DNA of 64,000 bases from contig CAYXIK010000010.1 in the NCBI GenBank assembly GCA_964465315.1, positions 10,219 to 74,218 of the forward strand. Direction: 5' to 3'. Position 1 is the first letter of the stretch, and each line of letters begins with the position of its first letter. A program made the position numbers and the translations under genes. This document shows, piece after piece, positions 1 to 64,000 of the stretch. The notes below the pieces were generated by a model. That model was not told where the DNA came from and ran no database searches. It saw only the letters and a list, made by a program, of their open reading frames with translations. This DNA is from an uncultured Gemmatimonadaceae bacterium. GTDB taxonomy: Bacteria > Gemmatimonadota > Gemmatimonadetes > Gemmatimonadales > GWC2-71-9.

Positions 1-1012
1 CCGACCGCATCGCGACCGTCAGCGCGGCAAGGGTCCGCGGGTCGCGCAACCCCGGGGACCCGGCGCCAGCGAGGAGTTCCTCGACCGGCACCCAGTGTAG
101 TGTTTCTTGGGTCGACTGGAGCGCCCCGATCGCCCGCCGCACCTCCCACACCTCGAGCAAGGGTCGCGTGAGGCCAGCCGGGGCCGTGCCGAGGAAGCGC
201 ACCTGTCCGTCCGCGCTGCCGAACGACGCCCGTAAGACTTCCCGGCAACCCTCCTCGCCACCTCCCCTACGCATCGGGAGCGTGAATGAGCCGGACTCGG
301 CGAGCATCGCGACGGCCCCGACCTGGAGCGCGATCACCGCCACCTCGCGTCCGCCCCGCGTGACGTCGGCCAGGCCCTCTGCCTCGAGCTCGCGCAACAG
401 CTTCTCCGCGCGCTCCTGCTTCCCCACGAGCAGCGGGCGCAGGCCGTAGCGTTCTTGAAACGCCTGGGCGAGCCGGTCTAACCGCGGTCGGCCCGCGGCG
501 ACCGGGCGGAGTTTCAGCTCCTGAAACTGCTGCGCGAGGTGGTGGCTTCGCACCGTCACGACGTCGTAGATGATGTCGTGGCGCCCCCAGGAGAACCACG
601 CCGGCTTCGAGCGCCGCACGCGCCGCTCGGTCTCGAATTGGATCCGCGGGAGCAGTTGCCCGGGCTCGATCAACGCCCGCAGGCGGCGCGCCGGGTCAGA
701 CATGCCCGCAATCGCTTGGTCGCCTTCAAGCTCGGGGACTAGGGCCTCGAACCGCTGCGGAAGCATGAGGAGGGCGCCGTCTTCCCAGCGGCCGCCGGTC
801 CGGAGCGTGAGAATACGCCGATCGTCGACGCCGATACGAAACCGGCAGCTGGCGCCGCGCCGGCGCAAAGTCCAGTCGGCCGAATCGAAGTAGATGTCCC
901 GCTGGAAAAACGGCTCCACCGGGCCGGAGCGAAGGCCCAGGGGGAGGGGATCTGCCACCATGCGGTTGAGAAGGTCCAGCGCCGGAACGTCGGCCTTCCA
1001 CTCGGCCAACAT
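1..1012 (-). CDS. CYTH (triphosphate tunnel metalloenzyme) domain protein with C-terminal Nudix-like region; partial, 3' end runs off window
   Basis: Absent from the ORF track because there is no stop inside the window. The reverse frame is open from ATG 1012-1010 to nt 1, with strong GC3 bias. Translation MLAEWKADVPALDLL...FFQRDIYFDSADWTLRRRGASCRFRIG...ILTLRTGG...IQFETERRVRR...IIYDVVTV...ELKL follows the CYTH strand pattern. The start lies 2 nt after the stop of the upstream gene. Confidence 0.6.
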   Translation of the reverse strand, partial: MLAEWKADVPALDLLNRMVADPLPLGLRSGPVEPFFQRDIYFDSADWTLRRRGASCRFRIGVDDRRILTLRTGGRWEDGALLMLPQRFEALVPELEGDQAIAGMSDPARRLRALIEPGQLLPRIQFETERRVRRSKPAWFSWGRHDIIYDVVTVRSHHLAQQFQELKLRPVAAGRPRLDRLAQAFQERYGLRPLLVGKQERAEKLLRELEAEGLADVTRGGREVAVIALQVGAVAMLAESGSFTLPMRRGGGEEGCREVLRASFGSADGQVRFLGTAPAGLTRPLLEVWEVRRAIGALQSTQETLHWVPVEELLAGAGSPGLRDPRTLAALTVAMRS

Positions 1013-1014
1013 CT

Positions 1015-3594
1015 CTAAAACGCGAACCCCGTCCTGATGTACACGCGCGTCCCCTCGACGCTGTGCGCCGCGGCCACGGAAAACGTGTTGGCGCGACTCA
1101 GGAACGACATCCAGAGCCCGCCTCCCGCGGCAGCGTGCCAGCGATCCGAAGTCTGGCCCGAGAAGTACACGCGGCCGGCGTCCCCGAGCCCAAACACTCC
1201 GAGCTCACCTGGAAGCAACAAGAAAAACTTGGTGAGGGAGAGTCGCAGCTCGACGTTCCCGTATACGGCGGCATCGCCCACGAAGCGGTGTTCCACGAAC
1301 CCGCGCACAGTCGTGGCCCCGCCGATGTACGCCGCTTCCTCGAATGGCAAGGGAAGCGTGCTCCAGACCTTTTGCCCGGCGACCCGGACGGCGAGCGTCG
1401 GCCGCAGGGGAGCGTGGAGCATCAGGTACGAGGCCGCCTCGGCGTGGCCCTCGCCGAGCGCCGACGTCAAGCCCAGCGCCTTGGGATAGACACTGCCGCC
1501 GATGCCGAGGGAGATGCCGCGCGTCGCGGCTCGCGGTTGGTCCCGCGTGTCAATGTGAAGGGCCGCCGCGGCACCGACCTGAGCCAGGTCCTTGACGCCG
1601 TAGGGCCGCAGCGTGTTGATGAGGGTGCCCGCTTCGAGGTTAGTGTGAGCGAACTTGAACACCGGGCCGACCGACAGGTTCGTCGACCGCGAGAGGGAGA
1701 ACTGCAGGGCGGGCGCGACCAGATACTGCTGCTGCTTCACCTTGTAGAAATCACTCGAGCCCGTATCGACGGTCTCGTTGCCGAAGCCGTAGAATCGGAG
1801 GACATCGATTCCGGACGCCCGCACGTGGAGCGTCACAACGACGGGAGGTACCAGGCCTCGGAATTCACCGTTGAACTCAGCCCGGCCTGTCTGGGCCGCC
1901 GTCGCGTAGCCGGCGCGCACCCGCACATGGGAGTTGTATGGGAGCCGCCGGAAGTCGTACCCAGTCCCGTCGGCGCCCGCGCCTACGAACAGCCCCAAGT
2001 CCGGCGTATAGCCGGCCCAAGTGAGCGGCATCCAGCGCGAGCCCCAGTCGCGCGGGAGTCCCAGCGTCGAGGTGTCGACCGGTGGCTCCACGTAGCGCGC
2101 TCGGTCCACCGACGTGCCGTGTCCGGTGACGAAGCGGTCCATCCCGCCGTCGTCGTAGAACCGCGTTGTGCCCGCGCGCGCCGAATCCACCAGCTCGTCA
2201 TCCCCACCTCCACCGATCACGAGGACCACCGGCCCCGAACCGTCGGACCCGCGAACGACCGCCCGGTCGTCGCCGCCATGGAGGTACACCCGGATCTCTT
2301 CGGTGTCGTGGTGATCGAACGTGCGCTGGTAGTACGGCGCGCCTCCGGCACGGGGGGACAATCGCACGGAGATGCGTCCGCCGGCGAGGCGCTCGATTTC
2401 CGCGAGGTCCGGCTGGTCCGTTCCGTGGATCTCCACTACCTGGGCGCGGAGCGCGTAGTAGTCGTTCGCGATCTGGGGCAGGTGGTCCCGCCGGCGGCGC
2501 AAGGCGTACGCAAGGGCGGCGCCGTTCTTCCGGAAGTATTCGGGAGGGAGCCGGCGGATGGCCGCATCGATTACTGAGTCGGTCACCCGCGCCTTTATCG
2601 TGCGCGCCACCGAGTCCCACACGGGCTTCTCGAGATCCATAAGCAGCCGCCGGTCCGGCACCTCGCCCGCGTAGGTGAGACGCCAGATGCTCGGATAGTC
2701 GTCGCCGAAGCCAATGAGCTGGGGCCAATAGAAGCCCGTGAGCCATACCAGGAAGCCGTCGAGGCGTGCGAACGCCTGGTCGCGGTCACGCGGTATCGGC
2801 CGCCACCAGCGGATTCCCGCCGAGTCGAACCGCGCCCAGCGCCACTGATCCTGATGCCGGTCCCAGTCGCCGATCAACACGTCCATAAGGCGGGCGGCGA
2901 GGTACGCGCGGGAATCGACGCGGTTGCGCGAGTCGCGCTCCAAGTGTTCGAACAGTTTCTTCGTGCCCGCCAGGTCGGCCGCACCTGACCAGGCAACATC
3001 GTTATCCGGTCCCACAGTGGGACGCTCTTCGATCATGCCGAGCATACCCGCCTTGGCGCAGTCGAACCCCGCCAGACGGCGGTCATCCGGCAGCACGAAG
3101 ATTCGGGGCTCCGCATGCAGGATGCGGGCGGCGTCGAGGAGGGGCGCCACCACGAGGGGGGCGCCCGGGTGAGCGGAGCTGATCTGGTCCTGGATGAGAT
3201 CGCGTACGAACGTGGCCCGCAGCTCTGGAGGCAACGCAAGCGTCGGATCCTTGTCGACCGAGCGGAACACGTATTCCCGCCCGTTCGCCCCGAGAAGCCG
3301 GAGCGACTTAGTCTCGCGGCGGCCGCCGCACAGGCTCGGTGTAAGCCCGCCCGCATAGGTCGTCAGGTCGAGCACTTCGACCCGGAGCGGCGTAGTCCAG
3401 AGGTCGCGGTAGTGCGCGCCGAGCAGGAGGCGGTGAAGCCAACCGGCCTTGTAGTGCGACCCCGCCACTATGTCCACGTTCCGGGGCGAGTCCGCAGGCG
3501 CGCGGGCGGTCTGTGCGGCGAGGGGGCGACCCTGCGGGGAGCGGATCCACAGCGCAAAGAGGGCCGCGAGCCGCAGCCACGCACGGCGCCTCAT
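1015..3594 (-). CDS. Omp85/surface-antigen (D15) outer-membrane beta-barrel protein with large N-terminal kinase-like domain
   Basis: ORF 1015..3774, trimmed to ATG 3594. This gives the signal peptide MRRRAWLRLAALFALW and an ATGA overlap with the upstream stop at 3591. The C-terminus GGATTVRGF...GVFGLGDAGRVYF...YIRTGFAF is typical of D15 barrels. The N-domain contains LIGDWDRHQDQW (nt 2842-2871) and IPRDRDQAF. Confidence 0.75.
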   Translation of the reverse strand: MRRRAWLRLAALFALWIRSPQGRPLAAQTARAPADSPRNVDIVAGSHYKAGWLHRLLLGAHYRDLWTTPLRVEVLDLTTYAGGLTPSLCGGRRETKSLRLLGANGREYVFRSVDKDPTLALPPELRATFVRDLIQDQISSAHPGAPLVVAPLLDAARILHAEPRIFVLPDDRRLAGFDCAKAGMLGMIEERPTVGPDNDVAWSGAADLAGTKKLFEHLERDSRNRVDSRAYLAARLMDVLIGDWDRHQDQWRWARFDSAGIRWWRPIPRDRDQAFARLDGFLVWLTGFYWPQLIGFGDDYPSIWRLTYAGEVPDRRLLMDLEKPVWDSVARTIKARVTDSVIDAAIRRLPPEYFRKNGAALAYALRRRRDHLPQIANDYYALRAQVVEIHGTDQPDLAEIERLAGGRISVRLSPRAGGAPYYQRTFDHHDTEEIRVYLHGGDDRAVVRGSDGSGPVVLVIGGGGDDELVDSARAGTTRFYDDGGMDRFVTGHGTSVDRARYVEPPVDTSTLGLPRDWGSRWMPLTWAGYTPDLGLFVGAGADGTGYDFRRLPYNSHVRVRAGYATAAQTGRAEFNGEFRGLVPPVVVTLHVRASGIDVLRFYGFGNETVDTGSSDFYKVKQQQYLVAPALQFSLSRSTNLSVGPVFKFAHTNLEAGTLINTLRPYGVKDLAQVGAAAALHIDTRDQPRAATRGISLGIGGSVYPKALGLTSALGEGHAEAASYLMLHAPLRPTLAVRVAGQKVWSTLPLPFEEAAYIGGATTVRGFVEHRFVGDAAVYGNVELRLSLTKFFLLLPGELGVFGLGDAGRVYFSGQTSDRWHAAAGGGLWMSFLSRANTFSVAAAHSVEGTRVYIRTGFAF

Positions 3595-4661
3595 TCGCCC
3601 TTGCCCTTTTTCAGACCCCGAAGGGAGCGGTATTCCGCGGCATCGATCGGGGGCGTCCCCTGGCTTTTCAAGGCGTGGAGGAGCGACGCCGCCAGGATCC
3701 CTTCCTTGAGGCGCAGCAGGTATTCGAGCGTCGAGCGCCCAGTCCCCGCTGGCAGTATTTCCGCGAGCCTCCAACGGACCGTCTGCGTCTCCAGGAGTCC
3801 CTCGACGACCCGCTGCGCCGTCTCCGGCTCGGTCGTGTGCACCAGTAGGACACCGTTGAAGCGTTCCCCCTTCTTGTCGTCGGCGCGGGCCACGATGTAC
3901 GCCTGCAGGCGCGCTGCGCGGTCCGCTACCTCCTCGAGCTCACTCGGCGCGAGTGCGGCCAGCAGCTGCGGATCGCCGACGGCCAGTTGCGCGGAGGGAC
4001 GACGACGCGGGCCCAGCAACCCCTCGGCGGGTGGCAGCGCCGGCAACAGGACACCCTGGTCGGCGTAGATGTTGCCGACGTTGAGCTTCCATAACGCGAG
4101 CACCGTCAGGTTGAACACCAGCGACATCACGGCCGCGACCACTGGAACGTAGACACCGGCCGCGAGGCCTACGCCGAGAGCGAGGTAGATGTAGACGACG
4201 TCTTTTGTGTCCTTGAGGGTGTTGCGAAAGCGGATCGCCGCCACTATGCCGCCCAGCGCGAAGGCCAAGGCGAGACTGTTCTGGACGAGGATGAGCGTGC
4301 CCGCCACCGTCATCGGCAACACGATCACGGTCTGCACGACCGACTGGTCGTAGCCGCGTTGCTGCTTCGTGGTCATGTATACCCACGCCGTAGGCAGCAT
4401 CAAGGCCAGAGCCCCGATCATCGAAAACATCGTGATGACGGCGAGCGCCGTGGCGCCCAGGCTTCCGGGCCCGGCACCGCTCGCCGCCGTCTCGAGCGCC
4501 TCCTTCTTACTGACGACGCCGTGCACGGGCGAGAGTTCTTGGAAGCGGGCGAACAGATCGCGTATTTGCGGGAACAACGTGACCAGCACGAGCGTGATCA
4601 GGGCGAGGAGCACGTAGTACGCAACAAGGCGCACGAACGGAGATTTCCAGATCCGCTCCAT
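3591..4661 (-). CDS. DUF4956-family integral membrane protein with ~150 aa cytoplasmic C-terminal extension
   Basis: ORF 3591..4865, trimmed to ATG 4661 (MERIWKSPFVRLVAYYVLLALITLVLV). It has multiple TM helices. The segment ALGGIVAAIRFRNTLKDTKDVVYIYLALGVGLAAG resembles the DUF4956 core (RYRT..I..KEM.YLF). Confidence 0.65.
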   Translation of the reverse strand: MERIWKSPFVRLVAYYVLLALITLVLVTLFPQIRDLFARFQELSPVHGVVSKKEALETAASGAGPGSLGATALAVITMFSMIGALALMLPTAWVYMTTKQQRGYDQSVVQTVIVLPMTVAGTLILVQNSLALAFALGGIVAAIRFRNTLKDTKDVVYIYLALGVGLAAGVYVPVVAAVMSLVFNLTVLALWKLNVGNIYADQGVLLPALPPAEGLLGPRRRPSAQLAVGDPQLLAALAPSELEEVADRAARLQAYIVARADDKKGERFNGVLLVHTTEPETAQRVVEGLLETQTVRWRLAEILPAGTGRSTLEYLLRLKEGILAASLLHALKSQGTPPIDAAEYRSLRGLKKGKGE

Positions 4662-4748
4662 TTTGGTAATAGAAAGGCGCCATCCCCAATTGGCTAGAGT
4701 GGTTTGGCTCGCTTGGCGCGGGAGAAGGGGCAGGCTAAGTTGGCCCTG

Positions 4749-7406
4749 ATGCTCGACGTGCTCGACAAGCTTCGTGAAAGCCTGGCACCCCGCTATGACG
4801 TCGAACGGGAAATCGGCACCGGCGGCATGGCGCGGGTCTACCTCGCCGTAGAGCAGCACCCACATCGCCGTGTGGCGATCAAGGTGCTGGACCCCGAAGT
4901 CTCCACCCGCTTGCTCCGCGAGCGGTTCATTCGCGAGGTGGACCTCTCATCGAACCTCAGTCATCCCCACATCGTACCGATCTTTTCAGCGGGGGAAGCG
5001 GGTGGCCTGTTCTACTACGTCATGCCGTACGTCGAGGGCGAATCGCTGCGGCACCGCCTGTTGCGACAGCGCAGGCTGCCCCTGGACGATGCGCTCTACA
5101 TCGCCGGCGACGTCGCCGACGCGCTCGGCTTCGCCCACGGCCAGGGGATCATCCACCGCGACATCAAACCCGAGAACATCCTGCTGTCGGGCACTCACGC
5201 GATCGTCGCCGATTTCGGCATTGCCCGCGCCATCAGCGCCGCGGGGAGCCTGACGCTTACCCAGGCCGGCCAGACGGTCGGGTCACCAGGGTACATGAGT
5301 CCGGAACAGGCCATGGCCACCGGCGATCTCGACGCGCGCACGGACATCTACAGCCTGGGCTGTGTGGTGTTCGAGATGCTGGCGGGGGAGCCTCCGGCCG
5401 CGAGCATGACCGAGCGCCGGATCCACAACTGGACCGCCCTCGAAACCAGCGCGGCGATGCGGCGCGCCGAGGCCGGAACAGTGCGGGCGGTGAAACACGC
5501 CATTTCCCGGGCATTGGCGCCGCTGCCCGATGATCGATTCCCCACGGTCGCCGAGTTTGCAACCGCCTTAGGAGGAACGGCGCATCGGATCAGTGTGCCG
5601 AGCCGCGGCATCCTCGCCGGTCGCCGGGGGCGGCGAATCGCGTTTGGCGCAGGGATCGCGGTCGCCCTCCTCGGCACGGGCACGGCAGTCCAGGTGCTCC
5701 GCAATCACGGCCCGCGGCTCAACGAGCGACGGGTCGTGGTCGCCGTGATCGAAAACCATACCGGGGACCCCACGCTCGACAACATCGGGCACATGGCGGC
5801 GGATTGGGTCACGCAGGGGCTCGCCCAAACGGGCCTCGTGGAGGTCGTGCCGTCGGTGTCGGTGTTGAGCTCGTCACGCGCTCCGGCGGGGCACGGCGCC
5901 GGACACCTCGATGCCGTGGGGATCCGGAGTCTGGGGCGCGAGACGGGTGCCGGCACCGTGGTGTCGGGCGCCTACTATCATCAGGCGGACAGCATCCGGT
6001 TCCAAGTCCAGATCTCCGCGTCAGGCGACGGCACGGTGTTGCGCGCGCTCGACCCAGTGGCGGCACCGATCTCACAGCCGCTCACCGCCGTGGAAGCCTT
6101 ACGCCAGCGAGTGATGGCCGCACTCGCGACGCTCTTCGACCAGCGCCTGAGCTTCTGGGCAAAGACGGCAGGTCAGCCTCCCAGCTTCGCCGCGTACCAG
6201 GAGTTCATCCAAGGGCTCGACCGGATGGTGCAGTTCGACTCACGTGGCGCCATCGGTCACTTCCGGCGCGCCGCGTTGCAGGACACGACCTTCAAGCTGC
6301 CCTTGATCTTCGCCGCGCACGAGCACATGGACTTGGGCGAGTTCGCCACCGCCGACTCGATCGCGCACGCGGTCGACCGCTCTCCGGGTCCCCTGTCCCC
6401 GCTCGACCGGCACTACCTGACGTGGGTGCTCGCGGAGACGGGGGGCGACCGGCAACGATCGCTCGAGACGGCGCGTGAGATGGTGGCGATCGCGCCAAAT
6501 TCCGAAACGCTGTGGCTGGTGGCGCAGTGTGCCCTCGCGCTCAATCGTCCTCGGGAGATGGCGGATGCGCTGACGACGCTCGGGCCCGACCGCGGCCTGT
6601 TCCGGGGCTGGTCCGTCTATTGGTTCTACTTGTCCTTCGCCCATCACCTGATGGGCGATTACCACCGCGAGCTGAAAGTAGCGCTCGAAGGGAGGCGGCG
6701 TCATCCGGACGAACTGACGGTACTCGCGGCGGAAGTGAGGGCGCTCGCCGCGCTGGGCCGGACCGCCGACATCAACGAGCGCCTGACCGAGGCGCCGAGC
6801 CTCCCACCACAGCCGGGCTGGTCTCCCGCCGACATCGCCCTGCTCGCCGCGTTCGAGCTGGCAGCCCACGATCACCGCGCGGACGCCCCGGGCGCGAGTC
6901 GCTGGGCTGTGCATTGGCTGGAAGGACGGCATGCCGCCGAAGGGCGATCAATCGCAAACCGTTTCCGTCTCGCCATCGCGCACTACCTCAGCGGGGAGCT
7001 CGAGACGACGCGAGGTCTGCTGGAGGGACTCGTTCAGGAGAAGGCAGTCGAGGCACGCGATTCCGCCAACCTGCGATGGTTCTCCGCCATCACGGGTGAT
7101 CTGCCCGATCATCTGACTTTCCTCGGCTTTCTCGGAGTGGTGGAGGCGCGCGAGGGGAAGCGCGAGGACGCGCTACGCATCGACCGGGAGCTTCAGGCCA
7201 TGAGCCCACGGTATCGGTACGGCCGGCACACGATGTGGCGCGCCCGGATCCACGCCGTTATCGGCAAGCCTGACTCGGCCGTGGCGCTAGTGGAGGAGGC
7301 GTTCGCTCAGGGGTATCCGCGGGGCGGGGTCATGCACCTCTACCCCTCGCTCGCGTCGCTGCGTGACGACCCAGCCTATCAGGAGCTGCTCAAGCCCAAG
7401 GAGTAA
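4749..7406 (+). CDS. Ser/Thr protein kinase with one TM helix and large TPR-like extracytoplasmic domain
   Basis: ORF 4704..7406. Hanks kinase motifs are present: GTGGMARVYLA, AIKVL, HRDIKPENILL, DFGIA, GSPGYMSPEQ. The TM helix is IAFGAGIAVALLGTGTAVQVL. ATG 4749 is preferred over TTG 4704, but the start is uncertain. Confidence 0.85.
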   Translation: MLDVLDKLRESLAPRYDVEREIGTGGMARVYLAVEQHPHRRVAIKVLDPEVSTRLLRERFIREVDLSSNLSHPHIVPIFSAGEAGGLFYYVMPYVEGESLRHRLLRQRRLPLDDALYIAGDVADALGFAHGQGIIHRDIKPENILLSGTHAIVADFGIARAISAAGSLTLTQAGQTVGSPGYMSPEQAMATGDLDARTDIYSLGCVVFEMLAGEPPAASMTERRIHNWTALETSAAMRRAEAGTVRAVKHAISRALAPLPDDRFPTVAEFATALGGTAHRISVPSRGILAGRRGRRIAFGAGIAVALLGTGTAVQVLRNHGPRLNERRVVVAVIENHTGDPTLDNIGHMAADWVTQGLAQTGLVEVVPSVSVLSSSRAPAGHGAGHLDAVGIRSLGRETGAGTVVSGAYYHQADSIRFQVQISASGDGTVLRALDPVAAPISQPLTAVEALRQRVMAALATLFDQRLSFWAKTAGQPPSFAAYQEFIQGLDRMVQFDSRGAIGHFRRAALQDTTFKLPLIFAAHEHMDLGEFATADSIAHAVDRSPGPLSPLDRHYLTWVLAETGGDRQRSLETAREMVAIAPNSETLWLVAQCALALNRPREMADALTTLGPDRGLFRGWSVYWFYLSFAHHLMGDYHRELKVALEGRRRHPDELTVLAAEVRALAALGRTADINERLTEAPSLPPQPGWSPADIALLAAFELAAHDHRADAPGASRWAVHWLEGRHAAEGRSIANRFRLAIAHYLSGELETTRGLLEGLVQEKAVEARDSANLRWFSAITGDLPDHLTFLGFLGVVEAREGKREDALRIDRELQAMSPRYRYGRHTMWRARIHAVIGKPDSAVALVEEAFAQGYPRGGVMHLYPSLASLRDDPAYQELLKPKE

Positions 7407-7459
7407 TCGTAGACAAGGATACGGACGTCCTCGTCGTCGGTGCAGGCCCCACCGGGCTG

Positions 7460-8989
7460 ATGCTCGCGAATCAGCTCGCCCGACGAGGCGTGCGGATGCA
7501 AATCATCGATCGACACGCCGGCCCGGCGCGCGAGTCGAGGGCGCTCGGCGTGCAGGCCCGCACCCTGGAGATTTACTCACACTTGGGGATCGCCGACCAG
7601 GCCGTCGCCCTCGGGAAAAAAGCCGACGGCGCCGTCCTGTGGGCAGAGGGCCGGCGGGCCGCGCGCGTTCCGCTGGGGGACATCGGGCGGGACGTCAGCC
7701 CGTATCCCTATCTGCTGGTCCTGGGGCAAGACGACAACGAGCGGTTGCTGGGAGGCGCGCTGCGCGCCCGCGGCCTCGGCGTACAGTGGAACACCGAGCT
7801 GGTAGGCCTCGCGCAGGACACCGATCACGTGACGGCGACGCTCAAGAACTCGGACGGTACGAAGAGCGAGGTGAGGGTCCCCTGGCTCGCCGGCTGCGAC
7901 GGGGCGCGCAGCACGGTGCGCGAGCTCAACGGGATCGCGTTCGAGGGCGCGCCCTACCAACACGTGTTCTTCGTCGCCGATGTGCAGATGACGGGATCGA
8001 TGGCACCCGACGTGCTCAACGTGTATCTGTGGCGCACGGGATTTCACTTGCTCTTCCCGATGCGGGGGACCGATCATTGGCGGATCGTCGGCATCCTGCC
8101 CCCTCACCTGCGGGGGCGAGACGACCTCACGTTCGAGGAAACCCTTCCCACGCTGCGCCGCGAAGTGGGTGATGAGCTTTCATTCCAGGCGTGCAACTGG
8201 TACTCCGCCTACCGCATCTATCACCGCCGCGCGGCCCGGTTTCACGACCGCCGCTGTTTTCTGCTCGGGGACGCGGCGCACATCCACAGTCCGGTAGGAG
8301 GGCAGGGCATGAACACCGGCCTGCAGGATGCGTACAATCTTGGCTGGAAGCTCGCCCTCGTCGTGTCGGGACGCGCGGGGGTGGACCTGCTCCACTCCTA
8401 TGAGGACGAGCGCCTCCCCGTCGCCAACCACCTCCTGAAACGCACCGACCGGTTGTTTTCGCTCGTGGTCTCCGACAGCTGGCTGGCGGGGTTCGTCCGT
8501 ACGCGGGTTTGGCCGAAGATCATGGGGTTCGCCCTGCGCACCGCCCCGGCGCAACGAATCCTCTTTCGCACCATATCTCAGACTGGCATTCGGTATCGGA
8601 CCAGTCCCCTCTCGGAGGCACTGGCGGGTCTGCCTGAAGCCGGCCCGCGCCCCGGTGATCGTTTCCCGTGGCTGCGACTCACGTTTCGGCGGAATGGTGC
8701 CTCCGAGGACCTGTTCGCAAAACTCGACGATACGCGATTCAATCTGATCGTGATCGGGCAAAATGCCCCGCCGGGTGGAATCCCGGAGCTCGGCGACTTG
8801 TTGCGCGTCCACGAGGTTCCGAGCGATCCTGTCAACGACCGGGAGCTCGCCCGTGCGAGGATCCCCCGCGTCTCTTTTTACCTGCTGCGTCCCGACGGCC
8901 ATGTCGGGCTGGCGGGGACACAGTTCGAAGCCGGGAGTGCGACCCGCTATCTCTCCGAGCGCGTTCGCCTTGGAGGTAGCCGCGGGTAA
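7460..8989 (+). CDS. FAD-dependent aromatic-ring monooxygenase (PheA/TfdB-like); true start probably upstream of 7460
   Basis: ORF 7460..8989. Motifs seen include GCDGARSTVR and LLGDAAHIHSPVGGQGMNTGLQDAYNLGWKL (FAD-binding GD motif). The Rossmann motif DVLVVGAGPTGL is encoded in frame at 7424-7459, before the first ATG/GTG/TTG (see findings). Confidence 0.85.
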   Translation: MLANQLARRGVRMQIIDRHAGPARESRALGVQARTLEIYSHLGIADQAVALGKKADGAVLWAEGRRAARVPLGDIGRDVSPYPYLLVLGQDDNERLLGGALRARGLGVQWNTELVGLAQDTDHVTATLKNSDGTKSEVRVPWLAGCDGARSTVRELNGIAFEGAPYQHVFFVADVQMTGSMAPDVLNVYLWRTGFHLLFPMRGTDHWRIVGILPPHLRGRDDLTFEETLPTLRREVGDELSFQACNWYSAYRIYHRRAARFHDRRCFLLGDAAHIHSPVGGQGMNTGLQDAYNLGWKLALVVSGRAGVDLLHSYEDERLPVANHLLKRTDRLFSLVVSDSWLAGFVRTRVWPKIMGFALRTAPAQRILFRTISQTGIRYRTSPLSEALAGLPEAGPRPGDRFPWLRLTFRRNGASEDLFAKLDDTRFNLIVIGQNAPPGGIPELGDLLRVHEVPSDPVNDRELARARIPRVSFYLLRPDGHVGLAGTQFEAGSATRYLSERVRLGGSRG

Positions 8990-9089
8990 GGGGTGCCCCG
9001 TCCCGGGCTCGTTCCACACCAGAAACAATCGGAGACACGCCTCGTAGAAGGGATGACGAACCACCATCCTTTCGTGGAGCCGTCCCGAG

Positions 9090-10184
9090 ATGAAACGCCG
9101 GAGGGTTGCCGTCCTCGCCGTGGTCGTCGCCGTGCTCGGCGTGGGCGCCATGGCCGCCACCGGGGGCCTCGTCGGCAAGAAGAAGGACGGGCCCAAACTG
9201 GTAGCGGTCGTTCGCGGGTCGCTAGTCGATAAAGCCCTCGCCGTCGGCACCATCGAGCCGCGGGTCGAGGTCAGCGTCAAGTCCATCCTCGCCGGCGTGG
9301 TCCGGCGACGCTTCGCGGCAGTCGGCGACTTCGTCCAGCGGGGCCAACCGCTGCTCGAGATATCGCCCAACCCCACGCCGTTGGAAATGGTGGAGCTCCG
9401 TCGCAACGTGGAGCTGCGCGAGATCGAGCTCAAGAACCTCGAGCGCGAGTTGACCCGCCAACAGCAGCTGCGCAACAAGAACCTGATTTCCCCCGCCGAT
9501 CTCGAGACCGCTCAACAGCGGGTGGACGAGGCCCGCAATCAGCTCTCGCTGGCCCAGGAGCGGCTCGCGTTGCAAGAAGGGGGCAAGGTGCTGACCGGCG
9601 GCAAGCCGGTGGAGACCGTGGTTCGCGCCCCCATCGACGGCTACATCCTCGAGGACTCGATCGAGATCGGCGACCCCGTGGTGCCCCTGACACCGTACCA
9701 GGCGGGCACCGTGCTGATGCGCATGGCCGCGATGCGGGACTTGATCTTCCGCGGGACTGTGGACGAGATCGACGTCGGTCGCCTCAAGGAGGGCATGCCG
9801 GTGACGATCAAGATCGGCGCGCTGCCCAACGCGAGTGTGAAAGGCCGGCTCGAGAAGATCTGGCTCAAGGCGCACAAGCAGGAGCAGGCCACCGTCTTCC
9901 CGATCGAAATTGTCTTGACGGAAGTGGCAGGCGCCAAGCTCCGGGCCGGGTACTCGGCCAACGCGGAGGTGATCATCGAACAGCGGGACAGCGTGCTGTA
10001 CATCCCGGAGCGAGTCATCACCCATCGCCACGACTCCACCTTCGTGACCGTGCGCACCAGGGCCGGCAGGACCGAGGAACGCTTGATCAAGACGGGCCTC
10101 TCCGACGCCATCAACATCGAAGTGCTACAAGGCCTGCAGGTGACGGACTCGATCGTCGAGGCGCCCCAGCGCGAGATCAGCTGA
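9090..10184 (+). CDS. Efflux transporter periplasmic adaptor (HlyD/MacA family membrane fusion protein)
   Basis: N-terminal anchor VAVLAVVVAVLGVGAMAA, followed by a long coiled-coil (ELRRNVELREIELKNLERELTRQQQLR...) and barrel-sandwich/beta-barrel segments. It sits directly upstream of two FtsX permeases. Confidence 0.8.
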   Translation: MKRRRVAVLAVVVAVLGVGAMAATGGLVGKKKDGPKLVAVVRGSLVDKALAVGTIEPRVEVSVKSILAGVVRRRFAAVGDFVQRGQPLLEISPNPTPLEMVELRRNVELREIELKNLERELTRQQQLRNKNLISPADLETAQQRVDEARNQLSLAQERLALQEGGKVLTGGKPVETVVRAPIDGYILEDSIEIGDPVVPLTPYQAGTVLMRMAAMRDLIFRGTVDEIDVGRLKEGMPVTIKIGALPNASVKGRLEKIWLKAHKQEQATVFPIEIVLTEVAGAKLRAGYSANAEVIIEQRDSVLYIPERVITHRHDSTFVTVRTRAGRTEERLIKTGLSDAINIEVLQGLQVTDSIVEAPQREIS

Positions 10185-10185
10185 C

Positions 10186-11403
10186 GTGTGGCGCGAGTTC
10201 TTCGCCGACCTGCGGGCACAGAAGCTCCGCACCTCGCTCACGGTATTGGGCATTGCCTGGGGCACGGTGGCGGTGGTGGTCCTGCTGGCCTTCGGGGTCG
10301 GCCTGGAGCGGCAAACCATGAAGCGCTTCCACGGGCTGGGCGACCGAATCGTCATTCTCTTCGGCGGCCGGACCACCAAGCCGTTCGCGGGCTTCGGTGA
10401 CGGCCGCCCGGTCCGCCTGCGGCCGGACGACGTGGCGCTCCTCGCCAGCGAGGTGGGCGAGATCGAGCACATCAGCCCGGAGTTCATCACGCAAAGCGCG
10501 CGCGTCCGGCGCGGCGTCAAGGCGGCCACCCCCGCGGTCACCGGCATTGTTCCCGCCTACGGGCTGATGCGCAACATCATCGCCGAGCCGGGCGGCCGCT
10601 TCATCAACGATCGCGATGTCGCCGAGCGGCGGCGCGTGGCGGTGCTGGGCAACGAGCTGGCCAAGCTGCTGTTCGAGCAGGAGGGCCCCGTTGGTCAGCA
10701 GGTGTACCTGGGGGACACGCCGTTCACGATCGTGGGCGTGATGCACCCCAAGTTGCAGAACTCCTCGTATCAGTCGCGCGACCAGGACCGCATTTTCATT
10801 CCGGCAACCACGCACTACGCCTTGTTCGGCGACCAGTTCCTCAACGATATCGTGTACCGAGCGCGGACCTCAGAGCTCACGAAGGTGGCCGAGCGCCGAG
10901 TGTACGAGACAATGGGACGGAAGTACCGGTTCGATCCCACGGACAAGGACGCGCTGGGGTTCTGGGACACCAGTGAGTGGGAGACAAAGTTCGGCAAGCT
11001 GTTCGTCGCCTTCAATATTTTCTTCGCGGTCGTCGGGACGTTCACCCTGCTCGTCGGCGGCATCGGAGTGGCGAACATCATGTATATCGTGGTCCGGGAG
11101 CGGACGCGCGAAATCGGCGTGCGGCGGGCCGTGGGTGCCACGCGTGCCGACATCATGCGCCAGTTCTTCGCCGAAGCGCTGATGATCGTGGCGATGGGGG
11201 CGACGCTCGGGCTGCTGCTCTCGCTCGGCCTCGTGGCCGGCCTGGGCGGGTTGCCGATCAAAGAGTTCGTCGGCGTCCCGACCATCTCCCCGGCCGTGCT
11301 CGCGGCGACACTCGCGTTGCTCGCGCTGGTCGCGTTTGCGGCGGGCTTGATGCCCGCCCGCCGTGCAGGGGCGCTCGACCCCGTTGAAGCGCTACGCAGC
11401 TAG
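10186..11403 (+). CDS. ABC transporter permease, MacB-like periplasmic domain + FtsX domain
   Basis: GTG start 1 nt after the adaptor stop. N-terminal TM (LTVLGIAWGTVAVVVLLAFG), a ~230 aa periplasmic domain, and a C-terminal FtsX region with RERTREIGVRRAVGATRADIMRQF. Confidence 0.85.
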   Translation: MWREFFADLRAQKLRTSLTVLGIAWGTVAVVVLLAFGVGLERQTMKRFHGLGDRIVILFGGRTTKPFAGFGDGRPVRLRPDDVALLASEVGEIEHISPEFITQSARVRRGVKAATPAVTGIVPAYGLMRNIIAEPGGRFINDRDVAERRRVAVLGNELAKLLFEQEGPVGQQVYLGDTPFTIVGVMHPKLQNSSYQSRDQDRIFIPATTHYALFGDQFLNDIVYRARTSELTKVAERRVYETMGRKYRFDPTDKDALGFWDTSEWETKFGKLFVAFNIFFAVVGTFTLLVGGIGVANIMYIVVRERTREIGVRRAVGATRADIMRQFFAEALMIVAMGATLGLLLSLGLVAGLGGLPIKEFVGVPTISPAVLAATLALLALVAFAAGLMPARRAGALDPVEALRS

Positions 11404-11405
11404 CC

Positions 11406-12656
11406 ATGTTCTACATCCTGCTCCAGGAATTCCTCGGCGACCTCAAAACGCAGCGGACCAGGGCGTTCCTCACCTTCTTTGCGGTGACCTGGGGGACACT
11501 CGCGGTCGTGCTGCTCTTGGCGTTCGGGGAGGGCCTGAAGCGCACCGTCCGCGACGGCCTGCTGGGTGCCGGCGAACGGATGTTCATGGTCTATGGCGGT
11601 GAAACCAGCAAGGCGTTCGCCGGCCTCGGGCAAGGCAGGCGCATCCACCTCGTCGAGGAGGATCTCGATCTCATCGAGAGCGCGATCCCGGACGTTGACC
11701 GCGGAAGCGTCTCGTACGGGCGGTGGGAAACGTCGTTTCAGGTGGGCAAGACCCGCACCAACGCGTTTCTCGAGGGAGTGGGTCCCGAACACGAAACGAT
11801 CCGCCACATGGAAGCCGCGTCGGGAGGGCGCTTCATCAACGTCGCCGATGTCGCACGGAGGCGGCGGGTGTTGTTCCTCGGCAACGAGCTGGCGGAGCGG
11901 ATCCTCGGCAAGCGCATGGATCCCATCGGCAAGAACGTGGTGGTCGACGGCTTGCCCTTCACGGTCGTTGGAGTCCTGAAAAAGAAGTTCCAAGACTCGA
12001 GCAACAACGGACCCGACGCCGAGCGCGGTGTGATCCCTTACTCGACGTTTCGCGCCATCTATGGCAACCGGTTCGTGAGCCACCTCATCGTGCAACCGCG
12101 CGATGCGTCTCGGGGACCCCTGGTAAAGGCGGAGTTGTACCGGGTCCTGGGCCGAAAATACAGCTTCGATCCCACCGACCAGCGGGCCCTGGGCATGTGG
12201 GACTTCATCGAAGACGAGAAGCAGAACCTCGCCGTCGGACTCGGCATCCAGATCTTCATGGGGCTCGTCGGGGCCTTCACGCTGCTCATCGCGGGCGTGG
12301 GTGTCGCGAACATCATGTACGTCGTGGTCAAAGAGCGGACCCAGGAGATCGGCATCAAGCGCGCGCTCGGCGCGCGCCGGCGGCACATCATGGCGCAATT
12401 CCTGTTCGAGGCCATGGCGATCGCCCTGTCCGGCGGGCTCGTGGGCCTCGCGGTGGCGACGCTCATCGTGCTCGGGGTCGACGCGATTCCGACCGAAGGC
12501 AACGAGGCGATGCAGTACATCCTCAACCCGAAGCTGTCTTGGCCCATCGCGGTCATCTGCGTCGGCATCCTGATCAGCGTGGGGCTCCTGGCGGGCATCC
12601 TGCCGGCGCGCCGCGCCGCCGCGGTCGATCCGGTGGAGTCACTGCGCTATGAGTGA
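11406..12656 (+). CDS. ABC transporter permease, MacB-like periplasmic domain + FtsX domain (paralog of preceding gene)
   Basis: Same architecture as the preceding gene: KERTQEIGIKRALGARRRHIMAQF and the C-terminal ARRAAAVDPVESLRYE. It starts 2 nt after the previous stop. Confidence 0.85.
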   Translation: MFYILLQEFLGDLKTQRTRAFLTFFAVTWGTLAVVLLLAFGEGLKRTVRDGLLGAGERMFMVYGGETSKAFAGLGQGRRIHLVEEDLDLIESAIPDVDRGSVSYGRWETSFQVGKTRTNAFLEGVGPEHETIRHMEAASGGRFINVADVARRRRVLFLGNELAERILGKRMDPIGKNVVVDGLPFTVVGVLKKKFQDSSNNGPDAERGVIPYSTFRAIYGNRFVSHLIVQPRDASRGPLVKAELYRVLGRKYSFDPTDQRALGMWDFIEDEKQNLAVGLGIQIFMGLVGAFTLLIAGVGVANIMYVVVKERTQEIGIKRALGARRRHIMAQFLFEAMAIALSGGLVGLAVATLIVLGVDAIPTEGNEAMQYILNPKLSWPIAVICVGILISVGLLAGILPARRAAAVDPVESLRYE

Positions 12657-12705
12657 GCCGGGTGCCGTTGAAAAAGCCTCGGTCGCCACCTACCTTGCGA
12701 GACAC

Positions 12706-13063
12706 GGGGGCGACAGGCTTCGACGGGTTTGGCGAGGATATCGCTGCGTGCCCAGGTCGTCAGTCACCTGGTAAAACCACTGGCAAATTCTTAACTGCCA
12801 ATTCAAACCTGGCACTGGCTGCGTAAGCTTCGGCTTCACGCACCTGCGTGAGTGGCAGCCCGCCTGAGGCGGCGCTCACGTATCGCAAAATCGGGCTGGC
12901 GTGATCCGGGGCCCGAACGGGTCGCGTAAGAGCAGGTAAGGGCTCGTTGCCGCCGGGGCCGGCGAGGCGCCCTGGTGGTGAGACCTCCAAGAAGCCTCGT
13001 CTACGCACGTAGTAGCGGCATCGGAGTCATTCTCGGACCGGGGTTCAATTCCCCGCGCCTCCA
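12706..13063 (+). ncRNA. ssrA: tmRNA (transfer-messenger RNA)
   Basis: The 5' GGGGGCGACAGGCTTCGACGGG pairs with the 3' CGCCTCC-A to form an acceptor stem with a G3:U pair. A T-arm GGGGTTCAATTCCCC is present. The internal tag frame ggc aaa ttc tta act gcc aat tca aac ctg gca ctg gct gcg TAA (12782-12826) ends in ...ANSNLALAA. The terminal CCA is not fully encoded. Confidence 0.92.
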
Positions 13064-13070
13064 CTGAGAC

Positions 13071-13108
13071 AAGCAGGTTGGGGACCAACCTCCCCAACCT
13101 GCTTTTTG
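13071..13108 (+). terminator. Rho-independent terminator of ssrA
   Basis: Perfect 14-bp stem aagcaggttgggga / tccccaacctgctt with a 6-nt loop (ccaacc), followed by a T-run. Confidence 0.8.
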
Positions 13109-13120
13109 TCAGGTAACGTA

Positions 13121-13813
13121 ATGGGCACGTTACCCTCTCCCGGAGAACGCATGGACGCGGTGCTCGACCTCTTCAGAGTGGTGTACGAACCGACGGCGGT
13201 GTTCGGGCGCGTGCGCGAGAAGCCGCGCTTTCTCGCGCCGTTCCTCGCGCTCGCCGTCATCACCGTTGTCATCGGCGTGGTGCAGCTTCCCTACGTCAAG
13301 GCGGCCATGACGGCGCAGTTCGCACAGACGCCCAACATGACGCCCGACCAGGCCCAAGCCGCCCTCAAGTTCGCGCCGTTCGGCATCGTGATCGCCCCGA
13401 TCATTTACGCGCTCTTCCTCCTGCTCAATGCGTTCATTCTGTGGGTCGGCGTATCGATCCTGGGAGGCGAAGCGAAGTTCGCGACGCTGCTGAGTGTCAC
13501 CACGTACGTATCGATCACCTACACGCTGCTCCAGATCGTCGGCCTGATCGTCCTGATGATGCGGGGGACCGGTGGAATTGCGAGCATGGTCGACCTGCAG
13601 CCCGCGCTCGGGCTCGACTTGCTCGCGCCCGACGCGAAAGGGTTCCCCTTGGCGTTCCTGCGCGGGATCAACCCCTTCACGCTCTACGGCGTGTTCCTGA
13701 CATCCGTGGGTGTAAGAGTCACCCATCAGACGTCGAAGGGCGCGGCGTATACCGCCGCGATCATTCAGATCCTGATCGCGCTCTTGCTGGGGGCGGCGCT
13801 GACGAGGGGATGA
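13121..13813 (+). CDS. Yip1-family multi-pass membrane protein
   Basis: ORF 13106..13813. TTG 13106 lies inside the terminator stem, so ATG 13121 is preferred (ATG 13151 is also possible). Five predicted TM helices. The N-terminus LDLFRVVYEPTAVFGRVREKPRFLAPFLALAVITVV is Yip1-like. Confidence 0.6.
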   Translation: MGTLPSPGERMDAVLDLFRVVYEPTAVFGRVREKPRFLAPFLALAVITVVIGVVQLPYVKAAMTAQFAQTPNMTPDQAQAALKFAPFGIVIAPIIYALFLLLNAFILWVGVSILGGEAKFATLLSVTTYVSITYTLLQIVGLIVLMMRGTGGIASMVDLQPALGLDLLAPDAKGFPLAFLRGINPFTLYGVFLTSVGVRVTHQTSKGAAYTAAIIQILIALLLGAALTRG

Positions 13814-13919
13814 GGAAAGGCGGGTTGGTGGCGGTTGCTGGAGGATGATGAAGGTTGCTCCGATGCAACCTCCCCCGTCCTCCACGAACCTTGACCATCC
13901 TTCCCCAACCTTCCTCTCC

Positions 13920-16595
13920 TCACACCGTCGCCCGCGTGCGGTTGATCACACCTTGCTCCTCGAGCGCAGCCTGGGCCGCGGCGAGCCGGGCGATGGGGAC
14001 GCGGAACGGCGAGCACGAGACGTAACTCATCCCGACCCGGTGGCAGAACTTCACCGAGCTCGGCTCTCCGCCGTGCTCGCCACAGATGCCGACCTTCAGG
14101 TCATTGCGCGTGGCCCGACCGAGCTTCACCGAGAGCTCGATGAGCTTGCCCACGCCGTCCTGATCGAGCACCTGGAACGGATCATCCTTGAGAATGCCGT
14201 GCTCCACGTAAAACGGTAGGAACCTGCCCGCGTCATCGCGCGAGAGACCGAAGGTCGTCTGGGTGAGGTCGTTCGTCCCGAACGAAAAGAACTCGGCCTC
14301 CTTCGCGATCTCGTCGGCGGTGAGTGCCGCGCGCGGCAGCTCGATCATGGTCCCGACGAGATACGGAACCGCCCGACCCTCCGCCTGGAACACCTCCTGC
14401 GCCACGCGGCGGACAATTTCCGTCTGCCGGCGCAGCTCCTCCGCGAGCGCGACCAGGGGGATCATCACTTCGACGGTCACCTTCTTCCCGCGACCGACCA
14501 CCCGACAGGCCGCCTCGAAGATCGCCCGCGCCTGCACTTCGGTGATCTCCGGGTACGTGATCCCCAACCGGCACCCGCGATGGCCCAGCATTGGGTTCGC
14601 CTCGACGAGGGAGCTCACCAAACGCTGGAGCTCGGCCAGCGGCAGTTTCATCGCACGCGCGAGACTCGTGACCTCCTCGCGCGTATGGGGCAGGAACTCG
14701 TGCAGCGGGGGGTCGAGCAGGCGGATGGTTACCGGGTAGCCGGCCAGGGCTTCAAAGATTCCCTCGAAGTCGGCGCGCTGCATCGGCAGCAGCTTGGCGA
14801 GCGCGCGCCGTCGCCCGGCCTCATCGGGGGCGACGATCATTTCCCGCATGGCCGTGATGCGGTCGCCTTCGAAAAACATGTGCTCGGTGCGGCACAAGCC
14901 GATCCCTTCGGCGCCAAGCTGGCGCGCGCGCGCCGCATCCGCGGGCGTGTCCGCATTGGCGCGCACCCGCAGCCGCCGTCGTTGATCGGCCCAGGCCATG
15001 AGCTTCGTGTAGTGTGCGCCGAGCTTGGGCTCGACGAGCTTCACCGCGCCGAGCAACACGCGGCCCGTCGTCCCGTCGACCGTGATGACCTGTCCCTTCT
15101 TGATGACCCGACCGTTCGCGCGAAACTGGCCGCCACCACCGCCGGCCCGTGGGTCGACCTCGATGTCCTTCGCCCCCACGACGCACGTCTTGCCCATGCC
15201 GCGCGCCACGATGGCGGCATGGCTCGTCATGCCACCCCGCGCGGTAAGAACCGCCCGGGCGGCGACAATGCCGTGGAAGTCCTCCGGGCTCGTCTCGGGG
15301 CGGACCAGGATCACGGCCCGACCCCGCTTCGCGAGCGTCTCGGCCTCGTCCGCGTCGAACACCGCCTCCCCGATGGCGGCGCCCGGCGAGGCGGGGAGTC
15401 CCTTGGCGATGACGGTGGGCGCCGTACCGGGCGCCACCATGGGGTGAAATACTTGATCCAGATCCTGCGGTGGCACCCGCTGCACCGCTTCGTCCTCGGT
15501 GATCAGGCGTTCCGTCACCATCTCCACGGCGATGCGCACCGCGGCGAGGCCCGTGCGTTGGGCGCGCCGCGTCTGCAGCATGTACAGCTTACCATGCTCG
15601 AACGTGAATTCGATGTCCTGCACGTCGCGGAAATGGCGCTCGAGCTTGGCGGCGATACGCTCGAGCTCCCGATACACCTTGGCGAGCTTCCCACGTTTCA
15701 TTTTAGCGATCGGCTCCGGAGTGCGGGCCCCGGACACGACGTCTTCCCCCTGCGCGTTGGTGAGAAAGTCACCGTTGAGCTCGTTTTCGCCCGAACGGCA
15801 ATCGCGCGTGAAGGCGACGCCGGTGCCGGAGTCGTCGCCCATGTTGCCGTACACCATCGCGACCACGTTTACCGCAGTGCCGAGGTCGTCGGGGATCCCG
15901 TGCACCCGCCGGTAGTCGGCGGCGCGGCGGGTACGCCAGCTCTTGAAGACCGCCTCGATTGCACCCCAGAGCTGCGCCATCGGATCCTCGGGGAAGGGCA
16001 GTCCCGTCCTCGCCTGAATGATGGATTTGAACTCTCGCGCCAGGGCGCGCAGGTCGTCCACCGGGAGGTCGATATCCCGCTCGACGCGCCGCCGACGCTT
16101 GAGCTCGTTCAAGACCTCCTCGAACGGCTCCTTACCCAGGTCGAAGACCACGTCGCCGTACATCTGCACGAATCGACGGTAGGAGTCGTAGGCGAACCGC
16201 GGGTTCGCTGAGCCCGCCAGGAGCCCCTGGACCGTCTCATCGTTGAGCCCGAGGTTGAGGACCGTCTCCATCATGCCGGGCATGGAGACGGCCGCGCCCG
16301 AGCGCACGGAGACGAGGAGCGGGTTCCGGGCGTCCCCGAAGCGCTTCTTAGCCGCCCGCTCGAGTTGCTTCAAGTGGCGATCGACTTCCTCCCGCAAATG
16401 GTCGGGGAACGTGCCTTGCTCGAGATAGGCGATGCAGAGCTTGGCGGAGATCGTGAACCCGGGTGGCACCGGCAGGCCCAGGTTCGCCATTTCGGCGAGC
16501 CCGGCGCCCTTGCCGCCGAGGATATCCCGCATGGCCGCCGAACCGTCCGCGCGGCCATTGCCGAAAGAGTACACCCACCGCTCGAGGGCCGGCAC
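13920..16595 (-). CDS. ppdK: Pyruvate, phosphate dikinase
   Basis: 891 aa. WVYSFGNG...GGKGAGLAEMANLGLPVPPGFTI at the N-terminus, the phospho-His region GGMTSHAAIVARGMGK, and a PEP-utilising C-terminal domain (...CGEHGGEP). Confidence 0.95.
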   Translation of the reverse strand: MPALERWVYSFGNGRADGSAAMRDILGGKGAGLAEMANLGLPVPPGFTISAKLCIAYLEQGTFPDHLREEVDRHLKQLERAAKKRFGDARNPLLVSVRSGAAVSMPGMMETVLNLGLNDETVQGLLAGSANPRFAYDSYRRFVQMYGDVVFDLGKEPFEEVLNELKRRRRVERDIDLPVDDLRALAREFKSIIQARTGLPFPEDPMAQLWGAIEAVFKSWRTRRAADYRRVHGIPDDLGTAVNVVAMVYGNMGDDSGTGVAFTRDCRSGENELNGDFLTNAQGEDVVSGARTPEPIAKMKRGKLAKVYRELERIAAKLERHFRDVQDIEFTFEHGKLYMLQTRRAQRTGLAAVRIAVEMVTERLITEDEAVQRVPPQDLDQVFHPMVAPGTAPTVIAKGLPASPGAAIGEAVFDADEAETLAKRGRAVILVRPETSPEDFHGIVAARAVLTARGGMTSHAAIVARGMGKTCVVGAKDIEVDPRAGGGGGQFRANGRVIKKGQVITVDGTTGRVLLGAVKLVEPKLGAHYTKLMAWADQRRRLRVRANADTPADAARARQLGAEGIGLCRTEHMFFEGDRITAMREMIVAPDEAGRRRALAKLLPMQRADFEGIFEALAGYPVTIRLLDPPLHEFLPHTREEVTSLARAMKLPLAELQRLVSSLVEANPMLGHRGCRLGITYPEITEVQARAIFEAACRVVGRGKKVTVEVMIPLVALAEELRRQTEIVRRVAQEVFQAEGRAVPYLVGTMIELPRAALTADEIAKEAEFFSFGTNDLTQTTFGLSRDDAGRFLPFYVEHGILKDDPFQVLDQDGVGKLIELSVKLGRATRNDLKVGICGEHGGEPSSVKFCHRVGMSYVSCSPFRVPIARLAAAQAALEEQGVINRTRATV

Positions 16596-16601
16596 GGTGA
16601 G

Positions 16602-18002
16602 TCAGACCGCGAGAGGATGCAGGGGCGCGGCGTGGCGCGCTCCCGCCAGATCGTCTTCCGGAATGTCGGTGGGGTAATCGCCCGAGAAGCAGGCGTGACA
16701 GAACTCGGCCGGGTCGCCCTGCGCAGCCCGCAGCATGCCATCGAGGGACAGATACCCCAGAGTGTCGACCCCGAGGTGCTCACGTATGTGCTCGACGTCG
16801 CTGCTCGACGCGATCAGCTCCTGCTTGCTCGGCGTGTCGATGCCGTAGTAGCACGGGCCGGTGATCGGGGGCGAGGCCACGCGGAAATGCACTTCCTTGG
16901 CGCCCGCCTGGCGGATCAGCTGCACCAGTGCACGACTGGTCGTGCCCCGCACGATAGAATCGTCCACCACGACGACCTTCTTGCCCTGTAACACTTCCCG
17001 GACTGGATTGAACTTGATCTTGACCTTCGCCATGCGGCCGGCTTGGGCGGGATGAATGAACGTCCTGCCGACATAGTGGTTGCGGATCAGCGCATGCTCG
17101 AGCTTGATGCCTGACTGCTCGGAGAAGCCGAGCGCCATGGCGTTGGACGAGTCGGGCACCGAGAACACGCAGTCGGCTCCGGGCGTCGGATGCTCGCGCG
17201 CGAGCTCTCGCCCGAGCGCCCGGCGCACGCGGTCCACTGACCGGTGAAACACCGTACTGTCGGGACGCGAGAAGTAGACGAGCTCGAAGACGCAGCGACG
17301 GTGCGGTCGCACGCCAAGGCGGGGGAGCTGATCCACGTCCTCGCCGTGTATGCGGACGAAGTCCCCCGGCTCGAGCTCCCGGACCAGCGTGGCGCCGGTG
17401 ATGTCGAGCGCACAGGTCTCGGACGCGACCACCCAACCGCGCCCGAGGCGACCCAGGGCCAATGGTCGAAAGCCCCGGGGGTCGACGATCGCGTACAGGG
17501 TGCGCCCGACGGTGATGAGCAGCGAGTACGCGCCCTCCACCCGCTCGAGCGCGTCCAAAAGCTGATCCTCCGGCTCCCGGGCCTCGGAGCGGGCGATGAG
17601 ATGCACGAGCACCTCGCTGTCCGACGAGCTCTGGAATAACGAGCCCTTCGCCACGAGGTCCGCCCGGAGCTGCACGGCGTTTGTGAGGTTGCCGTTGTGC
17701 GCGAGCGCCAGCGGCCCTTCGCGGTACCGGGCGAGCATCGGCTGGGCATTGGCCAGGACGGAAGACCCGGCGGTGGAATACCGAGTGTGACCGATGGCGA
17801 CATCCCCCGCCAGCTCACCGAGCACGCGCTCACTGAAGATGTCGGAGACGAGCCCCATCCCGCGGTGCGACCGGGCCACGCCTTCGGCGTCCACGGCCGC
17901 GATCCCAGCGGACTCCTGCCCCCGATGCTGCAGGCTGTAGAGACCGAGGTACGCGACGCGGGCCGCGTCGGGCACGCCGGTGACACCGATGATGCCGCAC
18001 AT
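16602..18002 (-). CDS. purF: Amidophosphoribosyltransferase
   Basis: ORF 16602..18122, trimmed to MCGIIGV (ATG 18002, N-terminal nucleophile Cys). A PRPP motif VVVVDDSIVRGTT is present. Confidence 0.93.
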   Translation of the reverse strand: MCGIIGVTGVPDAARVAYLGLYSLQHRGQESAGIAAVDAEGVARSHRGMGLVSDIFSERVLGELAGDVAIGHTRYSTAGSSVLANAQPMLARYREGPLALAHNGNLTNAVQLRADLVAKGSLFQSSSDSEVLVHLIARSEAREPEDQLLDALERVEGAYSLLITVGRTLYAIVDPRGFRPLALGRLGRGWVVASETCALDITGATLVRELEPGDFVRIHGEDVDQLPRLGVRPHRRCVFELVYFSRPDSTVFHRSVDRVRRALGRELAREHPTPGADCVFSVPDSSNAMALGFSEQSGIKLEHALIRNHYVGRTFIHPAQAGRMAKVKIKFNPVREVLQGKKVVVVDDSIVRGTTSRALVQLIRQAGAKEVHFRVASPPITGPCYYGIDTPSKQELIASSSDVEHIREHLGVDTLGYLSLDGMLRAAQGDPAEFCHACFSGDYPTDIPEDDLAGARHAAPLHPLAV

Positions 18003-18009
18003 CCGTTGC

Positions 18010-20292
18010 TCAGTCTCCCATGCGCCGGGGAAGTGCCGTGAAATATACCTGACGGAGCTGGTCGACAGGGTGCTCGATCGTCGTGTCGCGTAGGCGCACG
18101 CGGACGGCGGCGCCGCGCTCACCGACGCTCCCGACCCGCCGTGCGGGCACCCCGAGCTCCTGCGCGAGCGCAGCGACCACCACCGCGCGCTCGGGCGAGC
18201 ACGTCACCACCGCGCGGCCATGTGATTCGCTGAACAACAGCTCGGCGGCCGCAAGGCCCAAGCCGTAGGCCGTGAGATCCACTTCGAGACCGAACCCCGT
18301 CTCGTCGTACGGTCCACCCATCGCTATCTCGGCGAGAGCGACCCCGAGCCCGCCCTGCGAGCAATCGTGGGCGGAGCGGACCAGCCCGCGCTCCGCGGCT
18401 GCGATGAGGTAGTCCACTATTCGACGCTCGACGCCGAGGTCCACCCGGGGCGGCGCGCCACCCACGAAGCCGTACACCGCCTCCCATAGCTGCGACGCTC
18501 CGAGCTCGGCGCGCGTCTCGCCGAGCACGAACACGGCATCTCCCTTCACGCGCGCGTGACTCGGCACCGCGCGGTCGACCCGTGGCAGCAGCCCGATCAT
18601 GCCCACGACCGGTGTGGGGTCCACCGCGCCTGCTGGGCTTTCGTTGTAAAAGGAGACGTTGCCGCCGGTGACCGGCGTGCCGAGGGCGCGGCACGCCTCC
18701 GCGATGCCGCGGCAAGCCTCCCGGAACTGGTAGAACACCTCGGGGCGTTCCGGGCTCCCGAAGTTCAAGCAGTCGGTGACGCCGAGAGGGCGGGCGCCGG
18801 TGCACGCAATGTTGCGTGCGGCCTCCGCCACGGCGGCCTTGCCGCCCTCGTACGGGTCGAGCAGGACGTAGCGACTGTTGCAATCCACGGTCACCGCGAC
18901 GCCGAAGTCCTCGTCCCGCACCCGCAGCACGCCGGCGTCGCCCCCGGGACCGATGACCGTGCCCGCCTGAACGGTGGAGTCGTACTGCTCGTAGACCCAG
19001 CGCTTGGATGCGATCGGGGGATAGTCGAGGAGCGTGAGTAGTACGTCAGCCGGAGCGGGGAGTGGGGAAGGGGGAGAGGGACGCTGCGACCGCAGGCTCG
19101 CGAGTGCTGCGTCCTCATGCGCGTCCGGCTGATATGCCGGGCAATCGTCGATCAGGCGCTGGCCCGGGATTTCGACGACCAACTGGTCCCCCCACTTCGC
19201 CCGGTAGACGCCGTCGTTCGTTACGCGCCCGATGAGCGTCGCATCGAGCTCCCACTTCGCGGCAATGACTTTGACCTCGGCGACGCGTTCGGGCTTCGCC
19301 ACGACGAGCATCCGCTCCTGCGACTCCGACAACAGGATCTCGTAGGGGGTCATCCCCGGCTCTCGCGTGGGCACGAGCGACAGATCGATCTCCACGCCCA
19401 CGCCACCCCGCGCGGCCATCTCGGCGGACGAAGAGGTGAGTCCGGCGGCCCCCATGTCCTGGATGGCCACGATGTGACCCGACGCGATCATTGCGAGGCT
19501 GGCCTCGAGAAGCAGCTTCTCGGTGAACGGGTCGCCCACCTGCACCTGCGGGCGACGCTGCTCGCTTTCGTGCGTCAGCTCCTCCGAAGCGAAGGACGCG
19601 CCATGGATCCCGTCGCGACCGGTTCGCGAGCCGACCACGAGGAGCACGTTCCCCACACCGCGCGCGGCTGCCCTGATCAGATCTCTTTCTTTGAGCAGTC
19701 CGACGCACATCGCGTTGACGAGGGGGTTGCCGCCGTGGCTCGGCCCAAAGTCCACCTCGCCTCCGAGGGTCGGGACGCCGACACAGTTCCCGTAATCGCC
19801 CACACCTTTCACCACGCCCGCGAAGAGATAGCGGTTACGGGCTTGATCGAGCCCGCCGAATCGGAGGCTGTTGAGGAGCGCCACGGGACGCGCCCCCATG
19901 GTGAAAACGTCGCGCAGGATGCCGCCGACGCCCGTCGCCGCACCCTGATAGGGCTCGACCGCCGACGGGTGATTGTGGGACTCGATCTTGAACGCAACCG
20001 CCCAGCCCTCCGGAAGGCGCAGGACGCCGGCGTTCTCTCCCGGTCCCTGGACCACCTGAGGGCCCGTGGTGGGGAACGTCTTCAGCACGGGCCGCGAGTG
20101 CTTGTAGGAGCAGTGCTCGCTCCACAAGGCCGAGAACACCCCGAGCTCCGCGAAGGTCGGCGTGCGGCCCAGTAGCGCGATGATTCGCTGATATTCAGCG
20201 TCGTTGAGATTGTGCTCGTGGACCACCTGCGGCGTGATCGGGGGGTCGCCTGGGAACGGTGTAGGGCCGGGAAGGGAGGCGACCCGGCTCAC
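18010..20292 (-). CDS. purL: Phosphoribosylformylglycinamidine synthase subunit PurL
   Basis: ORF 18010..20487. GTG 20292 is chosen (GTGA overlap with the upstream stop 20289-20291). The sequence [19 protein letters not shown]...[12 protein letters not shown] is typical of PurL. Confidence 0.92.
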
Positions 20293-20615
20293 GAGTCGGA
20301 CGCTCTCGCCCCGGAGACGCCCCGCAGGAGCGCGCGGAACACGCGCGCAATCACGTTCGGCTCGGCGTGCGCCATGAGGCTCTCGGCCTCTCCGGCGTCG
20401 AACCACAAGCCATGGCAGTGCGTGCACTGATCGATCTGAATGCCGTGCCACTCCCCGGTGATCAAATCGTAGCCGCACTTGGGGCATCTCATGTGGTGTG
20501 AACGGCGCTCAGCCTCCGCGGCGGCCTGCTGGGCGTGGGTGCGCTGCTGGCGCAGCAGCTCGGCATCCCGCTTCGCGAAGTACTCGTCCTCGTTTCTGCT
20601 CGGCTTGTCCGGCAT
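20289..20615 (-). CDS. Zinc-ribbon (zf-TFIIB-like) small protein
   Basis: CPKCGYDL...[13 protein letters not shown] gives two CxxC pairs. ATG 20615 ([13 protein letters not shown]) is preferred over TTG 20624. Confidence 0.7.
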
Positions 20616-20620
20616 CGGCC

Positions 20621-21208
20621 TCAAGGAGTCGAAGGTGACTTGACCGTGAGCGTGTCACCGCCGGGGCGCGCCGGCCCGTGCGGCGGCGTGGCCACGGGCG
20701 ACGACGATTGCCCGCTGTAGCGGTGACCGGGCCAACGGAGCACGGCATCCACCACCTGCCCGTTCTGCAAGAACACCACGTCGGCCGTGCCGCAGGTGTA
20801 CTCGCATCCGTTCTGGAAATAAATGAACGTCATGTCCCCTTGCCGGCGCACCGCCATGGGGGGCCCCCACAAGGAGTACACGTCCTTCTCGTGCATCCCC
20901 GGATCGATCGTGCCCGTGTCGGGCGAATCGAAAGGGACATCGCGTGAAACGCGCTGAAGCTCCGGCGCCTGCGCGTGGGGCGGGGGGGCCGGCTTCTGCG
21001 CACCCCCCCCCGGCTTGCCGACTTCCGGAGCCTTTGCAACGGGCTGGGATGTGGCCGGCGCCGGCTGCGGCGCCGGTTGAGGCGGCTTGTTCCTGTTGCG
21101 CGCCGCCTCGATCTTCGCCTTGATCTTCGCCCACTGCTCGTTCACCTGCTTACACCCTAAGGTGGCGATCGTCAACAGCGCGCACATCCACAGCGTGCTG
21201 CGTCGCAT
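20621..21208 (-). CDS. Lipoprotein with Pro/Ala-rich linker, function unknown
   Basis: ORF 20621..21316, trimmed to MRRSTLWMCALLTIATLGC (lipobox LGC). The low-complexity segment PPQPAPQPAPATSQP...KPGGGAQKPAPPP is followed by a globular C-domain. Confidence 0.65.
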   Translation of the reverse strand: MRRSTLWMCALLTIATLGCKQVNEQWAKIKAKIEAARNRNKPPQPAPQPAPATSQPVAKAPEVGKPGGGAQKPAPPPHAQAPELQRVSRDVPFDSPDTGTIDPGMHEKDVYSLWGPPMAVRRQGDMTFIYFQNGCEYTCGTADVVFLQNGQVVDAVLRWPGHRYSGQSSSPVATPPHGPARPGGDTLTVKSPSTP

Positions 21209-21866
21209 GTCGAGCCTCCATCGAGTGAAAGACACGGGCTCCACCGTCGCCGCCCAAAGCCGGAGCGGTGCGGCGCTCCGGATGCGGCATGATTCCCACC
21301 ACGTTGTGACCGGCATTCGTCACACCGGCGATGTCGTTCGTCGAGCCGTTGGGGTTGTCGCGCACGTACCGCCACACGATGCGATCGGTCGCCTCGAGCT
21401 CGGCTGCGGTGCGCGGATCGACCACGTAGCGCCCGTCGCCATGCGCGATCGGGACCTCCAGGACCTCGCGCTTCTCGTACAGACACGTAAACGGCGTGTC
21501 GATCTGGTCGACCCGTACCCACGTCGGCCGCGACAGAAAGCGCAGCCGCGCGTTGCGCATCAGGCCGCCGGGAAGTAGTCCGGCCTCGCACAAGATCTGG
21601 AAGCCGTTGCAGATCCCGAGGACGGGGCCTCCGGCGCGCGCGTGCGCCGTCACCGCCGCCATCACGCTCGAGAACCGGGCGATCGCCCCCGATCGGAGGT
21701 AGTCGCCGTAGCTGAAGCCGCCGGGGAGGATCACGACGTCGGCCTGACGGAGGTCGGTGTCGCGATGCCACACGAAGTAGGCATCCGAACCAGCCGCGCG
21801 CGCCGCCGCGAGGGTCTCCGCGTCGCAGTTCGAGCCGGGAAAGACAATCACCGCTACGCGCTTCAT
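21150..21866 (-). CDS. purQ: Phosphoribosylformylglycinamidine synthase, glutamine amidotransferase subunit PurQ
   Basis: ORF trimmed to MKRVAVIVFPGSNCD (ATG 21866, ATGA overlap with the purS stop). Catalytic GICNGFQ and MPHPER motifs are present. Confidence 0.92.
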   Translation of the reverse strand: MKRVAVIVFPGSNCDAETLAAARAAGSDAYFVWHRDTDLRQADVVILPGGFSYGDYLRSGAIARFSSVMAAVTAHARAGGPVLGICNGFQILCEAGLLPGGLMRNARLRFLSRPTWVRVDQIDTPFTCLYEKREVLEVPIAHGDGRYVVDPRTAAELEATDRIVWRYVRDNPNGSTNDIAGVTNAGHNVVGIMPHPERRTAPALGGDGGARVFHSMEARHATQHAVDVRAVDDRHLRV

Positions 21867-22126
21867 CGGGGCGCGTCTCCGTCCACCACGAGGTCGTAGT
21901 CCTCGGTCACGGGATTGGCGAGCAGCCGGTCGCACATGGCGCGTGCGCGGGCGAGCGCTTCATCCCGCGAGGTCGCGTTCACATCGAGCACGAGGTGCTT
22001 ACCCATCCGCACGCGGGCCACGTCGCCGAACCCGAGCGCGTGGAGGGCGTGTTCCACCGCCTGGCCTTGCGGGTCGAGCAGCGCCGCCCGCGGCATCACC
22101 CGAACCTCGACCCGAAAGGCGTTCAT
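21863..22126 (-). CDS. purS: Phosphoribosylformylglycinamidine synthase subunit PurS
   Basis: This is the last 87 aa of track ORF 21863..23071 (MNAFRVEVRVMPRAALLDPQGQAVEHALHALGF...). There is an ATGA overlap at both ends. Confidence 0.85.
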   Translation of the reverse strand: MNAFRVEVRVMPRAALLDPQGQAVEHALHALGFGDVARVRMGKHLVLDVNATSRDEALARARAMCDRLLANPVTEDYDLVVDGDAPR

Positions 22127-22977
22127 CCCTGGCCGCTCCGCGGCGTGATTCCGCGCGTCGGTTGACCGTAGGCCTCCCCACCAGTCTCCCCGCCGTCGCG
22201 AATGACGATGGGCCCCGCGATCTCCGCCTCCGGGTCCTCCGCCTCGGCGAAGAAGCCCAGGAGCGTCGCCCGCAGGATGCCGTACGCCATATACGCGACC
22301 CCCAGCGGGAAGAAGAACGCATCGTGCTCGGCAAGGCCGAAGATGAGGATAAACAGAATGGTCGCGAGCCCCAAGAGGCCCTTCACGCTCCGGAAGCCGG
22401 CCCGCGGGAGCGTGGCGTACCGCACGTTGCTGACCATGAGAATCGTGAGGAGAATCATCAGGAACTGCATCAGGTGGTGGCGCGGGAGGAAGCGGAACAC
22501 CTGCTGATACAGGTCCGTCGTCGTGAAGGGGTAGAATGTCGCGAGCGTCATCCCGGCGGCGGGCGACGGCAGGCCGATGAAGTACTGCTTCGCGCGCCCT
22601 GCCTGTGTGACGTTGAAGCGGGCCAGTCGAATCGCGGCCGCCATCACGTAGAAGTAGCAGAAGATCCACTCCGCCTGCCCCCCGCTCGCGAACTCGAGCT
22701 GATAGATGAGGAAAGCGGGGGCCACTCCGAAGCTCACGACGTCCACCAGGCTGTCGAGCTCGGCGCCGAAGCGGGTACCGGTCTTCGACAGGCGCGCCAC
22801 GCGGCCGTCCAGGGCGTCGAGGATACCCGCGAAGAAAATGTACCAGCCCGCCCGGTAGAACTCGCCGCGCGACGCCAACACCATTGCCCAGATGCCGAAG
22901 AACAGATTGAACAGCGTGAACAGGCTCGGCACCACGACCACCACGCGGCGAATGCCGGGACTCGGGAAGGGCCTCAC
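22123..22977 (-). CDS. pssA: CDP-diacylglycerol--serine O-phosphatidyltransferase
   Basis: CDP-alcohol phosphatidyltransferase motif DALDGRVARLSKTGTRFGAELDSLVDVV. GTG 22977 gives a GTGA overlap with the psd stop. Confidence 0.85.
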   Translation of the reverse strand: MRPFPSPGIRRVVVVVPSLFTLFNLFFGIWAMVLASRGEFYRAGWYIFFAGILDALDGRVARLSKTGTRFGAELDSLVDVVSFGVAPAFLIYQLEFASGGQAEWIFCYFYVMAAAIRLARFNVTQAGRAKQYFIGLPSPAAGMTLATFYPFTTTDLYQQVFRFLPRHHLMQFLMILLTILMVSNVRYATLPRAGFRSVKGLLGLATILFILIFGLAEHDAFFFPLGVAYMAYGILRATLLGFFAEAEDPEAEIAGPIVIRDGGETGGEAYGQPTRGITPRSGQG

Positions 22978-23627
22978 GCAGCGTACTCCGCGAGTACCGT
23001 GGCGCCGGCCTGCACCCGGTCGCCCACCGTGACCCGGACGGTCGCACGGGCGGCGGACGGTAGAAAAACATCTACCCGCGAGCCGAAACGAATCATCCCC
23101 ATCCTCTGGCCCTGCATCACTCGGTCCCCGGGCTTCGCGTCGGTTACGATCCGTCGCGCGATGAGACCGGCGATCTGGCGCACCAGCACCGGCCCCCGGG
23201 CACCGCGCACGCCCACCGAGCATTGCTCGTTGTCGAGGCTCGCCTTGTCCGACGCCGCATGCAGGAACCGTCCCGGGTTATAGCGCACGAGCTCGTTCGT
23301 GCCCGTCACGGGATATCGGTTCACGTGCACGTCGAACACGCTCATGAAGATCGAGATGCGCGTGGTCGGGGTCCTCACGTACATCGGTTCATCCGCCTCC
23401 CGGATGTCCACGATCTTGCCGTCGGCCGGAGCGATCACGTACTGGTCACCGCGCGGGCCGATCCGCGCCGGATCGCGGAAGAACACGAGCAGCCACACCG
23501 CGATCAGGGTCATGGGGAACAGGGCCGCCCAGGTCCACGGGCCCCACGCTCTCAGGCCCCAGACGCCGAGGGCGACGAGGGCCCATGCAGGGATGATGAA
23601 GGGCCAGCCTTCGGGCGCGATACGCAT
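22974..23627 (-). CDS. psd: Phosphatidylserine decarboxylase proenzyme (short form)
   Basis: ORF trimmed to [10 protein letters not shown] (ATG 23627, 1-nt TGATG overlap with the purC stop). A self-cleavage motif FGSRVD lies near the C-terminus. Confidence 0.85.
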   Translation of the reverse strand: MRIAPEGWPFIIPAWALVALGVWGLRAWGPWTWAALFPMTLIAVWLLVFFRDPARIGPRGDQYVIAPADGKIVDIREADEPMYVRTPTTRISIFMSVFDVHVNRYPVTGTNELVRYNPGRFLHAASDKASLDNEQCSVGVRGARGPVLVRQIAGLIARRIVTDAKPGDRVMQGQRMGMIRFGSRVDVFLPSAARATVRVTVGDRVQAGATVLAEYAA

Positions 23628-24547
23628 CACGCGGTGGCAAGCGGCTTGCCTGTGATGCGACGGTACGCTTCGAGGTACCGTTCGCTCGTGGCCTGCACCA
23701 CCTGGGACGGCAGCGGGGGCGGCGGCGCGTCGCCATCCCACTTGCCCTCCTGCTTGAGACCGGCGAGGTAGTCGCGCAACGGTTGCTTGTCGAAACTGGG
23801 TTGGCTCCGGCCCGGCGCATAGCGGTCTGCGGGCCAGAACCGCGAGGAGTCGGGGGTCAGGATCTCGTCGATGACGATCAGCCTGCCGTCGGGTGTGGTG
23901 CCGAACTCGAACTTGGTGTCGGCGATGATGATGCCGCGCGGCGCCGCGTAGGCCCGCCCCCCCTCGTAAAGGCCGAGACTCGCCCGCTCGAGCTGCTCGG
24001 CGAGCGCGTGCCCCAGGGCCTCCGCCACGCGGCCGAACGTGACGTTCTCGTCGTGCCCGACGTCGGCCTTCGTGGCCGGCGAAAAGATCGGTGGATCGAG
24101 TCGCGCGCTTTCGACCAGGCCCGCGCGGAGCGGCTCACCCGCCAGCATGCCCGATCGCCGGTATTCGGCCCACGCAGAGCCGGTGATATACCCTCGCACC
24201 ACGCACTCGAACGGCACGGGCGTCGTGCGCCGCACCAGCATCGCCCGACCGGTCAAGGTCGGGCGGAACGGCTCGAGGGCGGGCAGGCGAGCCACGATTT
24301 CGTCGGCGTCCGCCGAGAGGAAATGGCTCGAAATCACCGACGCGAGCCGCTCGAACCAGAACGCGCTGATCTGCGTGAGCACCGCGCCCTTGTGGGGGAC
24401 GGGCTCGCGCAGCACGACGTCGAACGCGCTCACGCGATCGCTCGCCACGAGCAGGAGCGTGTGCGCATCGACCTCGTACACTTCCCGCACCTTTCCCCGC
24501 CGCAGGAGGGGCAAGGGTAAAGCGCTTGCGACCATTGCCGACGTCAT
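23627..24547 (-). CDS. purC: Phosphoribosylaminoimidazole-succinocarboxamide (SAICAR) synthase
   Basis: 306 aa. [13 protein letters not shown]...[13 protein letters not shown]...[11 protein letters not shown] are typical SAICAR synthase blocks. Confidence 0.92.
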
Positions 24548-25977
24548 ACGGTCACCTCAGCCGAGGTTGCGGTCGGCGCCGCGGTTTCGATCCGCCGGAG
24601 GACGGCCGGCAGGACCTGCTCGAGAAATTCGTCGACCTGCCGTGCCGCCCGGCCAGTGTAGGCCGTGGCATCGAGCTCGTCGGGGCGAATACCGACCTTG
24701 AGAGACTTGAAGGCCGGGTCGCGGGCCAGCCGCTCGAGCACGTCGTTCGGCGCCCCATGTTCCGCCACCGCCTGCGCGACAGTGAGACTGTGTGTGCGGA
24801 TCACCTCGTGCAAGCGCTGCCGATCGCCACCCGCCTTCACACCCCGCACCAGCAGCCGCTCCGTCGCGAGCAACGGGAGCTGTTCGGCGACGTGACGCGC
24901 GATCACTGTCTCCCGCACCTCCAGGCCAGCCGCCACGTTCGTGGCCAGGACGAGGATCGCATCGGTCGCGAGAAACGCCTCCGGCAACACCAGACGCCGG
25001 TTCGCGCTGTCGTCGAGCGTCCGCTCGAGCCACTGCTCCGCGGCCGTGTGCCAGGCGTTGCCCTCGAGCTCGATGGTGAAGCGCGCCAGACTCGTCATAC
25101 GCTCGGCCCGCATCGGATTGCGCTTGTACGCCATGGCGGACGAGCCGACCTGGTCGCCCTCGAACGGCTCGAGCATCTCGCCTTCGTGCTGCAGGAGGCG
25201 CAGGTCGGTCGCGAACTTCGCGGCGGATTGCGCCACGCCCGCCAGCACCGCGAGCACCTGCGCGTCGAGCTTCCGCGGATACGTCTGACCGGTGACCGGA
25301 AACACCCGGGCAAAGCCCATCTTCCGCGCGACTCGGCCATCGAGCTCGCGGACCTTCTCGTCGTCGCCGTCGAACAGCTCGAGGAAGCTCGCCTGCGTAC
25401 CCGTGGTGCCCTTCACGCCCCGGAACTGCAGCGTCTCCAGCCGATGCAGCAGCTCCTCCGCGTCGAGCAGGAACTCCTGCATCCACAGGGTGACGCGTTT
25501 GCCTACGGTCGTGAGCTGCGCCGGCTGGAAGTGGGTGTAGGCGAGGCACGGCAGGTCGCGGTAGCGACGGGCGAGCTTGGAGAGCGCCACCAGCACCGCG
25601 GCGACCCGCCCCAGCAGGAGCTCCAGCCCCTCGCGCATCAGCAGCAGGTCGGCGTTGTCGGTGACGTACGCGCTCGTGGCCCCGAGATGAATGAAGGCAC
25701 GTGCCGCCGGCGCCTGCTCGCCGAGGTGATGGATGTGCGCCATGACATCGTGTCGCAACCGCTTCTCGTGCTCGACCGCCCGCTCGAGATCCGCATCGTC
25801 CAGATGTGCGCGGAGCTCCGCGAGGGCGCGCTCCGGGACGTCGAGGCCCAGCTCTCGCTGCGCTTCCATCAGGGCCAGCCATAGCCGGCGCCACAGGCCG
25901 ATGCGTCGGCGCTCCCCCCAGAGCCCCTGCATCGCGGGGGAGGCGTAGCGCCGGGACAAGGGCGAGCTGTACGTCAA
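24544..25977 (-). CDS. purB: Adenylosuccinate lyase
   Basis: The track ORF extends to 26889, but TTG 25977 (TTGA overlap with the tal stop) gives [20 protein letters not shown]. The fumarate-lyase signature [11 protein letters not shown] is present. Confidence 0.9.
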
Positions 25978-26642
25978 ACCGCAGCCTTCGCGCGCGCCGC
26001 CACCTTGCTCCAGTCCGCGAGGAACTGCTCGAGCCCGCGGTCGGTGAGCGGGTGCTGCAAGAGCTTCTTCAGGACGTCCGGTGGAAGCGTGGCGACGTCG
26101 GCGCCGATCATCGCCGCTTCCACGACGTGGCGCGGGTGCCGGATCGATGCAGCCAGGATCTCCGTGGCGAGCTGGTAATTGTCGAAGATCACCCGGGCCT
26201 CGCGGATTACGTCCATCCCCTCCTGCCCGACGTCGTCGAGCCGGCCGATGAACGGACTCACGTAGGCCGCCCCGGCCTTGGCCGCGATCAAGCACTGCAC
26301 GCTCGAAAAGCAGAGCGTGACGTTCGTCTTGATGCCGTCCTCGGCGAGGCGTCGCACCGCTACCATGCCCGCTTCGAGCATCGGGATTTTCACGACGACA
26401 TTGTCCGCGATCTTGGCGAGCTCTTTGCCTTCGCGCACCATGCCGTCCGCATCGATCGCCACGACCTCGGCCGATACCGGGCCCTCCACGAGAGAACAGA
26501 TCTCCTTGAGCACATCGCGAGGATCGAGGTCGCCCGCCTGCTTGGCCAGGAGCGAGGGGTTGGTCGTAATGCCGTCGATCAGGCCCGCCTGGGCGGCCCA
26601 GCTGATGTCCTTCAGGCTCGCGGTATCGAGGAAGAACTTCAT
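25974..26642 (-). CDS. tal: Transaldolase / fructose-6-phosphate aldolase (short type 3B)
   Basis: 222 aa. MKFFLDTASLKDI...GITTNPSL...VVKIP (Schiff-base Lys). Confidence 0.92.
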   Translation of the reverse strand: MKFFLDTASLKDISWAAQAGLIDGITTNPSLLAKQAGDLDPRDVLKEICSLVEGPVSAEVVAIDADGMVREGKELAKIADNVVVKIPMLEAGMVAVRRLAEDGIKTNVTLCFSSVQCLIAAKAGAAYVSPFIGRLDDVGQEGMDVIREARVIFDNYQLATEILAASIRHPRHVVEAAMIGADVATLPPDVLKKLLQHPLTDRGLEQFLADWSKVAARAKAAV

Positions 26643-26645
26643 GGC

Positions 26646-27431
26646 TCAGTCCTCGGCATAGAGGTCCGGGGGATAGCGCACGGCCACGAGATACAGACCT
26701 TGCGGCGGAGCGGGCGGACTGGCCGCCTGGTTGTCGGTCGCGGCGAGGAGGCGGGAAAAATCCTCGAGGGGGCGCCTGGCGAGCGCGATGTCCACCATGG
26801 CGCCCACCAGGAAGCGCACCATCCGATGCAGGAAGCGATCGGCCTCGATCGTGAACGTCACCCCCACTCCGTCGGTCCGCGGCGCCCACTCGGCAAGCGC
26901 CACCCGGCTGCGATAATGGGGTCGACCCGAGCCAGCGCCCGTCGCGGCGAGCCCGCGGAAGTCATGCTCGCCAGGGAGCACGCCGGCGGCACGAGCGAGC
27001 ACCGTCAAATCGAGCGGGCGACCCAGCGCCCACTCGTACGGCCGCCGGAACGGCGAATGCGCCGCATCGTCGGTGCCGATCAGGTACCGGTAGCGACGCG
27101 CCTCCGCGCTTCGGCGCGCGTCGAACCGCGGCTGCATGGGGTGCGCGCGCTCCACCCAAATGTCGCGCGGGAGCAGCGCATTGAGCGCGCGTCGCAACCC
27201 CTCAGGGTCAGCAGCCCAGCGGTCCTCGGCGGCGAACCCCACGCCCTGGCCGAGCGCGTGCACCCCCGTGTCCGTGCGCCCCGCTCCCGTGGCCGCCGTG
27301 GGCCGGCCCATGAGCCGCGCCAACGCGGCCTCGAACTCCGCCTGCACCGTGCGCGCATTCGGCTGCCGCTGCCAGCCCGCGAACTGCGCCCCGTCGTATT
27401 GCACCACGGCGAGGTAGGGCCGGCTCGTCAC
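26646..27431 (-). CDS. truA: tRNA pseudouridine(38-40) synthase
   Basis: 261 aa with a GTG start. YDGAQFAGWQRQPN...GAGRTDTGVHALGQ contains the catalytic Asp. Confidence 0.9.
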   Translation of the reverse strand: MTSRPYLAVVQYDGAQFAGWQRQPNARTVQAEFEAALARLMGRPTAATGAGRTDTGVHALGQGVGFAAEDRWAADPEGLRRALNALLPRDIWVERAHPMQPRFDARRSAEARRYRYLIGTDDAAHSPFRRPYEWALGRPLDLTVLARAAGVLPGEHDFRGLAATGAGSGRPHYRSRVALAEWAPRTDGVGVTFTIEADRFLHRMVRFLVGAMVDIALARRPLEDFSRLLAATDNQAASPPAPPQGLYLVAVRYPPDLYAED

Positions 27432-27489
27432 GGGCGAAAGATAGGGTCACAGGGGGGGGTCAATCAAGCCACGCAACCCGTTGTGGCAT

Positions 27490-27519
27490 TTGACAAAAGG
27501 CGATTTTCCACGGTACGTT
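27490..27519 (+). promoter_or_regulatory. Putative sigma70-type promoter for trpD
   Basis: TTGACA (27490-27495), an 18-nt spacer, then TACGTT (27514-27519). It lies inside the longest ORF version (TTG 27481), which favours the GTG 27547 start. Confidence 0.3.
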
Positions 27520-27546
27520 TGGCAGGCCCTGAAACCCCCTAGCCCA

Positions 27547-28626
27547 GTGCCCGCCCGGTCTCACCCCGAACCCCATCCGCTGCGCCGAGCGCTCGCCGCT
27601 CTGGCCGACCGTCGGTCCCTGACCGAGTCCGAGGCGAGCGAAGCCTTCGGCGTCATCATGCGGGGCGAAGCGACGCCTTCGGAGATCGGGGCGCTGCTGA
27701 TGGGGATGCGAGTGAAGGGGGAGACTGCCGACGAGGTCGCGGGCGCGGCACGAGCGCTCCGCGAGGCTATGATCCCCGTCGAAGTCGAGGGCGCGTCACT
27801 CGTGGATACGTGCGGCACGGGCGGCGGCGCCATTTCCACGTTCAACATCTCGACAGCGGCAGCCTTCGTCGCGGCCGGCGCGGGCGCCGTGGTCGCCAAG
27901 CACGGCAACCGCTCCTTCACCTCGAAGTGCGGCTCGGCGGACGTGCTAGAGGCGCTCGGCGTGGCCATCAGTATGGACGCGGTCGAGGCCGCTCGAGTGC
28001 TGCGGGAAGCCTGCGTCACATTCCTGTTCGCGCCCAACTTCCATCCGGCGATGAAGCACGCCGCTCCGGTGCGGCGGGAACTCGCGATCACCTCCGTGAT
28101 GAATCTCCTCGGCCCGCTCGCGAATCCGGCGAGAGTGCGGCGCCAGGTGGTGGGCGTCGCTGATCGGGACCGCGCGCCGCTCGTGGCCGCGGCGCTCGCG
28201 CGGCTCGGAGCCGAGCATGCACTCGTCGTGCACGGCCGCGTCGGTATGGACGAGATCTCCCCCTACGGTATCACGGACGTTTGGGAAGTGAGGGCAGGAG
28301 GCGTGTCGACTTGGGAGCTGGACGCGGCGCGCTACGGGCTCGCGACCGGCGATGTCGCGGCGCTCGCGGGCGCCGAGCCGTCCGCTAACGCAGCTCGCAT
28401 CGAGCGGCTGCTCGCCGATGGGCGTGAGGACGCGGTCGGCTACGCCGCCCTCGTGCTCAACGCGGGCGCGGCGATCTACGTCGCCGGGCTATCTGCAACC
28501 TACGCGGATGGTGTCGCCAGGGCGCAGGGGACGGTGCGGAGCGGTGGCGGTCGCGAGGCGCTCGAGCGCCTGCGCCGCGCGACTAGTACTTCCGGATCAC
28601 GCCCACGACCACGCCCTGGACCATGA
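27547..28626 (+). CDS. trpD: Anthranilate phosphoribosyltransferase
   Basis: ORF 27481..28626. The start is uncertain (TTG 27481 or GTG 27547). Motifs include GALLMGMRVKGET and CGTGGGAISTFNISTAAAFVAAGAG. The 3' end overlaps convergent lexA by 44 nt. Confidence 0.88.
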   Translation: MPARSHPEPHPLRRALAALADRRSLTESEASEAFGVIMRGEATPSEIGALLMGMRVKGETADEVAGAARALREAMIPVEVEGASLVDTCGTGGGAISTFNISTAAAFVAAGAGAVVAKHGNRSFTSKCGSADVLEALGVAISMDAVEAARVLREACVTFLFAPNFHPAMKHAAPVRRELAITSVMNLLGPLANPARVRRQVVGVADRDRAPLVAAALARLGAEHALVVHGRVGMDEISPYGITDVWEVRAGGVSTWELDAARYGLATGDVAALAGAEPSANAARIERLLADGREDAVGYAALVLNAGAAIYVAGLSATYADGVARAQGTVRSGGGREALERLRRATSTSGSRPRPRPGP

Positions 28627-29191
28627 CATCCCGCTCGTTCAGGCGGAGCGGTGTCATAGTGGGGTTCGCAGGCTCGAGCCGGATCCAGCCCCCCGGCTCT
28701 CGATAGAAGCGCTTGACCGTGGCACTCGAGCCCTGCACCAACGCGACCACCGTCTGGCCGTTGTCGGCCTGGTTGCGCTCCTGCACCACGATCAGGTCGC
28801 CGTCCTTGATGTGCTCGTCGATCATCGACTGACCGCGCACGCGCAGGACGTAGCTGCGACCGCGGCGGGGAATGAGGTCGTCCGGCACAGAGACGGTATC
28901 GCTGCCGCTCGCAGCTTCAATCGGCTCGCCGGCGGCGACAAGTCCGTAGAGGGGCAGCTCCGTGGCCCCGCTCTGGCCCCGTGGGGGCACGACCTCGATG
29001 CCGCGACTCTCGTTGTGAGCACGGCGGATGTAGCCTTTGCGCTCGAGGTTCGTGAGGTGCTCGTGGACCGTGGCGAGGGACCGGAACGTAAACCGCTTTG
29101 CGATCTCCTCGAAGCTCGGGGCGTACCCCTGGTCGGAGATTTGGGCGGAGATGAAATCGAGAATTTCGCGTTGGCGCCTGGTGAGCGGCAC
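28583..29191 (-). CDS. lexA: LexA repressor
   Basis: Track ORF 28583..30103, trimmed to GTG 29191 (VPLTRRQREILDFI). It has a winged-helix N-domain, the Ala-Gly cleavage site VAAGEP, the catalytic Ser in RVRGQSM, and a Lys in TVKRF. Confidence 0.92.
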   Translation of the reverse strand: MPLTRRQREILDFISAQISDQGYAPSFEEIAKRFTFRSLATVHEHLTNLERKGYIRRAHNESRGIEVVPPRGQSGATELPLYGLVAAGEPIEAASGSDTVSVPDDLIPRRGRSYVLRVRGQSMIDEHIKDGDLIVVQERNQADNGQTVVALVQGSSATVKRFYREPGGWIRLEPANPTMTPLRLNERDVMVQGVVVGVIRKY

Positions 29192-29238
29192 GTGTGCTCC
29201 CGAACGGAAACCGAAGCTTAATCTACCCGAAAATCGAC

Positions 29239-29251
29239 CGAACGCAAGTTC
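29239..29251. promoter_or_regulatory. Candidate LexA operator (CGAAC-N4-GTTC, Cheo-box-like palindrome)
   Basis: cgaacgcaagttc lies in the 60-nt lexA/trpC divergent spacer. It is 48-60 nt upstream of the lexA GTG and abuts the trpC ATG at 29252. Confidence 0.45.
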
Positions 29252-30052
29252 ATGTCCGCCGACCGGCTCGATGCCATTCTCGAAGCGACCCGCGAGCGGG
29301 TTGCCGCCCTGCGCCCGCGCATGCGCGAGCTGGAGCGCCGTGCGGCGGAGGCTCCCGATCCCCGCCCGTTCGACCGCATCCTGGCGGGTCGTGAGGTCGG
29401 TGTGATCGCTGAAGTGAAACGCCGCTCGCCTTCGAGCGGAGCCATTCGCGAAGACCTCGATCCGGTCGCGCATGCACGCGCGTATGCCCAGGGCGGGGCG
29501 GTGGCCATCTCGGTGCTGACGGACGAGCGCCATTTCGGCGGGTCGCTCCACGACCTGGCCCGCGTCGCCTCGGCCGTGCCGGTGCCGGTGCTGCGGAAAG
29601 ACTTCATCCTCGATGAGCTCCAGCTCTACGAGGCGCGCGCCGCCGGCGCGAGCGCGATTTTGTTGATCACCCGCGCCCTCACGCCGACCCGCCTGCGGGC
29701 GCTGGCGGCGGCGGCACGCGCTCAGGGGTTGGGCGTCCTCGTCGAAGTCCACACCGAGGCCGAGCTCGTCGTGGCAGTCGAGGCCGGGCCCACGGCGGTA
29801 GGCGTGAACAGTCGCGACCTCGCAACGTTTACAGTGGACCTGGCGCGGGCGGAGCGTCTGGTGGCAGAGGTGCCGCCGGAGCTGCCGGCCGTCGCCGAGA
29901 GCGGCATCGCCGCCCGAGCAGACGTCGAGCGGATGGCGGTGGCGGGCGCGGATCTGGTGCTGGTCGGAACCTCGGTCGCGCGTACAGCCGACCCGGCGGC
30001 GGCGGTGCGCGCCTTGACGGGGGTCACGCGGCGCGGGAGGCGCGGGCGGTGA
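29252..30052 (+). CDS. trpC: Indole-3-glycerol phosphate synthase
   Basis: 266 aa. [13 protein letters not shown]...[13 protein letters not shown]...LRKDFI... Confidence 0.92.
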
Positions 30053-30077
30053 GCGCAACCGATGGGGAGGGGAGGGA

Positions 30078-31307
30078 ATGAAAGCGACGAAGGGGAGGGC
30101 CAAACCGGCGAAGGCCGCGGAGCGCGCGGTCGGCGGACGCTTTGGACCGTACGGCGGGCGCTACGTGCCCGAGACCCTTATGGCGGCCCTGGAAGAGCTC
30201 GACCGCGTATACGAGGCCGCGAGGCGCGATCGCGGATTCTGGGCGGAGCTCGATGGCCTGCTCCGGGATTATGTGGGCAGGCCAACGCCGCTTTCGGAGG
30301 CGCCGCGTCTCGCCGCCCAGCTCGGCCCGGACGTGATCGTCGCTCTGAAGCGTGAGGATCTGAACCACACAGGCGCGCACAAGATCAACAACACGCTGGG
30401 GCAGCTCCTGCTGGCGCGTCGGATGGGCAAGTCACGCATCATTGCGGAGACGGGAGCGGGGCAGCACGGCGTGGCTACGGCGACCGTGTGCGCCCGGTTC
30501 GGACTCGAGTGCGTCGTGTACATGGGTGAGGAAGACATGCGGCGCCAGCGTCTGAACGTCTATCGGATGGAGCTGATGGGCGCTCGCGTCGTTCCGGTGA
30601 CGTCGGGCACGCGGACCCTGAAGGACGCGACGAACGAGGCGCTGCGCGATTGGGTCACCAACGTGACCAACACGCACTACATCATCGGCTCAGTGGTCGG
30701 ACCCGACCCGTTCCCGCGCATCGTGCGGGACTTCCAGGCGGTGATCGGGCGCGAAGCGCGGGTGCAGGCGGTCGAGCGGTGGGGCCGGCTACCGGGAACC
30801 GTGGTGGCGTGCGTGGGTGGCGGCTCGAACGCCATGGGGATCTTCTCGGCATTTCTCGAAGACCCGGCTGTCGCGTTGGTCGGCGTGGAAGCCGCCGGTG
30901 AGGGGCTCGAAAGCGGTCGCCATGCCGCGTCGCTCACTCGGGGCCGCCCAGGGGTGTTTCACGGCAGCTTGAGCTATCTGCTCCAGGACGCCGACGGGCA
31001 GGTCCAACCAGCGCACAGCGTCTCGGCAGGCCTCGATTATCCGGGCGTGGGCCCAGAGCACGCTTTTCTCAAGGACAGCGGTCGCGTATTGTATGAGGCA
31101 GTGACCGACCGGCAGGCCTTGGACGCGTTCGCGGCCCTGTCCCGGCTCGAGGGGATCCTGCCGGCGTTGGAGAGCGCGCACGCCGTCGCCTGGGTGTTGG
31201 CCCACCGGGGACGGTGGCAGGCCGCCGACATCGTCATGGTGAATCTGAGCGGCCGCGGCGACAAGGACGTCGCCATGGTCGCCGAACTGACGGGAGCCAC
31301 CCTCTGA
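30078..31307 (+). CDS. trpB: Tryptophan synthase beta chain
   Basis: 409 aa. [14 protein letters not shown] and [11 protein letters not shown] (PLP lysine). Confidence 0.95.
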
Positions 31308-31360
31308 CCAACGCGCCCATTCCCGAGCTGGCGCTGCCGCCGCAACAGGTCCAGGACCTG

Positions 31361-32986
31361 ATGCAGGTCCTCTCCAAGGGGATCCGGGCCACCCAGTTGT
31401 ACCTCCCGAACAATCCCGTTTACCAGCGCGCCGTCGACAACATCCGCGCCGCGTTCCGTCAAATCTGGCAAGCGACCGACGATCTGGTGCTCGACGTGGG
31501 CGAGACAGAGCTGCGCTGGGAGGACAACGTCGTGTACAGCCAGGACCAGCGGAACGAGAGCATCGCCTGGACGCTGTACAAGGACGGCGTGCGCTCGCTC
31601 GCCTTCAAGCCCGGCGTCGAGGAGACGGAGATCGTGCGCTTCCTGGGCGTCCTGCAACAGGCGCGCAATCTCCAGGCGGACGCCCCGGACGATCTGCTGA
31701 CGCTGCTCTGGGCAGAGGACTTCCAGCTCATCGCGTACACGTTCCGCGAGCTCGCGACCGAGAACGCGGTTCCGATCGAAGCGGGGGAAACCATCACCTC
31801 CGCGCCCCCCACTGAGCTGCGACACCAGGTAGAGGAAGAGGCGCCGCCCAAGCGCGAGGGCATGGTGTCGATCGATGACTTCGACACGACGCTGTACTTC
31901 CTGGAAGACAATGAAATCGACTACCTCAAGAAGGACGTCGAGCGCGAATACTCGCAGGACTTGCGGCGCAATGTGTTGTCGATGCTGTTCGACCTGCTCG
32001 AGCTCCAGACCTACGGCACGGTGCGAGCCGAGCTCATCTCCATTGTCGAGAATTTCATCCCCTACTTGCTCGGCGCAGGAGACTTCCGTTCGGTCGCGTT
32101 CATCCTGCGCGAAACCCGCGCCGTCCTGCAACGGGCCCGCGAGCTAATTCCCGAGCACCGTCAGACGCTCGAAGTTCTTCCGTCCCGGCTCTCGCAAAGC
32201 GACGCCCTGTCGCAGCTGCTCCAGGCGCTCGATGAGGCGACCGTCCACCCCACGGAGGAGGAGCTGGCCGAACTGTTCCAGGAGCTTCGCCCCGAAGCGC
32301 TCTCGACGCTGATGGTGTGGATCGGTAAGCTGCACGAGCCATACGTTCGGGATCTGGTGCAGGCGTCTGCCGCCCGGCTGGCACAGGCGAACTCGGCCGA
32401 GGTGCTCAAGGCGCTCGCCAGTCAGGACGGCGCCGCGCAGCTCGAGATGGTCAAGCTCGCGGGACGCCTGCGGCTGCCCGGTGCACCCGAGGGGATGGAG
32501 CCCCTCCTCGGATCCGAGGACCGGGGCCTGAAGCTCGCTGTGGTCGAAGCGCTGACGGCGATCGCGAGCCCGTCCGCCATGCGGCTGCTCGAGAAGGCCG
32601 TGGATGACTCCGACCGCGACGTGCGAATCGCGGCGGTGCGGTTCCTCGCGTCCCGTGGGTACCGCAATGCGGCGACGCGGGTCGAGTCCACGGTCTCGGG
32701 CTCGAAACTCAAGAACGCAGACTTGACGGAGAAGATGGTGTTCTTCGAGGCGTTCGGCACGCTTGTGGGGGCGAAGGGCATCCCCGCGCTCGAGAAGATG
32801 CTGTCCGCAAAGAGCCTGCTCGGAAAGAAGGAGGATCCGGAGACCCGAGCGTGTGCCGCGATGGCCCTCGGTAAGATTCGCACGCCCGAGGCGCGTGCCG
32901 TGCTCGAGCGCGCATCGCAGGACAAGGAGCCGCTGGTGAAGAACGCCGTAAGCCGAGCGCTGCGAGAGGGAGGTGGGGGCGCGTGA
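31361..32986 (+). CDS. HEAT-repeat protein with N-terminal module shared with the downstream HD-GYP protein
   Basis: ORF 31214..32986. ATG 31361 is the first canonical start after the trpB stop, and an in-frame CTG at 31304 is also possible (see findings). C-terminal HEAT/PBS-lyase repeats are present (AVVEALTAIASPSAMRLLEKAVDDSDRDVRIAAVRFLAS...ETRACAAMALGKIRTPEARAVLE). Confidence 0.7.
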   Translation: MQVLSKGIRATQLYLPNNPVYQRAVDNIRAAFRQIWQATDDLVLDVGETELRWEDNVVYSQDQRNESIAWTLYKDGVRSLAFKPGVEETEIVRFLGVLQQARNLQADAPDDLLTLLWAEDFQLIAYTFRELATENAVPIEAGETITSAPPTELRHQVEEEAPPKREGMVSIDDFDTTLYFLEDNEIDYLKKDVEREYSQDLRRNVLSMLFDLLELQTYGTVRAELISIVENFIPYLLGAGDFRSVAFILRETRAVLQRARELIPEHRQTLEVLPSRLSQSDALSQLLQALDEATVHPTEEELAELFQELRPEALSTLMVWIGKLHEPYVRDLVQASAARLAQANSAEVLKALASQDGAAQLEMVKLAGRLRLPGAPEGMEPLLGSEDRGLKLAVVEALTAIASPSAMRLLEKAVDDSDRDVRIAAVRFLASRGYRNAATRVESTVSGSKLKNADLTEKMVFFEAFGTLVGAKGIPALEKMLSAKSLLGKKEDPETRACAAMALGKIRTPEARAVLERASQDKEPLVKNAVSRALREGGGGA

Positions 32987-34458
32987 CCGGTAATCGCCCC
33001 AATCCGCGCCCGTCGATCGCCGATACCGTCCAGACCACGGACGGCTTCCTGCGCCACGCGGGGCGGGATTTCCTGGTCGTGCTGTACACGGCGTTCCGGT
33101 CCCTCAAGCTCTACCCGCTGGAGAACGCCCAGGTGCAGAAGGCGCTCGACGACCTCACGCAGACCACGCAACACTTGCTCGATGTCGAGAAAGAGCTGGA
33201 AGTGCGGCTCCAGGGCGAGTTCATCTTCGTCAACGCCACCAGGCTACGGCTCGACCTCGACAATTACGCCTCCTTCTCCCACATCCTCGGCGTGCTCCGC
33301 CAGTGCGGCATCGGCGCGGTCCGGATCGACGAAGGGGTGGAGCGCAAGCAGCTCCAGGTCTTTGTGTCGCTGCTCCTTTCGTACGCCGCCCGGGAAGCGA
33401 CTCCCAACAAGGTGTTCGAGATCGGCCAGAAGCTCTCGGACGGCGGGGTGACCCACATCGGCGTCGAGCCGCCGCTCGAGACCGATGAGGACGCCGAGGA
33501 CGAGGAGCGGCAGAAGGAAGCTGCCAAGCGCACCTACGCGCGATCGGTGGCGGTTACCAAAGAGGTCATCAATTCGATCCGGATGGGACGCACGGCCAAC
33601 GTCAAGAAGGTTAAGCGCGCCGTGCAGGCGATCGTCGACCAGGTATTGAACAACGAGGCCTCGCTGATGGGCCTCACCACGCTCCGTGACTACGACGAAT
33701 ACACGTTCACCCACTCGGTGAACGTGTGCATCTTCTCGGTGGCCCTGGGCCGTAAGCTCGGCCTCACCAAGCTGCAGCTGTACGACCTCGGGATGGCGGC
33801 GCTGTTTCACGACGTCGGCAAGTCGCGCGTCCCGCTCGAAGTGCTGAACAAGCAAGGCGGCCTGACCGACGAAGAGTGGCGGATCATGCAGGCGCACCCG
33901 TGGCTTGGCGTCCTGACGCTGTTCGGCCTGCGCGGCTACGGCGAGATCCCGTACCGCGGCATGATCGTCGCCTACGAGCACCACATGAAGACCGACCTGA
34001 CGGGCTACCCAAAGTCGATTCGCGGACGCGAGCTCTCCATTTACTCGAAGGTCGTCGCCGTGGCCGACGGGTTCGACGCCGCCACCAGCCGGCGCGTCTA
34101 TCAGACCGTGCCGATCCAGCCGGACCAGGTGCTAAAAGAAATGTGGGAGAATCCGCGCCGCGGCTACGACCAGATCGTCGTGAAGGCCTTCATCAACCTC
34201 ATCGGCATCTATCCAGTGGGGACGTGCATCATCCTCGACACATACGAGGTGGCCCTGGTCCATAGCGCCAACCCGGACGTCTCACACGTCCATCGCCCCG
34301 TGGTCCGCATCGTCACGACGCCCGACGGCGGCGTACAGCACCCCGGCTTCTTGGCAGACCTCGCGCAGAAGGATGCTGAGGGGCATTTCCCGCGGTCCAT
34401 CGTCAAGGTCACCGACCCGGCCAAGTACGGTATCAACGTCAGCGACTACTTTGTCTGA
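32983..34458 (+). CDS. HD-GYP domain protein (putative c-di-GMP phosphodiesterase)
   Basis: GTG start with a GTGA overlap. HSVNVCIFSVALG...ALFHDVGK...HHMKTDLTGYPK matches the HD-GYP signature. Confidence 0.85.
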   Translation: MTGNRPNPRPSIADTVQTTDGFLRHAGRDFLVVLYTAFRSLKLYPLENAQVQKALDDLTQTTQHLLDVEKELEVRLQGEFIFVNATRLRLDLDNYASFSHILGVLRQCGIGAVRIDEGVERKQLQVFVSLLLSYAAREATPNKVFEIGQKLSDGGVTHIGVEPPLETDEDAEDEERQKEAAKRTYARSVAVTKEVINSIRMGRTANVKKVKRAVQAIVDQVLNNEASLMGLTTLRDYDEYTFTHSVNVCIFSVALGRKLGLTKLQLYDLGMAALFHDVGKSRVPLEVLNKQGGLTDEEWRIMQAHPWLGVLTLFGLRGYGEIPYRGMIVAYEHHMKTDLTGYPKSIRGRELSIYSKVVAVADGFDAATSRRVYQTVPIQPDQVLKEMWENPRRGYDQIVVKAFINLIGIYPVGTCIILDTYEVALVHSANPDVSHVHRPVVRIVTTPDGGVQHPGFLADLAQKDAEGHFPRSIVKVTDPAKYGINVSDYFV

Positions 34459-35260
34459 GCACCCGATCGCTGCACGCTGGCGGACCCTGCGGGAGGTCGG
34501 GGGTGGCGGCACGCGGCGGGCGGCCCTCATTCCATATCTCACTGCCGGCTTTCCCACGCCGGATCTTTCGCTCGAGGCCTTGCATCAGGTGGCGGCCGCC
34601 GGCGCTGATTTCATCGAAGTCGGCGTGCCGTTCTCGGACCCCCTCGCCGACGGTCCGACCATTCAGCGCTCGACGCAAGCGGCGCTGGACCACGGCATGA
34701 CTGTCGCACGGGTGCTGGAGCAGATTCATCGCGCCGGTCTCTCGATCCCGGTGATCGTCATGACGTATCTCAACCCGGTCCTGGCCTTCGGGCTCGAGCG
34801 TTTTCTGCGCGAGGCGGCGGCCGCCGGGGTTGCCGGGTTGCTCCTCACCGACTTCCCGGTCGGTGCGGATCCCGCCCTCGAGGAGACGGTCGGCGGGAGC
34901 CCCCTCGCCCTGATCCGGCTCATCGCGCCGACGACGACCGCCGAGCGCCTGGCCCGCGCGGTTCGGGGCGCAAGCGGGTTCCTGTACCTCATCTCCCGGC
35001 TCGGTGTCACTGGGGTTCGCGACCGCGTGCCCGCCGACCTGGGCGACCACGTCAAGCGCGTGCGGGCAGCGAGCTCGCTGCCGCTCGCGGTGGGATTCGG
35101 GATCAGCACGCCGGCGCAGGCCAGCGCAGCGGCGGCGCTGGCGGACGGCGTGGTGGTCGGGAGCGCCGTGGTGGACGCACTGGGCGCCGGAGGGCCAGAT
35201 GCCGCAGGGCGCCTCGTTCGAGCGCTGTCAGCCGCGGTGCGAGCAGGGCAAGCCGCGTGA
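34451..35260 (+). CDS. trpA: Tryptophan synthase alpha chain
   Basis: Track ORF 34373..35260. TTG 34451 ([10 protein letters not shown]) gives 269 aa and an 8-nt overlap with the HD-GYP stop. [11 protein letters not shown]...[21 protein letters not shown] is typical TrpA. Confidence 0.9.
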
Positions 35261-37338
35261 CCGCGAACCGTCTTGTCACGATTTACAGCCAGGCCCTCGC
35301 GATCGGGGGCCCGGTGGTGCTGCTCGCCGCGCTCATCGCCGATCCGCGGTGGACCGGCCAGCTGTTCGACATAGCCGGGATGCTGGTGGCTGCCATGCTC
35401 CTGCGCGGCGCGCAAGTGCCGCTGAGCAAGTACTCGTACCTGACCCAGACCGGCCTGGTGGCCCTTGCCGGGAGTCTCCTGGTCGGTGTCCCCGCGACCG
35501 CGGTGGCGGTGGCGGGCGGGACGCTCGCCGCCGATTGGCTCTGGCAAAAAAAGATGTTTCGCGCGGCGCTGGTGAACCTCGGGCGCGAGGTGATCGCGCT
35601 GGTGGGCGCCTACGGCGTCTACGCGGGTGCGCTGCGGCTCTCGGACGTGGTCGCCCCCGGTCTGCGGGTGGAACTCGTGCCCGCACTGTTCTTCTATTGT
35701 CTCGCGTACTTCGTCATCGGCCGCTTGCTCTTCTACTTCGCCCTGATCATCCGCGGAAAGCTCGAGCAGGACGAGCGCCTCCTGATCCTGCGGTACGAGT
35801 GCATCGGCTATGGCGCCACCATCATCGCCGCCGGCCTCGTGGTCGGGACCGTGACCTACTGGCCGCCGCTCGCGTGGCTGTTCGTGGCGGCCGTGCTCGG
35901 CGCGCTCGGGGTGTTTTTCAAGTCCATGCTGGAGGAGGCCATCGCCGCCGAAGAACTGAACAAGATCCACGCCATGGAAGCGGTCATCACGAGCAACATC
36001 AGTCTCGAGGATTCGTTCGCGCGGATCGAGCGCCTCGCCCACCGGCTCGTGGATTGGGGGGACTTCCGCATCTACCGCCGCCAGGAGGGCGTGCTGCAAC
36101 TCGCCTATCGCGGCCAAATCGGACGCGTCGACCGGGGCGCCCCGAGCTCCGACACGGGGGCCCTGCGCGAGACCGTCGCCCGGAGCGGGGAGTCGGTCGT
36201 GATCGACGACGTCACGCGCGATAAGCGCATCGCCGACGCCCCGCTGGTGGTCCAGAGTCTCGTGATGGTGCCGCTCAAGTTTGGGGACCAAGTCATCGGG
36301 ACCCTAGAGCTCGAGCACCACAAGCGAAAGGTGTATCGCGGGAAGGACGTCGTCACCATCAATACGTTCGCCAACCAGCTTGCCACCGCGATCCACATCA
36401 CCGAGCTGCGACGGCCGCTGGTGGAGACGGTCGAAACGCTCACGCAACAGCTCGGCACGCTCGTCCGTGCGGCGGAGTCCTTGCGTGAGGCCGCAGGGGC
36501 GGTCGCCCACTCGACCGGCACGATCCGGCAGGGCGTGCTCGCGGAGGAGGGGGAAGTGTCGGGAGGGCTCGAGGCCACCGAGAGCCTCGCCCAGGTGTCG
36601 CGCCGCGTCTCCGAGGACGGAACGGAGGCGGCGCAGGCGTCGAGCACGGCCAGCGAGGTGGCGAGCCAGAACCGGCAACAGATTCAAGACGCCATCGGGC
36701 GGCTCGTGGCGCTGAAGACGTTCGTGGGGGAAGCGTCCACCAAGGTCCAGCAGCTCGGGCAGGTCAGCCGGCGCATCACCGGATTCATCGCGTCGATCCG
36801 CGAGCTCGCAGACATGACGAACCTGCTGGCGCTAAATGCGGCGATCGAAGCAGCCCGCGCGGGCAAGCACGGCAAGGGGTTCGCGGTCGTCGCGGAGGAG
36901 GTGCGGCGCCTCGCGGAGCAGAGCGCGAGCGCCGCGCTCGAGGCCGGTGAGCTCGTGCAGGACATTCACCGCCAGGTGGGTGAGGTGGTCGAGCAGATGC
37001 GGCGCGGCCAAGTGAACGTCGGCGGTGTGGAGGAGCTGTCGTCAGCGGCCCTGCAGGCGCTGGACGCGATCGTGGCGGCGACCGCCGAGGCCACATCCCA
37101 CGCGCAACGCATCGCGGCAGCCGCCGGCGAGCAGGACAAGGCGTTCGGCCGGCTGCGCGAGCGGATCCACGCCGTCGCCCAGATCGCAGGAAAGAATCGA
37201 GCCGAAGCGGACGACGTCGCGACGCGCGCGGACGAGGCGGCCCGGGGCCTCACGGAGTTGGAGCGCGCCACGCGCGAGCTCGAGGACGTCGCCGCCATGC
37301 TGCGGCAATTGACTCGAGGCTTTGCCAGCGTCGCCTAG
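35257..37338 (+). CDS. Multi-TM GAF-domain protein with methyl-accepting chemotaxis (MCP) signalling domain
   Basis: 693 aa, GTGA overlap with the trpA stop. There are ~7 N-terminal TM helices and a GAF region (...[19 protein letters not shown]). The MCP hairpin tip is [43 protein letters not shown]. Confidence 0.85.
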
Positions 37339-37356
37339 CCCGCTTACCATTCTCCC

Positions 37357-37794
37357 GTGACCAAGCGGGAACGGGTGTACGTGGCGCTCGGGTCCAACAT
37401 GGGTGATCGCGCGGCGCATCTCGCGTATGCACGCGACCGGCTCACCAGCCTGCCGGACAGTCGGGTCCTCAGGCAATCCCGCATCGAGGAAACGGCCCCC
37501 CTCGGTCCCGTGCCGCAAGGACCCTACCTGAACCAGATGGTCCTGCTCGAGACCGGGCTCGAGCCCCAGGTCCTGCTCGATCACCTGCATGCCATCGAGG
37601 CGGAGCGGGGAAGGGAGCGGCGCGTCCGGTGGGGACCCCGCACCCTCGACCTGGATATCGTCCGCTACGGCGCCCGGGTCGTGCAGCAGCCGGAGCTGAC
37701 CATCCCGCATCCCGGTCTCCCGCACCGGGACTTCTGGCTCCGGGAGCTCGCAGAGCTCGACGGGCCTCCACACGCGGAGCCGGCCTGTGGCTGA
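37357..37794 (+). CDS. folK: 2-amino-4-hydroxy-6-hydroxymethyldihydropteridine diphosphokinase
   Basis: 145 aa with a GTG start. VYVALGSNMGDR...WGPRTLDLDIV...PHP. Confidence 0.88.
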   Translation: MTKRERVYVALGSNMGDRAAHLAYARDRLTSLPDSRVLRQSRIEETAPLGPVPQGPYLNQMVLLETGLEPQVLLDHLHAIEAERGRERRVRWGPRTLDLDIVRYGARVVQQPELTIPHPGLPHRDFWLRELAELDGPPHAEPACG

Positions 37795-38602
37795 AGAACG
37801 CAAGCCAGTGACGGTCGTCGAGCTGCTGGCTATGAAGCGGCGCGGCGAGCGTATCGTGGTCCTCACCTGCTACGACGCCTTGTTTGCCCGGCTGCTCGAC
37901 GCCGCCGGTGTCGACATCCTCCTCGTCGGGGATTCGGTGAACCAGGTGCTCGGCGGCGCCGACAATACGCTGTCCGCCACGCTCGATCAGATGATCTATC
38001 ACACGAAGATCGTTCGCCGCGGTGCCGGCCGAGCCATGGTGGTGTGCGACATGCCGTTTCTCACGTATCAGGTGTCGCGCGAAGAAGCAATCCGGAACGC
38101 GGGGCGGGTCATGCAGGAAACCGGGTGCCACGCCGTGAAGCTCGAAGGCGGTGCGCCCGTGGCGGAGACGACGGGGGCGCTGGTCGACGTCGGGATCCCC
38201 GTCATGGGGCACCTCGGCCTCACCCCGCAGTCGGTGCATGCGCTCGGGGGATATCGCGTGCAGGGCCGCGACGAGCGCTCGGCCGATCGGCTCAAGGCGG
38301 ACGCCACAGCGCTGCAGGAGGCCGGCGTGTTCGCCATCGTCCTCGAGCTCGTACCGGCCCCGCTCGCGTCGCAGATCACCAAGGCGCTGACGATTCCCAC
38401 GATCGGGATCGGCGCGGGGCCCGCGTGCGACGGCCAGGTGCTGGTGCTCCCGGACATGCTGGGCCTGAACGAGCAGTTCACCGCTAAGTTTGTGAAGCGT
38501 TATGCCGCTCTCGCGGAGGACGTGCGCGAAGCGGTCACCCTGTACGCGGCCGAGGTGCGCGAGGGCCGCTATCCCGGACCGGAGCATTCGTTTCCCAAAT
38601 GA
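37787..38602 (+). CDS. panB: 3-methyl-2-oxobutanoate hydroxymethyltransferase
   Basis: 271 aa. VVLTCYDALFARLLDAAGVDILLVGDS...AVKLEGG...GHLGLTPQS. Confidence 0.93.
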   Translation: MAEERKPVTVVELLAMKRRGERIVVLTCYDALFARLLDAAGVDILLVGDSVNQVLGGADNTLSATLDQMIYHTKIVRRGAGRAMVVCDMPFLTYQVSREEAIRNAGRVMQETGCHAVKLEGGAPVAETTGALVDVGIPVMGHLGLTPQSVHALGGYRVQGRDERSADRLKADATALQEAGVFAIVLELVPAPLASQITKALTIPTIGIGAGPACDGQVLVLPDMLGLNEQFTAKFVKRYAALAEDVREAVTLYAAEVREGRYPGPEHSFPK

Positions 38603-39864
38603 GCGACCTATCGCGAAGAGAGCTGATCAAGATGCTGAGCGCTGTGGCGTTAGCGCCCGTCCCCCGTGTCGACCCTCCGGCGGCATCGGCGGCTTCCAGC
38701 GGGCCGGGGTTTCGGATTCGTACCATCACGGCCGGCACGAACCTTCGAAGCGCCACCGAAACACAGACTGTGCAAGCCGCGGTCACGTTTCTCAAGGGGG
38801 CGAAGCGGATCCTCACGGACGCAGGCTACGAAGTGCAGACCCTCCGCATCTCGACCCAACCGTTCCTCGAAGACGCCGGGCCCCGCGGGCGCGCGGACGC
38901 GCTCGGCGCTGTTCAGGCACTGGACCGCGCCCTGGTGGCCGAGAGCGTGCTTCTGAGCATCGGGCCTGTGCTTGCCCCCGACGGTGACGATCCCGATTTC
39001 GGTGCGTGGGCCGCGGAGCTCGCGCACACGACGCACAACGTCAATTTTTCGGTTCGGGTCGCCTCGCCCGAGCGTAACGCGTCACCGCGCGGGGTCACGG
39101 CGGCGGGTGAAGCGATGGCGGCGATCGCGCGCACGACCCCGGGGGGCATCGGCAACTTTCGGTTCGCGGCGGCCGCCAACGTCCCGGCCGGGACGCCGTT
39201 CTTTCCTGTCGCGTACCACCGCGGGTCGGAGGCCGTGACCGTGGGTCTCGAATCACCGCCGCTGCTCTCGGCCGCGTTCACTGGAGCGAATACGCTGGCG
39301 GAGGCCAAACAGCGTCTCACGGCGATGCTCGAGTCCCGGCTCGCGCCCCTGGAGCGGTTGGTGCGAGACGCCGCTCGCCGGGACGAGCGGGGCTACGGGG
39401 GGATCGACGTTTCTCCCGCTCCGGGCAAAGATGCGAGCATCGGCGGGGCGATCGAGACGCTCACGGGCGTGCCATTCGGAAGCGCGTCGACCCTCGCCGG
39501 GTGTGCCGCGATCACCGATGTCCTGAAGAGCCTCAAGGTCAAGACGTGCGGCTATTCAGGGCTCATGCTTCCGGTCCTGGAGGATCCGGTGCTCGCGCAA
39601 CGGGCGTCGGAAGGGCGGTTCACCGTGCGCGATCTGCTCCTCTATTCGAGCGTCTGCGGCACAGGTCTCGACGTCGTGCCGGTCCCCGGGGACTCGCCGG
39701 CCGATCAACTGGCGGCGCTGATCGCCGACGTCGCGGCGCTCTCAACCAAGCTCCGCAAGCCGCTGTCCGCGCGTCTGTTCCCGGTGCCGGGCAGGCGGGT
39801 AGGGGAGATCGCGCGGTTCAACGATCCATATCTGACCGATTGTGTCGTTCTCAAAGCGGAGTAG
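38599..39864 (+). CDS. DUF711 (UPF0210) family protein with N-terminal twin-arginine-like signal
   Basis: 421 aa, ATGA overlap with panB. MSDLSRRELIKMLSAVALAPVP...AASAAS precedes the family core FRIRTITAG...YSSVCGTGLDVVPVPGD. Confidence 0.75.
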   Translation: MSDLSRRELIKMLSAVALAPVPRVDPPAASAASSGPGFRIRTITAGTNLRSATETQTVQAAVTFLKGAKRILTDAGYEVQTLRISTQPFLEDAGPRGRADALGAVQALDRALVAESVLLSIGPVLAPDGDDPDFGAWAAELAHTTHNVNFSVRVASPERNASPRGVTAAGEAMAAIARTTPGGIGNFRFAAAANVPAGTPFFPVAYHRGSEAVTVGLESPPLLSAAFTGANTLAEAKQRLTAMLESRLAPLERLVRDAARRDERGYGGIDVSPAPGKDASIGGAIETLTGVPFGSASTLAGCAAITDVLKSLKVKTCGYSGLMLPVLEDPVLAQRASEGRFTVRDLLLYSSVCGTGLDVVPVPGDSPADQLAALIADVAALSTKLRKPLSARLFPVPGRRVGEIARFNDPYLTDCVVLKAE

Positions 39865-39871
39865 CGCCCTC

Positions 39872-40351
39872 ATGCTCGTCGCGGGCGGCCTGGTGTTCGG
39901 CTGCCGCGCGAGTTCCCAGCGCGGGCTGGATGCAGCGGTGCGCGCGGCCTGCGAGAGCACGGCCGTCGCCTGGCCCCGGCGAGCCGGGATCCAGGTACGG
40001 CAGGCCGACAGCGTGCTGCCGGCGGAGCTGGACTATCCCAGCCGGCCCTCGTGTACGGTCATCGCGTCCGTGCCGCACTCCAAGAACCTGCCGGTCGATC
40101 TCCCGGCATGGCGCTCCTGGGATTCGTCTGCCACGCGCGGCTGGGTGCCCCTCGTGCAGCGTGAGGCCGACGGTCCGGACGGCGGCTCGATGTCGTACCA
40201 GCGGGGCCCGGTACGTTGCGCCGTCGATTGGTGGCACGACGGCGGTGACGATGCGGACTCGACCTACGTGTCGAGCGACTCCACCGAGGAGGCGACGCGG
40301 TGTTGGTACTACGCGGCCGGCGTGGCACCCGGGGACACCGGGCCCCATTGA
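39872..40351 (+). CDS. Hypothetical lipoprotein
   Basis: ORF 39842..40351, trimmed to ATG 39872 (MLVAGGLVFGC lipobox). No recognisable domain. Confidence 0.55.
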   Translation: MLVAGGLVFGCRASSQRGLDAAVRAACESTAVAWPRRAGIQVRQADSVLPAELDYPSRPSCTVIASVPHSKNLPVDLPAWRSWDSSATRGWVPLVQREADGPDGGSMSYQRGPVRCAVDWWHDGGDDADSTYVSSDSTEEATRCWYYAAGVAPGDTGPH

Positions 40352-40357
40352 CCCGAC

Positions 40358-41239
40358 GTGCACGACCTCGCGACGCCGAACGATATGCGCGCCTGGTCGC
40401 GCGCCGCGCGGATCCGTGGCCACCGCATCGGCTTCGTCCCCACGATGGGGTTCTTGCACGAGGGACACCTCCGTCTGATCGATCGCGCGAAGGAGCGGGC
40501 GGATCGCGTGGTGCTCAGCATCTTCGTCAACCCGCTCCAGTTCGGACCGCGCGAGGACTTCGCCGGCTATCCGCGCGACTTGCAGCGGGATCGGAGCCTC
40601 GCCAAAGAGCGCTACGTCGACTGCCTGTTCGTCCCGGCGTCAGACGCGATGTATCCGATGGAGCCGCTCGTGCGGGTAAATGCCGGACCGATGGCCGACA
40701 CGCTCGAGGGTGCCGCACGACCGGGGCACTTTGTCGGTGTGCTCACGGTCGTGGCCAAGCTGCTGCACATGGTGGAGCCCGATGTCGCGGTCTTCGGGCG
40801 CAAGGACTTCCAGCAGGCGATGCTCGTGCGGCGCATGGTAGCCGACCTCGATTTCGCGTGCGATGTCGAGATCGCTCCCACCGTCCGTGAGCTCGACGGG
40901 CTCGCACTGTCATCGCGTAACGTCTATCTCAAAGGAGACGACCGGCGCGCCGCGCTCGCCCTGTCTCGCGCGCTCCGCGCCGTGGAGCAGGCCTGGCGCG
41001 GTGGGGAAGCCGATGCGCGCGCGCTCGAACGCCGGGGTATGGAGACCCTCAAAACGCCCGGCGTCACGCCGGAATACCTCGCGCTCGTGGACGCGCAGAT
41101 CCGCCCTGTCGCCCGAGCCGACGCGAAGACCGTCGTGGTCGTTGCTGCGAAGGTCGGCGGTACGCGGCTGATCGACAACGTGGTGTTGGGCGAGGGGATC
41201 GCGATCGACGTATCGGTCCAAACGACGGCGAAGGACTGA
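40358..41239 (+). CDS. panC: Pantoate--beta-alanine ligase
   Basis: 293 aa with a GTG start. GFVPTMGFLHEGHLRLI...SIFVNPLQF... Confidence 0.93.
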   Translation: MHDLATPNDMRAWSRAARIRGHRIGFVPTMGFLHEGHLRLIDRAKERADRVVLSIFVNPLQFGPREDFAGYPRDLQRDRSLAKERYVDCLFVPASDAMYPMEPLVRVNAGPMADTLEGAARPGHFVGVLTVVAKLLHMVEPDVAVFGRKDFQQAMLVRRMVADLDFACDVEIAPTVRELDGLALSSRNVYLKGDDRRAALALSRALRAVEQAWRGGEADARALERRGMETLKTPGVTPEYLALVDAQIRPVARADAKTVVVVAAKVGGTRLIDNVVLGEGIAIDVSVQTTAKD

Positions 41240-41264
41240 TCTGCCTCTCCCAGCCTGGGCGGTC

Positions 41265-41738
41265 GTGACTCCGGAGCGCCGCGCTCACGTGGAGCGGGTG
41301 GCCGCGCTGCTGTCGGCGTGGGCGATGGCGCTCCACACGCCGGACGGCGAGCGGGCCCGTTGGCTCAGGGCCGCGTGGCTACACGACGCGCTTCGCGACG
41401 CACCCGCCGCCGACGAGCTCGCCCACGGGCCCATGGCGGCCGAGCGCGCTGCTCACGACGGCGAAACCGATCAGGGCGTGCTCGACGCGGTCCGGTATCA
41501 CTCTCTCGGGTATGCGGGGTGGGACGACGTCGGCAAGATGCTCTATCTGGCGGACTACCTCGAGCCCGGTCGCACGTTCGACCACGAGCTGCGCAGGGCC
41601 CTGGCGGCTCGCGTGGCGGAGGAGCGGGATGCCGTGCTCAAACAGGTCGCCGCCCGGCGAATCGCCCGGGTAATCGATGGGCGCTGGCCTCTGCTGCGCG
41701 CGACGGTGGACTTCTGGAACTCGCTGGTCGGATACTGA
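41265..41738 (+). CDS. HD-domain phosphohydrolase (YqeK-like)
   Basis: 157 aa. HVERVAALL...AAWLHDALRD...YLADYLEPGR. Confidence 0.65.
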   Translation: MTPERRAHVERVAALLSAWAMALHTPDGERARWLRAAWLHDALRDAPAADELAHGPMAAERAAHDGETDQGVLDAVRYHSLGYAGWDDVGKMLYLADYLEPGRTFDHELRRALAARVAEERDAVLKQVAARRIARVIDGRWPLLRATVDFWNSLVGY

Positions 41739-41746
41739 TCTTTGCC

Positions 41747-42139
41747 GTGGTCCTCACGGCCGTGACGGGAGCAGGCTGCCGGGGTGACCGGAGTGCCGCG
41801 TCGGGCTTCCCGATCCCCGGCGAGAACGGCACGAGCGTCACCGTCGAGGTGTTCAACGCGAGCGGCAAGCCCGGACTCGCCAAGATCGGGACGCGTCTGC
41901 TCCGACGTGCGAGCATCGACGTCGTGGCGTTCGGGAACGCATCGGACACGGTCGGCGGCGGAGCCCTCGATTCCACTCGGGTAGTGGTACGGCGTGGCGG
42001 TCCCGCCGTGGGCATGAGGATCCGACGCGCGTTGGGCGTCGGCCGGGTGGTGGTCCAGCTCGACAGCGCGCGTCTACTCGACGCCAGCGTGTTCCTCGGA
42101 GCGGACTTTGCGCCGACGCGCCTCGAGTTCCACCCGTAA
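41747..42139 (+). CDS. LytR_C (cell envelope-related attenuator C-terminal) domain protein; start uncertain
   Basis: This is the C-terminal part of track ORF 41318..42139. VTVEVFNASGKPGLAKIGTRLLRRASIDVVAFGNA...VVVRRG is the LytR_C pattern. GTG 41747 is the first canonical start after the HD gene, and CTG 41735 (CTGA overlap) is a candidate. Confidence 0.6.
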   Translation: MVLTAVTGAGCRGDRSAASGFPIPGENGTSVTVEVFNASGKPGLAKIGTRLLRRASIDVVAFGNASDTVGGGALDSTRVVVRRGGPAVGMRIRRALGVGRVVVQLDSARLLDASVFLGADFAPTRLEFHP

Positions 42140-43141
42140 CTGGCCGCATGCTGCGCTGATATCTAGGCCGCGGCTGCGTCGCAGCACCGCTTCCACGCCG
42201 CGTCGCTTCAGCCGCCGCTCGAATGCGATCATCTGGGTCCGCGGGCTGGGTGAGAGATCCGGGGCCCCGCCTGGGTGAAGTGGCAGCAAGTTCACCAGCG
42301 CGCCGAGCCGGCGCGCCAGCTCGGCGAGCCGATCCGCCTGTTCCAACCCGTCGTTCTTACCCCCGATGAGCACGTACTCGAGCGTGACGCGCCGGCGGAA
42401 CTGCTTCAGGGCGCTCATGACCTCGGACAGCGTGTATCTCTTCTCGATCGGCATCAAGGCGTGCCGCAGATCGGGCGTGCAAGCGTGTAGCGACACGGCA
42501 AGGCGGAATTGCTCCGGCCGCGCGGCGAGCTTCGCGAGCGTGGGGAGGATGCCGACGGTCGAGACGGTGATGTGGCGCGCGCCGATCCCGAAGCCGTGTG
42601 GCGCGTTCAGAATGGTGAGCGCGGCGTCGACGGCGTCCCAGTTGAGGAGCGGCTCGCCCATCCCCATGAATACGACGTTCGTCGGCACCAGCGCACGATC
42701 GAGCAGCACGACTTCGCGGACCTGCCCGGCGATCTCGGCCACCGTGAGGTTCCGTCGAAAGCCCATGCGCCCGGTGGCGCAGAAGACGCACCCCAGGGCG
42801 CAGCCGACCTGTGACGAGATGCACAGCGTGCGCCGCTTGCCCTCCGGGATGAGGACAGCCTCGACCGCCTCACCGTCTCCCAAGTCCCAGAGAAACTTCT
42901 CCGTGCCGTCGGTCGACACCTGACGCGCGGTGAGCGTCAGCCGGCGGAGCGGGAACGCGAGCTCGAGGTCCCGCCTCAACGCGGCCGGTAGCTCCGTCGC
43001 CTGGCCCCACGACCGCACAGGCTGCGTCCATAGGCGGGGGAGGATCTGCTTGGTACGGAACGCCGGCTCGCCGCGCGCTTCGAGCCATGTCGCGAGGGCG
43101 TCGCGAGCTTGGTCGGGCGTGAGGTTCAGCAGATCGATCAC
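42074..43141 (-). CDS. rlmN: 23S rRNA/tRNA (adenine-C2)-methyltransferase, radical SAM RlmN family
   Basis: 355 aa. FRTKQI...LCISSQVGCALGCVFCATG (CxxxCxxC)...MGMGEPL. Confidence 0.92.
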   Translation of the reverse strand: MIDLLNLTPDQARDALATWLEARGEPAFRTKQILPRLWTQPVRSWGQATELPAALRRDLELAFPLRRLTLTARQVSTDGTEKFLWDLGDGEAVEAVLIPEGKRRTLCISSQVGCALGCVFCATGRMGFRRNLTVAEIAGQVREVVLLDRALVPTNVVFMGMGEPLLNWDAVDAALTILNAPHGFGIGARHITVSTVGILPTLAKLAARPEQFRLAVSLHACTPDLRHALMPIEKRYTLSEVMSALKQFRRRVTLEYVLIGGKNDGLEQADRLAELARRLGALVNLLPLHPGGAPDLSPSPRTQMIAFERRLKRRGVEAVLRRSRGLDISAACGQLRVELEARRRKVRSEEHAGVE

Positions 43142-43164
43142 GTAAGTGCCCTCGGCGGAATGCG

Positions 43165-43193
43165 TTGCATGTCGTACTTAACTTAACTATCTT
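43165..43193 (+). promoter_or_regulatory. Putative sigma70-type promoter for ptsN-aspS operon
   Basis: TTGCAT (43165-43170), a 17-nt spacer, then TATCTT (43188-43193). It lies in a locally AT-richer 78-nt spacer, 27 nt before GTG 43220. Confidence 0.35.
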
Positions 43194-43219
43194 CAACTGC
43201 TTACGACACTTGGGCCATC

Positions 43220-43653
43220 GTGCGCCTGTCCGAGCTGCTGACTCCCGCCCGCATCCGGGTCCCCCTACGCGCGACCAACAAAGAGGGGGTCCTCCGAGAA
43301 TTGGTGGACGTCGTGGCCGTGGGTAACGGCGGGCCGTCCGACGAGGTCCTCGGGGCAATTCTCGAGCGCGAAAGACAGTTCCCGACCGGGATCGGGTACG
43401 GCGTGGCCGTACCCCACGGCAAGACCCCGGCCCTGTCGTGCCTCGTGGTCGCGGCGGGGACGACGCTGGCGCCGGTGCCCTATGAAACGATCGACGGTGA
43501 GCCGGTGCGCCTCTTCTTTCTGTTGGCGGGACCGGAGTCCGCCGCGGGAGCCCACGTCAAGGCGTTGAGCCGAATTTCGCGACTGGTGCGGCGCGAGCCC
43601 GTGCGGGACCGGCTGTTGAACGCCCGAACCCCCGAGGAATTCTACCGAGCGCT

Positions 43654-43675
<22 letters not shown>
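43220..43675 (+). CDS. ptsN: PTS IIA-like nitrogen regulatory protein
   Basis: 151 aa. FPTGIGYGVAVPHGK contains the phospho-His; FLLAGP follows. Confidence 0.85.
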
Positions 43676-45440
<1,765 letters not shown>

Positions 45441-45444
<4 letters not shown>

Positions 45445-46397
45445 GTGACGAAGTCACGCACCGGCTTTCGACCGAAGGCGTGGATCCGCTCATGCTCGCA
45501 GGCGTGAACGACGGCAACCTCGTCGAGCTGGCCAAGCGGCTGGGCGTGCGCGTCTCGCTTCGGGGAGATGCCCTGATGTTGCAGGGCCCACTCGCGGCGG
45601 TCGAGCGCGCCACGCCCCTGGCGCAGGCGCTCGTCGACCTGGCACGCATGGGTGAGACGTTGGACGTGGGCGACGTGGAGCGCGTCGTGAGCGACGAAGC
45701 GCACCGGCCATCCGGCGAGACCACTGACGGGGACATCCGGATCATCCTCCCGGGTCTGCGACGGGTGATCCAGGCGAAGACCGCGGGGCAGCGGGACTAC
45801 CTCCAGGCGATTGCGCGCCACGACATCGTGATCGGCATCGGTCCCGCGGGCACGGGCAAGACCTATCTCGCGGTGGCTGCGGCGGTGGACGCGCTGTCGC
45901 GCAAGCGTGTACGGCGCATCGTCCTCGCCCGACCCGCGGTCGAAGCGGGGGAGAGCCTCGGCTTCCTGCCCGGCGACCTCCACGAGAAGGTCGATCCCTA
46001 CCTGCGCCCCTTGTACGACGCGCTCGAGGACATGATGCCGCGCGATCGAGTGCAGAAGGCCATCGATAGCCGCACGATCGAGATCGCACCGCTCGCCTAC
46101 ATGCGCGGCCGAACGTTGTCCGACGCCTTCGTCATTCTCGACGAAGCGCAGAACGCGACGGGCATGCAGATGAAGATGTTTCTCACGCGCCTCGGTGTGA
46201 ATTCACGGGCCGTGATCACCGGGGACAAAACGCAGATCGACCTCGCGAACCGGGAGGATTCGGGACTCCTCCAGGTGGAGCGCATCCTCCCCGGCATCGA
46301 GGGCATCGCGTTCTGTTACCTCGGCGATACGGACGTCGTCCGGCACCGGCTGGTCCGGGACATCATCCGGGCGTACGCCGAGGACGTGCAGGGCTGA
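45441..46397 (+). CDS. phoH: PhoH-family ATPase
   Basis: 318 aa, ATGA overlap. Walker A GPAGTGKTYLAV, then LDEAQN. Confidence 0.92.
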
Positions 46398-46398
46398 C

Positions 46399-48573
46399 AT
46401 GAGACTGCCGACGACGCAGCAGCTCGGCTATCACGGCAGCCGCTGGGCGTGGGTGCCGGGGCTGGCGCTCCTGGCCTACTTGGTGTTCCCCTCCAGTGCG
46501 ACCAACGTGGCGCCGCTCGCGGTCGGCACGCTGGCGGATCGCGACGTGATCGCCCCGTTCACGTTCCCGGTCAACAAGACGGATCAGGACCTCGCCCGCG
46601 AGGCCGAAGAGCTCGCCGCCACCGTCAAGCCGATCTATCAGTACCAGGAACGGTCTCTCGACAGCACGAGGACCGCGATGCAGGCGTTCTTCTCGAGCAT
46701 CGAAACGGCCGCCGATCGGAACGGCGCCGTCGCGATCCTGCAGGTCGCCAAGGGCCAGGGATTCGCGCTCGGCGCCCCGGAGGCCGCGTACCTCAACAAG
46801 GGCGGGAAGCGGCACGGTCTCGAGAAGGCCCTGACCGAGCTGTTCGACCGGACGCTCGTGCTCGGCGTGACCGGTCCGGGGGTGCTGCAGGTCGAGCAGG
46901 CCCCCGAGCTCATCGTGCGCCGTCGCTCGGGCGAGCAATCGGTGGCGCGCGAACAGGTGTTGTCGTTCGCCCAGTACCTCGCGCGCGCGCGCGCCATCCA
47001 TCCCGACAAGGGCTCGAGTGTCGGCGACCAGCTGTACGTACGGCTCGCGGGGCATTTCTTCAGACCCACCCTGGTACCTAACACCCTCGAGACCGAGCGC
47101 CGGCGTGACGAGCTGCGCCGCAGCGTAGACCCCAGCAAATACATCGTGCGCGCCGGTGACCGGATCGTTGGCGCTCGCGAGGTGGTGACGACCGAGGCGC
47201 ACGAGAAGCTGCAGGCGCTGCACACCGACCTGGTGCGCCGCGGCGCAGCGACCAGCCGGTCCGTGGGCGGCCTGTTCGGCCCGGTGCTGCGCGACTCGCT
47301 GATCCTCGGCATCTTTTGGGTGCTGATGATGTTCTACCGGCGCGAGACGTATCACGAGCGCCGGCAGGTCGCGCTCATCGGCGGTTTGTTCGGGCTCGTG
47401 CTCCTCGAAGCCGCGGCCATCGCGCACTTCGCGCCGACCCATCCCGAGGTGATCATCCTTCCGTTCATGGCCATGATGCTCAGCGTGCTCTTCAACGGGC
47501 GCGTGTCGATGATCGCCGCCATGATCGTGTCGATCGTCACCGGGCTACAGCCTGTGTTCCACGACATCCCCGCGCTCTTCTTGTGCGTGGTCGGCGGCGT
47601 GACCGCGGCGCTCTCGGTGCGGACCCTGCGGAGCCGGAGCAACTTCTATGTCCCGGTGCTGATCATCGTGCTCGGCTATCTCGCGGGCGCCCTGGCCCTG
47701 GGGCTCGCGGGCAGCTGGACGCTTGGGGAGATCGGCCTGCGTGGCGTGTGGGGCGCGGCGAACGGACTGGTCTCAGCGGGGCTCACGTTCTTCCTGTTGC
47801 CGGTCGCGGAGTCAGTCACGGGCATCACGACAGACCTCACCTTGCTCGAGCTGTCAGACCCGAGCCGGCCCCTCCTGCGGCGTCTGTCGCTCGAGGCGCC
47901 CGGCACGTACGCGCACTCGGTGGCTATGGCCAACCTCGTGGAGGCGGCGTGCAACCGGGTCGGGGCCGACGGCCTGCTCGGTCGCGTCGGCTGCTATTAC
48001 CACGACATCGGGAAGATCAAGAACCCGCAGTACTTCGTGGAGAATCAGACACGCGGGAACAACCCGCACGATCGCCTCAAGGCCTTCCAATCCGCGCAGA
48101 TCATCAAGGCGCACGTGACGGACGGGCTCGCGCTGGCGCGCGAAGCTGGGCTGCCCGACGCGGTCGCTGCGTTCATTCCCGAGCATCACGGGACGATGGA
48201 GATCACGTACTTCCTCGACCGGGCCAAGAAGAGCGGGGACGGCGGCTCGGCGCAGCCGGGGGACTACACGTATCCCGGCCCCAAGCCCCATTCCGCAGAA
48301 ACAGCCATCACCATGCTCGCCGATTCGGTCGAGGCCGCCCTGCGCGTGCTCGAGGACCTGACCCCGAAGAAGATCGAAGAGGTGATCAATCATATCGTCC
48401 GCACCAAGCTGAACGCGGGCCAGCTGGATGAAGCGCCGATGACGCTGCGCCAGATCGATCAGGTCAAGCAGGAGTTCGTCCGCATCATCAGCGGGATGTA
48501 TCACAACCGCATCGACTATCCGGAGTCCAGTGGCGGCATCACGGCGACGTGGCAGCCAGCGGCCAAGGCATGA
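46399..48573 (+). CDS. 7TM-receptor HD-domain phosphohydrolase (PgpH/YqfF family)
   Basis: 724 aa. An extracytoplasmic N-domain, a 7-TM block, and an HD domain (HSVAMANL...CYYHDIGK...IPEHHGT). Confidence 0.88.
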   Translation: MRLPTTQQLGYHGSRWAWVPGLALLAYLVFPSSATNVAPLAVGTLADRDVIAPFTFPVNKTDQDLAREAEELAATVKPIYQYQERSLDSTRTAMQAFFSSIETAADRNGAVAILQVAKGQGFALGAPEAAYLNKGGKRHGLEKALTELFDRTLVLGVTGPGVLQVEQAPELIVRRRSGEQSVAREQVLSFAQYLARARAIHPDKGSSVGDQLYVRLAGHFFRPTLVPNTLETERRRDELRRSVDPSKYIVRAGDRIVGAREVVTTEAHEKLQALHTDLVRRGAATSRSVGGLFGPVLRDSLILGIFWVLMMFYRRETYHERRQVALIGGLFGLVLLEAAAIAHFAPTHPEVIILPFMAMMLSVLFNGRVSMIAAMIVSIVTGLQPVFHDIPALFLCVVGGVTAALSVRTLRSRSNFYVPVLIIVLGYLAGALALGLAGSWTLGEIGLRGVWGAANGLVSAGLTFFLLPVAESVTGITTDLTLLELSDPSRPLLRRLSLEAPGTYAHSVAMANLVEAACNRVGADGLLGRVGCYYHDIGKIKNPQYFVENQTRGNNPHDRLKAFQSAQIIKAHVTDGLALAREAGLPDAVAAFIPEHHGTMEITYFLDRAKKSGDGGSAQPGDYTYPGPKPHSAETAITMLADSVEAALRVLEDLTPKKIEEVINHIVRTKLNAGQLDEAPMTLRQIDQVKQEFVRIISGMYHNRIDYPESSGGITATWQPAAKA

Positions 48574-48985
48574 GCCGGCCGCCCGGCTTCGACGCGCGGC
48601 GGACCAGGTCCTCGCGTGGGAGGGCGCGTTCGGCGCGCGAGTCGAGCTGACCTTGCTCGATCCGGCGGCCATGCGGCGCCTCAATCGCCGCACGCTGGGC
48701 CGGCGCGGCCTGACTGACGTCATCGCCTTCGCATTGCCGCAGCCGGACGGAACGCTGCTTGGGGACGTCTACATCTGCCCGGAAGCGGCAAGCAGCTGGG
48801 TCAACGGCCGGGGAAGGGGGAAGGGGGAAGGCGAGAGGGTGAACGAGGAGCTGCTTCGGCTGGCGGTGCACGGCACGCTCCACGTGCTCGGCTACGACCA
48901 CCCGGAGGGATCAGGGCGGACCCGATCGGCGATGTGGCGCCGACAAGAGCGCTACGTGCACCGCCTGATCCGGACAACGACGTGA
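48530..48985 (+). CDS. ybeY: rRNA maturation endoribonuclease YbeY
   Basis: 151 aa with a GTG start. TDVIAFAL...GDVYIC...HGTLHVLGYDH zinc motif. Confidence 0.88.
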   Translation: MAASRRRGSQRPRHEPAARLRRAADQVLAWEGAFGARVELTLLDPAAMRRLNRRTLGRRGLTDVIAFALPQPDGTLLGDVYICPEAASSWVNGRGRGKGEGERVNEELLRLAVHGTLHVLGYDHPEGSGRTRSAMWRRQERYVHRLIRTTT

Positions 48986-50160
48986 CCCTCACGGCGGCGG
49001 CCCTGACGCTCGGCGGCGCCCTCGTCGCGGGCGTGGCCGCCCTCTGGGCGGGTCTCCTCGCCCTCGGCGAGGAGGCGGCCGTCGGCGAGGCGCTGCATAC
49101 CCTAGGCGATGCCCCCACAACCGTGGGTGGCCGTGTGCCCCTCCATCGCGGTCTGTACGTCGCGCGCCTCGCGCTGCTCGTCCTCGGGGCGGTGGCCGCC
49201 GGGGATGCCCTGGATTGGTGGCGTCGGCCCTGGGCCGAGGCCCTCGGCGCATGGGCGGTGGCGGTTGGGTTCCTCTTCGTGGTTGGCGACGCGCTCCCGC
49301 GGAGTTTGGCGCGGGTTGCGCCGGAGGTCGCGGCGCTAGCCTTGCCGCTGGCCCGTCGCACGCTCGCGCCGTTTGGGCCGCTCCTCTGGCTCCTGGGCTG
49401 GGTGGACCGCGGGCTGCACGGCCTCGTCTCCACGCCGCGCCCGCTCGCGCCGGATCTGGGCGTGGCGCAGCGTGACATGCTCCTCGGCGTGTTCACACTC
49501 GCCGACACCCGGACGGACGAGGTCATGACCCCGCGCCTGGACATGACTGCGGTGGACGTGGCGGCGCCGGTCGAGGACGTCGTCGAGGCGTTCCGCCAGA
49601 GCGAGCACACGCGCCTGCCCGTCTACGACGGAACACCCGATAACATCGTGGGGATCGTATTCGCGAAGGACCTGGTGCCCCTCGTGATGGGCTTGACGGA
49701 CGCGGGCGCGCGCTGGCAGGCCGTGGTCCGGCCCGCCTCGTACGTGCCGGAAGGTAAGACCCTCGACAGCCAGCTCCGCGACTTCCAGCGCGGGCCTGCG
49801 CATCTGGCGATCGTCGTCGACGAATTCGGCGGCACAGCCGGCCTCGTGACGCTCGAGGACATCCTCGAGGAGATCGTGGGCGAGATCCGCGATGAGCATG
49901 ACGTGGGGGAAACCCCGTCGATCCGGCAGGACGGCGATCGGTACTGGGTGGACGGGCGGGTGACGCTCGACGATCTCTCGCACGCGCTGGGGCGGAGCTT
50001 TGAGCACCCGGAGGTCTCGACCGTGGGCGGGCTCGTGTATTCGGTGTTAGGTCGGGTGCCGCGTGCCGGCGACGAGCTCACGCTCGATGGGTACCGAGTA
50101 GTAGTGGAGCGCGTGGACCAGCGCCGGGTGACGCGCGTGGTGGTCCAGAGGCAGTCATGA
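48982..50160 (+). CDS. Hemolysin-family (CNNM/CorC) protein: DUF21 TM domain + CBS pair + CorC_HlyC
   Basis: Track ORF 48934..50160. GTG 48982 gives a GTGA overlap with the ybeY stop. EVMTPRLDM...VVDEFGGTAGLVTLEDILEEIVGEI... Confidence 0.85.
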   Translation: MTLTAAALTLGGALVAGVAALWAGLLALGEEAAVGEALHTLGDAPTTVGGRVPLHRGLYVARLALLVLGAVAAGDALDWWRRPWAEALGAWAVAVGFLFVVGDALPRSLARVAPEVAALALPLARRTLAPFGPLLWLLGWVDRGLHGLVSTPRPLAPDLGVAQRDMLLGVFTLADTRTDEVMTPRLDMTAVDVAAPVEDVVEAFRQSEHTRLPVYDGTPDNIVGIVFAKDLVPLVMGLTDAGARWQAVVRPASYVPEGKTLDSQLRDFQRGPAHLAIVVDEFGGTAGLVTLEDILEEIVGEIRDEHDVGETPSIRQDGDRYWVDGRVTLDDLSHALGRSFEHPEVSTVGGLVYSVLGRVPRAGDELTLDGYRVVVERVDQRRVTRVVVQRQS

Positions 50161-51356
50161 TGCTTCCCCTGGTGCTGCTCGTGAGCGCCCTGGCGCTCGC
50201 GGTGGCGTCCGCGGCGATCGGCGTGGCGGCCGCCGCCGTGAGCCAGGTCGAGCTGACGCGTTGGGTGTCATACAAGCTCCGGGGCTCGGGCGGGGTTGCC
50301 GGTGTGCTCGAGAACCCCGGCCGGGTCCTTGCCACGGCGAACGCGCTCACGACGATCGGCACGCTCTGCGCCGCCGCCGTGATCCCCGCGCTTCTCGCTC
50401 GCACGACGCCAACCGTGCTCGGGATCTTCACCGTCGCGCTCGGGGTGCCCTTGCTCCTGAGCGCGGCGTATCTGGTACCGCGGGTGGTCGGACGGAGGTG
50501 GGCCGAGCCGATCGTCGCCCACGCGGCCCCACGTCTGGAGTGGCTCGGCAAGCTGTTCGCGCCTTTCGTGCCGTGGCGCGACCCGTCGCGCCGCACGACG
50601 CTTGCGGCGGTGTTGACGAGCGCCGACACCGAAGCCCTCGCGTCCGCCGACGAGATGGCCGTGGTGTCGGGCGTGCTGGCGTTCGCGGACCGGCCCGTGC
50701 GGGAGCTGATGACGCCGCGCACGTCCATCGTCGCGATCCCCGAGGGGTTGCTCGCCGCGGAGGCCGCGCACGTGGCCCTCCAGTCCGGCTACAGCCGGTA
50801 CCCCGTATATCGTGGGTCGCTCGACGAAGTCGTCGGCGTCGCCCACGCGTTCGACCTGTTGCGCCTCCCGCCGGACGCGCCCATCCCCGTGCACCCGGCG
50901 CTTGTCGTCCCCGGTACGACACGAGCCGCCGACCTGATGCTCGACATGCAACGCGGCCGGAGTCACCTGGCGGTCGTGCTCGACGAATTCGGCGGCACGG
51001 CCGGCCTCGTGACGTTCGAGGATCTGCTGCGAGACCTGGTGTCCGAGATCTTCGAGCCAGCCGAGCCGTCACCGGGGGTGGAGGCACCGGCCCGTATCGT
51101 CGAGCTCGAGGGCAGCGCCCCGGCCACACGTCTCGAAGAGACCCTCGGCATCACGCTCAAAGCCCCCGGGGTCCAGACCGTGGGCGGCTTGCTCGTCCAC
51201 ACGTTGGGCCGGATTCCCCGGCCCGGCGAGCGGTTCGCCGTGCACGGGCTGGAGTTTGATATCCTGGCCGCAACGGCGACGCGGGTGGAGCGCATCGCGG
51301 TCCGGCCCGGACCGGTGCGCACGGTACCCCTGGAGCGCGTCGAGGAACGGACGTGA
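50157..51356 (+). CDS. Hemolysin-family (CNNM/CorC) protein, tandem paralog
   Basis: 399 aa, ATGA overlap. ELMTPRTSI...VLDEFGGTAGLVTFEDLLRDLVSEI... Confidence 0.85.
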   Translation: MMLPLVLLVSALALAVASAAIGVAAAAVSQVELTRWVSYKLRGSGGVAGVLENPGRVLATANALTTIGTLCAAAVIPALLARTTPTVLGIFTVALGVPLLLSAAYLVPRVVGRRWAEPIVAHAAPRLEWLGKLFAPFVPWRDPSRRTTLAAVLTSADTEALASADEMAVVSGVLAFADRPVRELMTPRTSIVAIPEGLLAAEAAHVALQSGYSRYPVYRGSLDEVVGVAHAFDLLRLPPDAPIPVHPALVVPGTTRAADLMLDMQRGRSHLAVVLDEFGGTAGLVTFEDLLRDLVSEIFEPAEPSPGVEAPARIVELEGSAPATRLEETLGITLKAPGVQTVGGLLVHTLGRIPRPGERFAVHGLEFDILAATATRVERIAVRPGPVRTVPLERVEERT

Positions 51357-51384
51357 GACTCCACTTATTGCATGGTTACTTTGC

Positions 51385-52449
51385 ATGAGCGTGGAGCGCA
51401 TCCTCGAAGGGCTCACCCGACGCGAGCCTGCCGCATTGGCGCGGGCCATCACCCTCGTCGAGAACCAGCGAGACGGGTTCGAGCGCGTGCTGTCGCACGC
51501 CCACGGGCTGCTCGGCCGGAGTGGCGCGAGGCGCGTCGGCATCACCGGGCCACCCGGCGCAGGTAAGAGCACGCTCACCGAAGCGCTCATTCAGCGGTTT
51601 CGGGCACAGTCGCTCTCCGTCGGCGTCGTGGCGGTCGATCCCACGAGCCCGTTTACCGGTGGCGCCCTGCTCGGCGATCGGATTCGCATGGAGTCCGGGA
51701 GCCTCGACCCGCAGGTGTTCATCCGGTCGATGGCCACCCGGGGCGCGCACGGGGGGCTCGCTACCACGACCGAAGAGGTCACTGACCTCTTGGAGGCGTT
51801 CGGCTTCCAGCGGATCATCGTGGAGACGGTAGGAGTGGGGCAGACAGAGCTCGACATCGCCCGCACCGCGGAGACGACGGTGCTCGTCCTCGTCCCGGAA
51901 TCGGGCGACGGCATCCAGACCCTCAAGGCCGGCGTGATGGAAATCGCCGATCTGTACGTGGTGAACAAGAGCGATCGCGCCGGCGCGGACAAGTTGCGCC
52001 AGGAAGTCGAGGTCATGCTTGGGATCCGGCGGGGGAACGCGTTCCGACACGTCGCTCCCCACCACCGAGCGGACAGTCGGACGGTCGGACAATCGGACCG
52101 TGGGCGTCATCCGTCACGTCCGACGGTCCGACAGTCCGACGACTGGGAGCCTCCTGTACTCGCGACGGTCGCATCGACCGGCGCCGGGGTGGATGAGCTG
52201 GCGGCCGCCCTGGATCGCCACCACGTCTATCTTCAGGCGAGCGGGCAGCTCGCGGAGCGGCGCCGACGCCGGCTCGCGGCCCGGACCAGGGCCGTGCTAG
52301 AACGTGGGGTGCAGCGCTGGCTCGTGGAAGCGACCCGCGCCGAGGAATTGTTGCAGCAGCGGCTGGACGAAGTGGCCGACGGGCGCCGCAGCCCGTACGA
52401 CGTCGCGGCGGAGATCCTCGATCAGGTGAAAGCGGGGGTGGCGAGATGA
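51385..52449 (+). CDS. meaB: Methylmalonyl-CoA mutase-associated G-protein chaperone MeaB/ArgK, with an internal repeat-encoded insertion
   Basis: Track ORF 51256..52449, trimmed to ATG 51385 ([10 protein letters not shown]). P-loop [10 protein letters not shown], then VETVGVGQ and VNKSDR. Confidence 0.9.
52071..52143 (+). repeat. Octamer-periodic / 24-nt direct repeat block inside meaB
   Basis: The sequence is ggacagtc ggacggtc ggacaatc ggaccgtg, a spacer, then gtccgacg gtccgaca gtccgacg. It contains two in-frame 24-nt units (52078-52101 and 52120-52143) encoding xTVxxSDx. Confidence 0.7.
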
Positions 52450-54011
52450 GCGGAGGCGAGCGGAAGGCCGTCTACACGCCGGACGACCTGGCCGGCTTTG
52501 ACGCGCACCGCGCGTTGGGCCGAGCGGGCGATTACCCGTTCACTCGCGGCATCCACCCGACCATGTACCGGGGCAGACTCTGGACCATGCGCCAGTTCGC
52601 GGGCTTCGGCAGCGCCGAAGACACGAACCGGCGGTACAAGTTTCTCCTCGAGCATGGGCAGACCGGTCTGTCGGTGGCGTTCGACTTCCCCACGTTGATG
52701 GGCTACGACTCGGATCATCCGCGCGCGGAAGGTGAGGTCGGGAGGTGCGGCGTGGCCATCTCCTCGCTCGCCGACATGGAGGACCTGTTCCGCGGGATCC
52801 CGCTCGATCGGGTCTCGACGTCCATGACCATCAACGGCCCGGCGGCGATGCTGTTCTGCTTCTACGTCGCCGCCGCCGAGAAGCAGGGCGTCTCGTCCGA
52901 CAAGCTGCGCGGCACCGTGCAGAACGACATTCTCAAGGAGTACATGGCCCAGCACGCCTGGGTGTATCCGGTAGAGCCTGCGCTCAAGATCATCGTGGAC
53001 ATGTTCGAGTGGTGCGCGGAGCACGCCCCATTGTGGAACACGATCTCGATCTCGGGCTACCACATCCGCGAGGCCGGGGCGACCGCCGCGCAGGAGCTCG
53101 CGTTCACGCTGGCGAATGGGTTCACCTACGTTGAGCGGGGGCTCGTGCGTGGACTGGACGTGGACGACTTCGCGCCCCGCCTGTCATTCTTCTGGGACAT
53201 TCACAACGACTTTTTCGAAGAGATCGCGAAGCTGCGCGCGGCCCGCCGGATCTGGGCGCGTCACGTAAAGGAGCGCTACCACGCAACGAATCCGCGCTCC
53301 TGCATGATGCGTTTCCACTCGCAGACGGCGGGGGTCACGCTCACGGCGCAGCAGCCCATGAACAACGTCGTGCGAGTCGCGTATCAGGCTCTCGCGGCGG
53401 TGCTCGGGGGCACACAGTCGCTCCACACCAATTCGCTCGACGAGACGCTGGCGCTCCCCACGGAGGAAGCCGTGCGGCTCGCCCTCCGTACGCAGCAGAT
53501 CATCGCGCACGAGACCGGCGTGGCTGACGTCATCGACCCGTTGGGCGGGTCGTACTACGTCGAGTCGCTGACCGACCAGCTCGAGCGTGAGGCGGAAGCC
53601 CTGTTCGCCGAAATCCAGTCCGTGGGTGGCGTGGTCCGGGGCATCGAGAGCGGCTGGTTCCAGCAGCAAATCGCCCGTTCCGCGGAGGCGTTCCAGCGAG
53701 ACGTCGAGGCAGGGGGGCGCGTGCTGGTCGGCGTCAACGATTTCCTGAGCGAGGACGATCATCCCGTCGAGATTCTCAAGGTCTCGGGCGACGCGGAGGA
53801 GAGCCAACGGCGCCGGCTGGCACGCCTGCGCGCCGAGCGCGACGGGGCGCTCGTCGCGGAGCGCCTCGAGGCGCTGCGGCGCGCGGCCCAGGCCGACCGC
53901 AACCTGCTGGGCCCGATGCTGGACTGCGCGCGCGCCTATTGCACGTTGTACGAGATCCGGCACGCGCTCGAGAGTGTCTACGGCGCCTACCGCGAGCCCG
54001 TCTTCTTCTAA
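52446..54011 (+). CDS. Methylmalonyl-CoA (acyl-CoA) mutase, large catalytic subunit (split form, no B12 domain)
   Basis: 521 aa, ATGA overlap with mea[60 protein letters not shown]. Confidence 0.92.
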
Positions 54012-54014
54012 GCC

Positions 54015-55127
54015 ATGACCGCCCTTCCGATTCCGACCCGAGACAACGCCGTGCGCGCGGCCGTCGAGCGGCTGTCGCGCATCGAGGCCGGTGACTATCA
54101 GGTGGTCTCGTGCTACCTGAAACTCGAGCCGCGCGACAAGACGCGCGGCAAGTACCTCATCAAGATGAAGAATCGCGTGCGCGAGGCCGCCACGGCCCTC
54201 GAGCGCCAGGATCTGGAGCGCGCCGTGCGGGACGCGGTGGCCGCGGACCTGGACTGCGTGCTTCGCTACTTCGAGGAGCCGAGCCGGCTCCCGCCGGCCC
54301 GCGGGATCGCCCTGTTTGCCTGCCGAACCCTGGCGTTGTTCGATGTGCTCCCGCTGCCCCACGTGCACCGCTCCCGCCTCGCGGTGGCCCCGGTCCCGCT
54401 GGTGCGGGAACTCGTCGCCCTCGACGAGGAGGTCGGGACCATTCTCATCGTCGCCTGCGACCGCACCGGAGCGCGGTTTTTCGAAGTCACGGCGTACGGC
54501 GTGGTCGAGCTCCCGAGCCTCACCGCCTGGGCCACGCGACCGGGGAAGTTTCACGGCGAGCGCCAGGCGAAACGGGGGAGCGTCCTCGCGGGTGGGTTCG
54601 GGGAGCACAACTATCACATGCGCATTCGCGAAGAGAAGCACCGCCACTATGCGCAGGTGGCCCAACAGATCTTCCACATCCATACGCAGCGCCCCCTCGC
54701 CGGGCTCGCGCTCGCGGGTGTGGGCGTCGACGCCGGCGCCCTGCTGCCACACCTGCATACCTACCTGCACGACCTGGTCCTCGGTGTGGTCCGATTGAAC
54801 CCGAAACGTCTCGCCGCCGCCGAAGTGCGTGAGGCCGCCCTCGCGTTGCGCGAGGAGCGTGAGCGCGCCTGGGAGCGCGCGCACGCCGAAGCGGTACGCG
54901 AGGGTGTGGGCACCGGCTGGGCAGTCAACGGCGTGGAGGGCACGCTCCGAGCGCTCCAGCGAGGCCAGGTCCGGACGCTCTTGGCCGATGGGCAGGACGA
55001 CGACCCGCGCATAGACGACGCCGTTGAGGACGCACTCGCCCAGCGCGTCCAGGTGGACGTCGTGTACGACGAGCGGGCCCGCCGGGTCGTGGACGGACTG
55101 GCGGGCCTGCTGCGGTTCCGCCGCTGA
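54015..55127 (+). CDS. aeRF1/Pelota-superfamily (release-factor-like) protein lacking canonical GGQ
   Basis: 370 aa. [16 protein letters not shown]...[38 protein letters not shown] resembles the eRF1 M-domain. The C-terminal [20 protein letters not shown]...GLAGLLRFR resembles eRF1/Pelota domain 3. Confidence 0.65.
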
Positions 55128-55543
55128 TGCCGATCCCGAAGCGTCCCATCCGGGTGCTGGTGGCGAAGCCCGGCCTGGACGGCCACGACCGTGGCGCCAA
55201 AGTCGTGGCGGCGGCGCTCCGCGACGCCGGAATGGAGGTCATCTACACGGGGCTGCACCAGACACCCGAGATGATCGCCCAGGCCGCGATGCAGGAGGAT
55301 GTTGACGTCGTGGGGCTGTCCATCCTTTCCGGCGCCCACCTGACGCTCTTCCCCCGGGTCAAGCAGCTGCTAGTCGAGGCCGGACGTGACGACGTCCTGG
55401 TGACGGGCGGCGGCATCATTCCTCCGGAGGACATCGACGCGCTGCGCGAGCATGGGATTGGCCGGCTGTTCGGACCCGGCACGCCGACGTCCGAGCTCGT
55501 GAAATACATCGAAGAGTGGGCGGCCGAGCATGTCTCGGCGTAG
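55127..55543 (+). CDS. Acyl-CoA mutase small subunit, cobalamin-binding domain
   Basis: 138 aa. [19 protein letters not shown] (DxHxxG)...[11 protein letters not shown]...GGGIIP. Its ATG overlaps the preceding stop (TGATG). Confidence 0.92.
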
Positions 55544-55552
55544 CGGCAGTCG

Positions 55553-57121
55553 ATGAGCCGTCTCAAAACGCTGACCGACGAGTATCGCGAGCTCCGGGCG
55601 CGCCTCGAGCAGGGAGGCGGACCGGACAAGGTGCGCCGCCAGCACGAGCAGGGGAAACTCACCGCGCGCGAGCGGATCACCGGGCTCTTGGACCGGGACG
55701 CGGAGTGGCTCGAGATCGGGTTGCTCGTGGCGTCGGATCAATACGACGGCCAGGCGCCTGCGGCCGGGGTCGTGACCGGCCTTGGACGCATCGCGGGCCG
55801 TCCGGTCGTGGTGATCGCGAACGACGCGACCGTAAAGGCGGGATCCTGGTGGCCGGAGACCATCAAGAAGATGCTCCGCGCCCAGGAGATCGCCATGCGC
55901 CAGCGGATTCCCATCATCTACCTCGTGGACTCCGCCGGCGTGAACCTCCCGTACCAGGGAGGCGTGTTCCCCGGCCAGTACGGCGCCGCGCGGATCTTCT
56001 ACTACAACTCGATCATGCGCCGCTATCTGAAAGTGCCGCAGATCGCCGCCGTCATGGGCCCGTGCATCGCCGGCGGCGCGTACTTGCCCGCCCTCTCCGA
56101 CGTGATCTTCATGGTCGAGGGCACGTCCTTCATGGGTTTGGGGGGCCCGAATCTCGTCAAGGGGGCGACCGGGCAAGTAGTGGACGCCGAGTCGCTCGGC
56201 GGCGCCGCCACGCACACCACGGTGAGCGCCGTGGCGCACTACCGCGCGAAGGACGACGCGGAGTGCCTCGCACGCATCCGCGAGTACGTCGCTCGGCTGC
56301 CCCGGTCACTGCGGCCGCCCGCGGCGGACGGGAAGCCGAAGCGGAACCCGAAAGAGCTGTATGACCTCCTGCCGTCGGACCATCGCATGAGCTACGACGT
56401 CCGCGCCGTGCTCGAGTGCGTGCTCGATGCCGGGGAGCTCGACGAGTTCCAGCCGGACGTCGCGCCTGAGATGATCTGCGGCCACGGCGCCATCGAAGGC
56501 CGCTCGGTGGCGGTCATCGCCAACTCCCGCGGGGTCATCAAGGGAAGGAAGGGTCAACCGCCCAAGATCGGCGGCATCATCTACACGGAGAGCGCCGAGA
56601 AGGTCGCCTACTTCATCGAGAATGCCGACCGCGAGCGGATCCCGATCCTTTTCGTCCAGGACGTGTCCGGCTTCATGGTCGGCACCGAAGCCGAGCACTC
56701 CGGGATCATCCGGGCCGGGGCGCGCTTCGTCGAAGCGATGGCGACCGCCACCGTTCCCAAGCTGGTGCTCACGGTCAACCACGCCTCGGGGGCGGGCTAC
56801 TACGCGATGGCCGGGCAGGGGTTTGATCCTGATTTCATCGTCTCGTGGCCGACGGGACGCATGGGCGTGATGGAAGGGGAATCGGCCATCCAGGCGGTGT
56901 TCGGCAACGACGCGGCGAAGGCGGAAAACGCCGGCGCGGTGGACGCGATGCGCGCCGATTACGACCATCAGCTCGACGCGCGGTTTGCCGGCGCCCGCGG
57001 CTTCGTGGACGCGATCCTCGTGCCCGAGGAAACCCGCGACATCCTCGCCTTTCTACTCGAGGCGAGCACGGAATTCACCGGCCCCCACGTCGGGGCGTTT
57101 GTCCTCCCGAGCTCTCCATGA
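55553..57121 (+). CDS. Acyl-CoA carboxylase carboxyltransferase beta subunit (MccB/AtuC-like)
   Basis: 522 aa. KLTARERI...VVIANDATVKAGSWWPETIKKMLRAQEIAMRQRIPIIYLVDSAGVNLPYQ resembles the methylcrotonyl/geranyl-CoA carboxylase beta pattern. Confidence 0.88.
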   Translation: MSRLKTLTDEYRELRARLEQGGGPDKVRRQHEQGKLTARERITGLLDRDAEWLEIGLLVASDQYDGQAPAAGVVTGLGRIAGRPVVVIANDATVKAGSWWPETIKKMLRAQEIAMRQRIPIIYLVDSAGVNLPYQGGVFPGQYGAARIFYYNSIMRRYLKVPQIAAVMGPCIAGGAYLPALSDVIFMVEGTSFMGLGGPNLVKGATGQVVDAESLGGAATHTTVSAVAHYRAKDDAECLARIREYVARLPRSLRPPAADGKPKRNPKELYDLLPSDHRMSYDVRAVLECVLDAGELDEFQPDVAPEMICGHGAIEGRSVAVIANSRGVIKGRKGQPPKIGGIIYTESAEKVAYFIENADRERIPILFVQDVSGFMVGTEAEHSGIIRAGARFVEAMATATVPKLVLTVNHASGAGYYAMAGQGFDPDFIVSWPTGRMGVMEGESAIQAVFGNDAAKAENAGAVDAMRADYDHQLDARFAGARGFVDAILVPEETRDILAFLLEASTEFTGPHVGAFVLPSSP

Positions 57122-59961
57122 CGACTCGTCGACTTGTCCTGCTGTCGATCGCGCTCGCGGCGTGTGGTGGTGCGCCGCCCCGGCCAGCGACGGCCCCTAC
57201 GCCTGCCTCAGCGCCGATGGCGGGCGCGCCCCCCGCGCCGGCCGACGCGAGCGCCACGACGGCCGCTCCCGCGGCCCGCGGCAAAGAGCCCGCGCTGCCG
57301 CCCGCGGTGGCACTCATGGCGGGCCTCATGCCCCTCCGCAGTACAGGCGTCGACCAGTTTCAAACGCGCCACCCGGCCTACGATGGTCGTGGGGTGCTGA
57401 TTGCGATTCTCGACACCGGCATCGACCCGGGCGTCAGCGGGCTGATCACGACCAGTACCGGCGCGCCCAAGATCGTCGAGCTGCGCGACTTCTCCGCCGA
57501 GGGCGCGGTCGCGCTCACGCCCGTCGCGCCCGCCGGGGACGGCACCGTGTCGGTCGGCGGACGAAAGCTCGCTGGCGCCGGCCGGATTGGCCGCCTCACG
57601 AGCGCCAGCACCTGGTACGCCGGCTTGCTGCGCGAGCTCCCGCTCGGAAAGACGCCCGCCGCGGACCTGAACGGCGACGGGAACAATACCGACGCCTTCC
57701 CGGTGATCGTCGTGAAGGCAACGGACGGCTGGGTCGCGTTCATCGACTCGAACCTGAACGGCTCGTTCGACGACGAGATGCCGCTGCACGACTACCGCCA
57801 AGGACGCGAGACGATCGCCCTCGGAACACAGCCGATCACGCTCGCGGCCAATTTCGCGGAGGCGAACGGGGTTCCGACGCTCGATTTCTTCTTCGACAAT
57901 GGCGGCCACGGGACTCACGTCGCCGGCATCGCGGCCGGGCACAGCCTCTTCAACCTGGCGGGGTTCGACGGCGTCGCGCCGGGCGCCCAGCTCCTCGGCT
58001 TGAAGATCGCGAACGCGGCCCGGGGCGGCATTTCCGTCAGCGGCAGCATGCAGCGCGCCATGCAGTACGCCTCCCGCTACGCGGAGCAGCGCAATATGCC
58101 GTTGGTGCTGAACCTGAGCTTCGGCGTCGGGAACGAATTCGAGGGCCGGGCCGTCATCGACTCCATCGTGAACGCATTTCTCGTTTCGCACCCCGGAATC
58201 GTGTTCACGATCAGCGCGGGCAACGATGGCCCGGGTCTGTCCACGATGGGATTTCCCGCCTCGGCGGATCTCGCGTTGTCCGTCGGCGCCTCGTACCCCG
58301 GCGCCTTCGCCCGCCCGCCCCAGGCCGGCACGCCGCCGGCCTCGGACGTGATGGGGTGGTGGAGCTCGCGCGGCGGCGAGCTCGCCAAACCGGACATCGT
58401 GGCGCCGGGCGTCGCATTTTCGTCCGTCCCTCGCTGGGATACTGAGAACGAGGTGAAGGGAGGGACGAGCATGGCGGCACCTCACGTCGCGGGTCTCGCG
58501 GCGTGTCTCCTGTCCGCCATGCAGCAGGCGGGCCGCCGCGTGAGTGCGGCCGACGTCGCGCAGGCCCTGCGTGCGTCCGCGGTGCCGTTCACCGGTGAGA
58601 CCGTGATCGATGACGGCGCCGGTCTTCCTCGGCTCGAGGTGGCGTATGACTGGTTGCTCGCCGGCCATCAGGGATCGGCGTACGTGATCCGCGCGCCGGG
58701 CGGCACCTCCGCGGCATTCCGGCGGACCGGCCTGACGGCGCCCGACGATACGCTGCAACTGTTCCGCGTGCACCACGCGGCCGGGCTCCGGGTGGCGCAG
58801 TTCCTGCTCAAGAGCGACGCCCCCTGGCTGTCGGTGCCCCCGAGCGTGCAGGCAGGCGCGCGCGAAACCGAGATCCCGGTGACCTACCAGCCCGCCGCGC
58901 TCACCGCGCCCGGTATGCACGTCGGCGTGGTGAGCGCGCGCAACGCGAGCGACACGCTCGCGGGCCCCGTTTTCCTGCTCGCGAACACCGTCATCGTCCC
59001 GTTGGATCTCAGCGCCAAGCCGTTGTTCGACGAACGACGGGCGATCGGGCCCGCGCGCGTGCAGCGGTATTTCCTGCGAGTGCCGGAGACCGGGGGCGGG
59101 GGGGCAACGCTCGAGACGACCGTCACCCTGCCGGACTCGCTGCAGCAGGGAGCCACGGCGCGGCTGTATGAGCCGGATGGCCAGCCGTTTCGCGACGCGG
59201 AAGAGATCCCGTTGGGTCGCAGCGACCCGGGCACGGCCCGCTTCGTAGTCCGTGCCGAGGACGTAGTCCCGGGTGTCTACGAGCTGGACGTGTTCGCCCC
59301 ACCCCTGGCCAGTGCCACGGCGACCGTCCGTGCAGCCCTCGCGCCTATCACCCTCGCCGAGACCGCCGGGCGGATCGAGGCGTCGGATCTGGGTGTCGAG
59401 TCAGTCACTGGACGCGCGCTGACGCAGCTGATCGGCGCCGGTCGAGTGGTGAGCCTGGCTGGGCGGGGAGCCCCGGCGGAGAGCGTGACGGTCCGCGTGT
59501 CGGAGTGGGCCGCCCGGGTTGTGATCGACGTGACCATGCCCCGCGAGCAGTGGAACGATTTCACGGACTTCGGAGTCACCGACTACGACTCGACGGGCCA
59601 GCAGGTCGGTCAGGGCGCGTTGAACTACGCGGTCGGCCGCCACACCCTCACCGTCCCGCCGGCGCTTCGCGGGCATCCGCTCACCATCGAGCTTTTCCCC
59701 GCATTCGCGCGCGAGGACGGCGCCCATCCGTGGCCTGCGCAAGTGAGTGTGCGCTTCCTCCTCGCCGCCCCCCGTCCTTTGGGCGACGGGACGGACATGA
59801 AGGTCGTGCCGGGGGGGCACGCCGCCGTCCCGCTCGGGAAAGCTCCCGGCGACCTATCTCTCCCGGAGGGCTTCGCGCCGCTCGTCGAGCTGCGCGTACA
59901 AAGCCCCGGCGGCGTCGCGCCCGACGCCGTGCGGCGCGTGATGTTGTCCTCCCCCCGGTGA
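57118..59961 (+). CDS. S8 (subtilisin-family) serine peptidase lipoprotein, TPPII-like spacing of catalytic triad
   Basis: Track ORF 56845..59961, trimmed to ATG 57118 ([22 protein letters not shown] overlap). Catalytic Asp in IAILDTGID, His in [13 protein letters not shown], Ser in [15 protein letters not shown]. Confidence 0.88.
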
Positions 59962-61346
59962 CGCGGCCCCGCGGTCGCGGCCCTATACGGATCGCCGGAG
60001 GGCAGGGGTTCTGGGGCGACTGGCTCGAAGCGCCGTATCGACAGGTGACCGGCGGGCCGGTCGATTACTTGATGATGGACTATCTCGCCGAAGTCACGAT
60101 GTCCATCCTTCAGAAGCAGAAGTCCCGCGATTCGTCGCTCGGGTACGCCAAGGACTTCGTTCCGCTCGTGGAGCGGCTTCTCCCGATCCTCGCCCAACGA
60201 CACATCAAGGTCACGTCGAACGCCGGGGGCGTGAACCCCCGAGCCTGCGCGCAAGCGGTGGCCGAGGTCGCCCGGCGCTTGGGGCTCGGTGGCAAGCTTC
60301 GCATCGGCGTCGTGACCGGCGACGACCTGCTCGCCCGACTGGACGGACTCCTCGCCCGCGGGCATGAGCTCAAGAACCTTGACACCGGCCGGCCGCTGTC
60401 GGACGTGCGGGATCGGGTGCTCTCGGCCAACGCGTACCTGGGCGCGTGGCCGGTGGTCGACGCGCTGCGGCGCGGCGCGGACGTCGTCGTGACGGGCCGC
60501 GTGACGGATACGGGGTTGACGCTCGCGCCGATGATTCACGCGTTCGACTGGCGACCCGACGCGTGGGACCTGCTCGCGGCCGGCACCGTCGCCGGACACA
60601 CGATCGAGTGCGGGGCCCAGTGCAGCGGAGGGAACTGCCTCAAGGATTGGCGCCGAATCCCAGACCTGGCCAACGTGGGGTACCCCATCGTCGAGGCTGC
60701 GGCGGACGGCACCTTCGAGATCACAAAGCACCCCGGCACCGGCGGGCGGGTCGACGTGGCCGGTGTGACCGAGCAGCTCGTCTACGAGATGGGCAAACCC
60801 ACCGAATACATCACGCCGGACTGCATCGCCGACTTCACGACGATTCACCTGACACAAGCGGGGAAGGACCGGGTGCGATTCACGGGGATCAAGGGCCGCC
60901 CGGCGACGGGTAAGCTCAAAGTCTCGGTCGCGTATTTCTACGGGTACAAGGCCGTAGGAACATTGGTGTACGCCTGGCCCGACGCGTATGCAAAGGCCCA
61001 GGCCGCGGACCGCGTCCTCCGCCAGCGCCTCACGGCCCTCGGCCTCAAGTTCGAGGCCGTGTTGACGGAATTCGTCGGTGCGGACGCGACGCACGGCGCG
61101 CTCGCACGCGCGAGCGCCCCGCTCGACGACCTCCCCGAAGTCCAGCTCCGGATCGGCGTGCGCTCCCCAGACAAGGCGCCGGTTGAGCGCTTCACGCGGG
61201 AGATCGCACCCCTCATTCTCAACGGACCGCCGAGCGTGACCGGGTTTGCCGGCGGACGACCGAAGCCGGAGGAGATCGTCGCCTACTGGCCCGCGCTACT
61301 CGACAAGCGTATGGTGGAGCCGTGCGTGGAAATCGTGGACGTATGA
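59958..61346 (+). CDS. AtuA-like (DUF1446, acyclic terpene utilisation) protein
   Basis: Track ORF 59505..61346, trimmed to GTG 59958 (GTGA overlap). [21 protein letters not shown]...[16 protein letters not shown]...[14 protein letters not shown]. Confidence 0.8.
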
Positions 61347-61708
61347 AATCCAAGCGTCGCACGGTCGCACGGTCGGACCGCAAAGCCAAGAGCCGGGTCC
61401 CGCTGCTGGAGCTGGCGCACGCACGCTCCGGCGACAAGGGCGATACCGCGAACATTGGACTCATCGCGCTCAAGCCCGCGTACTACCCCATTCTCGTGAA
61501 ACAGGTGACGGCGGCGCGCGTGGCCCGGCACTTCAAAGGCATGATCAAGGGAGACGTGCAGCGTTACGAGCTCCCGAACCTGCACGCCTTGAATTTCCTG
61601 CTGCACGGCGCGCTGGACGGAGGCGGGACGATTTCCCTGAAGACCGATGCGCAGGGGAAGGTGTTCTCCACCGCGCTGCTCCGCCTCGAGGTCGAGCTCA
61701 AGAAATGA
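61343..61708 (+). CDS. Small AtuA-partner protein (DUF4387-like) with basic N-terminal extension
   Basis: Track ORF 61322..61708; ATG 61343 gives an ATGA overlap. [22 protein letters not shown]...[13 protein letters not shown]. Confidence 0.7.
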
Positions 61709-62463
61709 GCGATCGCGTGCTGGTCGCGCTCGAGAGCGGCGTCCTCACGGCCACCCTCAATCGCCCCGACAAGAAGAATGCCATCGACACACCGATGATC
61801 GACGCGTTGCTCCAGATGCTGGAGCGTGCCGACCTCGATGCCGCGGTCCGAGTGGTCGCCCTGCGCGGCGGGGGCGACGATTTCTGCGCCGGCATGGACC
61901 TCCACGAGCTGCTGGCGTCCGCCGACAAGAGCGTGGAGGAGAATCGCCGGGCGGCGCTGCGTTTCGCCGAGATCTTCGTCCGTATGCGCCAGGTTCCGAA
62001 ACCAATCGTCGCGGTCGTGCGCGGTCGAGCGCTCGCGGGCGGCTGTGGTCTCGCGACGGCGTGCGACATCGTGCTCGCCGCGGAGTCGGCCAAATTCGGC
62101 TACCCGGAGGTGCAGCGCGGCTTCGTGCCCGCGATAGTCATGACCCTCCTCAAGCGCGCCGTCGGCGAGAAGGTCGCGTTCGATCTCGCCGCGACGGGGC
62201 GGATCCTCGAGGCCCCGGAAGCGGCGGGACTGGGACTCGTGTCGCGGGTGTATGAAGAGTCGGACTTCGACGATCAGGTGGGCGAGGTGCTGCGCGCACT
62301 GGCGGCGGCGAGCGCATCGGCACTGGCATTCACCAAACAGCAGTTTTACCAGCTCGACGGCCTGGGCTTCGACGAAGGACTCCGCCTCGGCGCGGACGTG
62401 AACGCCGTGAGCCGGACGACGCCGGACTTCCGCGCGGCGTTGCAGGCGTTTCTCAAGAAATAG
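61705..62463 (+). CDS. Enoyl-CoA hydratase/isomerase (crotonase) family protein
   Basis: Track ORF 61246..62463, trimmed to ATG 61705 (ATGA overlap). LNRPDKKNAI...FCAGMDL...ALAGGCGLATACDIVLAAESAKFGYPEVQRG. Confidence 0.9.
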   Translation: MSDRVLVALESGVLTATLNRPDKKNAIDTPMIDALLQMLERADLDAAVRVVALRGGGDDFCAGMDLHELLASADKSVEENRRAALRFAEIFVRMRQVPKPIVAVVRGRALAGGCGLATACDIVLAAESAKFGYPEVQRGFVPAIVMTLLKRAVGEKVAFDLAATGRILEAPEAAGLGLVSRVYEESDFDDQVGEVLRALAAASASALAFTKQQFYQLDGLGFDEGLRLGADVNAVSRTTPDFRAALQAFLKK

Positions 62464-62547
62464 ACGACCCGGGTTGGCCCATCTTGCAACGCTCCAATTT
62501 GAAAACTGACCGGTGGACCAGAGGCCCGCTAGCTTTGCGCCCTATCG

Positions 62548-62787
62548 ATGAGCGAGAAACTGGGTCGCTTCCCGGTCCGATGCCGGCATGGCAAGCCGTG
62601 GCGCAATGGCATCGTCAGCAAGCTGGCCAGCGGCTATTCGAAAAGGACGGGTGCGACCACGTATCGGGTCGCGGTCCACTACTGCGGCGACGCCAGTTGC
62701 GCCATCGCGTCCGACCCGCTCCTTGAAGAGCCAGCGCAGGTCCTCGACGAGCTTGGCCGAGCGATCCCGCTACGCAAGATCTACTGA
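62548..62787 (+). CDS. Hypothetical 79-aa protein
   Basis: ATG-initiated ORF with high GC3 in frame. No recognisable domain. It contains scattered Cys/His (CRHG...HYCGDASC). Confidence 0.45.
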   Translation: MSEKLGRFPVRCRHGKPWRNGIVSKLASGYSKRTGATTYRVAVHYCGDASCAIASDPLLEEPAQVLDELGRAIPLRKIY

Positions 62788-62799
62788 CCGGCGGCGAGT

Positions 62800-62967
62800 G
62801 TGAGCCGCTTCTTCGTGCTCAAGGCCTGGCTCGGTGGCGCCGGTCTCGTCATCGGCCTCGCGGGCATGGCGGCGCAGCGCCGCTGGCTGGTCGAAATCGC
62901 CATCGGGCTCCTCGCCGTCGCGTTTCTCCTCCGCTTCGGCGAGCGTCGCAGGGGTTCGCCGCCCTAG
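62800..62967 (+). CDS. Hypothetical 55-aa two-TM membrane protein (below ORF-track length cutoff)
   Basis: GTG 62800 to TAG 62965-62967. Translation VSRFFVLKAWLGGAGLVIGLAGMAAQRRWLVEIAIGLLAVAFLLRFGERRRGSPP. GC3 is very high, and two hydrophobic helices are separated by QRR. Confidence 0.45.
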   Translation: MSRFFVLKAWLGGAGLVIGLAGMAAQRRWLVEIAIGLLAVAFLLRFGERRRGSPP

Positions 62968-63023
62968 TCCCTCGCGGTAAGGTTCCTGACAGGTGAGGGG
63001 CGTAGCTTTCTCACCACCATGGT

Positions 63024-64000
63024 ATGCTCCAGGAACGGCTTCTGCGCACTGTAGCCCTTGTTACGTGTGTCTGCTGCCTGACCGCGGGCTCGCTCACCGC
63101 GCAGCAGCCAGTCACACGCGCGCAAGCGGTATCCGCGGCGCTCGAACGCGGGGCGCGCGTGTTCTTGGGCCGCGCCGACACCACGCTCAGCGCCGCGGCC
63201 GTGCACGCGGCGCGGCTCTACCCGAATCCGTCCGTCTCCGCGAGTTGGTCACAAGACGTGCCGCACAACCACGTGCTCGCCGGTCTTCCGCTCGACCTCC
63301 CGTGGCTCCGCTCGGCACGCATCGGCGCCGCCCTCTCCACCCACGACGCCGCCCGTTACGGCTTTGCGTTCCAGCGTGCCACGATCCGGTTCGATACCGA
63401 CACAGGCTATACCAGGGCGCTCGCGGCATTGGCCCGCACCCGTCTGTCTCGGCGCAACGCACTCGATGCCGACAGTGTGCTCAAGATGGCCAAGCTCCGC
63501 TACGAGGTCGGGGACGCGAGTGAGCTGGATGTGCGTCTCGCGGAGGTGAACGCGGGCCAGCTCGAGAACACGGCGGCGGACGACTCGTTGACCGCCGTTG
63601 GGGCCCTGCTGGCCGTGCAGTTGGCGATGGGGCTGCCCGCCGACGAGCAGACGATCACACTCGTCGACTCCCTCACACTGCCCCTGGATTCGCTCCCGTC
63701 CGGGCCGGTCGAGCCGCTCGCCGTATCGGCCGCCGCCGCGAGCATGCGGGCCAGCGAGCGCGCCTTGACGCTGGCGCACTTGAACGCATTCCCCGCACCG
63801 ACGCTCGAGGCGGGGTTCGACCAGAACGATCCCGGAGGGCAGCGCGGCCTCCTGGCGACATTTGGCTTGTCCATCACGCTCCCTTTCTTCAACCAGAACG
63901 GTGGCGACGTCGCGCAGGCGCGGGCGGGCCGCGATCGCGCGTTGGCCACGCTGAATCTCACGCGACGGGAGGCCGCCGCAGAGGTGGCCAGCGCGTACCG
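63024..64000 (+). CDS. TolC/CzcC-family outer-membrane efflux protein; partial, runs off window
   Basis: Not in the track because there is no stop in the window. Translation from ATG 63024 reads MLQERLLRTVALVTCVCCLTAGSLTAQQPVTRAQAVSAALERGARV...LKMAKLRYEVGDASELDVRLAEVNAGQLEN...ITLPFFNQNGGDVAQARAGRDRA, which is the typical OEP repeat pattern. Track ORF 62993..63523 is in a different frame. Confidence 0.75.
   Translation, partial: MLQERLLRTVALVTCVCCLTAGSLTAQQPVTRAQAVSAALERGARVFLGRADTTLSAAAVHAARLYPNPSVSASWSQDVPHNHVLAGLPLDLPWLRSARIGAALSTHDAARYGFAFQRATIRFDTDTGYTRALAALARTRLSRRNALDADSVLKMAKLRYEVGDASELDVRLAEVNAGQLENTAADDSLTAVGALLAVQLAMGLPADEQTITLVDSLTLPLDSLPSGPVEPLAVSAAAASMRASERALTLAHLNAFPAPTLEAGFDQNDPGGQRGLLATFGLSITLPFFNQNGGDVAQARAGRDRALATLNLTRREAAAEVASAY

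Follow-up and report, generated by a model that had tools for sequence, protein, structure and literature searches.

The 64,000-nucleotide stretch of DNA analyzed here (the window), from an uncultured Gemmatimonadaceae bacterium, holds the front part of a conserved Gemmatimonadota operon that, judging from a near-identical orthologue of its truncated third gene, links an unusual polyphosphate kinase to an inner-membrane DUF4956 protein and to an outer-membrane barrel carrying a predicted kinase-like domain. This suggests an undescribed way for bacteria to handle polyphosphate (polyP) in the cell envelope, and no published description of such a system was found. An earlier sequence-only reading had described three tightly packed minus-strand genes, encoding a DUF4956 protein, a secreted protein joining a kinase-like domain to an Omp85 barrel, and a CYTH (triphosphate tunnel) protein with a Nudix-like tail, and this observation was confirmed, both in its coordinates and in all four domain assignments. 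The main correction is that the third gene is cut by the window edge.

Gene organization and domain content

Gene A (3591..4661, minus strand) specifies a DUF4956 protein of 356 aa, gene B (1015..3594, minus strand) a protein of 859 aa, and gene C (<1..1012, minus strand) is visible for 337 codons without a stop inside the window. The start of B overlaps the stop of A (ATGA at 3591-3594), and a 2-nt gap (AG, 1013-1014) lies between the TAG of B and the ATG of C, which indicates co-transcription and probably translational coupling. A short intergenic region (4662..4703), presumed to be a shared promoter region, separates gene A from a divergent gene (4704..7406, plus strand), although a sigma-70 consensus scan found nothing there, and the promoter and terminator consensus scan gave counts no different from those of shuffled sequence. 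The divergent gene encodes a 900-aa Hanks-type Ser/Thr kinase (PF00069, 155.5 bits) with one TM segment (residues 314-332) and a large extracytoplasmic TPR-like domain. It is conserved next to the operon, adjoining DUF4956 in most relatives, and is the probable regulator.

The protein specified by gene A matched PF16316 (DUF4956) at 44.0 bits (cut-off 30.6) over residues 85-191 (4089..4409, minus strand). Hydropathy analysis placed about 6 TM segments in residues 12-195, followed by a lineage-specific linker of about 70 aa and a C-terminal soluble alpha/beta domain that is shared with Gram-positive DUF4956 proteins and predicted to be cytoplasmic from the positive-inside pattern. The Pfam core includes the conserved motif AxAF(A/S)L...RFRNxLKDTKD at a predicted cytoplasmic loop, and alignment with DUF4956 proteins of Nonomuraea and Paenibacillus showed that F145-R146 and D154 are invariant and N147 nearly so, with conservation extending to the C-terminal domain. 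When searched alone, the C-terminal domain returned only DUF4956 fragments and no new architecture.

Protein B has a Sec-type signal peptide by inspection. Its N-terminal domain (residues about 39-384; 2443..3480, minus strand) had no sequence match in Pfam, NCBIfam or PDB, but its AlphaFold2 model (pLDDT 77, pTM 0.79) returned almost exclusively protein-kinase-like (PKL) structures among the top 50 Foldseek hits, including CtkA (3akk, E 7e-6, the best value), Fam20C, mTOR, VPS34, Rio2, COQ8A, APH-type kinases and, at rank 18, CotH (5jd9, E 7.5e-4). The assignment rests on a predicted model, and the TM-scores are modest, at 0.3 on query length and up to 0.52 on target length (CtkA). The segment GDWDRHQDQW (residues 242-251; 2842..2871, minus strand) is catalytic-loop-like and resembles the DRHxxN loop of PI3K/HipA-type kinases, with Gln in place of Asn. 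Among 45 members at 38-57% identity, D243 and R246 are invariant, while D245, H247 and Q250 are at least 90% conserved. A second segment, PRDRDQAF (residues 268-275; 2770..2793, minus strand), in which D270 and D272 are invariant, is a candidate metal-binding (DFG-equivalent) segment, inferred only from the order of secondary structure elements in the model, without a residue-level superposition; both segments follow helix E in the expected order, the second after the beta-hairpin that follows the catalytic loop.

The PKL domain is followed by a predicted beta-rich spacer (residues about 386-499; 2098..2439, minus strand) with repeated GGDD-type turns, then by a low-confidence, disordered linker and an Omp85-superfamily barrel (residues about 550-859; 1018..1947, minus strand). 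The barrel matched PF01103 at 31.6 bits (cut-off 24; residues 557-818) and PF03865 at 28.6 bits, while NF047779 scored 64 bits, below its cut-off. The loop-6 motif TVRGF lies at residues 762-766 (1297-1311). A profile of B searched against PDB found only BamA-type barrels, including BamA and a POTRA-domain protein with RGF aligned, and no kinase, whereas PDB sequence searches with A, B and C gave nothing significant. No POTRA domain was detected in B, either by Pfam or in the predicted secondary structure between kinase fold and barrel, and the BamA equivalog model scored only 14.6 bits against a cut-off of 297.

The visible part of protein C matched PF01928 (CYTH) at 26.6 bits (cut-off 23.2), and its AlphaFold2 model (pLDDT 82) resembled triphosphate-tunnel (TTM) proteins over residues 1-215 (368..1012, minus strand), the top Foldseek hit being YgiF with tripolyphosphate (5a60, E 3e-8), followed by AtTTM3. 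The tunnel arginines are conserved (R130, R133 and R155 are invariant, as is E165), but the N-terminal ExExK catalytic motif is not; strand 1 reads A-E-W-K-A here and PRWDIP or SLRFEVP in more distant homologues, and the Pfam match starts only at profile position 24. Residues 220-337 (2..355, minus strand) showed a predicted Nudix fold, matching YmfB, MutT1, NudC and others (TM 0.5-0.6 on the length of the single-domain targets, rmsd 3-5 Å over about 130 columns). The Nudix box (GX5EX7REUXEEXGU) is degenerate, as the helix reads REVLRASFG (218-244), with the catalytic Glu-Glu pair replaced by Arg-Ala and only R..(L/M)R conserved in relatives.

An orthologue at genome locus L005 (8393-11584), 96% identical to C over the shared 337 aa, is 1,064 aa long and continues into a complete polyphosphate kinase 1 (PPK1). 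It carries the PP_kinase_N, middle, C1 and C2 domains, passes TIGR03705 at 724.6 bits (cut-off 465.85), and its C-terminal 680 aa align end to end with solved PPK1 chains at 372 bits, the THAK and LEH motifs, which hold the two presumed catalytic His residues, being identical. The link to polyP is therefore direct, although for this particular genome the PPK1 part is inferred from the orthologue.

Conservation of the gene cluster

The gene order in Gemmatimonadota runs Ser/Thr kinase (divergent), DUF4956, often a lipoprotein metallophosphoesterase, PKL-Omp85, and CYTH-PPK1, making it a module of four to five genes rather than a triad, and it persists down to roughly 45-50% identity of B across 80 genome loci. 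Of 35 loci with at least 3.5 kb on both flanks, 31 have DUF4956, PPK1 or the metallophosphoesterase within 8 kb of B. Among the 20 of these in which B is at least 49% identical, 18 keep DUF4956 and 18 keep CYTH+PPK1, while more distant loci keep subsets in other arrangements; in the 15 with B below 49% identity, the most frequent partner is the secreted metallophosphoesterase (12 of 15). B and PPK1 stay linked in three different arrangements, B followed by CYTH-PPK1, PPK1 followed by B (loci L068 and L080), and divergent PPK1 and B (L081, L084 and L086), and in these five loci DUF4956 is absent. A second, plain PPK1 occurs nearby in at least one relative (L013). The metallophosphoesterase, which weakly resembles purple acid phosphatases, is present in most relatives but absent from the closest ones and from the whole 64-kb window, and so is dispensable. 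In one database protein (P0279) it is fused to B as a Metallophos-PKL-Omp85 protein. A phytase-like/SdiA-regulated propeller lies between DUF4956 and the metallophosphoesterase in L082 and L057. Homologues of B without these partners (L040, L058, L073 and L074) sit in unrelated contexts and look like stand-alone paralogues. The N-terminal domain of B is found in about 3,150 representative clusters at 50% identity.

Pfam searches of open reading frames from unannotated plasmid-collection sequences recovered VTC-DUF4956-CotH in Nonomuraea and VTC-DUF4956 in Paenibacillus, an association also reported in the literature (bioRxiv 10.1101/768473; PMC2879425). DUF4956 thus sits directly next to two unrelated polyP polymerases, VTC in these organisms and CYTH-PPK1 in L051, L063 and L082, which looks like non-orthologous displacement around a constant membrane partner.

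Possible functions

The sequence-only reading proposed that CYTH replaces VTC and a DRH-motif domain replaces CotH in a variant of the VTC-DUF4956-CotH triad, forming an envelope-directed phosphate, polyP or nucleotide system. This interpretation was only partly supported. Its premise is real, the three genes are co-localized in related genomes, and the idea of an uncharacterized envelope phosphate/polyP system is strengthened, but the proposed replacement is wrong in detail because PPK1, as seen in the orthologue, takes the place of the VTC polymerase. The window locus has neither VTC nor CotH: no PF09359 hit was found in A, B, C or the full-length orthologue of C, nor any PF08757 hit, and profile-profile alignment (hhalign) gave probabilities of only 0.14 for the CYTH region against a verified bacterial VTC protein and 0.18 for B against a verified CotH, so these domains are not claimed to be divergent VTC or CotH.

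The favored explanation, which remains tentative, is an envelope-directed polyP system. What the analysis establishes is the full PPK1 in the third gene (by way of the orthologue) behind a TTM domain that keeps its arginine-rich tunnel and a Nudix-fold domain that has lost its catalytic box, the polytopic nature of DUF4956, the signal peptide, predicted kinase fold, conserved catalytic-type residues and barrel of B, and the persistence of the gene cluster across the phylum, often with a lipoprotein metallophosphoesterase. The activities, binding and transport are inferred. In this view, PPK1 would make polyP at the inner membrane; its TTM and pseudo-Nudix extension would bind the chain or a nucleotide signal and dock PPK1 to DUF4956; DUF4956 would pass polyP across the membrane, as the yeast VTC membrane domain does and as the bacterial VTC-DUF4956 pairs suggest; and in the periplasm or outer membrane the PKL-Omp85 protein would bind the polymer, use it as a phosphoryl donor or pass it on, while the metallophosphoesterase trims it and the Ser/Thr kinase senses an envelope or periplasmic cue and controls the system. 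The conserved gene order, the pairing of DUF4956 with two polymerases, the extracytoplasmic phosphoesterases that travel with B, and the yeast precedent (PMC7381174) all favor this. However, the literature library searched gave no experimental datum on any DUF4956 protein, PPK1 normally makes cytoplasmic granules without any translocase, and the periplasm has no ATP, so that a true kinase activity of B would need an unproven donor. A bolder and unlikely extension, though one not excluded, is that DUF4956 is a polyP translocase able to work with either VTC-type polymerases or PPK1, that the exported polymer feeds an outer-membrane-anchored kinase-fold enzyme using polyP rather than ATP as phosphoryl donor, and that the lipoprotein metallophosphatase is the periplasmic polyphosphatase, which together would form a bacterial counterpart of the yeast VTC/acidocalcisome system and a route for surface or periplasmic polyP.

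The main rival, considered rather unlikely, is phosphate scavenging plus storage, in which PKL-Omp85 and the periplasmic phosphoesterases capture and hydrolyze external organic or condensed phosphates, the freed phosphate is imported and stored by PPK1 as cytoplasmic polyP, DUF4956 is a transporter or regulator, and the Ser/Thr kinase senses phosphate supply. The direction of flow is not fixed by the data, and the metallophosphoesterase and phytase-like propeller fit this reading equally well. The frequency of the metallophosphoesterase in distant loci, its weak resemblance to purple acid phosphatases, the position of the propeller in L082 and L057, and the origin of the sequences in soil Gemmatimonadota, where phosphate is limiting, favor it. 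It does not explain why DUF4956 pairs with cytoplasmic polyP polymerases in Gram-positive bacteria, which have no outer membrane, nor why PPK1 carries a dedicated TTM and Nudix-like extension only in this context; moreover, the window and its closest relatives have no phosphoesterase gene in the cluster, and no Pst/PhoU-type genes were seen in the neighborhoods examined. Less likely still is a purely regulatory or anchoring module, in which DUF4956 tethers the specialized PPK1 and relays signals from the Ser/Thr kinase, polyP stays cytoplasmic, and the kinase-like domain of B, a co-regulated envelope protein, is a non-catalytic binding module. The predicted cytoplasmic C-terminus of DUF4956, the conserved kinase gene, the Gln replacement in B, and the degenerate Nudix domain, which recalls Nudix-type effector-binding domains such as that of NrtR (PMC2330246), are consistent with this, but B and PPK1 remain adjacent where DUF4956 is absent, the near invariance of the putative catalytic residues of B would be unusual for a pure scaffold, and secreted phosphoesterases co-travel with B and can be fused to it.

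A fortuitous neighborhood, with B being just another BamA/TamA-type assembly factor among unrelated housekeeping genes, is very unlikely. NCBI names homologues 'BamA/TamA family outer membrane protein' and the barrel matches BamA profiles, but the lack of POTRA domains, the low equivalog score, the overlapping or nearly abutting genes, the fusion protein, and the gene order conserved in several arrangements all disfavor it. An anti-phage defense function was also considered and rejected, as PADLOC hit only the generic Ser/Thr kinase domain (PD-T4-6 models) and none of the other proteins. The Riemerella OMP76 paper, a possible lead to an Omp85-metallophosphatase link, proved not to be pertinent.

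These findings bear on the unresolved question of how polyP reaches the outside of the bacterial cytoplasmic membrane, surface and periplasmic polyP having been reported, for example, in Neisseria. The occurrence of DUF4956, a widespread membrane family, beside two unrelated polyP polymerases in Gram-positive bacteria and Gemmatimonadota makes it a concrete candidate for the missing membrane step, and gives a testable gene set. Two of the architectures, a PPK1 with a TTM and pseudo-Nudix N-terminal extension and a kinase-fold domain fused to an Omp85 barrel, could not be found described, and if the latter domain is active it raises the question of what drives phosphotransfer in the envelope. 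Gemmatimonas aurantiaca was reportedly isolated as a polyphosphate accumulator, so a cultivable relative may exist for experiments.

Comparison with known systems

The yeast VTC complex with the vacuolar polyphosphatases Ppn1/Ppn2 would share the same logic, with a polymerase on the cytosolic face, a membrane part that translocates the growing chain, and a metallophosphatase-superfamily polyphosphatase (lumenal Ppn2) on the far side (PMC7381174). Here, however, the polymerase is PPK1, the compartment would be the periplasm or outer membrane of a diderm bacterium, translocation is inferred, and no sequence homology was detected between DUF4956 and any PDB chain. The secreted atypical kinases CtkA (Helicobacter pylori), Fam20C and CotH act outside the cytoplasm and are among the best structural matches to the N-domain of B, CtkA being closest, followed by Fam20C and PI3K-like kinases, and the DRH-type loop of B resembles that of HipA/PI3K-like kinases. 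No sequence-level relationship was detected, Gln replaces Asn in the loop, and the domain of B is tethered to an outer-membrane barrel. The type Vd autotransporter PlpD (patatin-POTRA-barrel) is a possible analogue that likewise joins an N-terminal enzyme-like domain to a 16-strand Omp85-type barrel with the loop-6 RGF motif, but B has no detectable POTRA domain, and a predicted kinase fold in place of patatin.

In YgiF-type CYTH-CHAD tripolyphosphatases, as here, a TTM domain is fused to a polyP-related module, CHAD domains binding polyP and occurring in operons with polyP enzymes (bioRxiv 10.1101/567040). The partner in the orthologue is PPK1 rather than CHAD, and since ExExK is not conserved, a binding role is more likely than a hydrolytic one. 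Relative to canonical PPK1 (E. coli PPK, PDB 1xdo), the orthologue carries a 380-aa N-terminal extension and sits in an operon with envelope proteins.

The closest counterpart is the VTC-DUF4956-CotH cluster of Bacillota, Actinomycetota and Bifidobacteria, found as 'poly-phosphate polymerase, DUF4956, CotH' accessory genes next to pel operons, and in C. perfringens NELoc-2. Both have tightly packed same-strand genes that place a DUF4956 membrane protein, with the same core motif and C-terminal domain, beside a polyP polymerase and a secreted (here predicted) kinase-fold protein, and for both any function is inferred. They differ in that the polymerase here is PPK1 (PLD-type) rather than a VTC/TTM polymerase, the TTM domain is only an N-terminal appendage, the kinase-fold protein is not CotH by sequence and is fused to an Omp85 barrel, and a Ser/Thr kinase and often a metallophosphoesterase are added.

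Gene organization and domain content

Three minus-strand genes occupy positions 1-4661 of the window. Gene A lies at 3591..4661 (-) and encodes 356 aa, with its ATG at 4661; gene B lies at 1015..3594 (-) and encodes 859 aa; and gene C starts at 1012 (-) and runs off the window start, with 337 codons and no stop. The ATG of B (3594-3592) overlaps the TGA of A (3593-3591), giving ATGA at 3591-3594, while the TAG of B (1017-1015) is followed by AG (1014-1013) and then by the ATG of C. The sequence-only reading had described this close packing, with a 4-nt overlap and a 2-nt gap, and had named the genes as DUF4956, a kinase-like/Omp85 fusion, and CYTH with a Nudix-like tail; that observation was confirmed. 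Pfam supported its three family names above the curated cut-offs, with DUF4956 in gene A at 44.0 bits (cut-off 30.6, residues 85-191), Omp85 in gene B at 31.6 bits (cut-off 24, residues 557-818), and CYTH in gene C at 26.6 bits (cut-off 23.2, residues 26-144).

A gene for a 900-aa Hanks-type Ser/Thr kinase (4704..7406, plus strand) diverges from gene A, and its product has one TM segment and a TPR-like C-terminal part. The kinase matched many PADLOC PD-T4-6 and mad6 kinase models (up to 265 bits), but this reflects the generic Hanks kinase domain, and none of the neighbouring proteins matched a defence family. Downstream of the kinase gene is an ORF of 509 aa (7460-8989, plus strand); a shorter ORF (323 aa) in a similar position in the relative L001 (one of the homologous loci compared here) carries PF01494 (FAD_binding_3).

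Gene C and its longer orthologues

Gene C is cut by the window edge. Contigs carrying close homologues of B showed the same gene order, and in these the downstream gene is 1,025-1,081 aa. The orthologue in one of them (locus L005, 8393-11584) is 96% identical to the 337 visible residues of gene C, and carries PP_kinase_N, PP_kinase, PP_kinase_C_1 and PP_kinase_C after residue 380. It passed the NCBIfam equivalog for polyphosphate kinase 1 (PPK1), TIGR03705, at 724.6 bits against a cut-off of 465.85, and aligned end to end with solved PPK1 chains at 372 bits, with identical THAK and LEH segments, which hold the two catalytic histidines.

The AlphaFold2 model of the 337 visible residues (pLDDT 82) splits into two domains. 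Residues 1-215 are predicted to form a triphosphate-tunnel (TTM) domain, for which the best structural match was Escherichia coli YgiF with tripolyphosphate (5a60, E 3e-8), followed by AtTTM3. Residues 220-337 are predicted to form a Nudix-fold domain, matching YmfB, MutT1 and NudC with TM-scores of 0.5-0.6 on the length of the single-domain targets and an rmsd of 3-5 Å. The description of gene C as CYTH with a Nudix-like tail was structurally right, but judging from the orthologue this region is only the N-terminal extension of a polyphosphate kinase. The Nudix box is degenerate, REVLRASFG having lost the Glu-Glu pair, and the ExExK strand of the TTM domain is not conserved among relatives. 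In contrast, the tunnel arginines are conserved, with R130, R133 and R155 invariant, and R51/52 and R109/110/112 nearly so. It is inferred that both domains bind rather than hydrolyse.

In three relatives (L001 13792-15288, L005 12164-13708 and L006 10806-12365) a GGDEF (diguanylate cyclase) gene converges on the end of CYTH-PPK1, a position that falls beyond the start of the window, and in L005 and L006 a small ORF of 183-206 aa without a Pfam hit follows PPK1. In the locus L013, a second PPK1 gene (17361-19397, minus strand), 45% identical to the PPK1 part of the fusion and with no CYTH-region match beside it, lies 2 kb downstream of the cluster, suggesting that the CYTH-PPK1 is a specialised paralogue.

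Gene B, a predicted kinase-fold domain joined to an Omp85 barrel

The N-terminal 520 residues of B gave no match in Pfam, NCBIfam or PDB sequence searches. A model built on 65 sequences (pLDDT 77, pTM 0.79) returned Foldseek hits that were almost exclusively protein-kinase-like (PKL) folds, including Helicobacter pylori CtkA (E 7e-6, TM 0.52 on target length), Fam20C, mTOR and VPS34, CotH (5jd9, E 7.5e-4, rank 18), and Rio2, COQ8A and APH-type kinases. The TM-scores are modest, and the assignment rests on the consistency of the hits and on motif order. In 45 members at 38-57% identity, R111, K115, D136, D243, R246, D270 and D272 (full-length numbering) are invariant, and D245, H247 and Q250 are at least 90% conserved. 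They form GDWDRHxDQW after the helix that corresponds to helix E, and PRDRDQAF after the following hairpin, which is the order of a kinase catalytic loop and metal-binding segment, with Gln where PI3K/HipA-type kinases have Asn, although this mapping is inferred. A beta-rich segment and a disordered linker follow, without a POTRA domain, and the barrel is of the Omp85 type with the loop-6 motif TVRGF.

The N-domain family is large, with 3,154 representative clusters at 50% identity. Most of the best 150 of these are about 820-900 aa, with shorter sequences that are probably fragments, so the fusion is the rule. Public names for homologues are 'BamA/TamA family outer membrane protein' or 'hypothetical'.

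Gene A, a DUF4956 membrane protein

Hydropathy analysis of A gave about six TM segments. The strongly basic loop RFRNTLKDTKD is predicted to be cytoplasmic, which would place the C-terminal 160 residues in the cytoplasm. When A was aligned with DUF4956 proteins from the verified VTC clusters of Nonomuraea and Paenibacillus, the core was found to be shared, with F145-R146 and D154 invariant, N147 nearly invariant, and a G.A.G helix also invariant. The last roughly 80 residues are shared as well, while Gemmatimonadota have a linker insertion of about 70 aa. Searched separately, the C-terminal domain was found only with DUF4956.

Conservation of the neighbourhood

A genome scan with a profile of the B N-domain returned 80 loci, nearly all from Gemmatimonadales or Longimicrobiales, with two labelled Bacteroidota. 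Genes A, B and C (the last split into the CYTH region and PPK1), the metallophosphoesterase found beside B in many relatives, and the Ser/Thr kinase were mapped onto all loci by tblastn. Of the 35 loci with at least 3.5 kb on both flanks, 31 have DUF4956, PPK1 or the metallophosphoesterase within 8 kb, and 20 have both DUF4956 and PPK1. Among the 20 of these loci where B is at least 49% identical, 18 have DUF4956 and 18 have CYTH+PPK1, while among the 15 below 49% the metallophosphoesterase is the commonest partner (12), followed by DUF4956 (8).

Arrangements vary. The commonest is DUF4956-(Metallophos)-B-CYTH-PPK1, while in the loci L051, L063 and L082 the order is Metallophos-B-DUF4956-CYTH-PPK1-kinase; in L068 and L080, PPK1 is directly upstream of B, and in L081, L084 and L086, PPK1 is divergent from B, with the metallophosphoesterase downstream. 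Some Gemmatimonadota carry two tandem copies of the PKL-Omp85 gene, 50-66% identical to B, between DUF4956 and CYTH-PPK1 (L022 3599-6103 and 9965-12451; L034 7404-9929 and 9989-12475; L035; L041). A few B homologues are stand-alone in unrelated contexts. One genome (MAG SMAG_U13200) holds two B homologues, one in the full cluster (L008) and the other, 55% identical (L040), in an unrelated context between a cNMP-binding oxidoreductase gene and a thioredoxin-like gene, with a MASE1 histidine kinase further upstream.

The metallophosphoesterase (PF00149) has a lipoprotein signal, LQGC or LQAC, and is absent from this window and from its three closest relatives. In distant versions of the cluster (L082 7860-8720; L057 7171-8778), a gene for a phytase-like / SdiA-regulated beta-propeller (PF13449, PF06977) lies between DUF4956 and the metallophosphoesterase. 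A single predicted protein of 1,335 aa (P0279, from the representative sequences) joins Metallophos (69-266), the kinase-fold domain (474-1019) and the Omp85 barrel (1084-1297), and may be a true fusion or a read-through of two genes that normally overlap by 13 nt.

DUF4956 beside other polymerases

The sequence-only reading had started from the premise that DUF4956 is found in many bacteria next to a VTC domain and CotH. A tblastn search of a plasmid collection with A hit two large replicons, and Pfam searches of their ORFs gave VTC-DUF4956-CotH in Nonomuraea gerenzanensis and VTC-DUF4956-Cthe_2159 in Paenibacillus cellulosilyticus. In the latter (locus L088), the gene after VTC-DUF4956 (6679-8574) specifies a Cthe_2159 beta-helix carbohydrate-binding protein rather than CotH. 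The same set has been reported in two papers: 'CotH, a poly-phosphate polymerase, DUF4956 and DUF4832' lie next to pel operons (bioRxiv 10.1101/768473), and VTC, a 222-226-aa membrane protein and CotH lie together in Clostridium perfringens NELoc-2 (PMC2879425). The former paper also notes a cyclase/phosphodiesterase gene in the bifidobacterial CotH-polymerase-DUF4956 cluster. In Bacteroides thetaiotaomicron, a DUF4956 gene and a DUF2490 gene (BT3498-BT3499) are listed together as one down-regulated unit in an iron-stimulon table (PMC10434189), and if DUF2490 is an outer-membrane protein, Bacteroides may also pair DUF4956 with an outer-membrane component. None of four papers that mention DUF4956 tests its function.

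Possible function

The comparative data establish a phylum-wide module, apparently co-transcribed, in which a specialised PPK1 (as seen in the orthologues of gene C) is joined to one inner-membrane protein and one outer-membrane protein, with extracytoplasmic phosphoesterases and a transmembrane Ser/Thr kinase as frequent companions. What this module does is inferred, and this applies to the direction of polyphosphate (polyP) flow, to the location of the N-terminal domain of B, and to any catalytic activity of that domain. The strongest single argument is that DUF4956 sits beside two unrelated polyP polymerases in different phyla, which points to a role tied to the polymer itself. In yeast, VTC couples synthesis to translocation and the lumenal metallophosphatase Ppn2 degrades the chain (PMC7381174), and by analogy, export of polyP across the inner membrane, with use or processing by B, is considered the most likely reading, although it is held only tentatively.

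Phosphate scavenging plus storage is the main alternative, somewhat less likely than export but not remote. A purely regulatory or anchoring role for DUF4956 is doubtful, and a chance neighbourhood is very unlikely. The proposal that the locus is a variant of the VTC-DUF4956-CotH set, forming an envelope-directed phosphate, polyphosphate or nucleotide system, was partly supported.

Relationship to known systems

No description of a PKL-Omp85 fusion, of a CYTH-Nudix-PPK1 fusion, or of their operon was found in the literature searched. The closest known arrangement is the VTC-DUF4956-CotH neighbourhood, itself uncharacterised, of which the window locus has one of the three defining features, DUF4956, but differs in the other two, as it has no VTC domain and no CotH.

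Follow-up and report, generated by a model that had tools for sequence, protein, structure and literature searches.

A Balon-like member of the archaeo-eukaryotic release-factor superfamily lies between the genes for the large and small subunits of a B12-dependent acyl-CoA mutase in Gemmatimonadota

Background

Balon is a ribosome hibernation factor described in 2024, represented by Msmeg1130, Rv2629 and Psychrobacter urativorans Balon (PMC10901736; PDB 8v9j, 8v9k, 8rd8). Factors of this type occupy the A site of the ribosome and inhibit translation; their features include an HP motif in contact with the decoding centre and a bL27 trap loop. Genes for Balon have been reported in stress-response operons, most often with RaiA/HPF as the neighbour, and in Hsp20 contexts, and the beta-hairpin with which the protein binds EF-Tu was reported as an insertion in its C domain (PMC10901736). 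The baeRF proteins were surveyed in 2019 by Burroughs and Aravind (PMC6514570), who proposed that the conserved arginines of a helix in the baeRF-1 proteins contact 23S rRNA, and who picked out family 10 as one that still has a conserved glutamine and may be active.

Here we describe a baeRF gene from an uncultured Gemmatimonadaceae bacterium, located in a contig segment of 64,000 nucleotides (the window). The protein family is already known; its placement between mutase subunit genes is, as far as our literature search shows, newly described, and a mutase context of baeRF is absent from the survey of Burroughs and Aravind (PMC6514570).

Results

The baeRF gene abuts both mutase subunit genes

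The baeRF gene (54015..55127, + strand) has an ATG start and encodes a Balon-like protein of 370 aa, assigned to baeRF family 10/3, in which the N, M and C domains of the aeRF1 fold occupy approximately residues 1-130, 131-275 and 276-370. The mutase large-subunit gene ends in TAA at 54009-54011 and is followed by GCC and by the baeRF ATG at 54015, so that neither a promoter nor a Shine-Dalgarno spacer can fit in the 3-nt gap of the TAA-GCC-ATG junction (54009..54017, + strand). At the other end, the TGA of baeRF (55125-55127) and the ATG of the B12-binding subunit (55127-55129) have an A in common, resulting in a TGATG overlap (55125..55129, + strand). The open reading frame and both junctions are exactly as given in a preliminary description of this DNA, and the peptides quoted there are found in the protein. 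Upstream junctions of orthologous loci have a gap of 1-5 nt in 62/79 cases and an overlap of 1 or 4 nt in 9/79, while downstream junctions have a 1-nt stop/start overlap in 53/80 (TGATG in nearly all) or a 4-nt NTGA overlap in 25/80 (ATGA in 16, GTGA or TTGA in the rest). A mutase-baeRF read-through fusion was considered, since both open reading frames are in the same frame with TAA-GCC between them, and was rejected because the gap varies, with 1, 2, 4, 5 and -1 nt also found.

The GC content of the baeRF reading frame by codon position is 0.79/0.45/0.87, and dN/dS, calculated against the three nearest of the orthologs compared, is 0.064-0.071, much as in the flanking mutase and carboxyltransferase genes (0.03-0.07). 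The baeRF reading frame is a real gene under purifying selection. The encoded protein has a pI of 9.06, with basic N and M domains.

The surrounding operon encodes an isobutyryl-CoA-mutase-like enzyme

All genes described here are on the + strand. A MeaB-type G-protein chaperone (51379..52449; PF03308, E=1e-85; TIGR00750, 319.8 bits with a cut-off of 240.75) is encoded first, and its stop overlaps the start of the gene for the large, substrate-binding subunit of the acyl-CoA mutase (521 aa; 52446..54011; PF01642, E=1e-222). Among solved structures, HcmA (4r3u, E=7e-166) is nearest to this subunit. The large subunit has RQFAGF and MAQHAW where methylmalonyl-CoA mutase structures have RQYAGF and MVRNTY. 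In methylmalonyl-CoA mutase the carboxylate of the substrate is bound by Tyr89 and Arg207 (P. shermanii numbering); the residues here are Phe and Gln, which we take to be the isobutyryl-CoA mutase pattern; our literature search found no citable open paper on this Phe/Gln signature. By this signature the flanking enzyme would be isobutyryl-CoA-mutase-like rather than a methylmalonyl-CoA mutase. Downstream of baeRF are the B12-binding small subunit (138 aa; 55127..55543; PF02310, E=2e-25; TIGR00640, E=6e-52), whose DxHxxG motif reads DGHDRG in the translation, and the carboxyltransferase subunit of an acyl-CoA carboxylase (55553..57121; PF01039, E=1e-130).

Pfam searches of the window reading frames showed that the operon is part of a longer array, which upstream comprises a ribosome-maturation and Mg2+ homeostasis cluster (phoH, 7TM-HD, ybeY, corC and CNNM/corC; 45441..51356) and downstream subtilase S8, AtuA, AtuA-ferredoxin and enoyl-CoA hydratase (57118..62463). 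The genes of the array are co-directional and overlapping, and their order is repeated in a second locus (L001). A promoter and terminator scan from 45.5 to 62.5 kb gave nothing exceeding shuffled expectation. Run over the whole window, Rfam had a tmRNA at a distance of 41 kb as its sole match, with neither a riboswitch nor any other RNA close to the operon. The 64-kb window is also devoid of HPF and Hsp20 genes. A defence-system reading of the locus was dropped, as there was no match to the PADLOC defence models.

The baeRF protein has the three-domain aeRF1 fold and matches Balon best

The baeRF protein scored 31.2 bits against Pfam PF18854 (cut-off 27.1) and 31.5 bits against PF18845 (cut-off 31.5); both scores are borderline, and more than 100 homologs have the same, precomputed assignments. 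A search of PDB sequences with the single sequence gave only a marginal match to the C-terminal part of aRF1, and a family profile of 71 sequences was needed. Run against PDB sequences, this profile matched the Balon protein Msmeg1130 over its full length (E=1.2e-28), followed by aRF1 (4af1, E=1e-20), Rv2629 (E=8e-19), P. urativorans Balon (E=3e-12) and Pelota (E=1e-10). Full-length matches were obtained with Balon, aRF1 and eRF1, while the best Pelota match (3j15) spans only positions ~187-390, corresponding to the M and C domains. Matches to NCBIfam were weak and limited to the MSMEG_1130 and Rv2629 hibernation-factor models, with the equivalog cut-offs for Balon-type factors missed widely (35 vs 480 bits, and ~27 (26.8) vs 320 bits).

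An AlphaFold2 model of the protein (pLDDT 86.7, pTM 0.72) was compared with solved structures using Foldseek. The top matches, 8v9j and 8v9l, are Balon on the ribosome (TM 0.58; best match 8v9j_z, E=9e-21), followed by aRF1, eRF1 and Pelota, and the top 44 matches are all aeRF1-superfamily proteins. Foldseek E values were 9e-21 for Msmeg1130, 4e-14 for Rv2629, 3e-15 for P. urativorans Balon, 5e-18 for aRF1 and ~1e-10 for Pelota, and identity in the alignments to Balon entries is only 13-19%. The N domain, the RNase-H-like M domain and the L7Ae/Pelota-like C domain are all present, and all are conserved over 80 orthologs.

By profile matches and the predicted structure, the baeRF protein is a three-domain member of the aeRF1/Pelota superfamily, and its best match in both sequence profile and structure is Balon (mycobacterial Msmeg1130). 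Pfam, the family profile and AlphaFold2 with Foldseek agree on membership of the superfamily and on all three domains, bearing out the eRF1/Pelota fold that the preliminary description had recognised by eye; what it had missed is the characterised member of the clade, Balon (PMC10901736). As in baeRF-1 families 10 and 3 (PMC6514570), the Pfam cut-offs are reached, the architecture is N-M-C, and a basic helix follows the tip loop. The protein shares the fold of all three domains with aRF1 and eRF1, and it matches Pelota/Dom34, a non-catalytic superfamily member that occupies the A site as this protein would, over the M and C domains; the Pelota matches are, however, weaker than those to Balon and aRF1, and neither a partner GTPase nor ABCE1 is encoded nearby.

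The canonical glutamine and the NIKS motif are missing

The counterpart of the GGQ loop is the M-domain tip loop (residues 171-197; 54525..54605, + strand), which is predicted with low confidence across residues 171-190 (pLDDT 55-68). Column counts over the 80 orthologs identified R175, K178-F179-H180-G181, R183-Q184, G193 and G196-E197 as its conserved residues. The triplet equivalent to GGQ is G193-G194-F195, directly before the long M-domain helix that starts at residue 195. Among the 80 orthologs the triplet follows the pattern G193-[G/S]194-x195, and at residue 195 Ala (33) and Phe (25) are followed by Tyr (11), Ser (5) and Leu (3), while Gln does not occur; when the profile is aligned to aRF1 (4af1), the 'G-W' of the family falls on the 'G-Q' of aRF1. 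The preliminary description had read this position as GGQ replaced by GGF: the canonical glutamine is indeed lost, but GGF does not stand as a motif, since residue 195 varies. Residues 1-130 contain no NIKS-like string, and in the profile alignment the SNIKS segment of aRF1 (4af1) lies opposite a gap and residues unrelated to it. To judge from these alignments, stop-codon recognition and the canonical catalytic glutamine are both lost. Balon likewise has the three-domain fold with no NIKS, no canonical GGQ glutamine and a long flexible tip loop; aRF1 and eRF1, unlike the baeRF protein, have NIKS, the glutamine and a loop about half as long. Bacterial termination uses RF1 and RF2, and the baeRF protein therefore cannot be the main termination factor.

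After the loop, a basic helix (R203 to residue 213; 54621..54653, + strand) aligns with its counterpart in eRF1 and aRF1, with R203, R205, E207, R210 and A213 each conserved in 80/80 orthologs and I204 and Y212 in 79/80. It is for the arginines of this helix that contact with 23S rRNA was proposed in baeRF-1 proteins (PMC6514570). The C-terminal motif G-L-A-G-L-L-R-F-R matches GLAGILRFR of aRF1.

R183 and Q184, which are kept in 74/80 and 73/80 orthologs in this flexible loop, raise the alternative that the protein is an active ribosome-rescue factor, acting through Q184 as a peptidyl-tRNA hydrolase or by ArfB-/Vms1-like release. An ungapped count from the conserved P-x-K anchor does put Q184 at the position of the eRF1/aRF1 GGQ glutamine, and the glutamine said to be retained in baeRF family 10 (PMC6514570) would be in keeping with activity. 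However, Q184 is without flanking glycines and has Glu-Arg as its neighbours, and the GGQ backbone conformation needs the glycines. The structurally equivalent triplet has Gln in none of the 80 orthologs, and sister-clade paralogs vary at the Q184 position (Q, H, R, G or A). The window also contains a canonical tmRNA, so a primary rescue system is already there, and the characterised close relatives Balon, Msmeg1130 and Rv2629 are all non-catalytic (PMC10901736). We consider a rescue activity decidedly unlikely.

The embedded clade has diverged from its sister clade

Most relatives of the protein have an insertion of ~27 aa in the C domain (PGFRC..SGRL..C.G.G, a zinc ribbon in some), which is absent from the protein studied here, where the alignment places the insertion site between residues 332 and 333 (55008..55013, + strand). 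It is missing in 98/107 mutase-linked sequences and present in 47/49 non-mutase sequences, so that the main embedded clade, unlike many baeRF families, is without the two-strand/zinc-ribbon insert in the Pelota-like domain. Profile alignment to Msmeg1130 would place the site at the position of the conserved EF-Tu-binding hairpin of Balon, a further apparent difference from that protein. The tip loop of the embedded clade is also longer than that of the sister clade (~23 vs 17 residues), the Trp of the sister clade's PGWGE is replaced, and the Arg-Gln pair is fixed, which in the sister clade is not conserved. These loop changes point to a function that has moved away from that of ordinary Balon paralogs.

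In NCBI, the sister-clade paralogs are listed under Gemmatimonadales or Gemmatimonadota names. In 7 loci a sister paralog lies 77-103 nt downstream of an HPF(S30AE)-CSD gene, several more are within ~1-3 kb of such a gene, and others adjoin Hsp20 or Usp genes. Paralogs from the same phylum thus share the HPF/RaiA and Hsp20 neighbours of Balon, and the stress-operon setting is found in the sister clade and not around the embedded gene, which lies in a B12-mutase/acyl-CoA catabolic operon and in no recognised stress operon. Among the few named records, comparison of locus-tag prefixes and contig names gave no overlap between genomes with embedded and with HPF-linked paralogs.

The gene order recurs throughout mutase-linked Gemmatimonadota

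Gene neighbourhoods were compared across the loci, and a metagenome scan with an 8-sequence alignment also retrieved many embedded-clade loci. The order MeaB-mutase-baeRF-B12 subunit-carboxyltransferase was found in 81/81 Gemmatimonadales loci with flanks reaching the neighbour genes. The baeRF gene is likewise wedged between the subunit genes in deeper Gemmatimonadota branches, whose mutases show no more than 72-77% identity, and in every mutase-linked branch sampled within the phylum, amounting to more than 100 genomes. The linkage noted in the preliminary description is therefore recurrent and no one-off insertion. It is confined to one phylum and looks vertically inherited rather than the product of repeated independent recruitment. 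In a neighbour-joining tree the main clade was recovered in 200/200 bootstrap replicates and the sister clade in 182/200, with deeper nodes at or below 42/200; since these nodes are unsupported, a single insertion with vertical inheritance and a secondary loss in L082 are parsimony arguments only.

Two exceptions were found. In the P0125 lineage (L082-L084) baeRF is followed by Carboxyl_trans, and MeaB, mutase and B12 subunit are missing from the locus; there are no mutase genes within ~6 kb either side. The carboxyltransferase is the neighbour that still adjoins baeRF where the mutase genes are absent. In L138 and L142, a HAD hydrolase is also wedged between the mutase subunit genes, indicating that the junction tolerates unrelated insertions.

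These loci bear on the alternative that the split B12 mutase has acquired an accessory subunit with the aeRF1 fold, which bridges or chaperones the large and small subunits or helps MeaB in cofactor loading or repair, with translational coupling providing production in fixed proportion with both subunits. Its constant position in all 81 Gemmatimonadales loci and in the deeper branches, the conserved junctions (genes 1-5 nt apart upstream and overlapping as TGATG or ATGA downstream) and the derived features of the clade (insertion loss, altered tip loop, fixed Arg-Gln) are consistent with such a role; aeRF1-family C domains, moreover, normally dock on a GTPase, and by inference the MeaB GTPase of the operon could serve. 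MeaB, however, belongs to the G3E GTPases of the SIMIBI class and is no relative of the translational GTPases to which aeRF1-type proteins bind. No residue-level or structural sign of an interface was obtained, and strong constraint still acts on each of the three domains and on the basic helix of rRNA type. In the P0125 lineage the gene persists at loci devoid of mutase genes, an unrelated HAD hydrolase also sits between the subunit genes in L138 and L142, and our literature search found no precedent. The part in mutase assembly or repair that the preliminary description had suggested is likewise not supported: nothing obtained ties the protein mechanistically to either, and one related lineage has no mutase genes nearby. 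An accessory-subunit role appears unlikely.

The coupled junctions on both sides, together with the binding of Balon to translating ribosomes (PMC10901736), are all that speaks for a cis-acting translational device, in which the protein would act on ribosomes of its own mRNA, for example by tuning re-initiation or subunit stoichiometry. Beyond ordinary stop/start overlaps, the junctions showed nothing unusual in sequence and no RNA element that is conserved, a diffusible protein has no obvious means of acting solely on its own mRNA, and the gene persists without mutase cistrons in L082, making this reading very improbable.

Discussion

We favour, with some reserve, the explanation that the embedded gene encodes a Balon-type baeRF-1 ribosome factor that is expressed together with a branched-chain acyl-CoA operon. 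By homology, the protein would be a release-factor mimic that occupies the ribosomal A site and keeps ribosomes inactive and protected, its basic N and M domains binding the A site and its long tip loop and Arg-rich helix reaching toward the peptidyl-transferase centre. One Gemmatimonadota paralog became fixed in the array phoH-ybeY-corC, meaB, mutase large subunit, baeRF, B12 subunit, carboxyltransferase, S8, atuA, ech, where it presumably shares a transcript and is coupled in translation with both subunits of the isobutyryl-CoA-mutase-like enzyme. Through this coupling baeRF would be made whenever the branched-chain acyl-CoA operon is expressed, plausibly during nutrient limitation. What the comparisons show is the fold, the homology, the state of the motifs, purifying selection, the conserved gene order and junctions, and the settings of the paralogs; that the protein binds ribosomes, when it is made, and that it plays no direct part in the mutase are inferred from them.

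The Balon-type explanation is supported by the invariant R203, R205 and R210, a dN/dS of 0.06-0.07, the contexts of the sister paralogs, the P0125 lineage without mutase genes and the HAD hydrolase found at the same junction in L138/L142. Counting against it are the missed NCBIfam cut-offs, the loss of the insertion (98/107) and the remodelled tip loop; in addition, it is unusual for a functionally unrelated gene to be kept, coupled, between two subunits of one enzyme in more than 100 genomes. A bolder proposal, which we regard as improbable, is that an aeRF1-fold protein was captured by the split B12-mutase operon for a role unlike that of ordinary Balon paralogs, either as a stoichiometric mutase/MeaB partner in subunit assembly or cofactor exchange, or as a link scaling ribosome sleep to starvation-time catabolic expression. 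Such a change of partner would fit the loss of the insertion, the remodelled loop with its fixed Arg-Gln and the position of the gene in every mutase-linked branch sampled.

For functional differences among Balon paralogs, the embedded clade is a natural experiment, in which a paralog without the insertion has long been locked in a metabolic operon while sister paralogs keep HPF, Hsp20 or Usp contexts. If the Balon-type protein described here has retained ribosome binding, hibernation factors can be wired to a catabolic operon and not to the general stress regulon; if ribosome binding has been lost, this would be the first known case of a non-ribosomal role for a protein of the aeRF1 fold. Either way, the JGI/IMG label 'peptide chain release factor subunit 1', given to many proteins of the family, is misleading.

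The baeRF gene within the mutase operon

The baeRF gene (54015-55127, + strand; ATG start, 370 codons, TGA stop at 55125-55127) lies between the acyl-CoA mutase large subunit gene (52446-54011, +; PF01642, E=1e-222) and the gene for the 138-aa B12-binding small subunit (ATG from 55127, +; PF02310; TIGR00640), with MeaB (about 51379-52449, +) directly 5' of the former and a carboxyltransferase (55553-57121, +) directly 3' of the latter. In the window sequence the mutase TAA (54009-54011) is followed by a 3-nt spacer, GCC, and the baeRF ATG, and the last base of the baeRF TGA is the first base of the B12-subunit ATG. GC by codon position (0.79/0.45/0.87) has the pattern of a real gene in DNA of 68% G+C, and dN/dS against the three closest orthologs (0.064-0.071) is in a like range to that of the mutase, B12 subunit and carboxyltransferase genes in the same comparisons (0.03-0.07). 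Coordinates, junctions, codon GC and dN/dS thus agree with the preliminary description of an ORF wedged between the mutase subunits; beside these junctions and coding signatures, the idea that the gene serves as a cis-acting coupling device is given very little credence. The mutase and baeRF ORFs share a reading frame with only TAA-GCC between them (54009-54017), and a read-through fusion was considered and rejected: the 3-nt spacing occurs in 45/79 loci, with other spacings elsewhere, so the in-frame spacing is probably incidental.

These genes belong to a co-directional array of about 19 kb (43654-62463) in which nearly all junctions overlap or nearly abut, and which reads, by Pfam, aspS, phoH, 7TM-HD, ybeY, corC, CNNM/corC, meaB, mutase, baeRF, B12 subunit, carboxyltransferase, subtilase (S8), atuA, atuA-ferredoxin and ech; the order is the same in the relative's locus L001. 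In this order baeRF marks the boundary between genes for ribosome maturation and Mg2+ (phoH-ybeY-corC) on one side and a block for the catabolism of branched-chain or terpenoid acyl-CoA on the other. Across 45.5-62.5 kb no promoter-like or terminator-like sites were found above chance, and Rfam gave no riboswitch near the operon. MeaB is the operon's least conserved gene (63-92% identity across orthologs), and carries an extra stretch of roughly 30 Arg/Ser/Pro-rich residues (about [34 protein letters not shown]) relative to the Pfam and TIGR profiles.

Where methylmalonyl-CoA mutases carry Tyr89 and Arg207, the large subunit encoded here carries Phe (RQFAGF) and Gln (MAQHAW), and Phe/Gln we take to be the isobutyryl-CoA mutase pattern. 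Its closest solved relative is the 2-hydroxyisobutyryl-CoA mutase HcmA (4r3u), at whose Asp117 position it has Ala. Because of the residues at the two substrate-specificity positions, the flanking enzyme is probably not a methylmalonyl-CoA mutase, nor the operon part of the propionate/succinyl-CoA pathway.

Conservation of the arrangement in Gemmatimonadota

When each GTDB species was represented by one genome, scanning yielded 138 relatives; the top-scoring 80 were all Gemmatimonadales or Gemmatimonadota MAGs. These 80 loci and L001 keep MeaB, mutase, baeRF, B12 subunit and carboxyltransferase in this order wherever the fetched flank reaches, with 64-93% (baeRF) and 82-96% (mutase) identity to the window copies. 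The mutase/baeRF junction was a gap of 1-5 nt in 62 and an overlap of 1 or 4 nt in 9 of the 79 measured, and the baeRF/B12 junction a 1-nt overlap in 53 (nearly all TGATG) and a 4-nt NTGA in 25 of 80. The sandwich was also kept around the distant relatives P0129 (locus L085) and P0126 (L086), which are 45-50% identical, and on metagenome contigs L093, L094, L097, L099, L119 and L130; the mutase of the distant sandwich loci was 72-77% identical to that of the window. At loci L138 and L142 the mutase gene lies 8-14 nt 5' of baeRF and a HAD-family hydrolase gene separates baeRF from the B12 gene, so that one deep branch has two unrelated genes between the mutase subunit genes. The hydrolase gene (L138 6131-6829) starts at the baeRF stop, likewise in L142.

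The P0125 lineage, known from three independent samples (L082-L084), has a recognisable version of the block (corC-corC, followed by baeRF, carboxyltransferase, S8 and ech), with MeaB, mutase and B12 subunit absent from it and mgtE, ABC1 kinase and sulP upstream instead. Since the relatives nearest to P0125 by identity (58%) are linked to the mutase, the more parsimonious reading is that its mutase genes were probably lost secondarily, a reading with weak NJ bootstrap. The linkage, for which a one-off insertion had been the alternative, is not limited to a single genome, although it occurs in one phylum only, and the best reading is a single old arrangement passed on vertically. Beside this linkage stands the proposal that the protein is an accessory of the mutase or of MeaB, which we regard as improbable; the L082 lineage counts among the grounds for a role on the ribosome.

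The baeRF protein resembles Balon

The protein matched Pfam baeRF_family10 (31.2 bits, cut-off 27.1) and baeRF_family3 (31.5 bits, cut-off 31.5), and more weakly baeRF families 12 and 5 and Host_attach; NCBIfam gave only weak matches, to the 'MSMEG_1130 family' and 'Rv2629 family ribosome hibernation factor' models. A 71-member family profile run against all PDB sequences matched the Balon Msmeg1130 (8v9j) over its full length (E=1.2e-28), followed by archaeal aRF1 (4af1, 1e-20; 3agk, 1e-13), the Balons Rv2629 (8e-19) and Psychrobacter Balon (8rd8, 3e-12), Pelota (1e-10) and eRF1 (about 3e-9). An AlphaFold2 model from the 71-member alignment was confident (pLDDT 86.7, pTM 0.72), with weak parts only at residues 1-8 and loop 171-190, and its top Foldseek match in the PDB was ribosome-bound Msmeg1130 (E=9e-21, TM 0.58), followed by aRF1, eRF1, other Balons and Pelota, the first 44 matches all being of the aeRF1 superfamily. 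Membership of the aeRF1/Pelota superfamily, initially judged by eye, was upheld for all three domains. Bacterial members had indeed been catalogued computationally, as baeRF-1 (PMC6514570), but an experimentally characterised member now exists: Balon, which sits in the ribosomal A site as a hibernation factor and is without NIKS and GGQ (PMC10901736). JGI/IMG labels P0002, P0003, P0010 and many other homologs 'peptide chain release factor subunit 1' or 'eRF1', an automatic annotation that misleads for a bacterial protein without GGQ or NIKS.

The long M-domain helix of the model starts at residue 195, which puts G193-G194-F195 at the GGQ place of eRF1; in the profile alignment to aRF1 the family 'G-W' falls on 'G-Q', and NIKS is absent. 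Replacement of GGQ by GGF holds for the window sequence but not as a family motif, since residue 195 varies among 80 orthologs (Ala 33, Phe 25, Tyr 11, Ser 5, Leu 3; Gln never) and is mostly Trp (PGWGE) in the sister clade of paralogs outside the operon. In the same orthologs the conserved tip-loop residues are R175, K178-F179-H180-G181 and G193, with R183 in 74/80, Q184 in 73/80 and G196-E197 in 80/80. The loop is followed by a conserved helix, R203-I-R-E-E-K-H/Q-R-H-Y-A213 (R203, R205, E207, R210 and A213 invariant), whose arginines Burroughs and Aravind read as an rRNA-binding feature of baeRF-1 proteins (PMC6514570). Q184 raises the alternative of an active rescue hydrolase. However, it is fixed only in the embedded, mutase-linked clade, the residue at this position in sister paralogs being Q, H, R, G or A, and as no glycines flank it a catalytic role is a minority possibility, which we consider a shade less probable even than an accessory role. 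The organism has standard trans-translation rescue, given a canonical tmRNA gene at 12706-13066 (+; Rfam RF00023, 133 bits).

Paralog contexts and divergence of the embedded clade

The sister clade (bootstrap 91%) includes members named Gemmatimonadales or Gemmatimonadota bacteria in NCBI. Seven loci have an HPF(S30AE)-CSD gene 77-103 nt 5' of the sister-clade baeRF gene, and several others have one within some 1-3 kb of it; Hsp20 is a neighbour in eight loci, and Usp, CBS and HHH_8 also occur. These contexts are those published for Balon (PMC10901736). A still more distant family member adjoins an NYN nuclease gene. The HPF encoded beside sister-clade paralogs joins Ribosomal_S30AE (HPF/RaiA) to a cold-shock domain (L088 919-1449; L173 2047-2610; also L115, L117 and L123-L127, 5' of baeRF), a domain combination that is unusual for an HPF and recalls HibA, the archaeal HPF-CBS factor; in L173 it is followed by a stand-alone CBS protein and an HHH_8 protein.

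A C-domain insertion some 27 aa long, which forms a four-Cys zinc ribbon in the most distant members, was missing in 98/107 distinct mutase-linked sequences and present in 47/49 non-mutase sequences; it lies where an insert has been described in baeRF-1 proteins (PMC6514570). Judged from alignment to Msmeg1130, this would be the region of the Balon C-domain hairpin that contacts EF-Tu, termed highly conserved by its authors (PMC10901736). The nine mutase-linked sequences that retain it branch deeply, which dates the loss to a time after the gene had entered the operon. In the embedded clade the tip loop exceeds that of the sister clade by about 6 residues (23 vs 17), and Arg-Gln is fixed. Such changes speak for divergence of the embedded paralog in its mode of action, without indicating a direction.

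Neither the family nor its likely biochemical activity is new. The conserved place between B12 mutase subunit genes and the loss of the hairpin insertion appear to be undescribed, with no mention of either in the Balon paper and two supplementary files (PMC10901736), the baeRF survey (PMC6514570) or full-text literature searches. On the strength of its homology and fold, its conserved rRNA-type features, the contexts of its paralogs and the L082 lineage, we incline, by somewhat better than even chances, to regard the baeRF protein as an A-site factor of the Balon type without catalytic activity, transcribed together with the mutase operon and coupled to it in translation, for which we infer both ribosome binding and the timing of expression.
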